The notes beneath the pieces are model-generated. The model had not been told where the DNA came from, did not search any database, and worked only from the letters and a program-made list of their open reading frames with translations. A stretch of DNA of 64,000 bases, from positions 108,199,979 to 108,263,978 of the forward strand of contig NC_068985.1 in assembly GCF_001194135.2 (NCBI RefSeq). Reading direction: 5' to 3'. A program made the position numbers and the translations under genes. The stretch comes from Octopus bimaculoides (Eukaryota). This document shows, one piece after another, positions 1 through 64,000 of this stretch. Numbering within the stretch: position 1 is the first letter of the stretch; each line of letters opens with the position of its first letter.

Positions 1-40
<40 letters not shown>

Positions 41-740
41 AAGCACCTGTACTTAATTGTTTTCATTAAAAGTAAGTGACTACGAAGTTTTTCTTTGAGA
101 TACTTTCAGAATATTTGTGAAAATTTATGCGCTATTCATCATATCAAAATTACATGGAAGTTTTATATTTCAAGTTTGAATAGATTGTATAATGTGTATA
201 ATCTATTTGATTTCACATGTGTATAATTTATTGATTAATACTGTTCTATTTGGTTCCACATCAGAATTTTTCGATTCAACATACACTAGCATAGCAGAAA
301 ATCATCCGGAAAGCGGTGTTTCTGCAAGTATTTTAAAAGAAAACTTCCAAAGATCCGTTTGAGCCTACAATAATGAGGAAAGAAAAAATTAAACTGTTTT
401 TGGAGGCTCATTTCCTCCCCAACCACCGAGGTTTGTTAAATGCATATTTTCCAATGAAATTATTCAGAAGTATGTTTTCAATGGTGAAGATAGAGTACGA
501 TTGTCTTGATAAAATTTGCAGAAAGAAATATCATAATCTATACCATCGAAAACATATCTCTGGAAAATTTCATTAAAGGAGATGCATTATACTTTGTCCC
601 TTGGTAGTAATGGCAGAAGGCTATGAAGAAACATTGTCGATAGGTGGTGCCACACATCTATAGTTATACCAACATATGTTTGAAATGTTCAATATGCAGA
701 ATTTCTAAAGTGAAATGTAATGGAAATGAAAGATACTTAC

Positions 741-898
741 ATAGAAAAATTTGATATAAATGAATTGTGAGGCATGTTTACATGTAAGTCTGCTAGGACA
801 GCAGAATTGTATGGATTATAATACTTCATGGACACTTGTGTGGTAGCAAATCGATATTTAATATCACTGATTACATGAATGGATTTCAGGGTTGCTTT
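741..898 (-). CDS. ITIH-like gene 2 exon 2 (VIT) KATLKSIHVISDIKYRFATT...SNFSM; gene continues left of the window
   Basis: Same 158-nt size, phases and motifs as gene 1 exons 2A/2B; CCCCAG/GTAAGT. Confidence 0.88.
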
Positions 899-1066
899 CT
901 GGGGAAAAAAAAGAAAAGAAAAGAAAAGAAATATCACAAACCTTTTTGAAAGAACACATTAATATTCTAACACTAAAAGTAGAAATTAAGTTTCTTTTAA
1001 ATCTTTGATACAGAGAGTTTGATTTCAACTTTACTTTTTGTTACTATTGATTTAAAGCCTATTAAT

Positions 1067-1350
1067 GTTGTTGGCACTCCGTCGCTTACGACGTTGAGGG
1101 TTCCACTTGATCCGATCAACGGAACAGTCTGCCCGTGAAATTAACGTGCAAGTGGCTGAGCACTCAACAGACACGTGTACCCTTAACGTAGTTCTCGGGG
1201 ATATTCAGCGTGACACAGTGTAACAAGGCTGACCCTTTGAATTACAGACATAACAGAAACAGGAAGTAAGAGTGAGAGAAAGTTGTGGTGAAAGAGTACA
1301 GCAGGGTTCGCCACCATCCCCTGCCGGAGCCTCGTGAAGCTTTAGGTGTC
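1067..1350 (-). mobile_element. OR-type SINE lacking its tRNA head
   Basis: Near-identical to 63472-63812. Confidence 0.85.
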
Positions 1351-2283
1351 CCGAATACTTTTTTCTCGTGCTAACGACACTAGTGAGGTTGCCAAGAAAC
1401 TTATACATTAAATAAAGGATGTTTTTTAATAATTTGTATCAGACTGGTGTAACTAAAGCGGCTGAATGCCAGTCTTAACAGCAGTAGGTAAATACATGTC
1501 TGTAAGATGTGAACCGAGACGGAACCGTGGCTAAAGCTTCAGTCTTTTGTAGAAGAATGAGCACAAAAAGACCTGATGGTGATGTTAGATAAACCGAGTG
1601 GCGAGTCAGCTCGACAATAAAAAAAACAAAACAAAACAAAACAAAAGAAAAACAAAAAACCTTCTTTGAGTAGAAAGTCAACAAGCTCCTGGAGACAATT
1701 TTGTAAAACTTTTCATAAGGATAATAAATATACGAAACTGAGAGAAAATTCAACCATCTGTTTGCATTAAAAAAATCAACATTTCATTAAAACAGTGCAG
1801 TAGATAAGATGAGCCTTAAAATAATCGTTGTTTAACCTTATGTTGTTAAATTATCCCATAATCAGAAGCATTCTAGCTATATCCAGGGTTGTCTTAGCAG
1901 TATTATAGATTCCAGGCAAATCTACGCGCTGGGCCCTGTAATACGTACTTAGTGATAGCAAACCATAACATGAATAAATTAGAATTAGGCTCCTAGATCA
2001 ACGAGGCCCCCGAGTAGCTGCCCGATATGTTCACTCCTTAAAGCATCAGTAGTTATATCTATACATATAGCTACTGTGTCTTCCATTCAGGATTTGTGTA
2101 CAATTCCTCTGGCTACATTATACTCTAAACTTCCTTTACGAGATGGTAGGCTGTTGCTTGAAGAATATTTGGATATTTCTATCAAACAGAGTGACTACCT
2201 GGAAGCGTTCTCTCGTTGGCTCCACACATATTATTTGTGAAGCAATGAAGTGTTTGAGAGGTAACAGCGGAAAGTTATTGACA

Positions 2284-2791
2284 GGCAAAAGCGTGGCTGT
2301 GTGATCAAGAAGTTCATTTCGCAGCCAAGCAGTCTCTGCACGACATTTTGGGCAAGTGTCTTCGCCTGTAACAGCAGACCAAACAAAACGGTGTGAGTTT
2401 GGTGGGCGGAAACTATGTGGGTGCCGCCCATTGTATGTATATATGCACGCACACACACACACACATGCACATGCCTACCCCCCAGATATACGTATATCTA
2501 TAATGTAGTAAAGCTTCAACGTGTAAAATAGTACTCGAACAGTTAAGAGAGTAAAGATGTTATAATGAAAACTAATTTGCCAAACCGCTAAGTTACAGGG
2601 ACGTAAACATACCAACACCGGTTGTTAAACACATACAAAGAGATACACACATACGCACACACACATGCGACAGGCTTCTTTCGTCTATCAAATCCACTTA
2701 CATGGCTTTGGTCGCCCCGAGGCTATAGTGGAAGACACTTGCCCAAGGTACCACGCAGTGAGACTGAACCCGGAACCATGTGGTTGGAAAG
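2284..2791. mobile_element. Two degenerate OK-type SINE pieces in opposite orientation (2284-2430 +, 2575-2791 -)
   Basis: Similarity to the 61366 family head. Confidence 0.65.
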
Positions 2792-2969
2792 TTTGACTTG
2801 CAGCTTAGCTGGATAAATGAGGATTGACTATAGACTGTATTTCAATCGAGCTGGTCGTTGCATAATACAATAGTTTCAGAGAGGGGAAACAATTGTTATC
2901 TGCTCAGCTTATGGCATTTATATATTCTTTTCTTTCATTCTTTTACTTGTTTCAGTCATTTGACAACAT

Positions 2970-3240
2970 GAAATACGAAAACAAAGTTGGATACGCAAAC
3001 AACGAGAGAAACAACTGGAAAACAAGACAAGTAACATAAAGAACGATCCTTCATCTGTTGTCGGGTGTCCATCTACTCCTCATTTCGAGCATTGAACGAC
3101 CGCAGGAGCAACTGCCTTCGAAGTCTCATATTGTTGTTCCATATATGCATATATCTGTACCCATATATGTGCNNNNNNNNNNCTAATGCATCTATTTGTT
3201 TTCTACACCACCTGTCTTCGTCTGTTGTTTTTATTGGTGA
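2970..3240 (-). mobile_element. Penelope-like terminal repeat fragments
   Basis: 'aacaacagacgaagacaggtggtgtagaaaacaaa' resembles recalled cephalopod PLE repeat; not verified. Confidence 0.35.
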
Positions 3241-3301
3241 ATTCTACCTATATATATATATATTATATTTGTATTCCTTTTCATATATATATATTCCTTT
3301 A

Positions 3302-3337
<36 letters not shown>

Positions 3338-3351
3338 TGTATGTATGTATG

Positions 3352-3408
<57 letters not shown>

Positions 3409-5185
3409 ATTTATCTATATATATGTATGTTTGTGTGTGTATATATATTCCGGGTTAAAAAGGAACTGTCCTTGGTAAGATGTTTTTTGTCGGAGATAAA
3501 ATAATTCTATGATTATATTTGAATTTTCAAGCGTTTCTCCTTTTCGTGAATGCTAGTGACGTCAATTATTAACTTATCGCTCCACAATTCAATTTTCATC
3601 ACCTCTTTTCTAATATGTAGCAAATGCGCGTGTGTGTGTCATGTTATATATTGCGTGCCTAGCTCCAATCTATTATTTATTTATGGGTCTAATTTATAGA
3701 AAACTGAAAGAAGCCCGTCGTATATATATATATATATATATATATATNNNNNNNNNNNNNNNNNNNNNNNNNNNNNNNNNNNNNNNNNNNNNNNNNNNNN
3801 NNNNNNNNNNNNNNNNNNNNNNNNNNNNNNNNNNNNNNNNNNNNNNNNNNNNNNNNNNNNNNNNNNNNNNNNNNNNNNNNNNNNNNNNNNNNNNNNNNNN
3901 NNNNNNNNNNNNNNNNNNNNNNNNNNNNNNNNNNNNNNNNNNNNNNNNNNNNNNNNNNNNNNNNNNNNNNNNNNNNNNNNNNNNNNNNNNNNNNNNNNNN
4001 NNNNNNNNNNNNNNNNNNNNNNNNNNNNNNNNNNNNNNNNNNNNNNNNNNNNNNNNNNNNNNNNNNNNNNNNNNNNNNNNNNNNNNNNNNNNNNNNNNNN
4101 NNNNNNNNNNNNNNNNNNNNNNNNNNNNNNNNNNNNNNNNNNNNNNNNNNNNNNNNNNNNNNNNNNNNNNNNNNNNNNNNNNNNNNNNNNNNNNNNNNNN
4201 NNNNNNNNNNNNNNNNNNNNNNNNNNNNNNNNNNNNNNNNNNNNNNNNNNNNNNNNNNNNNNNNNNNNNNNNNNNNNNNNNNNNNNNNNNNNNNNNNNNN
4301 NNNNNNNNNNNNNNNNNNNNNNNNNNNNNNNNNNNNNNNNNNNNNNNNNNNNNNNNNNNNNNNNNNNNNNNNNNNNNNNNNNNNNNNNNNNNNNNNNNNN
4401 NNNNNNNNNNNNNNNNNNNNNNNNNNNNNNNNNNNNNNNNNNNNNNNNNNNNNNNNNNNNNNNNNNNNNNNNNNNNNNNNNNNNNNNNNNNNNNNNNNNN
4501 NNNNNNNNNNNNNNNNNNNNNNNNNNNNNNNNNNNNNNNNNNNNNNNNNNNNNNNNNNNNNNNNNNNNNNNNNNNNNNNNNNNNNNNNNNNNNNNNNNNN
4601 NNNNNNNNNNNNNNNNNNNNNNNNNNNNNNNNNNNNNNNNNNNNNNNNNNNNNNNNNNNNNNNNNNNNNNNNNNNNNNNNNNNNNNNNNNNNNNNNNNNN
4701 NNNNNNNNNNNNNNNNNNNNNNNNNNNNNNNNNNNNNNNNNNNNNGGCGGTGCCCCAGCATGGCCGCAATCTGATGACTAAAAGAAATAATATATATATT
4801 TGCGATAATTACATTGTATGAACATGCATGTATATAGATTTGTATCTTATACACATACATAAGACATATATCATCTATATGCATATATTACATATATAGA
4901 TATGTGTGTTTATGTACAAGCATATGTATACATGTGTATGTATATACGCGCATGTGTATGTGTGTGTATGTGTATGTAGGATTCAATATCTTTTATCTTT
5001 ATCTTTTACGCGCCTCAGTCATTCGACTGCAGCGACGCTGGAGCACCGATTGGAAGGGTTTTAATCAAACAAATCGATCCCAGTACTTATTTTGTATAAA
5101 TCATAAATATACATTACATCTACATATATTTATAAACCTAAATATGAGTATAAAATAAAGATACACATCCATAGATATTACTTAC

Positions 5186-5266
5186 GAGTATATTTGTTTC
5201 GGCATCCACTATGTATACCAGTGAACATAATAAAGCTTGTAACACCACAAGCTGTAGTGACACCAT
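5186..5266 (-). CDS. ITIH-like gene 2, first coding exon, signal peptide MVSLQLVVLQALLCSLVYIVDAETNIL
   Basis: 27-aa hydrophobic leader, CTC|GTAAGT donor, phase 0; strong acceptor (tttctcttag) 24 nt upstream of the ATG suggests a 5'UTR intron. Confidence 0.7.
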
Positions 5267-5384
5267 CTTTGATTGGGGGAAATGTGGGTACTAAGAGAAA
5301 AAAACAAAAAAAACAGAGGAGAAAGAACAACAAGAACGAGAAAAAGGAAAGAGAAGATAGAAAAAGAAATAAGAGGCGAAGGGT

Positions 5385-5439
5385 GACAATAATGATGATG
5401 GTGATGATGATGATGATGATGGTGATGAAGCGTAGGAGG

Positions 5440-5504
<65 letters not shown>

Positions 5505-5593
5505 GTGCAAGAGGAGAAAGGAGGGTGATGAAGAATAATAAATGTTTTTTGATACGATTTGCCTGAACGAGATTTTTGGAGTATTTCTCCATT

Positions 5594-5657
<64 letters not shown>

Positions 5658-5714
5658 AATAAAAATAATGATGATGATGATGATGATGATGATGATTATA
5701 ATAATAATAATAAC

Positions 5715-5768
<54 letters not shown>

Positions 5769-5888
5769 CTTTTCTACTATAAGCACAAGGCCTGAAATTT
5801 GTGGGGAGTGGGATAGTCGATTACATCGACTCCAGTAATAATGAAAGAATAAGAATAAAATGACAACGAGGAAGAAGAAGAAAAAGAA

Positions 5889-5923
<35 letters not shown>

Positions 5924-6263
5924 AGAAAAAAAAAGAAGAAGAAGAAGAAGAAGAAGAAGAAGAAGAAGAAAAAGGACAATGAATTATTAAAAGAGGATAG
6001 AGTACAGGAATGAGAGAAAGAAGTAGAAAAAGAAGAGGAAGAGAAAGAAGGCAGTCTAACAATAATAACGGTATCATCAAATGAAAACTTTTAAAATGCT
6101 TTTGTTTATTCTGGTGAAGAGGTGTGCGTCTAGTGTTTTAGAACGATAGTGAATTAAAGATGCAACAACAACACCATCATTAGAAACAAACAAAAACAGC
6201 AACAATATAATTATGATTAATTCGGTGAGTATGGATATGTGCAGGGATAGGGGCAGCGTGTTC

Positions 6264-6318
<55 letters not shown>

Positions 6319-6326
6319 GTTATTGC

Positions 6327-6384
<58 letters not shown>

Positions 6385-6398
6385 GTTGTTGTTATTGC

Positions 6399-6467
<69 letters not shown>

Positions 6468-6524
6468 CATCATTCTTCTTCTTCTTCTTATTATTATTAT
6501 CATTATCATTATTATCATTATTGC

Positions 6525-6576
<52 letters not shown>

Positions 6577-6620
6577 GTTATTATTATTATTATTATTATT
6601 ATTGTTATTATTATTATTTT
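5385..6620. repeat. Compound microsatellite block (ATG)n/(AAT)n/(GAA)n/(ATT)n upstream of the gene 2 ATG
   Basis: Direct inspection. Confidence 0.95.
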
Positions 6621-7790
6621 CTTTTTACTGATACAAAATGTTGGTCATGTATGTAAAAAAATCTTAAGGATATGTATTTTACGCAGCAGGTAGTTGGGCT
6701 ATTTGAAAGATATATCACTTTTCCAGCTGCTGGTGTTGTGTGTGTCACTCAACACACAAAATGGAATAACGATAATAATGAAGCAAACACAAATCTCATT
6801 TTCGTAATGCCAAGAGTGACAAATATATATATGTATATCTTTCATTTTAGCTCAAATAGCTACTGTACACTTCATTGATAGAATACCAATCCCAAAGCAA
6901 ATTTAAATAACAGGAATTAAAGATTTATTCCCCAAACAAAGTATTCCCTCGACATTATGATGTTTTTCAACTGCTGCTTACGACTTTTGTATCGTCTTAC
7001 AGTATTTAATTTTATTAACATATACAAACCTCCCGATCCTTTCTAGTATAATTCCATTTGCTTCCATCAACAAAGTTCTTAAATTTTTCCACATCACATT
7101 TCTCTCTCTCGTCTGTTGTTACTAAAGTTGTTGTTGTTGTTGTTGCTATTGCTCCAAATTTCCATTTGGTGTGATACTCCACTGTTGGTTGTTGATATGG
7201 TTTGCTAGTATAATACGTGTTGGCGCACCACTATATCAACCAAATTCACTATGGCTTCTATTCGGTTTGCGAAAGACAGATGGTGCCATTTTTCATACTC
7301 AGCGTATGACTTTCGGTAACCTCATTTGGCTATTGTTAATTAAACAGCCTAACCAGCGTGGTTTGGACATTGAAGTAGTGATTTTGCTTAACTTAAAAAT
7401 CTTTTCTAAACCTTTCTACGAATTTTCTCTCTTGTAGCCCTAATACCGAATTCCCCAGCGAATCTCGCCAGCAGCTGTCTGATATATTTTTGTATTTCTA
7501 ACGAACAAATTCTGTATTCATTTAACCCTTCTTTTAATTGATTCAGTAAACTAGTTACTGGAAACTTTTTATTTTTGTAAAAATATCCTAAACTTACTTA
7601 AACTCTTGTTAAAGGCTTTGTCAACTTGAGTGTGTATCTTGTTAACCTGTGATCTTGTAATAATAATAGTTAGAAACAAGGCGTCCTAGCTAATAATTTG
7701 ATTAAAATAAGTATTCCCGAATCAACCTGTTGATGTTGGTCCTTGACTTATATGACACAGTCCAAGATATTGTAATATTACATAATATGT

Positions 7791-8220
7791 AAGGCGGTGA
7801 GCTGGCAGAAACGTTAGCACGCCGGGCGAAATACTTAGCGGTATTTCGTCTGTGCTACGTTCTGAGTTCAAATTCCGCCGAGGTCGACTTTGCCTTTCAT
7901 CCTTTCGGGGTCGATTAAATAAGTACCAGTTACGTACTGGGGTCGATACAATCGCCCTAATCCCTTTGTCTGTCCTTGTTTGTCCCCTTTGTGTTTAGCC
8001 CCTTGTGGGTAGTAAAGAAATAAGAAACGTTAGCACGCCGGGCGAAATGCTTAGCGGTATTTCGTCTGCCTTTACTTTCTGAGTTCAAATTCCGCCGAGG
8101 TCGACTTTGCCTTTCACCCTTTCGGGGTCGATAAATTAAGTACCAGTTGCGTACTGGGGTCGATCTAACCGACTAGCCCAGGTTCTCAAAATTTCAGGCC
8201 TTGTGCCTAGAGTAGAAACG
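7791..8220 (+). mobile_element. tRNA-derived SINE, tandem (dimeric) copy
   Basis: aggcggtgagctggcagaaacgttagcacgccgggcgaaat...gagttcaaattccgccgagg present twice. Confidence 0.88.
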
Positions 8221-8529
8221 AATATTACGTAATATGTATTAACTAACTAGTTGATACCTACTGGTCAGTTTAAAGCAATCCATAGAGATATTCAGATTTT
8301 TGTTTTATCTTTAGACACGCCGACAGGAAATGAACACTTATCCAAAAAAGGCCACATTATCTAGTTGATATCTACTGGAGTGTTACAGTGGATTTAAGGT
8401 CAGAATGAAAAAACCGGAAGAAATGCTGCTAAGCATTTTATCGAGAAATAATCAAACCTTTGCAATTTCTTTTGACACTCCTTCATAATTATATGGTACT
8501 TCCATTTCAAGTAATCTTTTCTACTAAAC

Positions 8530-9232
8530 GCACGAGGCCTGAATTTTTTTGTGGGAAGGGACTAGTCGATTTCATCGACCTCAGTATTTGACTGGTACTT
8601 AATTTATCGACTTCGAACGGATGAACAGCAAAGTCGACTTCAGCGGAATTTGAACTCAGAACGTAAAGACAGACGAAATACCACTAAGTAGTTCGCCCGG
8701 CGTGCTAACGATTCTGCCATCTCGCCGCCTTACTTCCACTTCAAATAATGAATACATGCACTAACGACCGAATCTTGAGATGTCCCTCAACGTTACTTTA
8801 AAAAATTTAATTCTTCTCTAATTCTGGAGTACAATATTGACTGATATTTTATGTCTAGAAATGACAGACTGCTCTGCTGAAATAAATGGAAATTTTGGCC
8901 TAGACGGTAAGGCTTTCTAAACTGGTGCATCGACCAAACAAAGATAAAGAAAATCAAAGAAAAAAAAAAAAGTGTCAAGAAGCAGAAAAGAGATAGGGTA
9001 CCGTGGAATAAAAACATAAGTGATATTGGTTTCAAGTTTTGGCACAAGGCTAGCAGTTTTATGGAGGGGCTAATTCGGTTAAATCGAGTTAAGTGGTACT
9101 TTTTTTATCGACCCTTAGAACATGAGAGGCAAAGTTGACTTCAGCAGAATTTGAACCTAGAATGTATAAACGGACGAAATGCCGCTAAGCATTTCGCCCA
9201 GCGCGCTAACGATTCTATTAGTTTGCTGCCTT
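8530..9232 (-). mobile_element. Two SINE copies of the 7791 family (8530-8730 and 9040-9232)
   Basis: Reverse complement of the 7791 head and body. Confidence 0.8.
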
Positions 9233-9402
9233 TGGTATCATGTCAATATTAAGTTAGCGAAATTGTTTCAGAAGGCACGGGTGTGTTGTTAAGAATCTCA
9301 CTTTTCAACCATGTGATTTCACGGTTCAGTCCCACTGTGTAGTACTTTGGGCAAGTATTTTCTATTATACTTCAGGTCGACTAATGCTTGTGAGTAAATA
9401 TA

Positions 9403-9440
<38 letters not shown>

Positions 9441-9936
9441 CTTTGTGTTTGTCTCCATTACCACTTGACAACCGGTGCTGGTTTCTTTACGTCTTCATAG
9501 CTTAGCGGTTCAAAAAAGTTACCGATAAAGTGCCATACTTAAAACATTAGTGCTAGAAGCGATTTCTTCGACTGAACCCTTCAAGGCGGGTTCTCAGCAT
9601 AGTTGCAGTTCAATGTCTAAAACAAATAAAAGATAAAATGTGTTTGTGAATGGCAGAAGAATTAGAGTACCGAACGAAATACATTATTCTACTTTTCAAT
9701 TGAAAATTTAGAATCATGTTCTGTAGAAATGATAGTCAAGTTATATTTGTTATCGAATCTATTTTTTTAAAATAAAAGTGGAGATGCTAACGTCAACAAC
9801 AATCATGTAAGATGAGTATATTGGGTGTTTCACAGCTTTCAGTTCTTTGGTTTGATTGAAGGAAATTAGCATACTAAGATAAAGTTTAAATATAAATGTA
9901 CGTCGTGTACTTTGACAGCAGTTATTGTAGAGGAGG

Positions 9937-10756
9937 CACTAGCGTAGCTAGAAGGAGGCGGATGGGGCGATTCCGCCCCGCGTGGAGGTCACACCACTTT
10001 TGGGCCTGCTGTAGGCAATATGTTTTTTGTGGGGAATATGTTTCTTGGGCAATATGTTTTTTGTAGGGGCGGCGGATCTTTTTTAAAACGGGGGCCACAT
10101 TTTTCATTAATGTTTTACGTAGTGCCTTTGGTACCGAAAGACTTTCAAACTTCGTATACTTATCTATTTTGTGTTATAGAACAGAAAAATATTTTTGTAT
10201 TCGAATTTATTTCATGTAAAAAATTGTCTTATTTCGATAATTTCAACCAATCACTGACGTCCATTCAGCCGATATACATTAAGTGCCGACTACATAAACA
10301 AACGATTCTTCGTTTTATTTGCTTTTTTCATTTTAAATTTGCTTTAACCCTAACCCTAACCCTAACCCTAACCCTAACCCTAACTCTAACCCTAGGGTTA
10401 GGGTTAGGGTTAGAGTTAGGGTTAGGGTTAGGGTTAATTGTTTCAGAATTGTTTGTTTATGTAGTCGGCACTTAATGTATATCGGCTGAATGGACGTCAG
10501 TGATTGGTTGAAATTACAGAAATACGACAACTTTAACATGGAATAATTTATGGATTTCTTTTTTTTTTAAAAAAGACTAAGAGAAAAAGATGTTTTATAT
10601 GACACATTCTACCAGTGATCCAAGTTTCAAAGTGTTTCGTTAATGAAAAATGTGGCCCCCGTTTTAAAAAAGATCCGGGGCGGCAAACTGAAGGGCCGCC
10701 CCGGGCGGCACACTGAAGGGCCGCCCCGGGCGGCACAAACTGTAGCTATGCTAGTG
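9937..10756. mobile_element. hAT-like MITE (outer element)
   Basis: TIR CACTAGCGTAGCTA / TAGCTATGCTAGTG; 8-bp flanks agaggagg / aaaggagg (TSD with one mismatch); internal GC-rich 25-bp tandem repeat. Confidence 0.7.
10074..10676. mobile_element. Palindromic MITE with central (CCCTAA)n-(TTAGGG)n, nested in the hAT-like MITE
   Basis: ~36-bp TIR GGATCTTTTTTAAAACGGGG(G)CCACATTTTTCATTAA; perfect 8-bp TSD GGGGCGGC; internal ~65-bp inverted segments. Confidence 0.85.
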
Positions 10757-11469
10757 AAAGGAGGTAACCGTTTCTAGATTAATCATGGCAGGTTAAAAGT
10801 TTAAATTTTTGGATCGAAGTGTATCGGAGAAGCACAGAATATACATAATTAAATATTTCTCCTTTAGCACTCATTGCAAAGATTTTCTCGTCATAGGTAG
10901 CCATGTATAGCGACACTTCATCCTTATCTAATATCGTCAGCATGACCCAAATGTCGCATTTATCTGGATTGATTATCTATGTATTTGGTGTTTAAGGTGC
11001 AGGTATGACTGAATAGCTAAGGGTGTCGCTTTGTAATCATGTGTGATCGTTATATATGTCTTGAGTAAGTGTCTTCTGTTACAGCATCGCGTCGACCCAA
11101 GGATTATGAATGAGATTTAGTAAATACAATTTGTGTGCAGTCCTATCGGAGGGATTGACATAGAACTGATTGTTATGTCAGACTAAATATGGTGATTAGT
11201 GAGACAAAACATCTTAACTCGAAGTGTCGAAGATGGGTCTCGTTTTGTGCGTGTGATTAATGTAGCAAACTTAGCTGCATGAATGTTACTTGGAAAGCCA
11301 TGTCGGTTAAAGAGATGAGGCTAAGATAAGATTCTTTTGAGAAAGAGCGAGAAAATTCGATCACAATTCATGAGTGGCTGCTGGGTGGATCACTAATGTA
11401 TTCATGTCAATGAATGCTTTGGATGTCAACCATAGAGAAAAGAAAAATACTGTTTGCTAGTATATTGGC

Positions 11470-11682
11470 TTCAAATTTTGGCACAAGGCCAGTAAGTTCG
11501 GCAGAAAGGGTTAGTCGATCACATCAGCCCCAGTGCTCAACTGGTACTTATTTTATCTGCCTGGAAAGAATGAAAGGCAACGTTGACTTCGGCGGAATTT
11601 GAACTCAGAACATAAAGACGGACGAATTGCTACAAGAACATTTTGCTCGGCATGCTTACGATTCTGCTGCCTTGACGCCTTA
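11470..11682 (-). mobile_element. SINE of the 7791 family
   Basis: cggcggaatttgaactcagaac... Confidence 0.8.
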
Positions 11683-12358
11683 ACAGTTTGCTAACATATT
11701 AAAGTCAGGTTTAAGAGCGTTCATAGTTAATATTAATTGACGCTCAAAGAAGGAAAAAGTTACAGAGTAAAAGTATAACTTCTTTGACATAGTTCTTGAT
11801 CGGATCCCAGAGGAAAGTTCAGGAGAAACAAAATTTTAAAAAAATGAGAGGAGGTTGAAAGAAGAAAAGAGAGGAGTGATCTAGGACAAAAAAAAATGTA
11901 CGTAGGTTAGTTCACATGTTCGACTTCTGACGAACTGAAAGTGTAAGGGTTGATTGTGGTTTTCATGGCAAGAGAGTGATACAGGAATGTTTCTTGGGAT
12001 GCGTGTGTGTATAAGTGCGCGCGTATGCGTTAAGTGTATATGTGTGTATATGTGTATCTGAGTAATAGGCTTGTAACAATTTCGATTTTGTTGAGAGAGT
12101 AGCAGATTATCTGTTGGACTCTGTAGGTTGAAAATATATAATCTACATTTAGAAGTAATTCTAAATTATGGTGAACTAAACAAGGTAACTTCTAAATGGT
12201 CGCACAAGAAGTTACGCACAGGGCTCAGTCCCCCTCAAATCCCACCCAACCAGATAAATGAAAGGTCTCATTGAATAGTAGATGTAATCTGCTATTCGTA
12301 GATGTAATATATTTGAAGGAACACAGGACGACGACGATAACAACAACAACAACAACAC

Positions 12359-12390
<32 letters not shown>

Positions 12391-12673
12391 TCTTTAAATA
12401 ATAATTTCAAAAGATATTTATTGGACAGTTGGAAAACATGAATGACTTGGACACATTCTTCTGCTTTAAATATGATTCAGAACAAACATTTGTAGAAAAA
12501 TATACTTCGTCCACCAGATCCATGTAATAATTTCAAGGATATGAACTCACAATATATATGTAGAGTCGTTCTATAATTATTTTATTAACCATTAAATCTA
12601 ATATATGCACGTAAAACAATTCGATGGAATATCTAAATATATAATAACCAGTAGTGTATATAATTTATAAATA

Positions 12674-12679
12674 TTTATT
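12674..12679 (-). promoter_or_regulatory. Candidate polyadenylation signal of gene 1
   Basis: AATAAA on minus strand about 100 nt after the predicted stop. Confidence 0.35.
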
Positions 12680-12779
12680 GTTGCCTATTATCAAATTCAG
12701 ATATTTCTACACCATAACAATTCTAAACGGGTAGATTGTCATTTCACATGAAATCAGTGTCAAACCTCGTTCTTGTCTC

Positions 12780-12913
12780 TCACATCCCAAAACAATAGGA
12801 TAAACTTCCAGTAGCGGTATGGTAACTGACTTTATTATATAATCCTGCTTCGTTAGACAGCACCATCTGATTTGGGGGTTTTTCAATGCATTGGAATTCG
12901 GTTACATAATCAC
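12780..12913 (-). CDS. Gene 1 probable last coding exon SDYVTEFQC...SYCFGM*
   Basis: TTCAG acceptor, phase 1, open 44 codons to TGA; AATAAA about 100 nt downstream. Confidence 0.6.
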
Positions 12914-14992
12914 CTGAATTATATATATATATATAAAAAAACGTGTCAACAAAATATTAATATATTTTTACAAGGCAATAGTTCTTGGAATTAATTAGTC
13001 TTAAATATATATTTTTAATAAGGTTTTGAAGATTATTTCAAGATTAAAAACAGAATGTCTGTCTATGTATGTATGTATGTATGTATGTATGTATGTCTAC
13101 ATCTAAATGTAGATGCAACCAGAGAGGAAACATAAATGAAAATATAAGTTGAGTACTTTGTATGTTACTTCATAACTTTATCTTCTGTATTTTTCATAAC
13201 CTCGGAACAAAGTAATTAAAAAGTAATCTTCTTATCAGACAACCAGCCCTTAATTTTAATGTAGCAAAATTATTAATATTTCGTTTTAGAAAATATATAT
13301 TACTTACTCAAAATTCCTCCTGCTGGAACAAACTTGCGAAGTATATTGAAATGCAGGGATAAAAATGTTTCCGCGTTCGAACTTCTGTATTGGCTTACTG
13401 TTATTGAAAATGAAGGTGTCATTTGCAATACTTTTGGTTTGATGATATCAGTCGGGTCTTGTGGCTCAGGAGCATAGCCAGTAATACCGGAATGCATCCT
13501 AAAAATTATTCCGTTGAGACTTCCCAAGCAATTAGTGTTTGGTGCATTTTTCACTTGACCATAAACAAATACACCTGTAGAATAAAGACAATTTATTTAA
13601 AACATTACATAAGAATAAAGTATAAATTTATTTTACATTGAATTTTCAGAATGATAAAAATATTGCTTTTTTTGAATTTGAACACTTGCATTGTATTAAC
13701 AACCAGAAGTAACATTTTAAATCTTGGAGATGAAAATATTGTTTATGCGCCTTTAATAATTGTTATGAGACAGTGGGACAAGCATATCTCCATGGCGAAC
13801 TCCAGCTGGCAAAAATATTGAATCTCGTACCTGCTTGCTCATCAGCCAAAAGAAAGATTTCAGTTTGGTTTCTGCATTGAATACTATCAGTAAAACACAA
13901 GTCTGTCGAACAGTTTAATGGTTTTAATAGAACACCTAGAAAGGGAAAATAAAACACAGAAAAAGAATTTTGAAATATTACCTTCTTGTGTTTGTTGTAT
14001 CTTGAGAGAGTTATTATAGGAATAATGAGCAGACGTGAGTGAATATATGTTTACTGAGTAAAGTGCCCATACAAACATACACACTCAGAGGTATATAGGT
14101 TTCTTAATTGAATACTAAATAAGTCTAGCTACACAGCTAAATAAGACCCAAAAAACAAAAATAAAATCGTAATTTTCTGTAAAATAGTATTAGAACGATT
14201 ACATTAATTGCTGATTGTTGGTAAAGTAATTGACAAAAAAAAAAAAAAAAAAAAAAGATAATTCGATTATGTGAAAATCATTAATTGTTATAAATTAAAT
14301 TCTTTAGCTTTCAAAGTACATTTAAAACTATAAATAATAACATGTAATTATTGTGTTGAAAAACCCTTCCCCGTGTAGCCTCCGACTTTCTTTTATCCAA
14401 AAAGGGTTTTTAAACCCAGTGCATACAACGTATTATTTATACCTCTAATTGTAGTTCGAGATCCAGTTCTAAAAAAAAAAACATTATTTCACGTTCTCTC
14501 GAAAACTTATAAATATTTATGCAATCAATTTTTTCTAGAATTAAACGGTAATTTATTACAAACTAATATTGTGGTATCATGATTATTAACGTATGCTGAG
14601 CATGTTATGGAGCTTTAGAATAAAGAGGTTAAGTAAAATTACATAAAGATTATTCTTAAGAAAGCCGTAAAATTTGTGAATCTCTTCTTTAGTATTTACT
14701 TAAAATCTCACAAATGAACCAAGTAATTAATAAACCCAACCTTGACATGATTGTTCTGTCAAAAGAGAGAAAAAATGCCAGTGTCAATTTGCTCTATTAA
14801 GAAATAACCCTGCAAGCCATCCTTAGTATTCATCAATGGCAGAACATAGTTACAATGGATAAAGCTTCTCTTGTGTTATTTAGAAATGTCTCTGGTAAAA
14901 AGTCTTTACTGTGAAGAAAATAGTTCAAATCAAATACAATATTTTTCTCACCATTAGAAGGTTATTTCTTAATCGAACAAAATGACACTGGG

Positions 14993-15035
<43 letters not shown>

Positions 15036-15123
15036 TTTTTTAAGAGTGGTAATTATTTTATCGGTCACTTTTGCCGAACCGCTATGTTACAGGGGCGTAA
15101 ACAGCCAAACACAGGTTGTCAAG

Positions 15124-15167
<44 letters not shown>

Positions 15168-15232
15168 GTGTGTGTGTGTGTGTATGTGTGTAGGAGTGTT
15201 GTTACAGACACACGCATACATTTAGGCGCACA

Positions 15233-15270
<38 letters not shown>

Positions 15271-15329
15271 GACATACATACACACAGACANNNNNNNNNN
15301 NNNNNNNNNNNNNNNNNNNNNNNNNNNNN

Positions 15330-15373
<44 letters not shown>

Positions 15374-15438
15374 GTGTGTGTGTGTGTGTATGTGTGTAGG
15401 AGTGTTGTTACAGACACACGCATACATTTAGGCGCACA

Positions 15439-15476
<38 letters not shown>

Positions 15477-15558
15477 CATACATACACACAGACATACATG
15501 CACACATATATACAAACATACATACATACACACACAAATACAGATATATATATATATT

Positions 15559-15592
<34 letters not shown>

Positions 15593-18500
15593 ATTTGTTG
15601 ACGCACAAACGGGAGATTAATATCTTTAAAAGCGAAGAAATACAGAAATATTTCATAAGTTCATGTTTTCTTACCAGGGCTGTGAGGAAAAAGTGGTAAT
15701 TCTCTTGTTGTTGTTAAAACTTTCTGATGAGCTGTGTGTGCGGGTACTAAAAAAAAAAATATATATATAAAACAATTTAAAGCTTACTCAATATGAAAAA
15801 TGAACAGAAAACTTTACTTTCGGATTAAACCATTTTTTGAACAGAGAAATTATGGTAGATTTAACACAAATATAGCTTTTTTTACTCACTATAATTCGGG
15901 ACTAAACTTTCGCCAGAAAAAAAAACAAACAAACAATAAAACCAATATCAAACACTGAGGTAAAACTTCATTTGGAAGAGTTATGCTTCTCATACGAGCG
16001 ATTAACTATTGGCTGTTCTAGAGTGGGAAGCAAAAAAAAAATCTATTTGCAAAAGAAACCAAAGCATATTGTTTACCAAGAGATTTTGCAGGAAATACTA
16101 CATCCTACGATGCTCTCCAGTATCCACTGCTCTTTCTGAATGGTGAAGATGGATACTATTTCGGCATAATACCAACAAACCCGAAGACTGCACCAAAAAA
16201 GCAGTTTCCTGCATGGACTTCAATATCAAAGCATATTCTCCAATTACTCCCACCAAGTCCGCAGTAAACCATTACGCCTTATTTTTTTCAAATAATTCAT
16301 TACTACATATTCTCACGTGACTCCATAAGCTCAGTTTAAGTTTCTTATTCTACAGACACACCAGTAATCCAATGTCAATCCTTCGGCTTCTGCAACTGTT
16401 CAACAGTTCACTTCCCCGTTGCCGTCTCCTATTGCAGCGCCTTTCCGGAGTGTACCCATTTACATACACTATCTCCATTATACCTACGTTCGACTGGAGG
16501 ACTTCGAGAAACGGATTCAGGAGGTTCTCAATGATATCTCATACGACGCCCTTCAGAAGGTTGTTCATTCAATCCTTGGCAGTTTAAGGAAACTGGCTGA
16601 CACCACCGGTGGTTACATTGAAATATTAAGATTAACTTTCGTTCTCTCATGTAATAAAGAACATGTATCATTTGATTCAATGAATTTGTAAAAAGGAATA
16701 TGGATTTTAATGCTTACTTACTTTTCACCAACCCTGTATNNNNNNNNNNNNNNNNNNNNNNNNNNNNNNNNNNNNNNNNNNNNNNNNNNNNNNNNNNNNN
16801 NNNNNNNNNNNNNNNNNNNNNNNNNNNNNNNNNNNNNNNNNNNNNNNNNNNNNNNNNNNNNNNNNNNNNNNNNNNNNNNNNNNNNNNNNNNNNNNNNNNN
16901 NNNNNNNNNNNNNNNNNNNNNNNNNNNNNNNNNNNNNNNNNNNNNNNNNNNNNNNNNNNNNNNNNNNNNNNNNNNNNNNNNNNNNNNNNNNNNNNNNNNN
17001 NNNNNNNNNNNNNNNNNNNNNNNNNNNNNNNNNNNNNNNNNNNNNNNNNNNNNNNNNNNNNNNNNNNNNNNNNNNNNNNNNNNNNNNNNNNNNNNNNNNN
17101 NNNNNNNNNNNNNNNNNNNNNNNNNNNNNNNNNNNNNNNNNNNNNNNNNNNNNNNNNNNNNNNNNNNNNNNNNNNNNNNNNNNNNNNNNNNNNNNNNNNN
17201 NNNNNNNNNNNNNNNNNNNNNNNNNNNNNNNNNNNNNNNNNNNNNNNNNNNNNNNNNNNNNNNNNNNNNNNNNNNNNNNNNNNNNNNNNNNNNNNNNNNN
17301 NNNNNNNNNNNNNNNNNNNNNNNNNNNNNNNNNNNNNNNNNNNNNNNNNNNNNNNNNNNNNNNNNNNNNNNNNNNNNNNNNNNNNNNNNNNNNNNNNNNN
17401 NNNNNNNNNNNNNNNNNNNNNNNNNNNNNNNNNNNNNNNNNNNNNNNNNNNNNNNNNNNNNNNNNNNNNNNNNNNNNNNNNNNNNNNNNNNNNNNNNNNN
17501 NNNNNNNNNNNNNNNNNNNNNNNNNNNNNNNNNNNNNNNNNNNNNNNNNNNNNNNNNNNNNNNNNNNNNNNNNNNNNNNNNNNNNNNNNNNNNNNNNNNN
17601 NNNNNNNNNNNNNNNNNNNNNNNNNNNNNNNTATATATATATATATGTGTGTGAGGGTGCAATGGGCCAGTGGTTAGGATAGCGGACTCGCGGTCGTAGG
17701 ATCGCAGTTTCGATTCCCAGTGTTTATTGAACGAAAACACCTAAAGCTCCACGAGGCTCCGACAGGGGTGGTGGTGAACCCTGCTGTACTCTTTCATTAC
17801 AACTTTCTTTCACTATTTCTTCCTGTTTCTGTTGTACTTGTATTTCAAAGGGTAAGCCTTGTCATGCTCTGTGTCACGTTGAATCTCCACGAGAACTACG
17901 TTAAGGGTACACGTATCTATGGAGTGCTCATCCACTTGCACGTTAATAAATGAGCTTCGACGTCATTGGTGCCAAGCTGTATCGGCCTTTGCCTTTCCCT
18001 TGGATAACATCGTTGGCGTGGAGATGGGAGGCTGACATGCATGGGCGACTGCTGGTCTTCAATAAACAACCTTGTCCGGACTTGTGCCTCGGAAGGTAAC
18101 TTTCTAGGTGCAATCACATGGTCATTCATGAACCGAAAGGGGCCACAACGCGATAATAACGCCGGTGTTTTAATGGTGGCAGCTGATGAAGGAGATGTTT
18201 CTANNNNNNNNNNNNNNNNNNNNNNNNNNNNNNNNNNNNNNNNNNNNNNNNNNNNNNNNNNNNNNNNNNNNNNNNNNNNNNNNNNNNNNNNNNNNNNNNN
18301 NNNAAAAAAAAAAAAAAAAAAAATACGATATAGAATAAAAAAGAACAAAAATATGTAAATTAATTTTGATAAAATCCTGTCCTTATTAACTAGTTTGAAA
18401 GTATACTTTAAAGTAAACAACCACTGACTAGTTCATAGGTAAATACATTTTTTGTGTGTGAACATGAAACAGAAGTAGATATATTTACGTTGTGCATTTA

Positions 18501-20051
18501 CATAAATGCATGTATACGTACACTTGGAAACAAATGTATGTCTAATTGAAAGCGTTACAAAGTAATCCAGAATGTAGCTCAATGTTCGAAATAAGGAGTA
18601 GATAGGTTGCGTACATATGTTATTTATATTATTATCATTTATATACATAATAGACCAAATGTTATCAATACACCGAGAACTACGTAATTCGTATGTTTCA
18701 GGGATTCAAAAGTCAACATTGTGTAATTTAGAAATTGACATTATTGGGAAAATGTGTTCAGATATTAGTTATGCTATATAGAAAGAAGTAAAGCAACGAA
18801 GCTTTTGTACTCACCTATTACCGGTTCAGGATCTTCAACAGAAATGAAAAAAAAGAAAACGAAACAAAATGAAAAAAAAGAAAATATATAAATTAATTTT
18901 GATAAAACAGCCTTTCTTTACTAACTAGTTTGAACGTATACTTTAATATAAACAACCACTGACTAGTTCATAGGCAAATACATTTATTTGTGTATGAACA
19001 CGAAACTGAAGTATATATATATTTACGTTGTGCATATACATAAATGCATACATCTGTACACTCGCATAAAAATGTATGTCTACATTTAAGCATTATAAAC
19101 AAATGAATGCAAATCTTTGCTCAATGCTATCTAGGTGTATGTTTTATAGCTAAAAAAACTCTGCACAATCATTGAGGTAAAATTTGTAAAAGTTATGTAA
19201 ATTTTATATTGTTATGACAATATGAATTTCGAAAATATTAATGTTAACGTAAATGCCTAAAATAATTAAGAGATTTATTACATAGTTTTGAAAATATACA
19301 GCATTCAATATGTATGATAATCTAGAAAACAATAATTACAATATCGTTCCAAATATCTATTGACAATATACGTTACTAATATGGCCATCTGTTATGTTAT
19401 ATTGAAGAAAATTAATTTATATTATGGTTCCGAATGTACTATATAATATGTTCTAGTGGAATTGTTATTATTTCATGAATAAGTTCGTAACAAATGCTTG
19501 GAATATAAGCATGTCCTTAATGAAAATATTACATTTGAGAAGTTATCTATAATATGGCTATCGGAATCGAATAAAAATTGATTTACTTCCCCCCCCCCCC
19601 AAAAAAAAAACAACAACCACGTAGTCAATATTATACCAACACGAATAAAATACCGTTAAATCTGTGTCGCAAACTGAAATTGACTATGTTTGCAAAACAT
19701 TGATTGTGACATGTTTTTTATCTTTGAATGATTCAAAAATCTTTTCAAATGTTTTGCATTGTTTAATGTACAAATCAACATTATTTGAAATATGTGTTCA
19801 GATATTAGTTATTCTGTATATAGAGAAGTAAATTAACGAAGTTGTTCTACTCTCTAATCCCCGGTTCATGATCTTCCCTAGAAAAATCAAAGTGAATTAA
19901 TTTTGATAAAACAACCTTTCTGTATTAACTTGCCTGTTTATTTTAAAACAAAGAACCACTGAATACTTCATATACTATCTGTCCATGTATGTATGTATGT
20001 ATGTATGTATGTATGTATGTATGTATGTATGTATGTAGGCAGGTATGTATG

Positions 20052-20098
<47 letters not shown>

Positions 20099-20129
20099 AT
20101 ACACACACATACATACATACATACATGCA

Positions 20130-20161
<32 letters not shown>

Positions 20162-23100
20162 CACTCTAATGAATGAAATTGTTACTGAGAATTTAGAAGT
20201 GATTTTGAAATTTATATATAGATTTACAGATGTTATAATTCATATGATGTCATTAAAATGAACGTCTCTTGTCATATTAACTTACAGAAAATTATTTAAT
20301 ACGTGAAAAAAGCTTTAGACTCTCGCGTGTTTCTGGTCGGAAGTTACGTCTGTGTATGCATTGTTTTTACCCCAGCTTCGTTAAAATCATGTCAGCAATC
20401 AAGGATACAAAAGTGGCGTTGAGTTATTCGGAGCTTGCATCGGTCGGTTGAATGTGTGGTACGAAACCAAACAAAGAATCGTCAACGTGTAGGATTTGAT
20501 AGCCCGCGCGGAGCAGTTGCAACTGCAACAGAGTATCATCAGCAGCAGCAGCTGCATCAGCAACAGGACAACAACAACAGTTGCTGGAATTTATGTTGAA
20601 GAAGTGTGAAAATACTTTAGGTTTAGAAGTAATACATTTCTAAATTTCGCAGAGAGATTTATGCAGTAGTGATACGTTGAAGTAGTTGTATGCTGTCAAC
20701 CTAATGTGACAGTCCCATGAAGGGAATAATACTACTGTTGTTTAGACCTAGGAAGTTGCACCGCTTCTTGCCGGCCTTGACGCATTTCCTGTATCCTTAT
20801 GTTTACAAGGAGGAGAGAAGCACATCCACTCAGCTAAGCCTGCATCCAAAGACATGTTTCTGAGTCTCTGCTCGTCATCAGTCTGGAGATGTACAGCAGT
20901 GTCAGCTGTTCACTATCAGTGAACTAAGGTAACACCTCTTATTTTTCGAGCACCATCCGGAGTATTCGAGCGGTTCCAAGCAGTGCTATTTTCTGCAAGT
21001 GCTCCACCCTTATTGCAGCCTTTATTTGTTCCACATACTTCTCGAGATTTTTGCTCACTGTTCCCAGGGCTCCGACAATTATTGGTACTACTACTACCGT
21101 TTTCATCGACCCCAACTGCTTAACTTCCCCAGCTAACCTGTCATATCTCTCAACTTTTCTTTCTTCCTTATCGCATACCTTGTTGTCAGCTGGGCATGCT
21201 TTATCTATGATCCAGCATAATTTGTTTTCGTTCTCAATTAAGACTGGCTTCCTATTCTCTATTTCATGGTCGCACTGAATCATAAAATCCCATAGGGTCT
21301 TTACATTTCTATTTTCGACGATGCCGTCAGGTTTGTGGTCGTACCAATATTTTGCTTTGTCAGATCTATACTTGTTGCAAAGTGTCCAATGCACAAGCCT
21401 GGCTATATTGTCGTGGTGCCTCTGATATTCCTTCTGGGCTAGTGGCGTACATTGGCTGGTAATATTCCATACGGTTTCACCATTTTGTCCACAGATTCCG
21501 CCCTTATCACTTTCTGCTGTGTTGTCTATTCTGTATTTTATGTAGTTTGTTCTTAGTGCTTGCTCTTAGGCAGCACAGATTAAAGCCTCCGTTTCCGATT
21601 TTAAATCACTTTACTCATCCACAGCCATCTTTTTTCTCTATCTGTCTTATCTTCAACATCTCTATGAAATTGACCATGCATTCTTTTCTTTACCCACCTA
21701 TTTTCAGTTTCATTCGTTTTCAATTTCTTGTATAGTGCTTTATCTTTGCAATCTTCCATCCTACACAAGCCTGACCTTCTTACTTCTAGTAATAGCGGTT
21801 CCGTGGCATTTTTTACATACTATGCTATGTTTTCTTCTGCTCTAACGCTATGTTCGCATCCAATAAGTCCTCTTCCCCCTCTTTTTCTTGGTACATACAG
21901 TCTGTCTGTGTTACTTTTTGGGTGGAGTGACCCATATCTAGTTAGCAAGTTCCTTGTCTTTCTGACTAAGCTGTTTAGTTCGTCTACTGTCCTTGCGATT
22001 ACCCCTGCTCCATATCTAAAGAGTGAAACCTCCTAGGTGTTGATAGCTTCGATCTTATTCCGTCCCTTTAATTTCGACTTAAGGATCAGTCTCAGTCTGC
22101 GCAAGTACTCCACCTTAAATTTTTCTGTCATTTCTTTCTCCATCAATTTATCCATTTCCAAAATCCTCAAGTACTTATAGCCCGTCTCTTCTATCTGTTT
22201 CATAACCTCCCATGACGGTATTGTTAGCCCGTTCATACATTTGGTTTTTGCCTCTCTATCTCTTTTGCCTCTCTTTCTCAGTCCGAACTCCATTCTGATA
22301 TCAGCACTGAAGGTATACACCGTATCAACGAGGGAACTGATTTGGGCTTCATCTTTACCATAAAATTTGAGGTCATCCATGNNNNNNNNNNGGGAACTGA
22401 TTTGGGCTTCATCTTTACCATAAAATTTGAGGTCATCCATGAATAGCAAATGGTTGACTTTTTGTTGGCGGCTTTTGAATACATACCCAGCTTTTGATTT
22501 CCTCAGAATCAGTGTCAGTAGTATGAAGTATAGTACAAAGATCAGTGGGGACAGGCAGTCCCCTTGGAAGATGCCCCTCCTAATTTCTACTGTCCTTAAA
22601 CTTCTTCCGTATGCTGTCAGGTTCGTCCTCCAATTTGCCATACATTTTCCAAGCAATCGCTCAACATTCTATGCAATCTCGAATTAGTTCAAACACTCCA
22701 TAATTCAAGAATGTGGGGCCATATCGTACGCCTTACAATAGTCGATCCATGACATGGCTAAGTTATTTTTCATCCTCTTGCAGTCTCTGAGTACAGTTTT
22801 GTCTATCACGATTTGATCCTTGGTACCTCTGCATTTACGCTTGCAACCCTTCTGCTCATGTGGCAGGACTCCATTTTTTTCCAGATGTTCGTACATTGCC
22901 TCTATGAGTATTCCTGTCGATATCTTCCGCGTAAGTGGCAAACAGGATATCGGCCTGTAATTGTCTACCGTATTGCCTTTTTCGATGTTTTTCAGGCACA
23001 GCACTGTCCTACCCAATGTCAACCACTCTGGTGTTACTTGGTCGGCATTTAACAAGGTGTTGCGTTGCGCAGCTATTCGTGCATGACATTCACCAATTCT

Positions 23101-24199
23101 TTTGATCCAGTAGCCTCGAACTCCATCTGGTCCCAGAGACTTCCAGTTGCTCATTTTTCTGCTGATTTCCTTTACTTCCCTAACTGAAATGACTAGTTTT
23201 GCCTGTTTCGGACAGACTGCTATTTGTTTCAGTTCTTGCAACCATTCAGCATCCTTCTTGTGCTCCGTGTCTTTGCTCCAGATGTCACTCCGAACCCTTT
23301 GACTTTCAATGTTATCTAGTATCAACTTTTCATCTCTACACTCTCCATTTATTTCTTTATAGAATCTCTTCTAATCTTCTCTGAATAACCTATTCTGGTG
23401 GTATCCCTTCATTCTTTGGCCGTATCTCACCATATTTGCTTTCTTTGCAACGAGGCACTGTTTCAGTTCCTCCATTACTACTTTCAGGCCCTTTCTTTCA
23501 ATAGTATACTTCGTTTTCAGTGCCCTGTATTTTTGCTCGCTTTTAAGCTCCCCTTTCTCTTTTCGGTCTAACACAGAGATTTTTTTCGAAAGCATATCTA
23601 ACCCTGCCCGGATTCTTCTGTTCCACCATGGATCTTTTCTTCTGTCACTCCTATTATGTTTCTTTTTCTTGACAACGCCACCCACATTTTCTGCTACAAC
23701 AATACTTGCTGCCTTGATCAAATTATTTGGTTCTGTGATGTTGTTTGTTCTAATATATTTCAGAATTTCATTGACATTTTTTGTTTCTTGGTTCAATTTC
23801 CATCGATCAACCTTTTTAAGGTTGCAAATAATGTCCATATCGTTCTCCAGTAGTCTTACCTTTATTCTATCGTAGATTGCCTTTTGTTCATCTGTCATAT
23901 CGCTATTACTTTTATTGTCTTCTTTTAGATCATCTATATGTCTTTCATCAAGTAAGCTAACACTGCTCCTTCCTGTGCTATGAGATTACTCTTATTAATA
24001 AGAACTGTATTTTCATTGTTATCTCTGCTGCTATTTTCCATGACCCATCTTTTGATAGCTTCGAGCTCTACTTCTGTGAACCAGCAATTTTTTCTTATTG
24101 CTCTAATTTGATCACATAGTGAGTTGAAACAATCCCCTTTTTCTCCAATGATCATACATACGTTGTCAGTAACCCCTAATTTGAGCACCATTTTCTTTA

Positions 24200-24269
<70 letters not shown>

Positions 24270-24613
24270 NNNNNNNNNNNNNNNNNNNNNNNNNNNNNNN
24301 NNNNNNNNNNNNNNNNNNNNNNNNNNNNNNNNNNNNNNNNNNNNNNNNNNNNNNNNNNNNGAGACCTCAAGAGACAAGTTAGAAGTTCATGTAGGTGTTA
24401 TGCCTAGGGTACCATATATTTGGATTTGTACAGTTTTGTTCCAGTGAATGTTTAAGAAGCCATAAGAAAATTATGTGTTTGTTTTAAAATTTGAGATCAC
24501 ATAGACAGTATTTTACGTAGGATATGGGCAGTTCCCATGAGCACTATCTTTTGAACTTCAGCCATTTTGGGGTTTCCTGGTATCTGAGCTAGGTAGTAAT
24601 CAGCCCGTTTCGC

Positions 24614-24665
<52 letters not shown>

Positions 24666-26307
24666 GAGTGAGAGAGCATTGCATACCATCAAAGTGACAC
24701 TGAGGTACAAATATATGGAGCCCGACATACTCATCATGATTACCCGTCTGATAAGAGTACATCAAGCACATGCATCACAACTATATGTGCGCGACATGGT
24801 GATCTCATATCGAGATAGACAGTGTATGACATAGGTGGGGGCCTAGTTAGAAATTTTTTTTAGGTCGAGTAGTCCACCCCGCTCAAAAGGTCTCTGAATA
24901 AGCAAATAAATAAAAACAAGATTCCATCATTTTTAAACGCTATCTGGACAAATAACTTCAAAGGATGCGAGACAAGCCACCCATACATGGATACATCTCA
25001 GTTAACAATAACTCCGTATTTAAAAGTGGCTTCAAAATTATCTGTCAGATTGCCTGGGGTTATTTTGACCGAATTTATCATAATTTATACCATAATTTAT
25101 CAAAGTAAGTTTATATCAAATGTAAATATAATTATGTTAACGTATGTCTAAAAGACAATTAATAAAGTTAAAACATTTTTTTGTTTTCAGAATTACCAAC
25201 ATTATGATGTAGTTCTCTTTTGCTTTATTAACTCATTTCTATTTGAAATTTCTCTAAAATTTATTCCTGTCAAATTTTTACAGTATAGTCGTTAAAAACT
25301 CATAGGACTGTTTTATCTGTATCATGAAATTGTCAAGCTATTAAAACTTCGATTTTTGTACAACTTGTTCCAACTAGCAGCAGATCACGTTAGCAGTTCC
25401 AGATTAAATAGTTCAGGAAGTTGGATGTTGTACACAATCTTAAAAGGCTTCTTATCATGCGACTTAATTGTACTTTGTTGATGACCAGAATAATCATTTT
25501 GCCATCTTTTCACATATTCTCCGCGGAACCTCGATATTAGGTTTCCCCACTGAGTAGGTGGTAGAATGCTGAGGGTACTTTGCATCATTTCAGATGCCAA
25601 GCACCCATTTGCGGTCTATGTGCTATTAATAAGTTTAAGTATTTAGTTAAAAAAATGAGGAAAAGTTTTAAAGAAAATATCTACATACCTTGTTTACGCG
25701 TATCTAAAAAAGTAATAAAAATTATACATAGTTATGTAAGTATCAAAATATATAAATATTTATGATAGCGTATAATAATTAAAATGTAGAGGATGTACCA
25801 CAAACATTGCCCAGACAACCTTAACATCAAATTTATTCTAAGTTGGGACCTCGTGCCATACGCCCTTTACACATTTCAAGCTTATAACACATAAATACAT
25901 AAATAATTTTCCTTAACAGACACTTCTCTAATTAACATTATTCTAAGACAAATCAAAGAAACAAAATAGAGTCTATCACCTTTAAACGCTATCTGTACAA
26001 ATATCTTCAAAGAATGCGAGACAAGCCACACATACATGGATACATCTCAGTTAACAATAACTCCGTATTTGAATGGGTCATGATTCCACTAAAAGTGACT
26101 TCAAACTTATATGATTGCTTGGGGGCAATTTTGACCGAAACATACTATAATTTATCAAAGTTTATACCAAATGTAAATATATTTATGTTAACGTATGTGT
26201 TTAGACATACGTTACCACAGTTTGCGGTCTATGTGTTACTAATGAGTTTAAGTATTTAGGACACAAAATGAGGAAATGATTTAATATATTTTGAGAGATA
26301 TTTGCAG

Positions 26308-26377
<70 letters not shown>

Positions 26378-29300
26378 TGGGGACACGATGAAATTCTAGT
26401 GCGGACTGTGTGCTACAACAAAAACAATTACTGCTGACTTTTCTTTTTTCGGTGTTATGACAAAAAGAAAAAAAAAAAACAAAGAAAGAACAAAAAACAA
26501 AACAAAAAAAAACATGGTGTTGCCAGATATAGCTGTTTAGAATTTTCTGGACAACTGCGTCTTATTCTTCTGCAGAAAGAGGAATACAATCACTCCATGT
26601 TGATTAAATAACCTTTGGAATAAAGTTTGGCCGTCAAGAGATATTACACTATTGCATACATATACACTGAGTGGCTATTGAGACACAACTTGTGGGATTT
26701 TTTTTCACTCTTTTCCCAAGCCCCAATTTTTGTCTAGAGCTCGGGGTTTTGCAACAAGATGCAAACTATTTGGTTGCATCACCGGTAACTTGAGAGGCAT
26801 GTTCTAAAAAGGATTGGTCATTTGCCCCTACACGGGCTCACTAACTCTTCAGATACTTCAGTATGCCTTAGCTCACTTTCGGAGGTTTGTAGCAACATCA
26901 CCTGTATGCGCAGATACACAAGTCGCTTTTGGCTGTTGAAGGATGATGATCTTCAAAACACTCACTATCCTATCATATGGCTATGTATGATAAATATTTA
27001 TTGTGTTTAAAGTTATTGCTGTTTCGAGCGAGGTTTGATCTATTGCATAGAGACAATCCATATGTTAGTTTAAGAATTATTAACTGTAGTCATGTAAAAT
27101 ATTAAAAATGTTGATTAAACATATTTTCTTTCATTCAAACGATAAGACTTCGAGATCCCCGAATTGTTTGGAAGTTTAAATTTTCCAGAAAACCATTGCA
27201 GATTTTTCTCTAAAAAATCTTCAGCAGACTTTCAGCCAGGACAAAACAGTCTTCATTCCCATTCAATGGGTCAGAGATACCAGTGTGTCTTTGGTGTGTT
27301 CTGATTCATATTTTAGTTTTTACTTGTTTCACTCATAAGATTTTGGCCATGCTGGAGCGCTGCCTTAAAGAATGCATTAAAAACATGTTGCTCGATTCTA
27401 TTTGACAAACGACTAAGTTACGGAGCGTAAAGCAATCAATATCAGTTGTCAAGCTGTGGTAGGGACAAATGCAGACACAAAGACACAAACGCGCGCACGC
27501 ACACGCATCTATCAGTTTCGCTCACAAGGCATTGGCTGGTCCGGAACTATAGTGGAAGACAATAGTTCCAGACTATATTGAACTGGAAAACAGATGTTTG
27601 TAAAGCGAGTTTGTTAACCAAACAACTAAGCAGGTTGATATATGAAAATTGATAAATAAATCTTTCATAAATTGCAATATTATGAATATAAATAAATGAA
27701 ATAATTATCTACTTACCATGTATCACTATCGCTGAAAAAGCAAAAACAATAAAAATATTATAGCGATATGAAAATATATAAATAATTAGACTCACATACG
27801 CTTAAAGAATAACAAATAGAAACCAACACAAACCATATTGTATAGTTAGTTTAGGACTGAAGATCATTGATTATTGCAGATGGGCCTTCTGATCAAAAGT
27901 ATTTGATCCTTCCATCAGAAGAGTTAGATTAAGCATCACGAATTAATTAAGCATTCTTTAGAACAACGAATGTCCGTCCAGTATGTGTATGTACTTTCGA
28001 CACTGTCATTATTGTCTGGCTTAAGTGACGAAGACAATATCACATCGTGTTCCACTATGTATACTTGGGCAATATGCACTCGCATTATAATGAAATGTCG
28101 TGTGAATTTGACATAAACTTTTGTATTAGCTGTTGTCGTTCTCTGTTTTTATCATCGTAATCATTGCCGTATACGCACACGCACAAACGCGTATGTATAA
28201 TATCAGGTCATCCCATAAGTTCTGTCCGAATTTTGAATAAAGAAAACAAGTGATCAAATGTTATATTTAATTGAAATTGAATCATCAATGTACTTTCCCT
28301 GATTATCTATGACTTCTTTCCATCTATTTACAAGCTTTTTAATCCCTTCATTGTAAAACTCTTTTGATTTCAAAGCGAAGAACTCCTTTCCAAGTTGTTG
28401 AAGATGACGATGAACAGTTGTATGGTTTGAACTAAGCTTTATTGCCAATTCTTCAACTAATAACGCAGGATTTTCTTCAAGTAATGCCTCAAAGAGCTTA
28501 TCATCAAACTCAACTGGACGTCTTGTTCGATCTTCATCTTCAAGGCAGAAATCTCCACTTATGAATTTTGCAAATCATCTTCTGCAAGTTCTTTCATTCA
28601 AGCATTCTATCCCATAAACTGAGCGTATGTTTCGAGTCGCTTCGGCTGCAGAGTTTTTTTTTGCACTCATAAAGCATTATGTGTCTTAAATGCTCTTTGG
28701 ATACTTCAATGTTAGAAAGGGTTTTAGTCAAAGAAATTTAAATTCTATTATTCTGTAAAATAATATTTAATTAGTTTAAATGCACACAAATGCATAGAAA
28801 TAATTTTTAATTCCATTAGACATTCTAAAATACTATTAAAAAAAAGGTAAAATCGGAGAGAACTTATGGGATGACCTGATACTTCTATTGAATAGCACAG
28901 GGTGAAATCTGAAGGTGGACGAGCTTTATGCTGTATTCTACTACGTTCTTATCAGAATATATCATAACTTTTTCACTCCTTTTCAAAGACCCAACTGTTA
29001 TCTGGAGATCGGTGCTCTACAACGAGACACAAGCTACTTAACTTCGTCATCATTATCCTGAGATGAATTTTTTGGAAAGGATTGTCTGTTCATTCGCCCC
29101 GACGCATACCCACATTTTGTTATTCAGTTAGTTCAGCACGCGTTAACTCGATTTCAGAGGCTTGTAGCAACATCATGTGCATGCGCAGATGACGCACTCG
29201 TCGTGGTGCATTTCTACATCAGCTGAGAAGAGAACGGGGGATTTCCCAATGCTGTGACCCGTGGCGTTATGATGCTGTTGAGAAAAGACCCGAACAAGTA

Positions 29301-32300
29301 GGACCAAATATTGGGCCCATAACTCATTACATTTTTGCCTGGCTTGCCACCTTCTTTTTTTGCACATGTAAAATATTAAAATGTATTTTACTTAATTATT
29401 AATATTTTCTTTTATTCAAACAATAGGACTTCGAGATCCCCTTGAAAGTTTAACAAATTCCAGAAAACCATTGCAAATCTTTCACTAAAAGATCTTCAGC
29501 TGTCTTTCAGCCAAGACAAGAGAATCTTCATTCCTATTCAATGGGCCATAGATACAAATGTGTCTTTGGCATATGCTGATTCATATTTTGGCTTTTACTT
29601 GTTTTCTCATAGAATTCCGGCCGTACTGGAGCACTGCCTTAAAAGATGAATTAAATACAAATTGATCCCATTGATTATTCTAAAGTCTACTACTTATTCT
29701 ATCGACCATTTTGCCAAACGACTAAGTTACAGGGACGTAAAGAAAACGATATTGGTTGTCAAGCTGTGGTGGGGACAAATGCATTAAGACTGAACCCGAA
29801 AACAGGTTCAGTCTCACGACACGGGTGCAAAGCGAGCTTGTTAATCACATAACCAAACTTGTTTACTTATAAATTTTGATGAATATGACTTTTATTAAAT
29901 GCAGTATTGTGAATTTAAATATATTATGAAATAATTATCTACTTACCTTGATTCACAAATCCTGAAAAAGTAATAAACATATTATAGGGATATGAAAATA
30001 AGAAAATATAAATAATTATGTTCAAATATATTTGAAGAATAATCACTACATATAAACAATATTGTATAGTTGGTTTAGGATTAAAGATCCCTGATTATTG
30101 CAGATGAACCTTCTGATCAACTATATCTAATCCTTCTACCAGAAGAGAGAGATTAGGCATTACATATTACTCAGCCATTCTTTTAAGAATGAAAGCCCGT
30201 CGAGTACGTGTATGTACTTCAAACTTACTTCAAACTGGAACTTATTTCGACGGTGCTATATTGTCTGATTTTAGTTACAAAGCCAATATTACACGATATT
30301 CCACTAAAAAATTATACCTACATGAGTATTGAAAGAAATATCGTGTGAATTTGACAAATTCGACAAAGTTTTTGCAGATATTTCGACCACGTAGAGGTTT
30401 GTTTTTTGGCTTGTGTTTCCTCTAAATATTTGTTGTCATCGATCTTTGCTGTCATTCATTCCGAAGGCACCAATCTCATCCCCTAAGGCATCAATCCCAT
30501 GCAAAACATCAATCCTGCATAAGAAGTTTTGAAGTTTCAATGGCATTGCGCCCAGCGCTCCGATCACCACTGGCATCACTTTTACATTACTCTCTCGCAT
30601 TCCGTACAGTCTTGCAATTTCCACTTTCAATTCGGAGTACTTGGTGATTTTTTCAACCTCTTTACTCACAACATTTATGTCATTTGGTATGGCTACATCA
30701 ATGATCTGACAGTATTTGTCTCTCTTATTCAATAAGACAATATTCGGCCGACGGTGTTCGATTACACGATCCGTCTGAAAATCATAGTCCCAGAGTATCG
30801 TTACTTTTCCATCCTCCTGCATAACTTTACTTGGTACATGCTCATACCAGTTCTCTGTTACTTCATATTGATATCTACGGTATTTTCATTCTTACTGGGT
30901 TACTTGAGTGTATAGCTGACACTGGAGAAATTCTCGACTTCGACCACGGTGTTGCTTCAGTCACCTCTTTCAGTGGACTTTAAAGAATTATGAATAATTA
31001 CCGAAAGTCCTTGGCCCAGAATGCCTCATTTTAGTCGATAGCAGCCTTAACTATGCAAAGTATGCGTAGTGTTATGGACTCGTTTTTACCGTTTACTTCA
31101 GTTTCCGTACATTGCTGATTTGTGGGTTTGTGTAAAAAGTTTGTTACCATATGTAAGACGGATCTGGCTATCAGCCGAGTCTATAGTGTAAACTTCATCT
31201 AATATCTCCATCGGCTCGATAGAATAAGTCCCATTAATACAATGGAGTTAGTTGGATTTCCTATACCACTTCCCTATAAAAACTGGTCTTGTGCTTCATG
31301 GCTACAACTAAAAATAAATGCAAAAAAAAAATATATAGACGAGCAAGCAAAAATCTTAGCTACAAACGTAAAAGAAAATAAGTTGTCTGATTTAAAGATG
31401 ACTTGAATTGATTTATGAATGAAAGAGATAATATAGTATTGGTGTTTCAAGCAATCCAAATTTGAACATACTTACGTGAAGGAAGGTATTCTGCAAAGGA
31501 AGAGAAATATGAAAATTGAACAAATGATTAATCTCAAAATATAATTTATGGTATGAAATAATAAAACATAAAGAAAAATGTACCAGAAGAGAAAGCGGTT
31601 TCATCATTTTTTAAGCACTTACATAGATAATGTTATGAGAATGTATTTTTCTTAATTGTAATATTGTAATAATTAAGTTTTAGTTATCTTTGGATTGAAA
31701 ATGTTTAGCCCATTGGTTGGTTGTGAACCAGTGAAGTCACCATATATATAGTCACCAATTAATCTCAAAGAAAAAAGTGTTGCCTTAGAGTTACCTCCTC
31801 TTTGCTTCCCTCGGCTCAGAGAAATTACTACCTTAGACGAGAAGATACTTGCATTTGGGGGAGAAACAATGCTAGATTGTTCTGGAAGTGCCTTAGAGTA
31901 TAAAAGACAGTGGCTGAAAAGTGAGGGACGACTTTGGATTATATAGCTTTCAAATCTATGCTCGCTGCCAAGACCATTCGTCAACCGTCATCTTCGGCAT
32001 TGAAATCTCTGTGATCGAGAACCTACATCTTCATTCAATACTTCTTGGACTTATGACTCTGGTGATTATTTTACTTTGTCCAGTATTTGACTATCGATCC
32101 AATTATTTTGCATCAAGTCTGTACTGCCATCATTGTAAACTTTATCATGTTTTTCAATACATAACTGAATTGTATAGACCTGTTTGCTTTCCTTGCTGGT
32201 TTCGATTGCGGACTTTTCAATAAAAATTTTTCCTTATTTTGGGTGTACAGCATGTTACATACTAGGATAGCGATTATTCTGAAAATGTTTGCTGGATCAG

Positions 32301-33792
32301 TCTAAAATACGATTAATGTAGTATTATGTATTTTTAGAATATACTACGTAATTAGTCTTTCCTACATTGCACAGTAAGTATAATTCAGTTATATCTTACC
32401 ATCAACTATATTTCTTTTCCACATCAGAGAAATTTTATTAAGAATGGTCATAAAAAAATAGGGGAGAAATAAAGAAATTGTGAAGGAGGATTTATGAATC
32501 TAACATTATTGAAAATCATCATATTTTTTTATTCCAATACTATTAAGTCGCTTATCTCTCAACCGTTAGTCAGAGTTTATTGCTGTCAATGTTTGATACG
32601 ATGAACATAAATTTGGTGAGGTAGATCAATGAGATGTGGACAGAGTGGTTACGTATTGTAGAGAAGCAACCTGCTGTTTGTAACAACGATCCCTTGAGCT
32701 GGTTTAAGCTACCATGCCTATCTATTTGGTAGCTTTCTTCAGTTACATATTTACATATTTTGGTAGATTTCTTCAGTTACGTATTTAAAACCCAGACACA
32801 ATGTGATAATATCTATGATCTCTGCTTATGACTTTCAACAAAATTTCATAGATGAACCAAGGGAGCATTCAAAGGAGACCTTATGACAACCATATCCTCA
32901 GCGTAGTGAAGAACAGTGGTACACTGCTGTGATTGTAGCTATGGTGAGATTTATTGATAATACTTTAATCGTTACTATAAATAGCTTAAAGTATATAAAC
33001 GATAATGTAATTTTCTAGATATTATATATGAGTAAATTTATGTTTTTTATATTCTGAAATATGTTTCGGAAATTTCGTGTTATCTTATGTATTTATTACT
33101 AATTTTAAAAGTTTAAAAGCAGAATATTGGATAATTTATCAAACATGTCACATAAAAAGTTTCATCGTATTTTATGAATTAACCGACGCATTTACAAAAA
33201 CAAAAAAAAAACCCAAAACAAGACAAAAACAAAACAAAACATAAAACCCCAAAACTCGTCATTTTTCAATAAAGTTTCATAAAATTCTATACATTTTATC
33301 CGTAATTTCTACAGGTTGTATTTAAGCGAAAATATTACATATAGAACGAAATCTAGGATAGTAGTGCTAAACTTTTTACATTAATCATTGCAGATCTGTA
33401 CGTTTGATACCTAGCTGTAGAGCATGGCAATCATGGATACATTTAGATAAATAATAACATATAATTTTAGATTTTATAATTTAAACAACCATAACAAATT
33501 CATTTCAACAAGACGTATATGGTAAAGTCATCTCAGTTTAAATATTTCGTTATCATGACCTCAGGAGCTTGTCATTAAAGTGGTATGAATGATAAAATTA
33601 CCTTCTTCAAACAGTTCTTCATTCACTTTGTATTTAGTGACAACCATTGATGTTAATGGAGTTACGAAATTATACTGTGAAAAACAAGAATATTAGTTTT
33701 AGGACAACAGTAGTATTAATAAGGAAACTATACATGAAATATTTCCATCATCGACATTACATTTCTTACGTTTAGATTGCTTATCATTATTA

Positions 33793-33852
<60 letters not shown>

Positions 33853-34187
33853 GAGTAATCAAGAAAATGTAATACTACATGGTGGAAAGGTGAGCTGATT
33901 AGGGTTGATTAATCTTTTCATCATCGATATTTCATCCCTTAAGTTTTCGTAGACGTTATTTTTAGATAGCTTCAAGAGTTGTAAAAATAGGCAAAATTGT
34001 AATCGATTGAATGTAATACATTATTTACTTGCATTCATATTTGTTCTAAATCCATTTCTTACGATGTCCAAATTCGCATTTTGTTTTTCTGAGAATCTTT
34101 ATGTAATAATAACCGAAAGAAATGTTGGTGGATTGATCGGTTGAATGATTTGTCTAGTCACGCTTTACATGGTGTATAGAGAACGGA

Positions 34188-34285
<98 letters not shown>

Positions 34286-34342
34286 NNNNNNNNNNNNNNN
34301 NNNNNNNNNNNNNNNNNNNNNNNNNNNNNNNNNNNNNNNNNN

Positions 34343-34383
<41 letters not shown>

Positions 34384-36246
34384 AATAATAGGGAGATGTA
34401 GAGAAAGTTAACATAAGATGTGCTGCATGAATGCACATACTAGATTAGTGACAGGCAATGAGTAAGAGAACATACAATGAAAGAAAAATGATTCAAAGAC
34501 AAAGGTGGTGCTGAGAAAGTATATGTATGTATGCATGTATGTATGTATTATGTATGTATGTATGCGTGTATGTATGGATGGTTTTATGTATGAATAGATG
34601 GATAGATGGATGGAAGGATGCATGCATTTGTGTATGTTAATATTGTTATATCTAATTTTATTCCAATATATTAACTTTTTTTTATTTTGAAAAGGAGCAT
34701 TCTTTTCATTATTTTGTATAAACACACAATAATTTGATGGAAGTTAGATTATAATTAAGTAATATTCGTAGCCACTTTAACATGATTGCCCGTTCGAGCG
34801 GGCTCTACTGCGACTTTTTAACCCCAAGAGGACATCTCCTCTAGCTGGTTAACGATGCACAGCTGCATCCGATAAAATTGTGAGCAGGGGTGCGAACCCC
34901 TACCATCTCCTAGCAACGGGACAAGTAGACCAGTCCTGGTTTCGAGCTATTTCTGCCACTCCTCAATACTGGACACTTTGTCTGCCAAAGATGATGGCAG
35001 CACTCTACTCTACGCAATATGTATATATTTCAAGCGAACACACAGCCGCTGATTTTGCAACAATTTTACTTGTTCGGCAAAATGAGTCCGATACAACAGA
35101 TACCAGATTTGAAAAATAAGTACTCTTGTCGAGCAGACTTAATTAAACTTTCATGAGGTGCCCCAGCATGAACGCAGGCAAATAAGTGAAATTAGTAAAA
35201 GAATAAAAGTGCATTTATCAGACATTGACTGACATCGATAACTAATAACAAATAAATTATATTATTTTTAAAAATATTATTAAAATAAAGATGTAATTGA
35301 TAATGATATCCTTTTTACTCACCTTTAGAGCTAAATTAAGAATATCATGACGCACTTCATTTGTTTCGTCTTCCATGAGAAGTTGTCTCAAAGTGAGATA
35401 AGCATAAGTCTTTTCAGTAATTTCAGAAAATGACTGAATACTAGTCAAACTGGAATTTTGCGAAAAACCATCATCTGAGGTAAAGTCATCTCCATATAAT
35501 TCTAGCTCCAAATTTTCCTTATTTGGCCCCAAGTGGTTTGTCATTGTTAAACTCACATTTATAGTTGGTCGGTATTCTTGCGGCAAAACACCGGAAACAA
35601 CTAATTCTGATCCTTTGAAGTAGTTGCTAAATGATGTAGAACTAGTATTAACAGCATCATCTAAGTAAACAAATGTAATATCCTTTAATAAAATGTTAGA
35701 TATTTCTTTAAAAAGATTTTCAATTTGAAGTTTACTGTCAGAGTCTATGTAGATCCTCCTATTAAATCCTCCGTTTTCTGTGGCAAGCTTACGAAAAAAA
35801 TTATTGATAGATTTTTCTCCGAAACAAAGGGTGAATAATGAAATCTCTTCGTTGGCTTCTCTGAAATTTTTCTTGATTTCTTCGAGGTTAGTGACTCCTT
35901 CTGTTGGATATCCGTTAGTAAGAAATACGATAATACTTTTCTTCGTAGAGGTTGAAGTTGATTTGTGTTTCTCTACACTTTGAAGGAGAGCAGCGTTAAT
36001 GTTTGTACCTGAGAAAAAAGTAAAATTACATATTCAGAAAAAAATAACAGAATGTTTGTACTAATAAGGAATTAGGATCATCAATACAAACTTTATAAGA
36101 AAGCATCCCAGACGTATAATTCAAAATTAACCGTAACCAAATCGTTTGGCATGAAAAGATGAATTTAATCATTAGATGTTAAAATGTGAAACTATTTTAA
36201 AATGTTTAAGCAACATGCGAGTTCAAGATAAAAGTTCCATAACAGC

Positions 36247-36291
<45 letters not shown>

Positions 36292-36292
36292 A

Positions 36293-36357
<65 letters not shown>

Positions 36358-36989
36358 TTCTTTTATTGGCCATAGGAGCCCAAAACATAGGGGACAATAT
36401 CGAAGACGAGTTGCAACGCAAAACAATTTACGACAACGTGGGGTTAATAATAATAATAATAATAACAACGACGACGACAACGATGAAGATAATGATGATA
36501 ATGAGGATGATGCGGATGAGGATGAGGATGATGACAACGACGCTGAGCTATTATGCAATTACAGATATAATTCATTATTACCGTATAAGGTAGTGTGAAA
36601 TTTTCAGCGCAAAAACCAACGAACGTTGTGTATTTTTGTGTAGTTTTGTTCATGTCTCGCTTCCCTTTTCTCTGTGTGTTTCTATGCATTACCACCGTAT
36701 TACTTGTATGTAAGGTTTCATTCCTTTGAAGTCACTGTCTTTTAATGTGTTGCTGTAGTAATGAGCAACTCGGTTTGAAGAATCAAGGGAAATCTGTTTA
36801 TAAGAAAAGACATTTTTCCAATATTATATTTTTTTTCTAATATCTTTAAATATATACTTCCCATCGTGTATTAATTCCGTTTTAACTTACTCCATTTTAT
36901 TCTTTCATATTTACTTACATACATACGTACGTATGTATGTATGTATGTATGTATGTATGTATGTANNNNNNNNNNAAAACTACTGAACC

Positions 36990-37025
<36 letters not shown>

Positions 37026-39502
37026 GGACTGTAATACTTAGTAATAAGAGCTTTAAAATAGGGACATGAAGGACCATTATCAAATAGTGGACTTACATTT
37101 TAACATTCTGAATAAAAGTAAATTCAATAGTTGGAAAGTAAAAGGTGGCGAGCTGGCAGAGTTGTTAGCACGCTGGACGGAATATCTTAGCGGCATTTCG
37201 CCCGTTGCTACATTCTGAGTTCAAATTCCGTCGATGTCGATTTTGCCTTTTTGCCTTTTATCCTTTCGGAGTCGATAAATTAAGTACTAGTTGCATACTA
37301 GAGTAGAAAAGAATATTTAGAGTGTAAGACAAAGGATGCCATACTGAAGAGGAAAACTAATAGGTTGGGAATATAAGTTAATGACGGCTACTGCAAAGCT
37401 GGTTAGCGGCTAAATACAACGAAACTTCATCACAACTTCTAAAGGAAGTGTTGGCACTGCAACGTCTGCCAGCAATCACACTAACATATTATAACATGAC
37501 ATATATGAGAGTAAAAAGAAGTAAGCTAGCAAAACAGCTTCGTCCTTATCTTCTGGATACGGAATGTAAAATGATAATTTAAGAACTAAATAAAGTATGT
37601 AGCAAAAAGGAACTTTGCCGATAATTTGAAGAACTATATATATCCATGAACTCACGATAATAGAATTAAAGTTAACCCTGAGTCTTCTTCCTTAATATGA
37701 TCTAGTAAAATTTAACGATATTGATAGATTGTAATGCAATGATAAACAAAATTCGATATAAATATAATAATTTTTTTTTAACTTACTTCCATTGGTTTGA
37801 AGTTCCTTAATGTAATTTTTGCCTAATTTTTTGTTAAGATTGTTTGATATTAAAAATTCGTCCTTCATCCACGAAACGCCACTACTGAATGTTCCGATGA
37901 GAAATTTATCAAGTTCTGAATCGAGTTGATCAAGGATATTTTCCATAGCTTCGCTCATTTGTTCAATTTTACGACCAGACATTGATGCACTGATATCAAG
38001 CATAAATACAATGTGCTTTGGAAGACTTGGTAAGGAATCAGGAGTGAAGAAGTGCACAAAGTAGCCATCAACTGCCTGCGAATTTTGAAGAGAAAATAGA
38101 ACATGATGGTTTATTTTAATAACATTTTACGGGAAATTATTCCAACTATTTAGTATGAGATATTGCTAGCAGATATGATAATATTTAGTCACAATATACA
38201 GCATATCAAATATATAGTAATTGTAGTCCTGTTATCAGAAGAGAAATAGATTTATTTATGTTAACAACAAAATAAAAGATAACCCACTGTGCAGTTTGGA
38301 ATACCAGTATGAACCTTCGATTAATTCTTTTATCTAATCCAGAAGACACATACTTATAGATGTGTTCAACAACGTCCACTACATTCTCAGATCAAAGATA
38401 ATTTACCGTACATATCATTTTACTAGGTCTTTGGATTTTGTTATATAAATCTGTATATAGTCGGCTCTTTGCTTAATTTTCAAGATTTTATTTATCTAAT
38501 GAAAATGGTTAATTGTTAAACACTCAGCCGCTGCCACGTTTCTACCATCGTCATTTTAGAAGTTGTCGCTATTCTCCATGACTGTCTCTTGATGTTTAAA
38601 CCACCAAACAAACATAACAAGAAATCGATACCACAGTTTTAACCTAGTATTTCAATTCTCATTTCGTTTTCCTAATATGCACGCATTAAAAAATATTAAA
38701 AAAAACACTTACATCAACGCAGAAGTTAATAGCTTAGCTGAGTAATGTTTTTAACAAGTAAAATGTTGCCTCAATTGATCATCGCAAATTTGCCTTCATA
38801 TGTGAATATTTATCCTTCACCCCACAGTAAAATTTGACACCCCAATATCCAGTTGAAGTAGTCTATAGGGTGACACTTCAAGTACTAGACAAATCTTATA
38901 ACAAGTTAGCAATAGTTGCTTGCTTTTTTGATGAATAATCGCTTAATGTCAAGGATGCTCTTCTGGGTGCAATTGTAGTAGAAAATGGTTCGTCTCAGGG
39001 TTTGTACACTGCTGTCAAGTCTACGCTTACAAAAGATGTATCTATGAACAACAAACTTGGATTTGCCAGCGATCTTCCAAGATACTTAACATCTAGCTAC
39101 CAAGGCTATTAATTTGTGAAAAATGCCCCTTAGAGACCCTGAGAGATCCTGTGAGAAATTTGAAAACCGGTTGCCGTCCGCTCTCACAAAATTAACCGGA
39201 GCAAGTAAGATCGAGGAACCAAATCAATATAACATATGCGTTCAGTGGTGGGGGTTTTGCATTTCGAATGCACTCTGGAGCCTGAATGGTAAGCATCTCA
39301 TCGACTCAGAAAGGACGAAAGGCAGAATCAGTCTCAGCGATATAGCTATGCATATATACAATCATGTATGGATATAGGTATATAAGACGAAAATACATAA
39401 AGTATATTCCAATACACATACATAGACATATGGAAGCACGGGCACATTTAAAAATGACGAAGAAAGTGAATGGGAGAGATAATGAGATAAAGAGAGTAAG
39501 GG

Positions 39503-39598
<96 letters not shown>

Positions 39599-42500
39599 AG
39601 AGAAAGAATAAAAATAAAGTTTCTTGTATATGAAGATGAAATATGTTGTTATGAAGAAATTGTGATTTCTTCATAACACATACGTACACATTTATATCAG
39701 ATAAGATTATAGTATAATATTCCCTTTTAAATGACAAGATGAGAATTTGATTTGAAACAATAACTTACATATATTAAATTTGAATTATTTTGACGATCCA
39801 CATCATACTGTATTTTGAGTGAGCCTGCAACAACACCATCTATTCCTGAAGTTTCTTCTTGTTGTTTACGACTTGGGTTGTATTTGATGTAAACCTCTCT
39901 ACTGCTGATGTACTCAATTAAAGCAGAATCCAGCTCTGTTTTAAAAACAAGCAATATCTTAATTTGAATATTGATAACAAAGTTGAATAAATACCTCTTA
40001 TTTCAATATCACTTAACCTGATGAGATATAATTTAAACGACTTGATGGACTATCTAATGTTGACTGCGAATCAGTGTCATATTTACTGTATGATAATGTA
40101 AAGTGAACAGCGGCAGAATTAAATAATGTTTACTGCGGGTGGGTAAGTTTAGTTTGTCTGCAATAATGGACTGCGTAACATTTGATGATGAGATGGTACA
40201 AAATGTTCACAGCACAATATCTATTTTATGACAGTGTAGTAAGAAACTCTAGGTGAAGAGCTGAATGGCTGAAGGTCTTCAGAGAACAAGTACCTTCTCA
40301 TTTGTAAGTATTTCATCTCTCAATCCCTTAAAGTCTAAGAAACCGGCCACACCCAGGATACCCCTCTTATACTCCACTTTGTACTACTGTTTACATTGTA
40401 ACTAGTACCTGCTAGGTCTTTAAGACCACCCAGAGCCTAGAATTCCTTGGCTGTCGTAACCACTTCCGTTTGAGACACCAGTTAAACGTAGGGTATTATT
40501 GTACCTTCCGAAATTTTCTTTTATTCTTCCTTCACTACTAATGTATATAGTGAGGAATCATTACGCATACTATCGGAATGGTAACAATTAAGTTTGGAAT
40601 TTACTGTAACGCACTGTATTCTGTGTCAAGGGCAATCTTAATAAGTGATCGCCTGTGTAGTTATGCAATGAGAGTTGTTAGCAAGAGTATATTTAACAAG
40701 AGTGTGCCGTAACAAGAGGTAGTATAACATTTAATTTGATATTTGTATAGTAACCGACTGTTAACTGGAGGATAGATAACACTTGATATATGGGAAAATA
40801 TAATGCTTGCTCCAGAACAATGAAATGTTTACCGCAGCGCAGTGTAATTCTACTTGGAGAAGGAGACACTACTACAAGAGTGGGCACTTGGACATTATAT
40901 TGTTGACTCTAGAATGATATAATCGTTAGGAAGAGACAATTTTATCCCAGAGACATTATAATATTAGTAAATTGTAAACAAAATGACGTACGATTCCGAT
41001 GTGTATCATTATTCTAAGTGAATTGTATTTTCTTTATACAAGAATAAAAAGCAATTTTTAGACTATTTATTGATAATTGCATCTCTATAGTACTACCTAC
41101 GAGTAATAGTCAGAAAAAGTTGCCTCATGTTTCATATAGCCTGTCATCGGTATGTCATACTTATCTGTTACCCTTCGCAATGTAGTTGAATGATTATCAA
41201 TGCTAATCCGTCGGCAGTATGCCTTATATCTTTGCTGTTAATTCCCCACCTTCTATTTCTATATATGGTTCTTTGTAGTATTTTGTACAAGTATAGAACT
41301 TGATATAAGACTAGCGACTGTTGAACGTTTACTTCTGTTGACGTTTATATCAGCTTTATTTACTGCCTAAAGAAATGTTTAGATTTAACCCAGTATAAAG
41401 AAAAATTTTCGCTACAGAAACCTTTCTATTATCAGGAATGTGATTTTCTTTAATTTTGTAGTGCGCCCACACTGTGGAACATATAAAAAAACAGTGATTA
41501 AATAAGATTGATGAAGATAATGACAAATGAAGGTACAGAAAGAACCACACAAAAATGATTTGCCAACCTTTGTCAACGGTAATATCCGTTAATTTATTAT
41601 TTGTAATTTTTGGTACAGACACGTGAATAATATCTTGCGGTTCAGTAATGAAAACTTCAACTAAAAAGTCATCAATAATTTCACCAGTGGTCACATGAAT
41701 GTCGTGCCTGTATTTATTGTTCTGTCGTGTCAGAAGTTCTTGGTAAGTCAAGTTGTAAACTATATACTTCTGTGGTTCAACATTAACAGATATATCAAAG
41801 GCTCTTGTAAAGCGGTGTCTGGAAAATGATAAAAAAGAATAATTGAAATATTTTGGAGATATTCCAAAACTTCAAGAAATATCAAATAGTTGGGAAAATA
41901 TAAAATTACTCGACTTCAACAGTGCCAGAACTTTGTCCTGTTTCGCTGGTATATTTGTAAATATCTTTAGCAACTGATTTTTCCTTTACTTCTCCTACAG
42001 TCACATGTCCATCAATTTCCCTGCAATCGAAAATAAAATTAAATAAAAATAATTAACATTGAAAAATCTCAAAAATTACAGCGGTTAAATTTGACAGTTT
42101 GTACCAAAGGAAAGGAAAACACTCCATCCCGAAATAAAAGTATTTTGAAAAATGAAAATATATCAACTAGATTATGGCTGTCAGATCACAGTTTACTGAA
42201 AATAGCCACCCTCGGTTTCCAGCACGGCCTCCAGGCGCATGCATTTCTCATAGTGTCGTTGGGTGGACCTACGAACGCTTCCTTGATCTTGGCCACCAGC
42301 TCATTCTTAATGTTGCTGGCAGAGTATTTGACACATATTATAATCCATGATATTGCGATTGGAGGAATGAAGATACCAGAAATTAGAGCTGTTGATGTCG
42401 TAGAGATTCTTCGACAACCACGTCTGACTCATTCTGGAAGTATGGCAAGGGGCCGAATCCTGCTGTTACACATATGACCTTTCAGTAGCAATCCTATACA

Positions 42501-45464
42501 GCTAGGTATTAGCCACAGTTTCACATAGACGTTACCAGTTTCACATAGACGTTACCAGCTTCACATAGACGTTACCAGCTTCACATAGACGTCTAAATTG
42601 AGTCTAAGGCTCTATTCAGAAATACAGGTTTGCATGATGTCACCCTCACTGAAGACACATCAAAAGACCATCACGATTTGGGGGATCTTGGTTTTCATGA
42701 TTTCCATGTCATATCATACAACTTTTACAGTGTTCATAGAGCATTGGGCAGCAGTCATGATTTCGACATTTTGATAACTAGTGTGAATCATTAGAATACA
42801 AGTAACAATTTTCCAGTTACTTGTATTCCAGTTACTTTTCCAGATGCCATCCTGTCCTCGTATCAACTAACTTTTTCCCAGCTACAACTTTAATCTCCTG
42901 ACGAAAGTAAACATAAGTCATCAAAGTTTGCCCGAACATCCAGTATTTTAGAAGTTTAAAAATTTGAAAATTTTCCATTGTGTTCCAAATGTTTGTATGT
43001 AACAATCAAATAAACTCACATGGCGCCCACAATTGTATTAAGACTTGATTTGGAAAATAATTAACAAAATGAATCGTAATTATTTTGATAAAGTATTTCA
43101 ACAGAATGTTTCATTTTCACTGTTATGCACTTAATCAAATTTTCTTGAGGCCGTTTCCTGAGATATGAGAGCTTTCTAAATCATGGTGCGCTTGATGTGT
43201 CTGAAAGTCAATTTGAATACTTGTGTGTCGTCATAAATAGCAAAAAAAAACTGTAACAACATTTGTATAGAAATGTGGTTTTCTTACCGACGGGATGGTA
43301 TTATTTCTTTACTACCCACAAGGGGCTACACACAGAGGGGACAAACAAGGACAGACAAACGGATTAAGTCGATTATATCGACTCCAGTGCGTAACTGGTA
43401 CTTATTTAATCGACCCCGAAAGGATGAAAGGCAAAGTCGACCTCGGCGGAATTTGAACTCAGAACGTAGCGGCAGACGAAATACCGCTAAGCATTTCGCT
43501 CGGCGTGCTAACGTTTCTGCCAGCTCGTCGCCTTTCGACGGGATGGTATGTGTAAGTAGGGAAACGTAAGATGGGAAAAGTAAGTAGCTCGTTAAAGTAC
43601 AAAATCAACGGTATGAGATTGATATTAAAATTTATAGTTAGAAAGTAGATCTTCAAATGATCTTCATAACCAAGATGTTAGAGAAGGATGGACATTAAGC
43701 ACAAGTAGCTTAGTCAAGAGACTTTAATGGCATTCACAATGAGAAGCTTCGCTGAAGGCAAGTGCAATAATCATGCTTTCAACGGGATTCTCGAACGTGA
43801 TAGACCAGAAGCTGGAGAGCAAACATCTGATAGATCTTTTGCTCCTAATGGTGTGATTGCTTATCTGGTCTTCTTTCAGTTCTGAGATACTTGTAGGTAA
43901 ATTATCGGCAAGTTGAGTGGGTATACTCTGCTTGTGGCTTATTCTACAACAATGATATAACTGATGTGGGGCATTAAAAATACCAAGGCTTTTTAAATAC
44001 CTTAAATACTTACGATTTCCCTAAAAATGTCGCAATACATCTGTGGGCCATGCGCAGGGATTTCTGTATGTGATGCAAAGGCTGGTATCACATACAGAAA
44101 TTGGAACGTTTAGATAAAGGTATATTTTTATCGAGAGACAGAAAGAGAGAAGAAAGAGAGAAGCTGAAGATTTAAAGGTAAATGAACGGACATCCTTTTC
44201 ACCAGTGGGGTTGCGTTTATAAAATTTTAAGGATCGGTAATCTAAGTTAAAAACATGATTTGAATAAGATTAATTATGCGCGTGTGTGTGTGTGTGTGTG
44301 TTTGTGTGGTGTGTGTGTGTTTGTGTGGTGTGTGTGTGTGTGTGAGCAGTATTGAGCTAGAAATAGAACCGGCAGACAATATAATGTTTTGTTTTAAAGG
44401 TACTTTTACAGGCTGGGAGGAGTGGAAATTTGCAATCTGCACAGTGTGTCCCCTTCAAATCTTTATTGTTTTGCAGGCATTGAAATGTTGAACAGACACT
44501 TCTAAATGAACGCTTGTTTTTAGATATTGTAGGCTGTGCTTCCACGACTATGCACCAGCTACTGGGATGGTTTGTATTTATGGGTTTAGTTGTACGTGGG
44601 AATATGAACGGAAATGAAGAGAAAAATGCTTTAATCAATCGCTTAACAGTTTCAGACAGATCGGATTTTCAATCAAAAATAATCTTCATAAAACTGTCTG
44701 CCCTGATCAGTTAACGACTGTATTTTATCTAAGCTCACGGAAAGCGTATACCGCACTCTGTGATGTCATTCTTCTAATTTTCCACACGCAGCTGTGATTT
44801 ATTCTTAATTTCTAGCGGGTACTAATAGCTAAATAATAAAAAAAAAAAACTTAAGATTCGCTCTGACGTATGATACTTTGATTACATTTTCATTTGCAGA
44901 ACAGTTTCCCTCTTTACTCTTTTTACTCTTTTACTTGTTTCAGTCATTTGACTGCGGCCATGCTGGAGCACCGCCTTTGGTCGAATCAAATCGACCCCAG
45001 GACTTATTCTTTGTAAGTCTCGTACTTATTCTATCGGTCACTTTTGCCGAACCACTAAGTTACGGGGACCTAAACANNNNNNNNNNTTATTCTTTGTAAG
45101 CCTAGTACTTATTCTATCGGTCTCTTTTGCCGAACCGCTAAGTTACGGGGATATAAACACACCAGCATCGGTTGTCAAGCGATGTTGGGGGGACAAACAC
45201 AGACACACAAACACACACACACATATTTTATTTTATTTTTTAATTTTTTTTTTACTTGTTTCAGTCATTTGACTGCGGCCATGCTGGAGCACCGCCTTTG
45301 GTCGAATCAAATCGACCCCAGGACTTATTCTTTGTAAGTCTCGTACTTATTCTATCGGTCACTTTTGCCGAACCACTAAGTTACGGGGACCTAAACACAC
45401 CAGCATCGGTTGTCAAGCGATGTTGGGATGACAAACACAGATACACAACATATACACAACATAT

Positions 45465-45497
<33 letters not shown>

Positions 45498-47219
45498 CAC
45501 ATATATACGACGGGCTTCTTTCAGCTTCCGTTTACCAAATCCACTCACAAGGCGTTGGTCGGCCCGAGGCTATAGTAGAAGAAACTTGCCCCAAGATGTT
45601 ACGCAGCGAGTTTGAACCCGGAACCGGTTGGAAAGCAAGCTTCTTACCTCACAGTCACGCCTACGCTGATGTATGCTTTTTCAAATCGTTGGGTCATTAA
45701 CCGAACGTCTAAATATAATTAATGACTTCTAAAAATTAATACATCAAATGGTCCGCTGTATTCGATAACTTATACCAAGAGAACTTCGTTTTCTTTGGCT
45801 AAAAAAGAAACAGCAGTAGGATAGACTAGAAATATATGTTGCGGAAAATGAATTATACTTACATAGAAAAATCCGATATAAATGAATTAAGGGGCACCAT
45901 TACGTGTAAGTCTGCGCTGACTGAAAAATTGTGCGGGTTATAATATTTCATGGAAACTAAAGTGGTAGCAAATCGATATTTAATATCACTGATTACATGA
46001 AGTGATTTCAGGTTTACGTTCTGAAAAAAATCCAAGAAATATCGTAAATCACTTAAATAGAGCTTTATTTACTTTTAACCTTTATGTGGCAATCAAAAAA
46101 TCCATAAAATCAATTTTGTTTAGGGGATAAGTAATAAACCTCTAAGATTATCATATTTAATCCTATTTGAAAAACAAAGACGAGCATTATGGCATAGATA
46201 TTTCAAAAGTTAGCCACCCACAGGAAATGCAAATATTTATTGCGCTTCTTACACGTTTTATATTTTGATGAGTATAAAACCAATCGCAATTACATTATCT
46301 TTCAATGAGAGGTCATGGTGACCACAAAGAACCCGAGACTTTTAATATTCATACATATGGACTTGTTAATGCTTGGCCCTACATGATCTCTGGCACGAGC
46401 TGACCAATGTTTAGAGACGTTCCAGCCAGGACAGTTCAGTCTTGTTAAGTGTATCTAGGAATGCATGATTGAATGTGTTCCTTTTCTTCAAACCCCCAGA
46501 GTGTGATTTAAAGAAAATTTAGCTATTATCCAAAGCAGATCAAGGAGATATGACGAAAAAGGCTTCCTTTGTTAAACCATGTTTAGAGAATAAGGGGAGA
46601 ATGCTAAATGCATATTTTAAACAATATACTAATTGTAAAATACTATACAAAATTAATAATCTCAGTTATTAATAAGAGATGAGATTGGGTTTGAAAACTT
46701 AATGTCTGGATATAAATAATCTTTTAAACAAGCAAGTTGCAATACGCAGATAAAAATCTAACAATACTTCCTATTCCACTAAGAGTGTTAATCTTAAAAA
46801 GACCCTGAGAGACCCTTTGAGACACTTAACAAAAGGTTGCAACCTGCTCTCACAGAATTAACCGGAACAAGTAATGTCGAGAGATCTGAGAAGTAAAATA
46901 CATAACAACAGTCCAAAATAACATATGCGTGAGAACAAAAGTTTAGTGGGTGAGGGTTTTGCCTTTTGAATTAACTCTGGTACCTGACTGGTGCCCATCT
47001 CATATCGATCCAGCCTGTGCAAAAGGCAGAGTCGGTCTCACCAATATAGTTATGCATAAATATACGCGTGTATGTATATAAGGATATATAACAAAAGCAC
47101 ACAAAATACATGCCAGCATACATAGAAATATGGAATCGCGCACATACTCAAAAGTGTAGATGAAAGTGAACGAGAGAGATAATGAGATAGTGAGATAGTG
47201 AGATAGAGGGAGACGGGCT

Positions 47220-47318
<99 letters not shown>

Positions 47319-47588
47319 AGCAAATAGAAAGTGAAAGAATAAGAATAAACAATTTATGAAGAATAAATAATTTTTAAACAATATATGAAGAAAAAAAAAA
47401 TAATGTAATGAAGAAATGAATGTGATACACGTTCACACATAAACACAGATACACGCAAGCACACACACATACATACACACACACACACACATNNNNNNNN
47501 NNNNNNNNNNNNNNNNNNNNNNNNNNNNNNNNNNNNNNNNNNNNNNNNNNNNNNNNNNNNNNNNNNNNNNNNNNNNNNNNNNNNNNNN

Positions 47589-47635
<47 letters not shown>

Positions 47636-50600
47636 TAACATATAGTTATAATATTATAATCATTTTTAAATGGCAAAATGGGAATTTGATGTAAAACAAT
47701 AACTTACATATAGTGAATTTGAAATATATTGACGATCTACACAATATTCTACTTCGAAGAAACCTGCGGCAACACCTTTCTCTATAATTTCTTCTTGTTG
47801 TTTACGACTTGGGTTGTATTTGATATAAATTTCTCTACTGCTGATGTTCTTAATTAAAGCAGAATCCAGCTCTATTGAAAATCATTAACAATAACTTAAT
47901 TTACATCTATAACAGACTTGAATGAATATCTGTAATTTCAATATCTTCAAACCTAAAGAGATATAATTTAAAAGGTTTGATGGACTATCTAATGTTGACT
48001 GCGAATCAGTGTCGTATTTACTGTGTGATAATGCAACGTGATCAGCGGCAGAATTAAATAATGTTTACCTTGGGCGAGTAATGTTGTCAGTGTATGACAT
48101 CTTAATACTAGTTTTAATTAGTAATAATGGACTGCGTAACATGGTGATGATGAGATAACACAAAATGTTTACTGAATGATATCTATTTTACAACAGTATA
48201 GTAAGAAACTCTGATGGGGGCGGGGAGCTGAATAGTTAAAGGTCTTCAGAGAACAAGCACCTTCTCTTATGCAAGCATTTCGTTTCTTAATTCCTGAAAG
48301 TCTAAGGAACCGGGTACACTCAGGATGCCCCTCTTTTCTCTCTATTTCATGCTACTGTTTGCATTGTAAATAGCACCTCCTGGGTGTTCAAAATTCCCCA
48401 GAGCCTAGAATTCCTTGGATGTCGTAACCACTTCCGTTTGAGACACCAGTTAAACGTAGGGTATTATTGTACCTTTTCTTTTATTCTTCCTTGACTACTA
48501 ATGCATATAGTGAGGAATCATTATGCTTACTACCAGAATGTGAACAATTAAGTTTGGAATTTACTGTAGCGCACTGTATTGTTTGTCAAGGATGATCTTA
48601 ATAAATGGTAGACAGTATAGTGATGCAGTGAGAGTGGTTAGTAAGAGAATATTTAACAAAAGCATGCCGTAACTAGAGGTAGTATAACATTTAATTCGAT
48701 ATTTGCACGGTAATGGACTGTTAACTGGAGGATAGATAACACTTGATATATGGGAAAATATAATGCTTACTGCAGAACAATGAAATGTTTACTGCAGCGC
48801 AGTGTAATTCTACTTGGAGAAGGAGGCACTACTACAAGAGTGGGCACTTGGACATTATATTGTTGACTCTAGAAAGATATCATCTTTAGGAAGAGACAAT
48901 TTTATCTCAGAGACATTATAATATTAGTAAATTGTAAACGAAATGACATTTGTACCATTTTGATGTGAAGTATTTTCTTTATCGGAGAATGAAGATTAAT
49001 TTGTAGACAATTTATTGATAATTGTAGCTCTATAGTACTTTTTATAAGTATTGATAATAATGAAGAAAGTAATATAATCTTTGATATAATTTGTCATCTG
49101 TATATCTGTTGTGTCGACGCCCCCAAGCGAAGCAGTAGGCTCGACCAAGACTTATAAATAGAGGTAGTCTGACCGTGATAGGAGTTGAGTGGTTACCTGA
49201 CAGTTGAATAGAGTGGACTGACGGTCGACTGACAGTTGAGTAGCTGTCGAGTAGCAGTCGAGCAGAGATCATCCGAAGGTGCGAGATAGCAGTAGCTTGA
49301 GACATAACAATATCATACATTTCTGTTAGCCTTAGCAATGTTGTTGAATGTTTATCAATTCTAATCCTTCCAGAGTAGGCCTATCTTCTTTTCAATTTGC
49401 CACCTTATATTCCTATATGTGGATCTTTATTGCATGTTGTACAAGTATAGAACTTGAAATGAGACTAGATTTTTATTAACGTAGTTTTCTTATATTTCCC
49501 TTACATCTACTTCTGTTGACTTTTATTACATCTTTGTTTACTGCCTCCAACATAAAAAATAAAAATTCGCTACAGGAACCTTTTTATTAACAGGAATAGC
49601 TTCTGTATTTTTGAAGTGCACCCTCTTTGTGAACCATATAAAAGCAGTAGTTAAATGAAGTTTATAACGATAATGAAAAAATGGAAATATAGAGAAAACC
49701 AATCATAAATGATTTGCCAACCTTTGTCAACGGTAATATCCGCTAATTTATTAATTGTAATTTTTGGTACAGACACGTGAATAATATCTTGCGGTTCAGT
49801 AATGAAAATTTCAACTAAAAAGTCATCAATAATTTCACCAGTGGTCACATGAATGTCGTGCCTGTATTTATTGTTCTGTCGTGTCAGAAGTTCTTGGTAA
49901 GTCAAGTTGTAAACTATATACTTCTGTGGTTCAATATTAACAGACATATCAAAGGCTCTTGTAAAGCGGTGTCTGGAAAATGATAAAAAAAAAACAACTG
50001 AAATACTTTGGAGATGTTGCTATTAAAATACTAAGTGCAAGAAATATCAAATAGTTGGGAAAATATAAAATTACTCGACTTCAAAATAGCCAGAACTTTT
50101 TCCTTTTCCTACGTCCTTTTCGTAAATATCTTTAGCAACTGATTTTTCCTTTACTTCTCCTACAGTCACATGTCCATCAATTTCCCTGCAATCGAAAATA
50201 AAATTAAATAAAAATAATTAACATTGAAAAATCTCAAAAATTACAGTGGTTACATTTGACAGTTTGTACCAAAGGAAAGGAAAACACAATATCCCATCCC
50301 GAAATAAAAGTATTTTGAAAAGTGAAAATATATCAACTAGATTATGGCTGTCAGATCACAGTTTACTGAAAATAGCCACCCTCGGTTTCCAGCACGGCCT
50401 CAAGGCGGCTCCGGAATCTGCATTCCTCACAGTGTCGCTGACAGGACCTACGAACATGTCATATTTTACAACTTTTTCAGTGTTCATAGAGCATTGGACA
50501 GCAGTCATGATTTCGACATTTTGATAACTAGTGTGAATCATTAGATTACAAGTAACTACTTTCGAGCATTTAGATGCTTTCAAGTCCTGTATCAGCTAAC

Positions 50601-53600
50601 TTTTTTCCAAGCTACAACTTTAATCTCCAACGCTGTTGACTGTTCACCAAGCTGTTCCTGACGAAAGGAAACATAAGAAGTCGTCAAAGTTTGCCCGAAC
50701 ATCCAGTATTTTAGAAGTTTAAGAATATTTGAACATTTTTCCATTGTGTTCCAAATGTTTGTATGTAATAATCAAATAAACTCATATAGCGCCCATAATT
50801 GCATTAAGACTTGATTTGGAAAATAATTAACAAAATGAATCGTAATTATTTTGATAAAGTATTTCAACAGAACGTTTCATTTTCACTGTTATGCATTTAA
50901 TCAAATTTTCATGAGGCCGTTTCCTGAGATATGAGAGCTTTCTAAATCATGGTGAATTTGATGTGTCTGATATTCAATTTGAATACTTGTGTGTTGTCAT
51001 AAATAGCAAAAAACAGTAACAGTATTTGTACAGAAATGTAACAAGATGGTATGAGTAAGTAGCTCATTAACATACAGAATGAACAATATGTGAGAGATAA
51101 TGAAATTTATAACTGGAAAGTAAGTCTTCAAATAATCTTCATGACTTTTAGAAAACAGTATAACGCGCTCTCTGCTGTCATTCTGTTTTCCCACTCGTAG
51201 CTGTCTATTAATATCTAGCACTTGTAGCTAAATGAATAGACCAGCTTCTTTCTGAAGTACTTTGATTATATTTTACTTTGCAGACTAGCTTCCCTCTCCT
51301 ACTTTCTTGTCGAATGGTTTTCCTTCATTGCACGTCTTCATAACATCCGACTGAGAATGAAACTTATCAATTCTTACCAAAAATGTTGATAATCACTAGT
51401 TAAACAGGCATGAGAATGTATAAACTGCTTTGTAAGCAGAAAGTTTTACATAAAAAACATGTAAGCTCTATGCCTTATAATCAGAATGCTAATAAGAATA
51501 TTAGAAATACAATGCTAAATTTACGACATCGTCAATTAGTAAATTGCTATAATTTCAATATATATATATTTTTTTACAAATCGTTGGGTCATTACTTGAA
51601 CATCATAATATATTCAGTGACTTCTAAAAATTCACACATCGCACTGTCCGGTTTATTTGGTATCTTATTCTAAAGAACTTCGTTTTCTAAGGCTAAAAGG
51701 GAAACAACAGTAGATTAGACTAGAAGTATATATCGTGAAAAATGAAATTTACTTACATAGAAAAATTCAATATAACTGATTTAAGAGGCATCATTATGTA
51801 TAAGTCTGCGCCGACTGTAGAATTGTACGGGTTATAATATTTCATGGAAACTAAAGTGGTAGCAATTCTATATGAAATATCACTGATTATATGAAGTGAT
51901 TCCAGGTTTGCTTTCTGAAAATATAAAGTCAAGAAATATCGTAAATCACTTAAATAGATTTTTATTTAATATATACGGATCAAGATATTCTCGACTATGT
52001 TATCAAAGGTGGATTTGTGGTGATTGGAATGAATGTTTAAGTATTTAAGGTATTGTTAGGTTTGTGATAAGGGGAGTATTAGGAGGTTTATAACTTTAAA
52101 GTTACTTCTAAAAAGTTAGTAGTTTTGTGAGAATTTTCAAAAGTAATAGACAGATTTAGGCTAGAGAAAAAATTGTGTACATTTTTTCTAGCTCGTTCTA
52201 AAGAGGATTTATTCATGCTCTTATTTCTTTATTGCCCACAAGGGGCTAAACACAGAGGGGACAAACAAGGACAGACAAAGGGATTAAGTCGATTACATCT
52301 ACCCCAGTGCGTAACTGGTACTTTATTTATCGACCCCGAAAGGATGAAAGACAAAGTCGACTTCGGCGGAATTTGAACTCAGAACGTAAAGACAGACGAA
52401 ATACCGCTAAACATTTCGCCCGGCGTGCTAACGTTTCTGCCAAGCTCTGCAACTAGCAAGGCGTCATTTCTGTAGAGGCCTCACTTGAGGTTAGGGAAAT
52501 GTATTTCGAGCTGGTGGAGTATGTATAGTCCAACGAGATCCGTGACTTGGGCGGAGTCGGATGATCTCGTGATAATGTCAAATAAATTGCTATGAATATT
52601 GGTATTGTTATAGTGACTGACCCGGCACCAGAGTTGTTCTGAAAAGAAATAAGGAGTAGACAGTTACCTCCCTTGAAAGCAGTTGTCTCATCAATTGGTT
52701 ACTGGATGGCACACGTCGTGGTGCTGCATTGTGGGAGAATGAAATCTATAGCTTTTGGACGGCGCGACCAAAGTGATTAGACGTATTTTCTTCCTGCTGC
52801 GATTCCAAGTGATGTAACGGTAAAAAATAACCACATCTTGTATATGAATACAAACGCACAGAAAATGCCTTTATCTTTTTCTATACAAGTACTGTAATTT
52901 GCATTCAGTATCAAGATTAAAACGACTTACGGCCGTATTTGTAAATTCTTATCGTCTTGTTATTCTTGTATTTGGAGAATGTCTGCCTTCTACATTTCAG
53001 CTTTCTTTGTTAGGAGCATAAGTTCCTAAAAATGGTGACCCCGTGGAACGAATAGACAAGTTTATATTTTACAAGTTTACAGCGAATGAAAAAACAAAAA
53101 AACAAAAAAAAAAACAGACGAGTAGAACCGTTAACTGTTGTAAACGGTCGACATCTAAAAAATTTTTTTTCCCTTTCAAGCTTCGCCAACTTGCCTTCTC
53201 CAATTCCTTTTGGCGTTCCTCCACATTCCTTTCTTCTCAACGTTTTTTGCTTTTATAAAATGAACAATGTTCCGCTCTCTCAATTCAATGGGGAAGCGAA
53301 AATGTGGTTTTCGCAACTGGAATCCTATTTTATTGCTACCAGCACTCGCGAACCACTGGCCAAACTGCAAATCACATTGTCCGGCTTACCGTCCCCACTT
53401 GTTTCGTCTGTCTGGGATTTACTGACAGATGCACCAGATGGGATATCCTACGAGGAGTTTAACTTAGAGGTGCTTCGCAGAAACTCTCCGTCCGCTGAGA
53501 GCAAGTTCCGCTCATTGCCGCAGGATGAAACTATTTTTCTCTCGTATGCAGCCCAATACCCAGTCGGTGCTGGTGCATCTTTTGGACACCACTCTTATTG

Positions 53601-56600
53601 ACCAACTAGCCACCAAGGCAGACAAGATTCTTGAGTTCTCCAAAAACACAGACAGTCCAAGGATCAAGCTCATCATTGTATACAGCCCTGCTCTTACATC
53701 CCGGCGGGAAACTAGCCAGGGAGTCGTCTCCCTCATTGAAAATCTTCACCGTGCATTCTTCGTCCGAGACGCAAAATCTTCAAAGTCTTTTCTGGTAGAC
53801 ACAGGAGCCAGTGTTAACATTTGGCCTCGACGGTATACGTTCATCAATCTTGCTTTCTCGGACATTTCTTTGTTCCCGGTTAACCATTTTGCTATCCAGA
53901 CCTACGGTCAAATCTCCCTTACTCATGATTTGTCACTCTGTAGGTTATTTCGGTGGATTTTCATTATTGCTGACTTACCACATCCAATTTTAGGTACAGA
54001 TTTTCTTCACCATTATTCATTCCTCGTGGATGTCAGAGGACGTCGACTTTTTGATAGAACCATTTTCCTCACTGTCTCCGGAGAGGATACTACCCTTCCT
54101 GCTGTGAGTCTTTCATTCTTCGTAGCCGCTGCTGGAAACACGTATCTACAGTTACTTGCTTCATTTCCCGAATTAACGGATTTGACATTCCTGTTAACCA
54201 AGCTAGTTCATTCTACTAAGCATTTTATAACGACTAAAGGACCTTCTGTATTTTCCAGACCTCGTCGTTTATCTTCACAAAAGCTGCGGATTTACAGAGC
54301 TGAATTCAAGCATATGCTCCAGTTTGGCCTCATTCGTCTTTCCAAGAGTCCATAGGCCACGCCTCTGCACTTAGCAGAGAAAGGCGTCATCGATTTTCGT
54401 CCTTGTGGTGACTTTAGAAGGCTTAATACTGTCACGGTTCCTAGATCGCTATCCGATTTCACATTTTCAGGATTTTTCTTCAGCCCAACATGGATGCAAA
54501 ATTTTTCCCAAAATCCACCTGGTACGCGCATACCATCAAATTCCCGTTAACTCGGAAGATATACCCAAGACAGCAGTAACAACATCTCTCGGAGCATTTG
54601 AATTTTTATCCATGCCTTTTGGTCTTCGTAACGCAGCAAGAACATTAGCCTCATGCTATCTAAGATCCCAGATGAAGCAATGTCAAGGCAGGGAACTCAA
54701 AAGAGAGCAGCAGTATCCTTCACCAAAAGCCAATCCCATGCAATTGGCCAATTAAAATGTGATAACACTGGCGATGCCCTAGCACGGCCACAGCGTCAAG
54801 GCTGAAACATATAAAAGAATAAAAGAATANNNNNNNNNNCGAAGTTAAAATAAACGTCTAAGGGACAGAAGTATCCATTATACTACCGCTATATTATCTA
54901 TGTTTAACCATGGGCATACATATGCAAGCATATTATGCTCATAAATTATAGCAGGTAAAGACAAAGATAAACATGTGTTTATTAAGAATCAGAATTTAAA
55001 GGAAACAGGAAATGGAGAAATATTGATGAACAACAATTGTCTTACATCAATTGTTATTTATTGATTCAATACAAATAGACTGCATCCCGTCTAACAGCTG
55101 TTTCTGCTTCCAATGTTGTATGGCATTGCCATTGATATGCTAAAAATATTTATCATATCTGGTAATAAAACCTATCTGAAACATGGAACTTCATCAGAAT
55201 GAAGAATAAATAAAAAAATAATGTAGAGCCTAGAAAAGGGAAAAGTTGAATATGGTTGTAATCATACCATTTTGCTTGTGCATCTCTTTGGGATGTTAAG
55301 TATATGACTAAACATAAAATAGTACTTCATGGATTAATCCTTTGAACGTGGTCGGGGGTAGGATGGATAAATAATTAAAAATAAAGAAATTATAGTGGGA
55401 TACGCCAATAGGTTTTAGTCGGAGAAGGGGTGAAGATACAATAAGGCTTTAGATTAATCATAATAATTTATAATGATTACGTTTATAGTACTAATTAATA
55501 GGATTTATCACAATAAAGTGCTAACCGATTAAATATAATTTTTAAATTTTATTTACTAGTAGGTGGTTAAGCCCTTCCACCTGTTGTCCGAAGTGAGATA
55601 GGCCAAGGTCCAACGTTCGATATAATTGGTCAGTTGAAATTTAAAAATAAAAGACCAACTTTTGAGACTGTTATACGGGGTAAGATAAATAAATAAATGA
55701 ATGGGAAACTGGTGTATGTTGTAAGGGGCATTAAAACGCTTAGGACAGTATATACTAGATTAAAAAAATAAATATTATGGAATAAATATTGAGAGAGAAA
55801 CCTATTTGGACATTTAGGTAATAAGACGGTTAGGGGTGAAAATGGTCCAAATGTTTTTTTAAATAGGAACATGAAATTAGTAAAAACAATGAAATTATTA
55901 AAAACAATTTATTCTGTAGGAAAATTAGAAAAATATTTATGGTTAAGGGGAGGTAATAACCAGAGTAAGTGGCCTAAATTAGAGACTGCTGGTCTGCCAT
56001 CCAGTGCACAGAATAAGCGAGCTGACTAGCTCAACAGACAGCTAATTTCACCGCTAAGTGACTAAACAATCTATAAATCAGTCAGTGTAGTGGTCAATTA
56101 AATAAGTAAACATAAATATCCCTAATTAAATTAATGATTACAATTTATACTTAAAATAAAAAATTAAAATACTTGCAAATTATTCTTACAGATGCAGGTT
56201 CTTACTACAATTTGCTCATGCATGCATACTAAGTATCGTTGATTAGGTGCAATGAATTTAACCCACTTACCCTGGTTATTACCTCCCCTTAACCATAAAT
56301 ATTTTCCTAATCTTTCTACAGAATAAATACTTTTCATTGTTATTAATTTCACATTGCTATTTAAAAAAAAAAAAATGTCCGAATAGGTTTCTCTCTTAAT
56401 ATTTAATCCATGATCTTTATTATTTTTAATATAGTATATACTGTCCTAAGCGACTGGGTTGGAACTGGGAAAGTGCCATTACCTATAGCGTCCCAGATCA
56501 GCAACTGACTCCAGTTCTTTAAAACGGAAAAGTTAGCTACAGTGGTCGAAGCTAAAAGGCCCCATTTGTGACAGAAAAAGGCATCATCGTCGAGGTCTAA

Positions 56601-58915
56601 TTTAAATACAGCGCCCACTGTGGAATAGCGAGAGGATGTATCAACATGAACGCGAGTAGAGTCTGAATTCCTTCGTAGTATATCCATTGTGATACTTGTA
56701 TAGTTCATAGACATGCAAACCTAGGTGCAAAATAACTTTATTTTGTGTGCAGTTTTCAACGAAATGGGTGCCAGAGGCAGTTATTTGTCGAGGGAGTGAG
56801 GTAAATGAAACGTTAATAATAAAATATGTAGATATTTTAGTAAGATTTAGCCGAACGTCAAGTCGTACAAAACTTTAAATAATTTTGTCAGGTGCTTATG
56901 TATATAATCAATTGGATTTATTATATTTAGCAAATAATCTTTCAATTCAGGCAGAAAAAAAAAAAAATTAAACTTATAAGGAATTTTAAAACGATCTTTT
57001 GTAAATGTTCTCTATAGTATATTTTTTCTGAAATAATCAGTACACCATGGGAATGATAAATGGTATTAGATTACACTATAAATACCTCAAAGATGTAATA
57101 ACTCTCATCTATCCAAACAAATTAGCATTGAAGCTGCAAATATTGCGCAAATATTCATGTAATAAATATATACGACGTGGTATGCAAAAGTAATCGGAAA
57201 GGTTCTCTGCGAGATAAGCCCGTTGTAGTTCAGGCTTCCGCCGCTAGAAGCCACTTGATGCGACCCTCAGGCATCAGTGTGCCGACCGGCGTCATCAGGT
57301 GGACTCATACTACCATGTGGTGAGTTTTTGTTTTGCAATGCTTCTTCCCTGTTCGTCGACTTTTGAGATGGCTGAAACGAAGGAACAGCGTGCTTCCGAG
57401 AAATTCTATTCTCTGCTAGAGAAAACGGCCGCCGAAACAGTTCTAATGCTACAACCAGCTTACAAGGACAGTGCCATGAGCAAAGCACAGATTTACGAAT
57501 GTTTTTCATACTTTAGTAATGGTCACTTGTCGCTTGAAGACCAACCTCGTTCAAGGCGACCGTCGACGAATGAAAACATCACGAAAATCCATGAATCTAT
57601 CTTGAAGAAATGTCGCCGAACAACTGACAAACTTGTTGATATGACTGGTGTGTCCTGAAACTCCTGCCGACGAATTTTGAGTGGCGAATTGAAAATGAAA
57701 AGAGTTGCAGCAAAAATTGTGCCTCACTTGCTCACGGAAGATCAAAAGCATTCACAACTGAATGTATGTCGTGAACTTAAAGAACAATTGGAAGTTGAAC
57801 CGAACCTTTCTAAAGTAATCACTGGTAACGAAAGCTCGTGTTACGGTTACGACCCAGAAACGAAGCAGCAATCAAGCCAATGGAAGCATTCAATATCCTC
57901 ACGCTCCCCAAAATTGCATCAAGTGAAGTCCAATGTCAAGACGATGCTGATTTGTTTCATCGATACGAAAGGAATTGGCCACACAGTATTTGTTTCTCCT
58001 GGTCAAACTGTTAACCAGATATTTTACTTGGCAGTTCTGAAGCAGTTGCGAGACGCGGTGAGACGTAAACGCCCCGACTAATGGCAAAGTGGAGAGTGGT
58101 GGTTTCATCACGACAATGCACTTTCGCACACCGTTTTGAGTATCTGACAGTTTTTGATCAAACATAGCATGGCCCCGTTTACCCACCCTCCCTATTCATC
58201 CAATCTTGCTCCTTGCAACTTTTTTTGTTTCCCTGAATGAAAAAATCCTTAAAGAAAACCGTTTAGCAGATGTGGAAGAGGTGAAGAAAAAAAAAAACAA
58301 AAAAAAAAAAACGATAGAGGCGTTAAAAGCATCACTTCGCAAGAATTCTAGGACTGCTTCGAACAGTCGAAAACGCATCTGGACCGATGCATTGTTTCAA
58401 ATGGAGAATATTCTTGAAGGTGATAAATGTGTAAGCGGGTAAAAACTAACTGAGTAAAATAATATTGCAAAATTCCGATTTTGGGTACTCCCTCGTAGTT
58501 AAATATTGCTAAGAAGCACGATAAAGCGCTTATTGTCTAACCTGATCATTAATAGGTTCATAATCATTGAATAGAAAATGTTAGATTAAAAATTCGATAT
58601 GATTTATAACAAGAGAATATTACTATAGCTTCAATAAACGAGTTCGATTTCTATTAGTTCTAACTATATGGCCTCGAATGTCCGCTAGTTATCGAAATAA
58701 AATCTGCAATAAAAATTGATGTTGGAAAATGATAGAAACTATGATATTAAATCGCTCTCTTCAGAAATTACTGTAAAATCAATAACACTAAATGATATTA
58801 AGATTTCTTTAAAATAATTATTATAATATTGACTTACTTGAACAGTTTCTCCATTGGCTGTTATCCCCAAATAATATACAGCACCGAACATTACAAATAA
58901 CAACCGCGAAGCCAT
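12780..58915 (-). CDS. ITIH-like gene 1 (signal peptide - VIT x2 - vWA - micro-exon linker - ITI C-terminal domain), multi-exon span
   Basis: Hand-spliced exons all have AG/GT boundaries and compatible phases; joined length 3096 nt = 1031 aa + stop. Family motifs: SLHxISDIx[66 protein letters not shown], DLCF. Paralog-level symbol cannot be assigned. Confidence 0.85.
13308..13574 (-). CDS. Gene 1 exon C2 GVFVYGQV...KFVPAGGIL
   Basis: 267 nt open frame, CTACAG/GTAAGT, phase 1->1; resembles the ITIH 'G..VNGQL' and 'GLLG' motifs. Confidence 0.78.
13831..13935 (-). CDS. Gene 1 ITI C-terminal domain exon C1 GVLLKPLNCSTDLCFTDS...LLADEQA
   Basis: 105 nt, CTTTCTAG/GTACGA, phase 1->1; 'LCF...L..D..G' pattern of the ITI-HC C domain. 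Confidence 0.75.
14741..14755 (-). CDS. Micro-exon M6 (15 nt, E-QSCQ)
   Basis: ttttctctcttttgacag|AACAATCATGTCAAG|gttggg; phase 1->1. Confidence 0.55.
16100..16225 (+). mobile_element. Helitron Rep/helicase relic
   Basis: Translates SYDALQYPLLFLNGEDGYY and, frameshifted, KKAVSCMDF; both match Helitron RepHel motifs. Confidence 0.7.
16370..16738 (+). mobile_element. Tc1/mariner-type transposon 3' end
   Basis: LEDFEKRIQEVLNDISYDALQKVVHSILGSLRKLADTTGGYIEI, then a terminal 'tacttttcaccaaccctgta'. Confidence 0.7.
17653..18150 (+). mobile_element. OR-type SINE with an alternative 3' tail
   Basis: Head and body as 63472-63812 but internally deleted; different 3' segment after 17950. Confidence 0.8.
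18345..19975. repeat. Partially triplicated unit around micro-exon M5
   Basis: 'taattttgataaaa...aaccactga' at about 18358, 18893 and 19897; 'atgtgttcagatattagttat...ccggttca' at about 18750 and 19790. Confidence 0.8.
18815..18832 (-). CDS. Micro-exon M5 (18 nt, D-PEPVI)
   Basis: tttttcatttctgttgaag|ATCCTGAACCGGTAATAG|gtgagt; phase 1->1; AAG acceptor is less common. Confidence 0.5.
20800..24195 (-). mobile_element. R4/Dong-clade non-LTR retrotransposon, 5'-truncated and degenerate
   Basis: RT motifs NYRPISCL, WIDYCKAYD, RRGIFQGDCLSP, HLLFMDDLK; C-terminal restriction-like endonuclease region (LWDF..., IIVGALG, ALLGTARILR); several stops and frameshifts. Confidence 0.9.
24361..24613 (-). mobile_element. 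Short 3' fragment of a second R4/Dong-like element
   Basis: ...EVQKIVLMGTAHILRKILSM* plus 3'UTR, flanked by (TAA)n. Confidence 0.75.
24666..24900 (-). mobile_element. TAA-tailed retroposon fragment (non-coding)
   Basis: Non-coding repeat-like segment ending directly in (TAA)n on the minus strand; family assignment from recall only. Confidence 0.45.
24905..26290. repeat. Local duplication (24905-25150 ~ 25935-26200; 25605-25680 ~ 26220-26290) around micro-exon M4
   Basis: Shared 'tttaaacgctatct..gatgcgagacaagccac..catggatacatctcagttaacaataactccgtattt' and 'tttgcggtctatgtg..agtttaagtatttag'. Confidence 0.8.
25689..25703 (-). CDS. Micro-exon M4 (15 nt, D-TRKQ)
   Basis: ttacttttttag|ATACGCGTAAACAAG|gtatgt; phase 1->1; acceptor flank resembles M2. 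Confidence 0.62.
27717..27731 (-). CDS. Micro-exon M3 (15 nt, A-IVIH)
   Basis: ttgctttttcag|CGATAGTGATACATG|gtaagt; phase 1->1; flanks paralogous to M2. Confidence 0.7.
28201..28881 (-). mobile_element. Internally deleted mariner element
   Basis: Perfect terminal IR tatcaggtcatcccataagttct (includes the TA TSD); HLRHIML... N-terminus joined directly to the EFY.EGI.KLV.RW..VID..G.Y C-terminus. Confidence 0.9.
29947..29961 (-). CDS. Micro-exon M2 (15 nt, R/G-FVNQ)
   Basis: ttactttttcag|GATTTGTGAATCAAG|gtaagt; phase 1->1. Confidence 0.7.
30436..30870 (-). mobile_element. R4/Dong-like endonuclease fragment
   Basis: WYEHVP...ILWDYDFQTDRVIEHRRPNIVLL...IIDVAIP...VVIGALG. Confidence 0.85.
31476..31490 (-). 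CDS. Micro-exon M1 (15 nt, E-YLPS)
   Basis: ttctcttcctttgcag|AATACCTTCCTTCAC|gtaagt; phase 1->1. Confidence 0.7.
33602..33674 (-). CDS. Gene 1 exon 8 [24 protein letters not shown]
   Basis: 73 nt, CACAG/GTAATT, phase 0->1; hallmark ITIH motif. Confidence 0.92.
35323..36008 (-). CDS. Gene 1 exon 7, vWA C-terminal half plus hybrid region STNINAALL...FLTNG...GSELVVSG...YAYLTL...LALK
   Basis: 686 nt open frame, CTCAG/GTGAGT, phase 1->0. Confidence 0.93.
37141..37320 (+). mobile_element. SINE of the 7791 family
   Basis: aaggtggcgagctggcaga...ctgagttcaaattcc. Confidence 0.8.
37787..38075 (-). CDS. Gene 1 exon 6, start of vWA domain [34 protein letters not shown]...
   Basis: 289 nt, CGCAG/GTAAGT, phase 0->1, DxSxS MIDAS motif. 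Confidence 0.93.
39769..39935 (-). CDS. Gene 1 exon 5B ELDSALIEYISSREVYIKYNPS...QYDVDRQNNSNLIY
   Basis: 167 nt, AACAG/GTAAGT, phase 1->0; 'PSxxQQ' and 'YDV' ITIH motifs. Confidence 0.88.
41568..41818 (-). CDS. Gene 1 exon 4B HRFTRAFDISVNVEPQ...DITVDK
   Basis: 251 nt, TTCCAG/GTTGGC, phase 2->1; overlaps ORF 41356..41751. Confidence 0.88.
41910..42020 (-). CDS. Gene 1 exon 3B EIDGHVTVGEVKEKSVAKDIYKYTSETGQSSGTVEV
   Basis: 111 nt, TTGCAG/GTAATT, phase 2->2. Confidence 0.88.
42075..43100 (-). mobile_element. Tc1/maT-like transposon relic in copy B (intron 2B)
   Basis: Degenerate WPPxSPDxNPMDY-like motif and C-terminal EAVLETEGGYFQ*-type end; contains a 20-bp tandem repeat at 42525-42592. Confidence 0.7.
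43302..43535 (-). mobile_element. Young full-length SINE with a 14-bp TSD
   Basis: TSD cgacgggatggtat at 43288-43301 and 43536-43549; absent from duplicate copy A. Confidence 0.9.
43670..43900 (-). mobile_element. CR1/Jockey-type LINE RT fragment
   Basis: ESMIIALAFSEASH..H*SLLTKL...HPSLTSW, a decayed version of IALDISKAFDRVWH.GLL.KL. Confidence 0.55.
44915..45665 (-). mobile_element. OK-type SINE with repeated tail segments around a gap
   Basis: Reverse complement of the 61366 family. Confidence 0.8.
45863..46020 (-). CDS. Gene 1 exon 2B (VIT) NVNLKSLHVISDIKYRFATT...SDFSM
   Basis: 158 nt, TTTTCAG/GTAAGT, phase 0->2. Confidence 0.88.
47708..47871 (-). CDS. Gene 1 exon 5A ELDSALIKNISSREIYIKYNPS...VDRQYISNSLY
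   Basis: 164 nt, open frame, TAG/GTAAGT, phase 1->0; one codon shorter than exon 5B. Confidence 0.8.
49107..49309. mobile_element. Solo LTR (203 bp)
   Basis: TGTTGTGTC...GACATAACA termini, 5-bp TSD ATATC, TATAAA box; empty site in copy B near 41150. Confidence 0.85.
49722..49972 (-). CDS. Gene 1 exon 4A HRFTRAFDMSVNIEPQ...NLTYQELL...DITVDK
   Basis: 251 nt, TTCCAG/GTTGGC, phase 2->1. Confidence 0.88.
50075..50185 (-). CDS. Gene 1 exon 3A (VIT) EIDGHVTVGEVKEKSVAKDIYEKDVGKGKSSGYFEV
   Basis: 111 nt, TTGCAG/GTAATT, phase 2->2; typical VIT 'IDG..G.VKEK' motif. Confidence 0.85.
50232..50900 (-). mobile_element. Same Tc1/maT relic in copy A, more deleted
   Basis: EAVLETEGGYFQ*; near-identical to 42075-42240. 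Confidence 0.7.
51757..51914 (-). CDS. Gene 1 exon 2A (VIT) KANLESLHIISDISYRIATT...NFSM
   Basis: 158 nt, TTTTCAG acceptor, GTAAGT donor, phase 0->2. Confidence 0.85.
52220..52445 (-). mobile_element. SINE of the 7791 family
   Basis: Near-identical to 43302-43535. Confidence 0.85.
52455..52640 (-). mobile_element. Penelope-like RT fragment
   Basis: DSAQVTDLVGLYILHQL..FPNL.*GLYRND, resembling the PLE GLYRDDG motif. Confidence 0.6.
53033..54650 (+). mobile_element. Ty3/Gypsy LTR retrotransposon relic (gag-protease-RT 5' part)
   Basis: PBS TGGTGACCCCG (complementary to the tRNA-Trp 3' end); gag MWFSQLESYF; protease FLVDTGA, ILGTDFL; RT AYHQIPV..EDIPKTAVTT..G.FEFL.MPFGLRNA; frameshifted and truncated. 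Confidence 0.9.
55737..56452. repeat. Degenerate inverted repeat (arms about 55737-55972 and 56263-56452)
   Basis: cgcttaggacagtatatacta / tagtatatactgtcctaagcg, and aaatatttatggttaaggggaggtaataacca / tggttattacctccccttaaccataaatattt. Confidence 0.85.
57171..58497 (+). mobile_element. Near-full-length mariner (Mos1-like) transposon, inactivated
   Basis: KIVPHLLT, ITGNES.C.GYDPETK.QS, HHDNA, HPPYS.NLAP; in-frame stops; degenerate TIRs tacga...aaaa..tcggaa. Confidence 0.92.
58838..58915 (-). CDS. Gene 1 exon 1, signal peptide MASRLLFVMFGAVYYLGITANGETVQ
   Basis: Hydrophobic N-terminus; donor CAA|GTAAGT, phase 0, matching exon 2. Confidence 0.75.
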
Positions 58916-59312
58916 TTTGTTAGCGCTTCTTTTAATTTCCTCTGTTTTCAAATATTTTCAAATATTTGTTTAAAGAATTACTTTTCAAAACGTTAAAAAA
59001 TATCACTAAACAGTGTGGTTAACAGTCAATAAATATATTTACATACAAACGAACACTTATACATACTGAATACGGATATATAACATTCTTCTTATGAATC
59101 TCTTGTAAACCCTGAGTTATTTATATCGTGGAGTGAGGAAACTCAAACAGGATTTGTCAAGTTTAAATCCTGAAACATAAGCAGTTATTAAATAAAATTC
59201 CTTAAGAACAGATTTCTCAATTGAAACCAATGGGATGGGTTAAATTCTGTTGTGCAGAAATATCTCAAATTACGTTTTAGGAATTATGTTAAACGAAAAC
59301 GTGTACGCGCAC

Positions 59313-59352
<40 letters not shown>

Positions 59353-59547
59353 GAATAAAATGTTGTTGATGCCTTTTCGTATATATGCAAGACCGCAGCT
59401 TTAAAGCCGCGCGCTCGCGCGCGCGTGTGTGTATGGGTATGTTTGTGTGTGTNNNNNNNNNNNNNNNNNNNNNNNNNNNNNNNNNNNNNNNNNNNNNNNN
59501 NNNNNNNNNNNNNNNNNNNNNNNNNNNNNNNNNNNNNNNNNNNNNNN

Positions 59548-59587
<40 letters not shown>

Positions 59588-59948
59588 ATTATTTGTACTT
59601 CGGATATATGTCTATTGGTATGCCGATTAAAACTCATTTCCCGTTTGGGCTATCTGATGTCATCCACAGTGTTGATTTAGTTTATGACTGATGAGTGAAA
59701 TGGATAATGGACTTAGTACGAATCGTTATTTTATACAATATGTATTGCGATTATTGTCACTTAATATATGCAACCATGAGTGTGTGTCTGTGTGCCACTG
59801 ATGTATGTGAATGCGAAAATACAGCGATTCATATGGTGCGTGCGTGGATGAATAAATATTTAGATACACTTCATGAGGTGTGGTTACACACCTGGAGTAT
59901 AGACGTTTACAAGTGGGCTCCTATGTGTAAATCGATATATAAATCATA

Positions 59949-60275
59949 AGGAGCACTCTGTCGTTTACGACGACAGAGGGTCCCAGCTGATCCGATCAAC
60001 GGAACAGCCTGCTCATGAAATTAACGTGCAAGTGACTGAGCAATCCACAGACACGTGTACCCCCAACGTAGTTCTCGGGGAGACTCAGCATGACACATAG
60101 CGTCACAAGGCCGGCCCTTTGAAATACAGGTACTACTCATTTTTGCCAGCTGAGTGGACTGGTGCAACGTGAAATAAAGTGTCTTGCTCAAGGACACAAC
60201 GCGTTGCCGGGAATTGAACTCACGACTTTACGATCGTGAGTCGAATGCCCTAACCACTAAGCCACGCGCCTTCAC
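59949..60275 (-). mobile_element. OR-type SINE, related subfamily
   Basis: tRNA head ggcttagtggttagggcattcgactc...gagttcaattccc; 3' body shared with 63472-63600. Confidence 0.85.
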
Positions 60276-60738
60276 ATACATCGTAGATGCAAGTGAGAAA
60301 TTCATACGAACGGGTCTATGTGCGTATACTTATATACGGGGCGCTGTGAGTGTAATATAGACACACACACATGCATACATACACACACACAAACGCACAC
60401 ATATGCATATGAAGATATGTACATGTATGTATGTATGTATGTTATCAATCAGTTTCATTTCTGTATTTCTTGTCCATAGAGAAAGAGCCGGACTCTAACA
60501 TAGATTCAAGGCTCCTTCATTGGAACTTTTATCAACATCATCTAGGTATTTGTGCATATGTGTGTGTGTGCAGTATTTGGTGTTAGTGTATGCGCAGATT
60601 TGTATGTTTGTTTTATGGATGCGTTTTTATGTCTAGATGCATGCATATGTATTTATGTGCTAAATTTTTGGAAAGTTTTACATATCTTTACAGTTCCATT
60701 GATGGCTTGAATCTGTAGTCTTCTAATCAGCCTTTATG

Positions 60739-60770
<32 letters not shown>

Positions 60771-61050
60771 CATGTATGTATGTAAATACTTGTACATGCG
60801 AGTTTGGGGCGTGCCAACCCATCGTTAAATGTATGTATGAGTGTGCGTTTGTGTGTATATATACTAATACTTGTGTGCGATCGAGCGTGTCCGGCGAACC
60901 ACCCACTAACGTGCTGGCTTAGTCATCTGTAACTGACTGTAGAATTTGCTACGCAGCGGAGAGCTAGATGCCATTTGTCTGTCTGCTTCTAATACGACCA
61001 TAATGGTTGTTCACGACCACATTAAATGTCGTTCCCTTGGCGGCACGTGC

Positions 61051-61117
<67 letters not shown>

Positions 61118-61365
61118 CGTATGTGTACGCCTATATGTGTGCTATTGGTCAATTAGTGTATATCTATCCTTCTTTTAACTTTTAATTCGTATCCTTTGGC
61201 AGATATCATTCTCCTTTATCATTTTAATTTATGTGATATATTCACTGTCAACTGTAGCCAGACCCATCTGCAGGTTATAACCCCCAAATTATTCTACCCT
61301 CCGCCAGCGTATCCACATACGACGAGCGAGTACATGATGCCAAGTGGAACTCAGTATATGTAATA

Positions 61366-61548
61366 GGCGCAGGAGTGGCTGTGTGGTAAGCAGCTTGCTT
61401 ACCAACCACATGGTTCCGGGTTCATTCCCACTGCATGGCACCTTGGGCAGGTCTCTTCTACTATAACCTCGGGCCGACCAAAGCCTTGTGAGTGGATTTG
61501 GTAGACGGAAACTGAAAGAAGCCCGTCGTATATTTGTATATATACATA

Positions 61549-61579
<31 letters not shown>

Positions 61580-61787
61580 GTGTTTGTGTGTCTGTGTTTG
61601 TCCCCCCCCCACCATCGCTTAACAACCGACGCTGGTGAGTTTACGTCCCCGTTAACTAGCGGTTCAGCAAAAAGAGAGCGATAGAATAAGTACTAGGCTT
61701 ACAAAGAATAAGTCCTGGGGTCGATTTTCTCGACTAAAGGCGGTGCTCCAGCATGGCCGCTGTCAAATTACTGAAACAAGTAAAAGA
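61366..61787 (+). mobile_element. OK-type SINE, full length, with internal microsatellite
   Basis: ggcgcaggagtggctgtgtggtaag...ggttccgggttca head; ...ccagcatggccgc...gaaacaagtaaaag tail. Confidence 0.88.
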
Positions 61788-62775
61788 GGATTCCTTTTTA
61801 CGCCAAACACCTCAGGTAACAGAGACTAAATTGATTGATGCGACACAACTAAATGCACAATACCCGTTAGGTACAGCTGCAGGATGTCGAAATGATCGTC
61901 TTGTTGAATAAAGATTCGTACTAAATCCATTTTCCGTTTTCCTCATATATATATATATATATATANNNNNNNNNNNNNNNNNNNNNNNNNNNNNNNNNNN
62001 NNNNNNNNNNNNNNNNNNNNNNNNNNNNNNNNNNNNNNNNNNNNNNNNNNNNNNNNNNNNNNNNNNNNNNNNNNNNNNNNNNNNNNNNNNNNNNNNNNNN
62101 NNNNNNNNNNNNNNNNNNNNNNNNNNNNNNNNNNNNNNNNNNNNNNNNNNNNNNNNNNNNNNNNNNNNNNNNNNNNNNNNNNNNNNNNNNNNNNNNNNNN
62201 NNNNNNNNNNNNNNNNNNNNNNNNNNNNNNNNNNNNNNNNNNNNNNNNNNNNNNNNNNNNNNNNNNNNNNNNNNNNNNNNNNNNNNNNNNNNNNNNNNNN
62301 NNNNNNNNNNNNNNNNNNNNNNNNNNNNNNNNNNNNNNNNNNNNNNNNNNNNNNNNNNNNNNNNNNNNNNNNNNNNNNNNNNNNNNNNNNNNNNNNNNNN
62401 NNNNNNNNNNNNNNNNNNNNNNNNNNNNNNNNNNNNNNNNNNNNNNNNNNNNNNNNNNNNNNNNNNNNNNNNNNNNNNNNNNNNNNNNNNNNNNNNNNNN
62501 NNNNNNNNNNNNNNNNNNNNNNNNNNNNNNNNNNNNNNNNNNNNNNNNNNNNNNNNNNNNNNNNNNNNNNNNNNNNNNNNNNNNNNNNNNNNNNNNNNNN
62601 NNNNNNNNNNNNNNNNNNNNNNNNNNNNNNNNNNNNNNNNNNNNNNNNNNNNNNNNNNNNNNNNNNNNNAAAATTTGTTGAAATTTGACATGGCCTTTAT
62701 ATTCTGCAACCCCGACAGGACTAATAACATTGACTATTGTGGATATATACATGGATCATTGTGAGATATATACAT

Positions 62776-62903
62776 AGGCGCAGACATGGCTGTGTGGTAA
62801 GAAGCTTGCTTCCCAACCATATGGTTCCCGGTTCAGTCCCACTGAGTGGCACCTTGAGTAAGTGTCTTCTCCTACAGCCTCGGGTAGATCAAAACCTTGC
62901 GAG

Positions 62904-62905
<2 letters not shown>
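62776..62905 (+). mobile_element. OK-type SINE head
   Basis: ggcgcagacatggctgtgtggtaagaagcttgcttcccaaccatatggttcccggttcagtccc. Confidence 0.8.
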
Positions 62906-62940
<35 letters not shown>

Positions 62941-63471
62941 TTGGACTGTTGAGATCAGCAATAGAAGCAAATAGTTTCACATTCGTGGTAAAGTTCACCT
63001 TATTCTGCGAATCTGTGGCCAATAGAGATTTCTCTTCATCTGCAGAACCCCCCAGCGACATTTTTATTTCTCTACATCTGCAGATGTAGAAAAATAAAAT
63101 AGGTCACTTGTATGTGTATACTGATAGTGAGTGGGTGATGGGCGGAGTTCAACTTATCCAGACTGTCATACTTTATCCGATACGATTTATTATTGAATGT
63201 CGGAATATGTAGTATGTTACTCAAGCAAGACTAACAGTAATTTGGAACATTGATTCGTTTGTGGCCTCATGTCGTTCACTGGCTATCCGGCGTGTCGCTG
63301 ATAAGGTAGATCAGGGCTAACCCAGGCCTGCACAATAACAACAAAATTAACCGTAGCAACAATAACAACTATAACAACAGCAACCGATTTACTTTTATGA
63401 ATGTCACTTATCAAATGAATTAATCATCGATAAAAATATTTTCATGATAATGCATGAAAACACAAAAACAT

Positions 63472-63812
63472 CGCTTACGACGTCGAGGGTTCCAGTTGAT
63501 CCGATCAACGGAACAGCCTGCTCGTGAAATTAACGTGCAAGTGGCTGAGCACTCCACAGACACGTGTACCCTTAACGTAGTTCTCGGGGATATTCAGCGT
63601 GGCATAGTGTGACAAGGCTGACCCTTTGCATTACAGGCACAATAGAAACAGGAAGTAAGAGAAAGTTGTGGTGAAAGAGTACAGCAGGGTTCGCCATCAT
63701 CCCCTGCCAGAGCTTCGTGGAGCTTTTAGGTGTTTTCGCTCAATAAACACTCACAACGCCCGGCCTGGGAATCGAAACCGCGATCCTATGACCGCGAGTC
63801 CGCTGCCCTAAC
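63472..63812 (-). mobile_element. OR-type tRNA-derived SINE, full length
   Basis: tRNA-like head (A/B boxes: gttagggcagcggactcg...ggtttcgattccc) plus shared body. Confidence 0.88.
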
Positions 63813-64000
63813 AACTAGACCATTGCGTCTCCACACATCTTGGATTACGAATTATATAAATAGATTTTTGGGCGTTATTTTTGTATGTAATTTGTAATGC
63901 ATATCCCTTTTACTCTGCACATCATTCTGCTGTTTTCAGCAAAGTTGAATATTTGTTATAAATATTTAACTTTAGAAATTCTTATAGATTTTTTTTTTTA

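What the first reader, a model, noticed from the sequence alone, without database searches (positions are those of the whole stretch)
14741..31490. Chain of six symmetric phase-1 micro-exons (15,15,15,15,18,15 nt) forming a modular linker
Seen: between exon 8 (ends phase 1) and the C-terminal-domain exon (starts phase 1) lie six micro-exons, each with a polypyrimidine tract + AG and a GT donor. All are multiples of 3 and end in G or C, so no junction can create a stop. Joined they read ...LFEE-EYLPS-RFVNQ-AIVIH-DTRKQ-DPEPVI-EQSCQ-GVLLKP. The ORF track shows none of them. Inference: any subset keeps the frame (up to 64 combinations), giving a combinatorial linker in the region corresponding to the variable linker of vertebrate ITIHs, reminiscent of micro-exon genes.
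Basis: partly seen in the sequence, partly recalled or inferred. Interest (0 to 1): 0.85.

Follow-up and report, generated by a model that had tools for sequence, protein, structure and literature searches.

The report
Octopus ITIH-like gene micro-exon linker
Five of the six proposed 15-18-base micro-exons are real and already in the public Octopus bimaculoides gene model; the sixth is a chance match, one 72-base exon was missed, and a neighbouring sister gene shows that such micro-exons are mixed and matched by alternative splicing.

Summary
The window is Octopus bimaculoides. It is 100% identical to GCA_001194135.2 and has the same gaps. The gene lies on the minus strand and is an ITIH4-like gene with a RefSeq model, XP_052823892.1.

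They have strong splice sites, far beyond chance, and RefSeq already annotates them. RNA contigs or reads confirm exon 8→ME1→ME2 and ME5→next exon.

ME6 (EQSCQ, 14741-14755) is spurious. Its donor is weak (GTTGGG), and a candidate of that grade turns up about 60 times by chance in this intron. Its acceptor is absent in O. sinensis and in the sister gene. Contigs from five RNA runs skip it.

RNA also shows at least three more 15-nt exons (GGGCACTGTTAATAG, ATCCGAAACTTTATC, CTCAATTGTTTATAG) that are absent from the assembled letters. They probably lie in the N gaps; a copy of ME5's upstream flank runs straight into gap 18204-18303.

The array grew by tandem duplication of exon-plus-intron units.

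Combinatorial use is directly annotated only in sister genes: in the adjacent one, three cassette micro-exons give five RefSeq isoforms. For this gene, two different exon chains are seen in different runs. The 64 combinations are not shown. It is a new example of a known kind, of moderate interest.

The parts
33602..33674 (-). Exon 8 (YNFVTPLTSMVVTKYKVNEELFEE + G). It starts in phase 0 and ends in phase 1, with donor G|gtaatt.
   Evidence: Translation matches XP_052823892.1. RNA contigs from X15 and X29 run from it into ME1+ME2. The exon is nearly identical in sister genes, whose contigs (X16, X20) continue with EKSLPS... instead.
31476..31490 (-). ME1, 15 nt, AATACCTTCCTTCAC (E)YLPS, phase 1-1; ...tttgcag / gtaagt.
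   Evidence: Loose end after exon 8 in the X15 and X29 contigs reads ME1+ME2 exactly. It is in the RefSeq model and the older model. EYLPS is kept in the O. sinensis and O. vulgaris orthologue models.
29947..29961 (-). ME2, 15 nt, GATTTGTGAATCAAG (R)FVNQ, phase 1-1; ...ttttcag / gtaagt.
   Evidence: RNA as for ME1 and RefSeq. Its unit is a tandem duplicate of the ME3 unit, 74% identical over about 400 nt including the exon.
27717..27731 (-). ME3, 15 nt, CGATAGTGATACATG (A)IVIH, phase 1-1; ...ttttcag / gtaagt.
   Evidence: In the RefSeq model and the older gene model. AIVIH is identical in the O. sinensis and O. vulgaris models. Passes the strict splice scan. Not seen directly in RNA here, because loose ends show only 30 letters.
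25689..25703 (-). ME4, 15 nt, ATACGCGTAAACAAG (D)TRKQ, phase 1-1; ...tttttag / gtatgt.
   Evidence: In the RefSeq model and the older gene model. Passes the strict splice scan. Its flanks are homologous to the RTTVL and HPNRV micro-exon units of the sister gene. Not seen directly in RNA here.
18815..18832 (-). ME5, 18 nt, ATCCTGAACCGGTAATAG (D)PEPVI, phase 1-1; ...gttgaag / gtgagt.
   Evidence: Four raw reads of X38 and contigs of X15 and X28 read GGGCACTGTTAATAG|ME5|72-nt exon. In RefSeq.
15675..15746 (-). It is the true neighbour of C1.
   Evidence: Loose end upstream of C1 in X15 and X36 maps here. Contigs of X15, X36, X20, X29 and X28 join it directly to C1. In RefSeq. Homologous exons exist in O. 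sinensis (about 111 nt) and in the sister gene.
13831..13935 (-). C1 exon, 105 nt, phase 1-1 (GVLLKPLNCSTDLCF...ADEQAG). It occupies the position of the DPHF... start of the ITIH C-terminal domain.
   Evidence: comparison with canonical ITIH3-type proteins.
14741..14755 (-). ME6 (EQSCQ) as proposed: rejected, not an exon.
   Evidence: It lies inside the intron between the 72-nt exon and C1, which contigs from five runs splice out. Donor is gttggg, 3/6. The acceptor AG and pyrimidine tract are absent in O. sinensis and in the sister gene. Not in RefSeq.
19854..19872 (-). Decayed copy of ME5 (ATCATGAACCGGGGATTAG). It is 19 nt and its donor GT is replaced by AG.
   Evidence: 68% alignment of the ME5 unit to 19757-19972.
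18204..18561 (-). Assembly gap 18204-18303, plus a copy (18313-18561) of ME5's upstream flank, 83% identical, that runs into the gap. This is the likely hiding place of another ME5-like micro-exon.
26701..30219 (-). Two tandem copies of a unit of about 2.2 kb (26701-27996 and 28969-30219, 70-74% identical). Each carries one micro-exon (ME3, ME2).
   Evidence: alignment.

Best explanation
The region is the linker-coding part of an Octopus bimaculoides ITIH4-like gene (two VIT domains, one VWA domain, and a C-terminal region that lacks the DPHF cleavage motif). The linker is built from a string of very short exons, all in phase 1-1, so each can be included or left out without changing the frame. 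In the assembled reference the string is ME1-ME5 (15, 15, 15, 15, 18 nt) followed by a 72-nt exon. RNA shows at least three more 15-nt exons that the assembly lacks.

Shown: the exons and their splice sites; splicing of ME1, ME2, ME5 and the 72-nt exon; the absence of ME6 from the RNA contigs seen; growth of the array by tandem duplication of exon-plus-intron units of about 1-2 kb, including one dead copy; the same architecture in the neighbouring sister gene, where three micro-exons behave as independent cassettes.

Inferred: this gene also uses its micro-exons in alternative combinations. The product would be a secreted protein with a variable, exposed linker. By analogy with the protease-susceptible region of human ITIH4, that linker could act as a variable protease bait.
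For: Identity and gene model.

RNA junctions: exon 8→ME1→ME2; GGGCACTGTTAATAG→ME5→72-nt exon; 72-nt exon→C1.

One 887-nt X29 contig holds 120 nt between exon 8 and the 72-nt exon. The RefSeq chain gives 78 nt. The contig's stretch starts with ME1+ME2 and ends with CTG|ATCCGAAACTTTATC|CTCAATTGTTTATAG.

Splice-site statistics. Duplicated units and the dead copy.

Sister gene: exon structure, isoforms, collinear homology of introns and micro-exon units. O. sinensis and O. vulgaris orthologue models carry EYLPS-RFENQ-AIVIH followed by many units of about 5 aa.

Function by analogy: human ITIH4 is cleaved in a protease-susceptible region and then inhibits the protease (PMC7793589). Family members occur in octopus ink (PMC10142993).
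Against: ME3 and ME4 were not seen directly in RNA here; they rest on two gene models and on orthologue peptides.

No transcript skipping any of ME1-ME5 was observed, and RefSeq lists a single isoform for this gene.

The two different chains upstream of the 72-nt exon come from different runs. They could reflect haplotype structural variation or an unassembled near-identical copy rather than splicing.

Logan contigs drop rare variants, and raw-read depth was low (4-16 reads at 6% sampling).

No functional data exist for any octopus ITIH-like protein linker. Pfam does not detect the ITI_HC_C domain in this protein.
Confidence: 0.75

Rival explanations
1. The micro-exons are real but constitutive. 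The linker is simply split by many introns. The different chains seen in RNA reflect copy-number or sequence differences between haplotypes or individuals in a tandemly duplicated, poorly assembled region, not regulated splicing.
For: RefSeq has one isoform for this gene. The ME5 form (X15, X28, X38) and the DPKLY-PQLFI form (X20, X29) were each the only form laid from a given run. Tandem units and assembly gaps show the region is structurally unstable.
Against: Two sister genes with the same architecture have isoforms that differ by whole micro-exons. The X15 contig begins exactly 30 nt (k-1) upstream of the ME5/72-nt junction, which hints at a branch there within one sample; this is an inference from assembler behaviour.
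Confidence: 0.3
2. The RNA-only exons and the longer 120-nt chain come from an unassembled, nearly identical second copy of the gene's 3' half, not from this locus.
For: None of the three 15-mers is in the window, in L003, or in the sister-gene loci L002 and L004, even with 2 mismatches allowed. O. sinensis has an 8.2-kb tandem duplicate of the region from the 72-nt exon to C1.
Against: The X29 contig links them to ME1+ME2, the 72-nt exon and C1 with no mismatch. A duplicated ME5 flank runs into gap 18204-18303, which offers a place for them inside this gene.
Confidence: 0.15
3. The short AG...GT segments are chance matches that a reader, or a gene predictor, strung together; they are not exons.
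For: True for ME6: weak donor, about 60 equally good candidates by chance, not conserved, and skipped in RNA.
Against: ME1, ME2 and ME5 are read directly in RNA. ME1, ME3, ME4 and ME5 are 4 of only 5 strict candidates on the sense strand, against 0 antisense and 0.77 in shuffles. The peptides are kept in other octopus species.
Confidence: 0.03

Closest known systems
Schistosoma micro-exon genes (MEGs)
   Same: Runs of very short symmetric exons (multiples of 3) separated by long introns. The products are secreted, variants arise by skipping exons, and the arrays grow by duplication (abstract of bioRxiv 10.1101/2023.06.21.545858; details of variant generation from my own knowledge of DeMarco et al. 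2010).
   Different: In MEGs almost the whole coding sequence is micro-exons, and the small proteins have no relatives outside flatworms. Here the micro-exons make up under 10% of a 1050-aa conserved multidomain protein, and only its linker.
Human ITIH4 proline-rich / protease-susceptible region
   Same: Same protein family and the same position, between the VWA body and the C-terminal region. It also lacks the DPHF consensus that ITIH1-3 use for bikunin linkage: the octopus proteins have SPGVLLKP / SPVILIKP where ITIH4 has SVILPLPG.
   Different: No sequence similarity within the linker itself. I have no evidence that the vertebrate region is encoded by micro-exon arrays. Protease-bait function is shown for human ITIH4 only (PMC7793589).
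Alternatively spliced bait regions of invertebrate thioester proteins / alpha-2-macroglobulins (Drosophila TEP2, scallop CfTEP, snail BgA2M, BgTEP2, BgCD109)
   Same: Tandemly duplicated exons encode a hypervariable, protease-exposed region of a secreted defence protein and are alternatively spliced (PMC7016707).
   Different: An unrelated protein family. Those exons are larger and mostly mutually exclusive (one chosen). Here they are 15-27-nt cassettes that can be combined.
Phase 1-1 symmetric exons in disordered regions of extracellular proteins
   Same: Phase 1-1 symmetry allows insertion, duplication and skipping without a frameshift (PMC3632108, title and abstract; the 1-1 rule for extracellular modules is from my own knowledge).
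   Different: That rule concerns domain-sized modules. Here the units are 5-6 codons.

Membership tests
[quoted passage not shown] | N-terminal VIT domain followed by a VWA domain | tested here: met
   Pfam VIT (two stretches, E=6e-43) and VWA (E=1e-18) in XP_052823892.1. About 35% identity to vertebrate ITIH3/4 over 75% of the query.
[quoted passage not shown] | ITI_HC_C C-terminal domain (PF06668) | tested here: not met
   No PF06668 hit at E<=0.01. By eye, the C1 exon aligns with the start of that domain (…LKP.NC…LCF versus DPHF.V…..CF), so this is a divergent rather than absent C-terminal region.
ITIH1-3 type (bikunin / glycosaminoglycan-linked heavy chains) | DPHF(I/L/M)(I/V) cleavage and transesterification motif at the start of the C-terminal domain | tested here: not met
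   Canonical proteins from O. sinensis, Lingula, Patella and trout have GDPHF..; this gene has HSPGVLLKP at that position. In this respect it is ITIH4-like.
Schistosome-type micro-exon genes (MEGs) | Symmetric micro-exons, multiples of 3, with long introns | tested here: met
   ME1-ME5 are 15-18 nt and the 72-nt exon follows them. All are phase 1-1, with introns of 1.5-6.9 kb.
Schistosome-type micro-exon genes (MEGs) | Micro-exons make up most of the coding sequence of a small secreted protein without relatives elsewhere | tested here: not met
   78 nt of micro-exons (150 nt with the 72-nt exon) in a 3150-nt coding sequence for a protein with clear ITIH relatives across animals.
Schistosome-type micro-exon genes (MEGs) | Protein variants made by skipping individual micro-exons | tested here: inconclusive
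   Met in sister genes. For this gene, two different chains are seen but no proven skipping.
Protease-bait inhibitors of the ITIH4 kind | Cleavage in the linker followed by VWA/MIDAS-dependent complex with the protease | not testable with these tools
   Biochemical property; known only for human ITIH4 (PMC7793589).

The most novel reading that the evidence does not exclude
The tandem cluster of octopus ITIH4-like genes uses fast-duplicating, fast-diverging phase 1-1 micro-exons, combined by alternative splicing, to produce a repertoire of protease-bait linkers. This would be a diversification system for secreted defence proteins, parallel to the spliced bait regions of thioester proteins but built from freely combinable 5-6-codon cassettes. 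Part of the exon array would be hidden in assembly gaps of the reference genome.
Probability: 0.2. Interest if true: 0.7.

Novelty: new member of a known kind. Interest (0 to 1): 0.45.

Why it matters
This is a clean, checkable case of how a disordered linker can be built and varied from 5-6-codon exons. It shows duplication of exon-plus-intron units, a dead copy, and cassette use in a sister gene.

It also shows that short-read assemblies and automatic models under-report such arrays: at least three expressed micro-exons are missing from the reference.

If the linker is a protease bait, as in human ITIH4, the octopus cluster would be a further example of splicing-based diversification in invertebrate defence proteins.

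In itself it is mostly annotation-level knowledge. Five of the six exons, and the sister-gene isoforms, are already in RefSeq. I found no paper that describes them, but those searches cover open-access text only.

Tried and rejected
1. Read laying on long stretches failed twice: microsatellites tripped the 'people' filter; low-complexity 33190-33257.

2. Anchoring contigs on ME5 alone (a 20-nt match) placed nothing. The middle of the chains (57 nt in the X29 contig, 72 nt in the X15 contig) therefore stayed unread, and ME3 and ME4 could not be read directly.

3. A protein search with the linker region, aimed at transcript-derived fragments, returned nothing from O. bimaculoides.

4. The O. sinensis orthologue model P0002 spans 240 kb, so no DNA was returned. 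It is probably a fusion across tandem genes. None of its linker peptides lies in L001.

5. The newer chromosome-scale assembly has the same gaps.

6. I considered whether ME5 (DPEPVI) is the counterpart of the DPHFII cleavage motif of ITIH1-3. I rejected this: the homologous position of DPHF is the start of C1 (HSP|GVLLKP), not the micro-exons.

7. I tested whether micro-exons diverge faster than their flanks. Exon identity was 3-12 of 15-18 and flank identity about 58-84%, against random baselines of about 5/15 and 37±18%. The exons are too short for a firm statement; they are clearly not better conserved than their introns.

8. The A>G differences in X38 reads on exon 8 are on the + strand, so T>C in the mRNA. 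They fit reads from sister genes, not A-to-I editing.
Full report
**Where and what.** Each proposed micro-exon follows an AG and precedes a GT.

A protein search with the concatenated exons identified the gene as an Octopus ITIH-like gene. The window is 100% identical to Octopus bimaculoides GCA_001194135.2, chromosome CM046605.1, 108.21-108.26 Mb, and has the very same N gaps.

The current RefSeq product of this locus is XP_052823892.1 (1050 aa). It has two VIT stretches and one VWA domain; Pfam finds no ITI_HC_C.

**The observation.** The following exons translate exactly to residues 810 onward of XP_052823892.1:
- exon 8 (33602-33674)
- ME1 (31476-31490)
- ME2 (29947-29961)
- ME3 (27717-27731)
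- ME4 (25689-25703)
- ME5 (18815-18832)
- a 72-nt exon (15675-15746)
- C1 (13831-13935)
- C2

The real reading is LFEE-EYLPS-RFVNQ-AIVIH-DTRKQ-DPEPVI-VPAHTAHQKVLTTTRELPLFPHSP-GVLLKP. Five of the six micro-exons are therefore right and already annotated. An older gene model (P0001) also carries ME1-ME4.

ME6 (EQSCQ, 14741-14755) is not in the model.

**More than chance?** I scanned the 19.7-kb interval between exon 8 and C1 for in-frame segments of 9-33 nt. The strict criteria were an upstream tract at least 75% pyrimidine plus AG, and a donor matching GTRAGT at 5 or more of 6 positions.
- The sense strand has 5 such segments, four of them ME1, ME3, ME4 and ME5.
- The antisense strand has none, and block shuffles give a mean of 0.77.
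- ME2 enters when the pyrimidine threshold is lowered to 65%.
- ME6 has donor GTTGGG (3/6). At that grade there are 66 sense and 84 antisense candidates and about 56 in shuffles. ME6 is what chance gives.

**RNA.** Public O. bimaculoides RNA runs were laid on short stretches.
- After exon 8, the X15 and X29 contigs read ME1+ME2 exactly. Contigs in X16 and X20 read EKSLPSLRPF... and come from a sister gene that shares exon 8.
- Upstream of C1, the X15 and X36 contigs read ...RELPLFPHSP. That sequence maps to 15676 onward and revealed the 72-nt exon.
- Contigs of five runs (X15, X36, X20, X29, X28) join the 72-nt exon directly to C1. They splice out the interval that holds ME6.
- Upstream of the 72-nt exon, four raw reads of X38 and contigs of X15 and X28 read GGGCACTGTTAATAG|ATCCTGAACCGGTAATAG. 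That is ME5 preceded by a 15-mer that is not ME4.
- Contigs of X20 and X29 instead read CTG|ATCCGAAACTTTATC|CTCAATTGTTTATAG (DPKLY, PQLFI).

One 887-nt X29 contig contains both exon 8 and the 72-nt exon, with 120 nt between them. The RefSeq chain gives 78 nt. The 120 nt start with ME1+ME2 and end with the DPKLY-PQLFI pair.

None of the three extra 15-mers occurs in the window, in L003, in the sister-gene loci or in the O. sinensis locus, even with two mismatches allowed. ME3 and ME4 could not be read directly, because loose ends show only 30 letters and 15-nt pieces are not placed.

**The gaps.** All five gaps lie in introns and no exon abuts one.

The 250 nt upstream of ME5 (18847-19099) are repeated at 18313-18561 with 83% identity, and that copy runs straight into gap 18204-18303. 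Another ME5-like exon is therefore expected inside that gap. The gaps probably mark collapsed tandem units. This would explain why expressed micro-exons are missing from the reference and why the RefSeq chain is shorter than the X29 contig.

**Origin.** ME2 and ME3 sit in tandem copies of a unit of about 2.2 kb (26701-27996 versus 28969-30219, 70-74% identical).

A third ME5-like copy at 19854-19872 has lost its donor and is 19 nt long, so it is a dead micro-exon.

A block upstream of ME4 is repeated at 24900-25147, where a retrotransposon follows.

**The sister gene.** The next gene upstream (L004; XP_014784808-12) is collinear with this one through the linker introns. Its linker is encoded by micro-exons of 27, 24, 18, 15, 18 and 15 nt plus a larger exon, all phase 1-1.

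Its five RefSeq or older isoforms are identical except for PHFSDP (18 nt), DHLFQQ (18 nt) and HPNRV (15 nt). These are present in the combinations ABC, AB, BC, B and A. The junction codon switches between Ala and Pro, as phase 1 predicts.

A second sister gene (XP_052823894-96) differs by an 18-nt and a 30-nt segment. These are automatic models, but models that differ by whole 15-18-nt exons usually rest on transcript evidence (my inference).

**Other species.** The O. sinensis and O. vulgaris orthologue models keep EYLPS-RFENQ-AIVIH. They continue with many units of about 5 aa, such as EPEFY and PEAEI.

In O. sinensis the intron just downstream of ME5 is 79-83% identical, but the exon at that position is an unrelated 30-nt segment with AG/GTGAGT. 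The 72-nt exon is about 111 nt there. The ME6 acceptor does not exist there, nor in the sister gene. The micro-exons are not better conserved than their flanks.

**How it most likely works.** Shown: a linker encoded by a duplicating array of frame-neutral micro-exons.

Inferred: alternative inclusion gives linkers of different length and sequence in this gene, as it does in its sister genes.

The linker sits where human ITIH4 has its protease-susceptible region. Like ITIH4, the octopus proteins lack the DPHF motif of ITIH1-3. Peptides of cluster members were found in octopus ink, so these are secreted proteins. A variable protease bait is therefore a reasonable but untested function. It would parallel the spliced bait regions of invertebrate thioester proteins.

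**Known or new.** ME1-ME5, the 72-nt exon and the sister-gene isoforms are in RefSeq. I found no paper on them: 'microexon' + 'octopus' and 'inter-alpha-trypsin inhibitor' + 'cephalopod' returned nothing relevant. The mechanism resembles schistosome micro-exon genes, but the gene fails their definition. I file it as a new member of a known kind.

**Verdict.** Interest is moderate.

Noticed in passing
window 39700-58957 (-): The gene has a tandemly duplicated N-terminal module. VIT-coding exons occur at about 51965, 50019 and 47881, and again at about 46068, 41871 and 40002. RefSeq joins them into one protein with two VIT domains. The O. sinensis and O. vulgaris orthologue models have the same double VIT.
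   Followed up: partly
window 23374-23985 (-): The older gene model (P0001) splices ME4 to an open reading frame of a retrotransposon (GRSSVSLLDERHIDDLK...) and ends there. This is either an artefact or an alternative 3' end created by the element. Reverse-transcriptase-like ORFs fill 20942-23985, and a mariner-like fragment lies at 28257-28574.
   Followed up: no
window 15890-15901 and 16464-16493 (-): Two further in-frame segments (12 nt and 30 nt) have good splice signals in the intron between ME5 and the 72-nt exon. Neither appears in the contigs seen.
   Followed up: no
window 33514-33534: A 19-21-nt piece of the intron after exon 8 matches a stretch of the transcript about 150 nt upstream of exon 8, in contigs of this gene and of a sister gene. 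It is either a chance match or a small exon-derived fragment.
   Followed up: no
window 33636 and 33642: X38 raw reads show A>G on the + strand (T>C in the mRNA) in some reads over exon 8. These are most simply reads from sister genes that share this exon.
   Followed up: partly
window 740-958 (-) and L004: The window lies inside a tandem cluster of ITIH4-like genes on CM046605.1. The next gene downstream starts at about 958 and is the orthologue of O. sinensis XP_029636479. The gene upstream (L004) begins about 5 kb beyond this gene. The O. vulgaris annotation fuses three of them into one 2709-aa protein.
   Followed up: partly
L001 1653-3725 and 9865-11997 (O. sinensis): O. sinensis carries an 8.2-kb tandem duplicate of the segment holding the counterpart of the 72-nt exon and C1. 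Its RefSeq model P0002 spans 240 kb and skips a separately called 204-aa C-terminal gene, so that model is probably a fusion.
   Followed up: partly
X36 contig on window 13842-13936: A 598-nt contig matches C1 with 4 mismatches. It shares the upstream 72-nt exon sequence but continues downstream with ...RAAKIYIYG..., unlike this gene. It is a close relative or a chimeric contig.
   Followed up: no

Follow-up and report, generated by a model that had tools for sequence, protein, structure and literature searches.

Two tandem copies of a four-exon VIT cassette in an ITIH-like gene of Octopus bimaculoides

Exons 2 to 5 of an ITIH-like gene of Octopus bimaculoides, which encode the whole N-terminal module of the protein (the Pfam VIT domain plus a beta-rich stretch up to the vWA domain), are present in two tandem copies. 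We are highly confident that this intragenic segmental duplication is real and that both copies are transcribed, and we give an even chance to a protein with two VIT modules being a main product of the gene. If such a protein is made, it would be a datable and clear-cut case of a new domain architecture, born by intragenic segmental duplication in a lineage-specific and fast-evolving family of secreted octopus proteins. The copies have undergone gene conversion and differ by an excess of amino-acid changes. As a model, the architecture is not new, since RefSeq already contains it as a prediction that has drawn no comment, and the finding serves as an annotation check and opens no long-standing question.

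Gene layout and domain content

The window analyzed here is a stretch of 64 kb from contig NC_068985.1, in which the gene lies on the minus strand and has a single exon 1 (Table 1). In the following, U denotes the upstream cassette, which is transcribed first, and D the downstream cassette (A and B, respectively, in the first-pass annotation). Exons 2-5 had been described in that annotation as two open sets of 158/111/251/164 and 158/111/251/167 nt with AG/GT splice sites, and all eight exons were located on the minus strand, each with an AG acceptor, a GT donor, and no stop codon. The range given at that time for the gene, 39125-51960, contains these eight exons as implied and leaves exon 1 and the first vWA exon outside. 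The cassettes total 684 nt (U) and 687 nt (D), so each begins and ends in phase 0, and the frames that we recomputed agree with the phase-0 symmetry proposed for exon 1, the cassettes, and the vWA exon. Based on conceptual splicing, four in-frame products are possible (both cassettes, U alone, D alone, and U2-U4 followed by D5), and the skipping of U5 alone, which joins U4 to D2, shifts the frame so that translation would stop at codon 210. U5 and D2 are separated by an intron of 1687 nt.

Table 1. Positions of exons, duplicated units, and assembly gaps in the window
Feature	Position	Strand	Remarks
Exon 1, coding part	58838..58915	-	MASRLLFVMFGAVYYLGITANGETVQ, signal-peptide-like; ends in phase 0, GTAAGT donor
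U2 (upstream cassette, exon 2)	51757..51914	-	158 nt; exact RNA contigs in runs X25, X26, and X28
U3 (upstream cassette, exon 3)	50075..50185	-	111 nt; exact RNA contigs; first 64 nt identical to D3
U4 (upstream cassette, exon 4)	49722..49972	-	251 nt; 98% identical to D4
U5 (upstream cassette, exon 5)	47708..47871	-	164 nt; present in DNA, no RNA contig found
D2 (downstream cassette, exon 2)	45863..46020	-	158 nt
D3 (downstream cassette, exon 3)	41910..42020	-	111 nt
D4 (downstream cassette, exon 4)	41568..41818	-	251 nt
D5 (downstream cassette, exon 5)	39769..39935	-	167 nt
Exon 6	37787..38075	-	Start of vWA with MIDAS motif D-x-S-x-S; starts in phase 0
Exon 7	35323..36008	-	Remaining vWA and region beyond
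Last coding exon	12783..12914	-	Stop exon; C-terminus of XP_052823892.1
Upstream unit copy	46800..51968 (about)	-	Begins 54 nt ahead of U2 and extends about 900 nt past U5; contains an assembly gap
Downstream unit copy	39134..46071 (about)	-	Longer of the two
Gene-conversion tract	50168..50407	-	About 98% identical between copies; includes the 3' end of intron 2 and the start of exon 3
Assembly gap	47493..47588	.	In a microsatellite, U5-D2 intron
Assembly gap	45077..45086	.	Inside tandem SINE copies, D2-D3 intron
Predicted peptide spanning U5-D2 in the two-VIT product			QYISNSLYNVNLK

The ITIH-like identity proposed earlier was confirmed by domain content and by colinearity with human homologs. 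In the RefSeq protein XP_052823892.1 (1050 aa), two matches to VIT (Pfam PF08487) were found, and the Pfam check suggested for the cassettes gave 77.9 bits for each one alone (cut-off 26.5). A vWA domain (PF00092; 68.6 bits) follows the VIT region at residues 505-680, and its MIDAS residues D510, S512, S514, and T581 are invariant in an alignment of 45 sequences. The N-terminus is hydrophobic (MASRLLFVMFGAVYYLGITANG) and was modelled as a helix at residues 2-21. The AlphaFold2 models have the same strand pattern in both cassettes, with a mean pLDDT of approximately 75 for U and 84 for D. From the D cassette onward, the protein is colinear with residues 32-600 of human ITIH4 (E = 1e-87) and residues 29-599 of human ITIH1.

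The likeness to vertebrate ITIH1-ITIH4 (structures 6FPY and 9C4F) comprises a signal-peptide-like N-terminus and a VIT domain followed by a vWA domain with D-x-S-x-S. However, the octopus gene adds a second complete N-terminal module before the canonical one and lies within an octopus-specific tandem array, and its protein has neither a match to the C-terminal domain ITI_HC_C (PF06668) nor a recognizable DPHFII-type site. In heavy chains, such an Asp-Pro site is cleaved and provides the ester linkage to the chondroitin sulfate of bikunin. The ITI_HC_C domain is also without a match in the octopod paralogs and is present in bivalve and vertebrate homologs. Because it was undetected, we refer to the gene as ITIH-like and not as a demonstrated heavy chain.

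Divergence between the two copies

The repeat is direct, spans approximately 5-7 kb per unit, and includes the whole segment with its introns, both copies being in frame. Extra transposable-element insertions in intron 2 make the downstream unit the longer one, and the insertions differ between the introns of the two copies, as had been noted. The first-pass annotation had further contrasted diverged introns with intact exons. The open frames are as claimed, but the contrast was overstated. The aligned introns are still 87% identical, and exon 2, the 3' part of exon 3, and exon 5 have diverged to the same extent as the introns, mostly by non-synonymous changes. The 98% identity of exon 4 is attributable to gene conversion. 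All five differences between U4 and D4 are non-synonymous and none is synonymous, and U4 of O. bimaculoides is closer to D4 than to U4 of O. sinensis. These patterns rule out purifying selection as the explanation for the identity, and exon 4 was homogenized by recent gene conversion after the duplication.

Indels are depleted in the cassette exons. Only one (in-frame) was found in 684 nt, compared to approximately 7.6 expected (P for at most one indel = 0.004 for all cassette exons), and the introns have 11.1 gap openings per kb between U and D. When only the unconverted exon sequence is considered, the probability of observing no frameshift is approximately 0.03 and that of observing no stop is approximately 0.08. 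These values support that both copies have been kept open beyond chance expectation. For amino-acid changes, the dN/dS between the copies is at least 1 in exons 2-4, with 36 non-synonymous and approximately three synonymous differences (Fisher p = 0.04). Of 97 positions that are otherwise invariant, U is changed at 10 and D at seven, which is within the range of the intact paralogs (4-13). Among the close copies, U has the most of these changes (10 versus 4-7), and U2 departs at positions that are kept in all relatives (e.g., K to S in SDIKYRF and F to I in YRF).

Transcripts and possible uses of the two copies

In both copies, exons 2-4 are found in RNA with correct splicing. For the U cassette, splicing of exon 1 to U2 was found in RNA contigs of 164-417 nt from three runs, and the U3|U4 junction (49972|50075) was found in contigs from X25 and X26; U-specific RNA of U4 is limited to its first 45 nt. 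For the D cassette, the 3' 102 nt of D2 occur exactly in RNA of X25, X26, X28, and X53, where they are spliced to exon 3, and its 5' 57 nt have exact DNA matches and are missing from RNA contigs. The D3|D4 junction (41818|41910) is present in a D-specific contig from X25. Run X76 of the same species contains 82% of the indexed words of D5, and up to 48% of those of exon 7 were found in RNA runs. None of the 13 indexed words of U5 was found in any indexed O. bimaculoides run of RNA or unknown type, even those that contain U2-U4 (X25, X26, X28, X12, and X14), and X76 is not among the runs with U5. In other octopods, the RNA contigs that share words with U5 represent the SEGNGVAGLL-type exon 5 of different members of the family. 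The earlier suggestion that both copies are used is supported by spliced RNA for exons 2-4 and not for U5. Of the junctions that had been listed for checking, exon 1|U2 was seen, and D5|exon 6 is represented by a 60-nt contig in X26 that may be shared with paralogs. No RNA contig or read carries the U5|D2 junction or any other junction into D2, and the exon 1|D2, U4|D5, U5|exon 6, and U4|D2 junctions were absent from the RNA runs examined.

The absences of U5 and of U5|D2 are weakened by a control, because X25, X26, and X28 also lack the D5-specific sequence and, for both copies, the 3' part of exon 4, and at least one of these segments is necessarily in the mRNA. Evidently, Logan contigs drop segments of this gene where abundant paralogs share the flanking words, and such short contigs give no connectivity between the cassettes. 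For raw RNA reads, we used approximately 6% of each of X24, X42, and X43, in which the gene is barely expressed. Nearly all of the exon-2-like reads there are from paralogs with another exon 1 (ANGEPRQTAS or ANGEPIHTA) and therefore give no junction information. When RNA was aligned to the whole stretch from U to D2, microsatellite matches swamped the junction tables.

The first-pass annotation had envisaged either a double-VIT protein or swappable cassettes. The former is what RefSeq models, with no single-VIT isoform listed for this gene, but Gnomon models may be completed ab initio, so the model is no proof of the U5-D2 junction. Given the ordinary splice sites in all eight exons and the frame-preserving cassettes, default splicing would be expected to take in both copies. 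The contig depths of exon 1/U2 and D2 are nearly equal within each run (84.4/83.7/84.2 in X28 and 8.8/10.9/7.0 in X25), which is what one transcript with both cassettes is expected to give. The product would be a secreted protein with two consecutive VIT modules before one vWA domain, as in the RefSeq model. The extra and faster-changing N-terminal module would add or vary binding surface, and the D module would keep the canonical contact with vWA. With a two-VIT product, the gene would be an ordinary case of internal domain duplication. A fused gene pair, with the second gene having its own promoter and signal peptide, was rejected because there is no second exon 1 between the cassettes.

Tentatively, the copies may instead be used as alternatives, with one VIT module per protein. 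This could involve whole cassettes (exon 1-U2..U5-exon 6 or exon 1-D2..D5-exon 6) or, in a form that fits the absence of U5 better, U2-U4 or D2-D4 blocks that are each joined to D5, with U5 as a little-used relic. All such products are in frame, RNA shows U2-U4 and D5 with U5 undetected, and dN/dS above 1 in exons 2-4 would fit diversified modules. Moreover, tandem exon duplication is a classic source of mutually exclusive exons (PMC9013439; PMC9741552; see also PMC5740500), which are likewise tandem, homologous, diverged, and of the same length and phase. However, the octopus unit has four exons (684/687 nt), is frame-neutral, and tolerates double inclusion, and neither an exclusivity mechanism nor an either-or junction was found in this gene. 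The double product stays in frame and therefore gives nonsense-mediated decay no means of enforcing exclusivity, and the U5-D2 intron, at 1.7 kb, is long enough to leave the splicing of both without a steric block; the two usual simple enforcers of a one-or-other choice (a frame shift with decay and a too-short intron) are thus both absent. Alternative use is also at odds with the exon 1|D2, U4|D5, and U5|exon 6 junctions being seen in no run, with the lack of a single-VIT isoform in RefSeq, and with the depth of exon 1 in X28, which equals those of U2 and D2 each and not their sum. Furthermore, a U5 that is open in two species needs another explanation if it is never used. It is unlikely that multi-exon blocks (U2-U4 versus D2-D4 with D5, or whole cassettes) act as regulated alternatives that were partly homogenized by gene conversion. 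If the copies are alternative, they would represent an unusual multi-exon homologous-exon substitution, which is a rare multi-exon form of mutually exclusive splicing, and the octopus would secrete ITIH-like proteins with interchangeable and positively diversified VIT modules.

We consider it quite doubtful that only the D module yields functional protein, with the U copy being transcribed but non-productive or decaying. Such an outcome could arise if U5 is skipped and the frameshifted U4-D2 transcripts are degraded, or if the U-containing RNAs are minor by-products. The premature stop that follows the skipping of U5 alone, the lack of U5 in RNA, the changes of U2 at conserved positions together with the high count of U at invariant sites, and a pairwise dN/dS that is not below 1 are all in line with this scenario. 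However, all of the examined runs show exon 1 spliced to U2, with no visible splicing to D2. A D-only protein thus has no demonstrated route to the signal peptide, and the U4|D2 junction is likewise unseen. In addition, U retains a full-score VIT match and an open frame with no frameshift, compared to 11 indels per kb in its introns, and the O. sinensis counterpart of U is also open.

Genomic support and related proteins

The presence of two genomic copies, as opposed to a misassembly, was corroborated by DNA contigs. Both copies occur exactly in four DNA runs from three studies, in which U and the D2 flank have equal single-copy depth, and U5 is supported by a DNA contig over 47616-47815. The junction formed by one unit end, the spacer, and D2 is contained in exact DNA contigs (45973-46641 and 46615-47244; four runs). 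Both assembly gaps are intronic and touch no exon, so the reading frame is unaffected; neither is bridged by short DNA contigs, and the flanks of both continue the unit in the same order and orientation as in the other copy. It is extremely improbable that the copies are haplotypes or pieces of neighboring paralogs that were joined over the gaps, and this reading was dropped: D2 does lie on a 2.4-kb island between the two uncrossed gaps, but the copies are separated by a divergence of 13% and several transposable-element insertions, which is far beyond alleles, both are present at equal single-copy depth in the four DNA runs, the island itself holds the unit end, spacer, and unit start with neighbors in register, and the same order is found in an independent O. 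sinensis model.

The two-cassette reading is matched at 100% by XP_052823892.1 and by the older UPI00071D27BA. In O. sinensis, XP_036358745.1 has the same two-cassette architecture over a model range of 240 kb. This model may be a chimera, given that exons 3-4 of its upstream cassette share 92-93% identity with another O. bimaculoides paralog. For exon 5, the protein identity is 87% between the U5 of the two species, 83% between their D5, and 64% between U5 and D5 of O. bimaculoides. This clustering by position across the two species shows that the duplication is older than the split between O. bimaculoides and O. sinensis.

The two-VIT architecture is unmentioned in the literature searched, including by accession numbers. 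When the U4-U5-D2-D3 peptide was used as a protein query, the hits were limited to two distant ones from fish, and the exact matches already known were not recovered, which makes this search uninformative. As observed here, other predicted proteins also contain several VIT matches each. However, the repeat in the fish protein ROI16303.1 is exact and looks artefactual or very recent, unlike that of the octopus, and the Logan transcript P0165 contains two whole units (VIT-vWA-VIT-vWA). A multi-VIT model of Tegillarca is flagged as low quality. Among the other multi-VIT predictions compared, none is a diverged VIT-VIT-vWA common to two species.

The gene is one member of a tandem octopus ITIH-like array. 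The single-VIT paralogs and orthologs in octopods (O. bimaculoides XP isoforms P0003, P0004, P0006, and P0008; O. sinensis P0005; and Argonauta hians P0007 and P0010) have a common exon structure and protein identities of 65-79% to this gene, and some are located on the same chromosome. These relatives have one cassette only and cover approximately 68% of the two-VIT query. Exon 2 of the next paralog was observed within the window at 740-889.

Exon structure and gene identity

Based on a six-frame scan and splice-site inspection, we found that the minus-strand ITIH-like gene (VIT plus vWA) contains exons 2–5 twice, as an upstream cassette (U) and a downstream cassette (D). The exon sizes match exactly those of the first-pass annotation, and its description of open exons with canonical splice sites holds for all eight, each having an AG acceptor and a GT donor. 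Its phase-0 joins are likewise borne out, with exon 1 ending and exon 6 starting in phase 0 and cassettes of 684 (U) and 687 (D) nt. The exon numbers also stand, but the strand is corrected to minus, and exon 1 and the vWA exon lie outside the range that it assigned to the gene. The whole segment, introns included, is duplicated in tandem. The unit extends from ~50 nt before exon 2 to ~630 nt (D) or ~900 nt (U, gap counted in) past exon 5.

Features of the two-cassette locus (window positions)
Feature	Position	Strand	Remark
Exon 1, coding part	58838-58915	-	phase 0 at its end
U2	51757-51914	-	158 nt
U3	50075-50185	-	111 nt
U4	49722-49972	-	251 nt
U5	47708-47871	-	164 nt
D2	45863-46020	-	158 nt
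D3	41910-42020	-	111 nt
D4	41568-41818	-	251 nt
D5	39769-39935	-	167 nt
Exon 6	37787-38075	-	phase 0 at its start
Exon 2 of next ITIH-like paralogue	740-889	-	ATLKSIHVISDIKYRFATTQVSMKYYNPYNSAVLADLHVNMPHNSFISNFSM
High-identity tract	50168-50407		intron 2 end and exon 3 start
Gap	47493-47588		between U5 and D2, within microsatellite
Gap	45077-45086		D2-D3 intron, within tandem SINE copies
SINE-like copies	43295-43526, 52215-52447, 44929-45464, 61292-61692		first two 92% identical
SINE copies beside 10-N gap	44929-45076, 45250-45397		100% identical
(GA)n microsatellite	39474-39620, 47150-47350		after exon 5 in U and D
(GT)n run	47430-47640		flanks assembly gap
High-copy repeats	48930-49329, 51530-51729		U-copy introns only
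Transposon-protein-like ORFs	28257-28574, 30439-30885, 42189-42428	-	intronic

With the spliced two-cassette protein as query, exact matches were found among public proteins, namely, an older 890-aa model (UPI00071D27BA) and the 1050-aa RefSeq model XP_052823892.1, which maps wholly within the window (58915 to 12783). Both carry U then D; public databases thus already predict the two-VIT protein, which the literature searched does not mention. In another search mode, a 211-aa segment of XP_052823892.1 used unchanged as query retrieved just 218 candidates, and the known exact matches were not among them; negatives from that mode are untrustworthy. The Pfam check proposed for the spliced protein gave two VIT domains (77.9 bits per cassette), one vWA domain, and no ITI_HC_C domain. 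Over the D cassette and all that follows it, the protein is colinear with human ITIH4 and ITIH1, and this alignment together with the Pfam matches upholds the earlier ITIH-like assignment; the gene has both the VIT and the vWA/MIDAS features of this family. ITIH-like is the proper name, because ITI_HC_C, which goes with bikunin-linked heavy chains, is absent from the octopus gene.

A few of the predicted proteins in a set of 150 representative homologues carry multiple VIT matches. A fish model contains an exact repeat, whereas the octopus copies have diverged; a transcript with two VITs has the order VIT-vWA-VIT-vWA rather than VIT-VIT-vWA; and a clam model is of low quality. None of these multi-VIT proteins shows a diverged VIT-VIT-vWA arrangement common to two species. 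The octopus gene represents a new architectural variant that arose via a very common mechanism and was present before as an unremarked prediction. Exon 2 of the next paralogue also lies in the window, which is therefore part of a head-to-tail array of ITIH-like genes; this exon is most like that of a single-VIT O. sinensis relative (P0005).

Transcripts and predicted products

RNA evidence was obtained from Logan contigs of runs X25, X26, and X28. In all three, contigs of 164–417 nt span the exon 1-U2 splice. U2 runs on into exon 3, and the U3-U4 junction (49972/50075; X25 and X26) has zero mismatches. For the other cassette, splicing to exon 3 is seen for the D-specific 102 nt at the 3' end of D2 (also in RNA run X53), and the D3-D4 junction (41818/41910) is present in X25. 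Both copies are transcribed. Depth is near-equal within each run between exon 1/U2 and D2 contigs (84.4/83.7/84.2 in X28), as predicted by one transcript with both cassettes.

U5 is absent from the RNA contigs of these runs, and no O. bimaculoides run of RNA or unknown type scores above 0.00 for it in the word index. For D5, the word score rises to 0.82 in X76, a run of this species that lacks U5. The RNA contigs also contain neither the 5' 57 nt of D2, nor the 3' 100 nt of U4 or D4, nor junctions into D2 or out of U4 or U5. Among the joins singled out by the first-pass annotation, exon 1-U2 was thus seen and U5-D2, exon 1-D2, and U5-exon 6 were not. These absences are not proof, because the same runs also miss the 3' parts of both exon-4 copies and sequence specific to D5, of which the mRNA must contain at least one. 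Several paralogues with flanking words in common are expressed 5–20 times higher, and contig assemblers drop minor paths when stronger paralogues share flanking words. In the raw-read runs, the gene is too weakly expressed to inform junctions. RNA matching 45862-46012 in X24-X26, X42, and X43 shows that at least two other paralogues are far more strongly expressed than this gene; their exon 2 is 91–99% identical to D2, and their exon-1 ends differ (…ANGEPRQTAS and …ANGEPIHTA). RNA also contains another exon-4 variant, with five mismatches to U4 and to D4 alike. Short-read analysis of the locus is therefore confounded.

Default splicing, frame neutrality of the cassettes, matched depths, and the RefSeq models favor production of a two-VIT protein, to which we give an even chance. 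Alternative single-VIT products are rather unlikely: the absence of U5 from RNA would fit them, most notably those in which D5 follows U2-U4 or D2-D4, and every such product is in frame, but nothing enforces mutual exclusivity: including both cassettes preserves the frame, and the intron between them measures 1.7 kb. Joining U4 to D2 is out of frame. The peptide across U5-D2 is QYISNSLYNVNLK, and one source sequence for U-only peptides is KANLESLHIISDISYR.

Sequences at candidate exon junctions
Junction	Before the join	After the join
U5/D2	...TTCAAATTCACTATAT	AACGTAAACCTGAAATC
Exon 1/D2	...GGAGAAACTGTTCAA	AACGTAAACCTG
U4/D5	...ATTACCGTTGACAAAG	AGCTGGATTCTGCTTTAATTGAGTAC
U5/exon 6	...TTCACTATAT	GCAGTTGATGGC

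Divergence, gene conversion, and constraint

Between U and D, identity is 87.0% in aligned introns (11.1 gap openings per kb) and 90.2% in exons, which contain a single indel, of 3 nt and in frame. The earlier claim that both copies stayed intact agrees with the depletion of indels and lack of stops, while the exon-intron difference in divergence that accompanied it comes down to these two identities. The intron rate predicts 7.6 indels for the 684 exon nt, against the one seen (P = 0.004); the probability of no frameshift is ~0.03, for unconverted exon sequence only, and the chance that 62 random substitutions produce no stop is ~0.08. The dN/dS values are 2.4 for exon 2, 5.3 for the 3' part of exon 3, and 0.73 for exon 5; that of exon 4 is undefined (five non-synonymous and no synonymous differences). 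Exons 2–4 have a non-synonymous excess (Fisher p = 0.04). At 97 positions invariant in relatives, U has 10 changes and D has 7, compared with 4–13 in intact paralogues. In these patterns, the frame is kept while the sequence is free or pushed to change, unlike a decaying pseudo-exon set. A non-productive U copy is improbable. AlphaFold2 predicted the same beta-strand pattern in both cassettes, with mean pLDDT of ~75 for U (shallow alignment) and ~84 for D and an overall pTM of 0.57.

Identity is patchy along the unit, reaching ~98% in one tract (Table); exon 4 is 98% identical between copies, and its flanking introns are 74–92% identical. In a comparison across species, O. bimaculoides U4 was 94% identical to its own D4, 86% to O. 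sinensis D4, and 76% to O. sinensis U4. Because of this closeness to the D4s and the lack of synonymous differences, the exon-4 identity is due to gene conversion in the O. bimaculoides lineage, with D as donor and U as recipient. Across species, exon 5 clusters by position (U5 of both species, 87%; D5 of both, 83%; U5 and D5 of O. bimaculoides, 64%) and has shared derived motifs (KNISSREIY and RQYISNSLY); the duplication therefore predates the split of O. bimaculoides and O. sinensis. As a caveat to these comparisons, the O. sinensis two-VIT model (XP_036358745.1, P0002) may be partly chimeric. Its gene range is 240 kb; upstream exons 3–4 are 92–93% identical to a different, single-VIT O. bimaculoides paralogue (P0004), and upstream exon 5 is an orthologue of U5. 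This reflects either a chimeric model or another conversion history in O. sinensis.

In each of the four DNA runs, the high-copy repeats in the U-copy introns have word depths 15–90x that of single-copy sequence. By eye, two of the intronic ORFs (helix-turn-helix and C-terminal fragments) appear to be of mariner type, and the third resembles the C-terminal region of a retroelement ORF2.

Assembly continuity and copy number

Neither gap touches an exon, so the frame is not at stake; continuity is what matters, because D2 is on a 2.4-kb island flanked by both gaps. The duplication is real, and an assembly artefact as the source of two copies is scarcely credible given the homology order across the gap, exact DNA contigs, and equal depth. 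Below the gap between U5 and D2, 46800-47350 is a homologue of the post-D5 sequence, and above it, from 47617, the unit resumes exactly where the D copy does. No DNA contig crosses the microsatellite of this gap. Exact DNA contigs from four runs in three studies cover 45973-46641 and 46615-47244 (end of a unit, spacer, and D2) and most of U. The read-depth check proposed for two copies was also affirmative: contig depth is equal for U and the D2 flank in each run (X1, 23–37; X2, 42–60; X3, 11–15; X4, 46–65), and therefore neither copy is collapsed or haplotypic.

The identical SINE copies on either side of the 10-N gap suggest local assembly uncertainty. The (GA)n microsatellite occupies the same place in both copies and is therefore older than the duplication.

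Follow-up and report, generated by a model that had tools for sequence, protein, structure and literature searches.

Known systems and the octopus locus

Dscam1 is the type case of clusters of mutually exclusive alternative exons, and relaxed constraint or asymmetric divergence after duplication, together with gene conversion leaving divergent islands, is known from primate opsin, RH, and globin duplicates. The domain layout described here is closest to that of ITIH1–ITIH4 (6FPY/6FPZ, 9C4F), where a signal-like N-terminus is followed by a VIT module and a vWA domain with a DxSxS MIDAS. The same elements occur in the protein encoded by a minus-strand ITIH-like gene (VIT + vWA) of Octopus bimaculoides, which lies in the window analyzed (the whole stretch of 64,000 nt, contig NC_068985.1, positions 108,199,979–108,263,978; coordinates below count from its first letter). 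It differs from ITIH1–ITIH4 in having, as predicted, two serial VIT modules instead of one, in its unrelated, fast-evolving C-terminal part without ITI_HC_C, and in being one of at least six paralogs that form an octopod-specific tandem array on one O. bimaculoides chromosome.

Pfam VIT (PF08487, E = 6e-43) was matched by two stretches of the RefSeq model P0121 and by one in the paralog P0003, and vWA (PF00092, E = 1e-18) by residues 505–680, with the MIDAS (DxSxS) present as DISAS at residue 510. The B cassette described below and the vWA domain are collinear with residues ~30–600 of human ITIH4 (9c4f, E = 6e-88) and with human ITIH1 (6fpy, E = 1e-69). No match to ITI_HC_C (PF06668), which bivalve homologs carry, was found in P0121, P0003, or the Octopus sinensis model P0123, and the octopus protein has no DPHF motif of the DPHFII-type cleavage/linkage site. 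A full-text literature search returned no paper pairing the VIT domain or ITIH with octopus or cephalopods.

Like the opsin-, RH-, and globin-type duplicates, the two copies of the octopus module show raised omega on both branches, unequal branch lengths, and a mosaic of homogenised and old patches with a short divergent island in a converted tract, but they are exon blocks within one gene. With the Dscam1-type clusters they share tandem, same-phase exon copies of similar length, diverged mostly at the protein level; the octopus repeat, however, is a four-exon block in two copies, both found in all gene models.

Structure and age of the exon 2–5 duplication

Exon 1 (58838–58915; like all exons and units below, on the minus strand) was located by tblastn of P0121 on the window at 100% identity; it encodes a hydrophobic, signal-peptide-like N-terminus, MASRLLFVMFGAVYYLGITANGETVQ, and ends in phase 0. 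Exons 2–5, which encode the VIT domain together with the sequence between it and the vWA domain, are present as tandem copies A (47708–51914) and B (39769–46020). The first VIT module begins in exon 2A (51757–51914, 158 nt), which is included in models P0121 and P0001, and continues with exon 3A (50075–50185, 111 nt), whose last 47 nt (50075–50121) form a divergent island, exon 4A (49722–49972, 251 nt), and exon 5A (47708–47871, 164 nt), which ends in phase 0 and, compared with the paralogs, lacks one codon and carries one extra. The second module begins in exon 2B (45863–46020, 158 nt) and is followed by exon 3B (41910–42020, 111 nt; island counterpart at 41910–41956), exon 4B (41568–41818, 251 nt), and exon 5B (39769–39935, 167 nt), in which one GTT codon is duplicated. 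These exons were delimited by splice sites (16/16 AG/GT in A and B) and frame, with codon counts for exon 4A and paralog comparison for both copies of exon 5. The boundaries in the first-pass annotation of this DNA match ours, but the span it gave (41568–51914) leaves out exon 5B. Summed exon lengths are 684 nt (A) and 687 nt (B), both open and in phase 0 at either end; A only, B only, or A and B together each keep the frame, and either set can be skipped in frame.

Exon 6 (37785–38075, boundaries approximate; tblastn and Pfam) is shared and single copy, and contains the vWA start with the motif DISAS. Further downstream exons were matched by tblastn within 12783–36006 (35323–36006, 33603–33677, 15673–15750, 13306–13575, and 12783–12914). 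By blastn and MAFFT, homology is collinear between unit A (46800–51984, starting ~70 nt before exon 2 and running ~900 nt past exon 5) and unit B (39134–46097), a duplicated segment of ~5–7 kb. The paralog that follows downstream, here called gene 2 (exon 2 at 740–877), served as an outgroup.

The region contains two assembly gaps. The first (45077–45086) falls within intron 2 of B, is 777 nt from the nearest exon, and has an exact 148-nt repeat on either side (44929–45076 = 45250–45397) that looks like a gap-closure artefact. The other, 96 N in the 5A-to-2B intron (47493–47588), lies in a (CA)n repeat, 119 nt past the donor site of exon 5A. Both are intronic, and neither bears on any exon or reading frame.

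The Octopus vulgaris model CAI9723174.1 has an A-type and then a B-type cassette in the same order, including the peculiar residues of A, which are old because they are common to both species. The O. sinensis model splices exon 5A to cassette B, Argonauta homologs have a single VIT, and the old A/B intron divergence is 0.19–0.29, against ~0.06 between species. On these comparisons, the duplication predates the divergence of O. bimaculoides from O. vulgaris and O. sinensis and postdates that from Argonauta.

RefSeq XP_052823892.1 and one older O. bimaculoides model place A and then B in one protein, and gene models of three Octopus species splice A and B in series, giving VIT-VIT-vWA. The predicted product is therefore a secreted VIT-VIT-vWA protein; that the annotation treats A and B as a pair of VIT domains in a single protein, not as alternative cassettes, had been overlooked in the first pass. 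RefSeq lists no alternative isoforms in the gene cluster. A homology search for protein fragments of transcript origin across the 5A/2B junction gave no matches, the 90% protein cluster of the gene product holds no transcriptome member, and among the ITIH-like transcript clusters included in the O. vulgaris ink-proteome paper (PMC10142993) none had A- or B-specific strings. Joint inclusion and expression of A and B are predicted solely from gene models.

Divergence and gene conversion between A and B

Over exons 2–5, A and B differ by 65–68 nt, ~58 non-synonymous and ~10 synonymous (Nd = 57.8, Sd = 10.2). The earlier counts by exon were reproduced: 17 amino-acid changes and two synonymous codons (AGA/CGA, CCT/CCC) in the 52 full codons of exon 2, nine amino-acid changes and no synonymous one in exon 3, five of five nucleotide differences non-synonymous in exon 4, and, in exon 5, many changes with four purely synonymous codons and a net length difference of one codon. 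As had also been noted, 2B and gene 2 exon 2 have YRFA and SFIS, against YRIA and SVIL in 2A.

Relative to a neutral synonymous fraction of 0.26, taken from the intron substitution spectrum, the synonymous deficit gave p = 0.019 (binomial, one-sided), and the non-synonymous excess is only marginally beyond chance. Pairwise omega by codon ML was ~2.0–2.1 (profile-likelihood interval ~1.01–4.95), with p = 0.052 in the LRT against omega = 1, or 0.047 after local alignment correction; the MAFFT protein-guided codon alignment had misplaced the exon 5 indels, and hand correction from paralog codons barely changed the results. On a codon tree of A, B, and five paralogs, branch omega was 1.88 for A and 1.83 for B (1.7–1.9 across analyses), compared with 0.34 for the background paralogs, and the joint A and B value differed from the background with p = 1e-6. 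Point estimates were consistently above 1 (1.5–2.1). Branch omega was not significantly different from 1 (A, p = 0.15; B, p = 0.35; joint, p = 0.076), and no exon was significant when tested singly (exon 5 omega = 1.0; branch and per-exon p = 0.08–0.97). The pairwise and branch p values come from several tests and are uncorrected.

The first-pass annotation had read these differences as diversifying selection, mainly on copy A. The amino-acid excess is real and omega greatly exceeds the 0.34 of the background paralogs (p = 1e-6 to 3e-5), but it is not robustly above 1; with branch tests at p = 0.076–0.35 and a pairwise value of ~0.05 over several uncorrected tests, diversifying selection is, on the criterion given in that annotation, not established, and the flanking-intron yardstick, by which dN is no higher than intron K2P, also argues against it. 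Copy A has indeed about twice the substitutions of B (49.5 vs 23.9, p = 0.003) and more lineage-specific amino-acid changes (40 vs 24, p = 0.046), but omega is equal on the two branches.

The A/B comparison is a mosaic of different ages, since gene conversion, also overlooked in the first pass, has acted on parts of it. In the unconverted exons dN is 0.20 and dS 0.13, and K2P of the old introns is 0.19–0.29; in the converted tract dN is 0.02. This patchiness confounds the comparison of dN with the introns. The main low-divergence tract of unit A (49720–50981; partner in B, 41566–43215; intron K2P 0.07–0.11 vs 0.19–0.29 elsewhere) holds identical runs of 125, 125, 79, and 70 nt, the longest being beyond the permutation maximum of 64 (p < 2e-4), and a second tract lies in intron 4 (48677–48980, K2P 0.066). 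The 5' part of exon 3, exon 4, and the adjoining intron are homogenised, and A and B differ by 1.6% in these exonic parts vs 7.2% in the tract introns (p = 8e-5).

At the end of exon 3, the 47-nt island has 14/47 differences vs 7.2% in the homogenised tract around it (p = 9e-6), with dN = 0.47 and dS = 0.07. Only the island exceeds the intron yardstick, and against the old introns the excess is not significant. Its 16 codons read EKDVGKGKSSGYFEVE in A and KYTSETGQSSGTVEVE in B, and the two forms are each conserved in O. vulgaris as well. Such a pattern would be expected if selection opposed the homogenisation of a functional difference. Conversion from B to A was rejected, because comparison with O. 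vulgaris shows several of the shared residues to be A-type, so that B received these from A. O. bimaculoides B carries A-type residues absent from O. vulgaris B (N3, L44, and the A in 'RAFD').

Neither copy has a stop codon, a frameshift, or a lost splice site. The probability of no stop after 68 neutral substitutions is 0.045 (range given, 0.045–0.085). About 5.7 indels would be expected from the intron rate, and only in-frame ones were seen (p = 0.023, for one net pairwise event); polarised by the paralogs there are three, all codon-sized and in frame. In cassette A, 8/8 splice sites are intact, and A is still open in O. vulgaris. Gene conversion could repair stops and frameshifts, which weakens the argument from frame maintenance.

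Between species, 16.2% of residues differ in VIT-A and 15.4% in VIT-B, compared with 6.1% and 7.9% in the single-VIT neighbours (p = 5e-4 to 0.013) and 10–11% in the vWA part of the same gene. The whole gene evolves faster than the neighbouring paralogs, with amino-acid change in A and B about 5x faster. Between-species omega of the single-VIT gene 2, the one gene from which the between-species nucleotide calibration was taken, is ~0.7–1.1 on small counts. The A cassettes of O. bimaculoides and O. vulgaris have 17 and 23 unique changes, respectively. At sites that vary neither among any of the paralogs nor in Argonauta, several changes in A are hydrophobic swaps (F to I/V, S to L, V to I), and invariant motifs are radically altered in O. 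vulgaris A (HRF to HSS).

The O. sinensis model P0123 was rejected as an ortholog of cassette A: its exons 3–4 match without a difference those of the upstream paralog's ortholog in O. vulgaris, its exons 1–2 come from yet another paralog, and its gene range is 240 kb. An apparent acceleration of O. bimaculoides A (24 against 4 unique changes) rested on P0123 as the ortholog and was dropped. Among the annotated models, O. sinensis XP_036358745.1 has a chimeric 5' end and O. vulgaris CAI9723174.1 is a fusion of three genes; an automated ortholog-based codeml run at this locus would be corrupted by either.

Explanations for the divergence and their significance

On balance, the probable explanation is that an internal domain duplication relaxed constraint, with both frames kept and a mosaic of conversion, and some positive selection is possible alongside it; the alternative that the first-pass annotation had named, relaxed selection, is thus the better supported reading. 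Exons 2–5 were duplicated in tandem inside the ITIH-like gene, and with two copies of the module the purifying selection on each would have loosened. Amino acids of A and B would now change at about the neutral rate (omega 1–2 vs 0.34 in single-VIT paralogs), with selection still keeping both frames and all splice sites. Recurrent short gene conversion would have erased divergence in the 5' part of exon 3, exon 4, and the adjoining intron, and left older, divergent patches in exons 2 and 5 and in the 47 nt that close exon 3. Loosened constraint, conversion, and small-sample noise in dS would then together account for the marked preponderance of non-synonymous over synonymous changes, with diversifying selection not demonstrated. 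Against relaxed constraint count the omega point estimates above 1 and the pattern at the island; moreover, if part of each module is still constrained, as the kept frames suggest, an average omega of at least 1 implies some sites above 1.

That last point bears on the possibility, which we regard as real but rather unlikely, that positive or diversifying selection drove or still drives the VIT modules apart, favouring novel binding specificities in a secreted protein that may belong to immunity or the matrix, with conversion resisted at the island. The omega estimates, the pairwise LRT and the binomial test, the maintenance of both frames, the faster evolution of the whole gene, and the survival of the island within converted sequence, in two forms conserved in O. 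vulgaris, would all fit. However, no branch or per-exon test was significant among several uncorrected ones, dN is not above intron divergence, and exon 5 shows an omega of 1.0. Moreover, multi-nucleotide codon changes in the island inflate the non-synonymous count, the changes of A at invariant sites and the HRF to HSS change look like decay of constraint, and single-VIT gene 2 also shows a between-species omega of ~0.7–1.1, on small counts. Such decay could also mean that A (or B) consists of pseudo-exons skipped in the real mRNA, the models with both being annotation artefacts, as the near-neutral rate of A, the searches without transcript support, the omission of exons 2A–4A by Gnomon in O. 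sinensis, and the frame kept when either set is skipped might suggest. We consider this improbable, given the absence of stops, the in-frame indels (p ~0.02), the intact splice sites of A and its open frame in O. vulgaris, the equal omega of A and B, by which A is not the sole odd copy, and the far better conservation of the 5' part of exon 3 and exon 4 of A than of the adjacent intron.

The matching phases, near-equal lengths, diverged sequences, and retained splice sites are also what would be seen if A and B were mutually exclusive blocks yielding two isoforms with different VIT domains; this is very unlikely, as both are in series in two O. bimaculoides models and one O. vulgaris model, the O. 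sinensis model has the 5A-to-2B junction, and RefSeq gives no alternative isoform in the cluster. As for a duplication created by the assembly, from two haplotypes or a mis-join across the Ns, the two gaps and the 148-nt flanking repeat of one of them might point that way. It can practically be dismissed: the old parts of A and B differ by 15–25%, far above heterozygosity, the sequence from the A unit to the exon 2B junction (45087–47492) is ungapped, and A/B homology is collinear across the 96-N gap (46800–47319 vs 39134–39604; 47617–49106 vs 39676–41156). In addition, A precedes B in the separately assembled O. vulgaris and exon 5A precedes cassette B in O. sinensis.

With relaxed constraint as the preferred reading, the locus illustrates that raw tallies of non-synonymous and synonymous differences can be misleading for tandem duplicates in which conversion has mixed ages. 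It is a clean case of internal domain duplication, of modest importance, in a fast-evolving, lineage-specific octopod ITIH-like cluster. Only tentatively, and with more doubt than confidence, can the VIT modules be regarded as diverging recognition surfaces kept apart by positive selection, with the 16 codons that close exon 3 determining specificity and shielded from conversion; if this were true, Octopus would possess a lineage-specific VIT-VIT-vWA layout that had taken on a new function.

Tandem duplication of exons 2 to 5

Self-comparison of the window (G000:C5:108199979-108263978, G000:C5 being contig NC_068985.1 of the 2.34-Gb O. bimaculoides genome) revealed a direct tandem duplication in the minus-strand ITIH-like gene, with unit A at ~46800-51984 and unit B at ~39134-46097. 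Exons 2, 3, 4 and 5 lie at 51757-51914, 50075-50185, 49722-49972 and 47708-47871 in A, and at 45863-46020, 41910-42020, 41568-41818 and 39769-39935 in B. These boundaries reproduced the span of 41568-51914 given in the first-pass annotation, except that exon 5B falls outside it. All 16 splice sites are AG/GT, and both exon sets (684 nt in A, 687 nt in B) are open, with phase 0 at both ends.

Both runs of N in this region are intronic. One (45077-45086) falls within intron 2 of B, where an exact 148-nt repeat flanks the 10-N gap; these identical copies, at 44929-45076 and 45250-45397, are probably an artefact of local assembly or gap closure. The other (47493-47588) is within a (CA)n run in the intron that separates exon 5A from 2B, and homology to unit B continues collinearly across it. 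Because the A/B junction (45087-47492) is free of gaps and the order A then B recurs in a gene model of O. vulgaris that comes from a different assembly, the duplication is real, and neither gap affects a reading frame.

A followed by B is present in the RefSeq protein XP_052823892.1 (1050 aa) and in an older 890-aa model, in both of which Pfam detected two VIT stretches and a vWA, against one VIT in the paralogs. Two VITs were also found in O. sinensis XP_036358745.1, and one in each of two Argonauta homologs. Inclusion of both A and B is a prediction of gene models from three species, and no supporting transcript or peptide was found. Under strict neutrality, 68 substitutions would create no stop codon with a probability of 0.045. 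The intron indel rate predicts ~5.7 exon indels, so that the one net event in the pairwise alignment represents a deficit (p = 0.023). Polarisation by paralog codons gave three events, each of one codon and in frame. The absence of stops, the in-frame indels and the retained splice sites thus argue that both frames have been maintained, although conversion could help to repair them.

Amino-acid replacement between the copies

The hand counts in the first-pass annotation were correct on recount. Copies A and B differ by 17 amino-acid changes and two synonymous codons in exon 2, nine and none in exon 3, and five and none in exon 4, while exon 5 has many changes, four purely synonymous codons and a net indel of one codon. 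The total is 65-68 nucleotide differences (Sd = 10.2, Nd = 57.8). It was likewise found that 2B has YRFA and SFIS in common with exon 2 of the downstream gene 2 (740-877), and that 2A reads YRIA and SVIL.

With a purpose-written GY94/F3x4 codon likelihood program, the pairwise omega was 1.98 (likelihood-ratio test against 1, p = 0.052), or 2.08 after an exon-5 misalignment was corrected by hand (profile interval ~1.01-4.95, p = 0.047). In a tree that took the VIT exon sets of five paralogs on this chromosome as outgroups, omega was 0.34 for the background, 1.88 for A and 1.83 for B. The two branches jointly differed from the background (p = 1e-6), but not significantly from 1 (A, p = 0.15; B, p = 0.35; joint, p = 0.076). 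None of the per-partition tests was significant: omega on A in exon 2 was 3.8 (p = 0.14), and in exon 5 it was 1.0 on both branches. Neutral simulation using the substitution spectrum of the duplicated introns gave a synonymous fraction of ~0.25-0.26, compared with 10/68 observed (one-sided p = 0.019). With pairwise p values near 0.05 and no significance per branch or partition, the non-synonymous excess is therefore nominal and fragile. The proposal that selection acted mainly on copy A holds for the number of changes, about twice as many in A, but not for omega, which is equal on both.

Intron divergence and gene conversion

The two units have diverged very unevenly along their length. K2P is 0.19-0.29 in the introns adjoining exons 2 and 5 and in most of intron 4, and 0.066-0.107 in two tracts, A 49720-50981 (corresponding to B 41566-43215) and A 48677-48980. 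Stretches identical in A and B reach 125, 125, 79 and 70 nt and are partly or fully intronic; under permutation the longest run averages 36 nt, with 64 at the 99.9th percentile (p < 2e-4). These runs, together with the tracts, identify the latter as gene conversion. An additional 87-nt run was spurious, being produced by (GA)n microsatellites at 39435-39640 and 47151-47362, which occupy homologous sites on the downstream side of exon 5 in each unit.

Within the converted tract, the first 64 nt of exon 3 and exon 4 differ by 1.6%, versus 7.2% in the introns (p = 8e-5). The five of five non-synonymous differences in exon 4 are what recent homogenisation left, a result with a chance of about a quarter given a neutral non-synonymous fraction of ~0.75. 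The final 47 nt of exon 3 stand out from the homogenised tract around them as an island of 14 differences (13.3 non-synonymous, dN = 0.47; p = 9e-6 versus the tract). In the unconverted exons (dN = 0.20, dS = 0.13), dN does not exceed intron divergence but roughly equals it.

Other repeats also occur in the gene. A ~230-nt dispersed repeat, probably a short interspersed element, is found at 43295-43526 and 52215-52447; its two copies (91-92% identical) are not in register with the duplication. Retroelement remnants lie in introns at 22033-23370 (-), with weak reverse-transcriptase matches below the Pfam cut-off (PF00078, E = 4e-5 and 3e-4), and at 53056-54355 (+), where the ORF 53056-53601 matches DUF7041 (PF23055) and an overlapping 295-aa ORF (53468-54355) had no Pfam match.

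Orthologs, paralogs and the history of the VIT modules

Two ortholog models would mislead selection tests. XP_036358745.1, with a gene range of 240 kb, is chimeric at its 5' end: the 'A' exons 3-4 match the O. vulgaris ortholog of the upstream paralog without a difference, exons 1-2 match a further, different paralog, and orthology is confined to exon 5A, cassette B and what follows them. O. vulgaris CAI9723174.1 (2709 aa) is a fusion of three neighbouring ITIH-like genes, with the true A and B cassettes inside. The unusual residues of A (HIIS, YR[I/V]A, STVGADL, IMMPL, S[V/I]ILNFS, EK[D/N]VGKGKSSGYF, IKNISSREIY and RQYISNSL) are common to O. bimaculoides and O. vulgaris, and therefore older than the species split. 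Lineage-specific amino-acid changes number 17 in A and 14 in B of O. bimaculoides, and 23 and 10 in O. vulgaris. A-type residues present in B of O. bimaculoides and missing from that of O. vulgaris indicate that conversion also ran from A to B.

Between species, amino-acid divergence is 16.2% in VIT-A and 15.4% in VIT-B, with 10-11% in the vWA and middle part; the corresponding values are 6.1% (VIT) and 5.4% in gene 2, and 7.9% and 7.2% in the upstream gene 3 (VIT of the gene under study versus neighbours, p = 5e-4 to 0.013). As intron divergence is ~6%, both cassettes have evolved at close to the neutral rate since the species separated. In the single-VIT gene 2, O. bimaculoides (L031) and O. 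sinensis (L036) differ by 19 nucleotides and 14 amino acids (dN 0.026, dS 0.036, ML omega ~1.07); on these small counts, recent omega may be generally high in the VIT region of the family.

At least six ITIH-like paralogs form a tandem array on one chromosome, at G000:C5 108.19-108.42 Mb and 110.15 Mb (loci L031-L035); all share one strand and the same exon structure, with an omega of 0.34 among them. Exon 2 of L035 (G000:C5:110147500-110151700) was not found in the stretch examined, and the N-terminal segment of its RefSeq protein (P0007) is a different one. The exon is present in the O. sinensis (P0134) and O. vulgaris (P0015) orthologs; O. bimaculoides may have lost it, or its assembly may have a gap there. 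On a different chromosome, the intronless homolog L003 (G000:C14:12262731-12263396; 40% identity over all four cassette exons), within a 730-aa open frame, may represent a retrogene or, alternatively, an independent VIT-vWA gene that lacks introns.

Among known proteins, ITIH4 and ITIH1 are the closest, although vertebrate heavy chains carry an ITI_HC_C domain and a DPHFII-type site, both absent from the octopus protein. Full-text searches found no paper pairing the VIT domain or ITIH with octopus or cephalopods except an ink-proteome study, the only octopus paper naming ITI heavy chains, whose description does not include the VIT-VIT-vWA architecture.

By the yardstick set in the first-pass annotation, a dN/dS that is still significantly greater than 1 once corrected, diversifying selection is not established. 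Some positive selection may have contributed, as omega estimates lie above 1 and the exon-3 island is suggestive, but this is not demonstrated. Best supported is a scenario in which the VIT-encoding exons were duplicated long ago within the gene, yielding a predicted VIT-VIT-vWA protein, after which constraint would have been relaxed on both VIT modules and gene conversion would have acted in patches.
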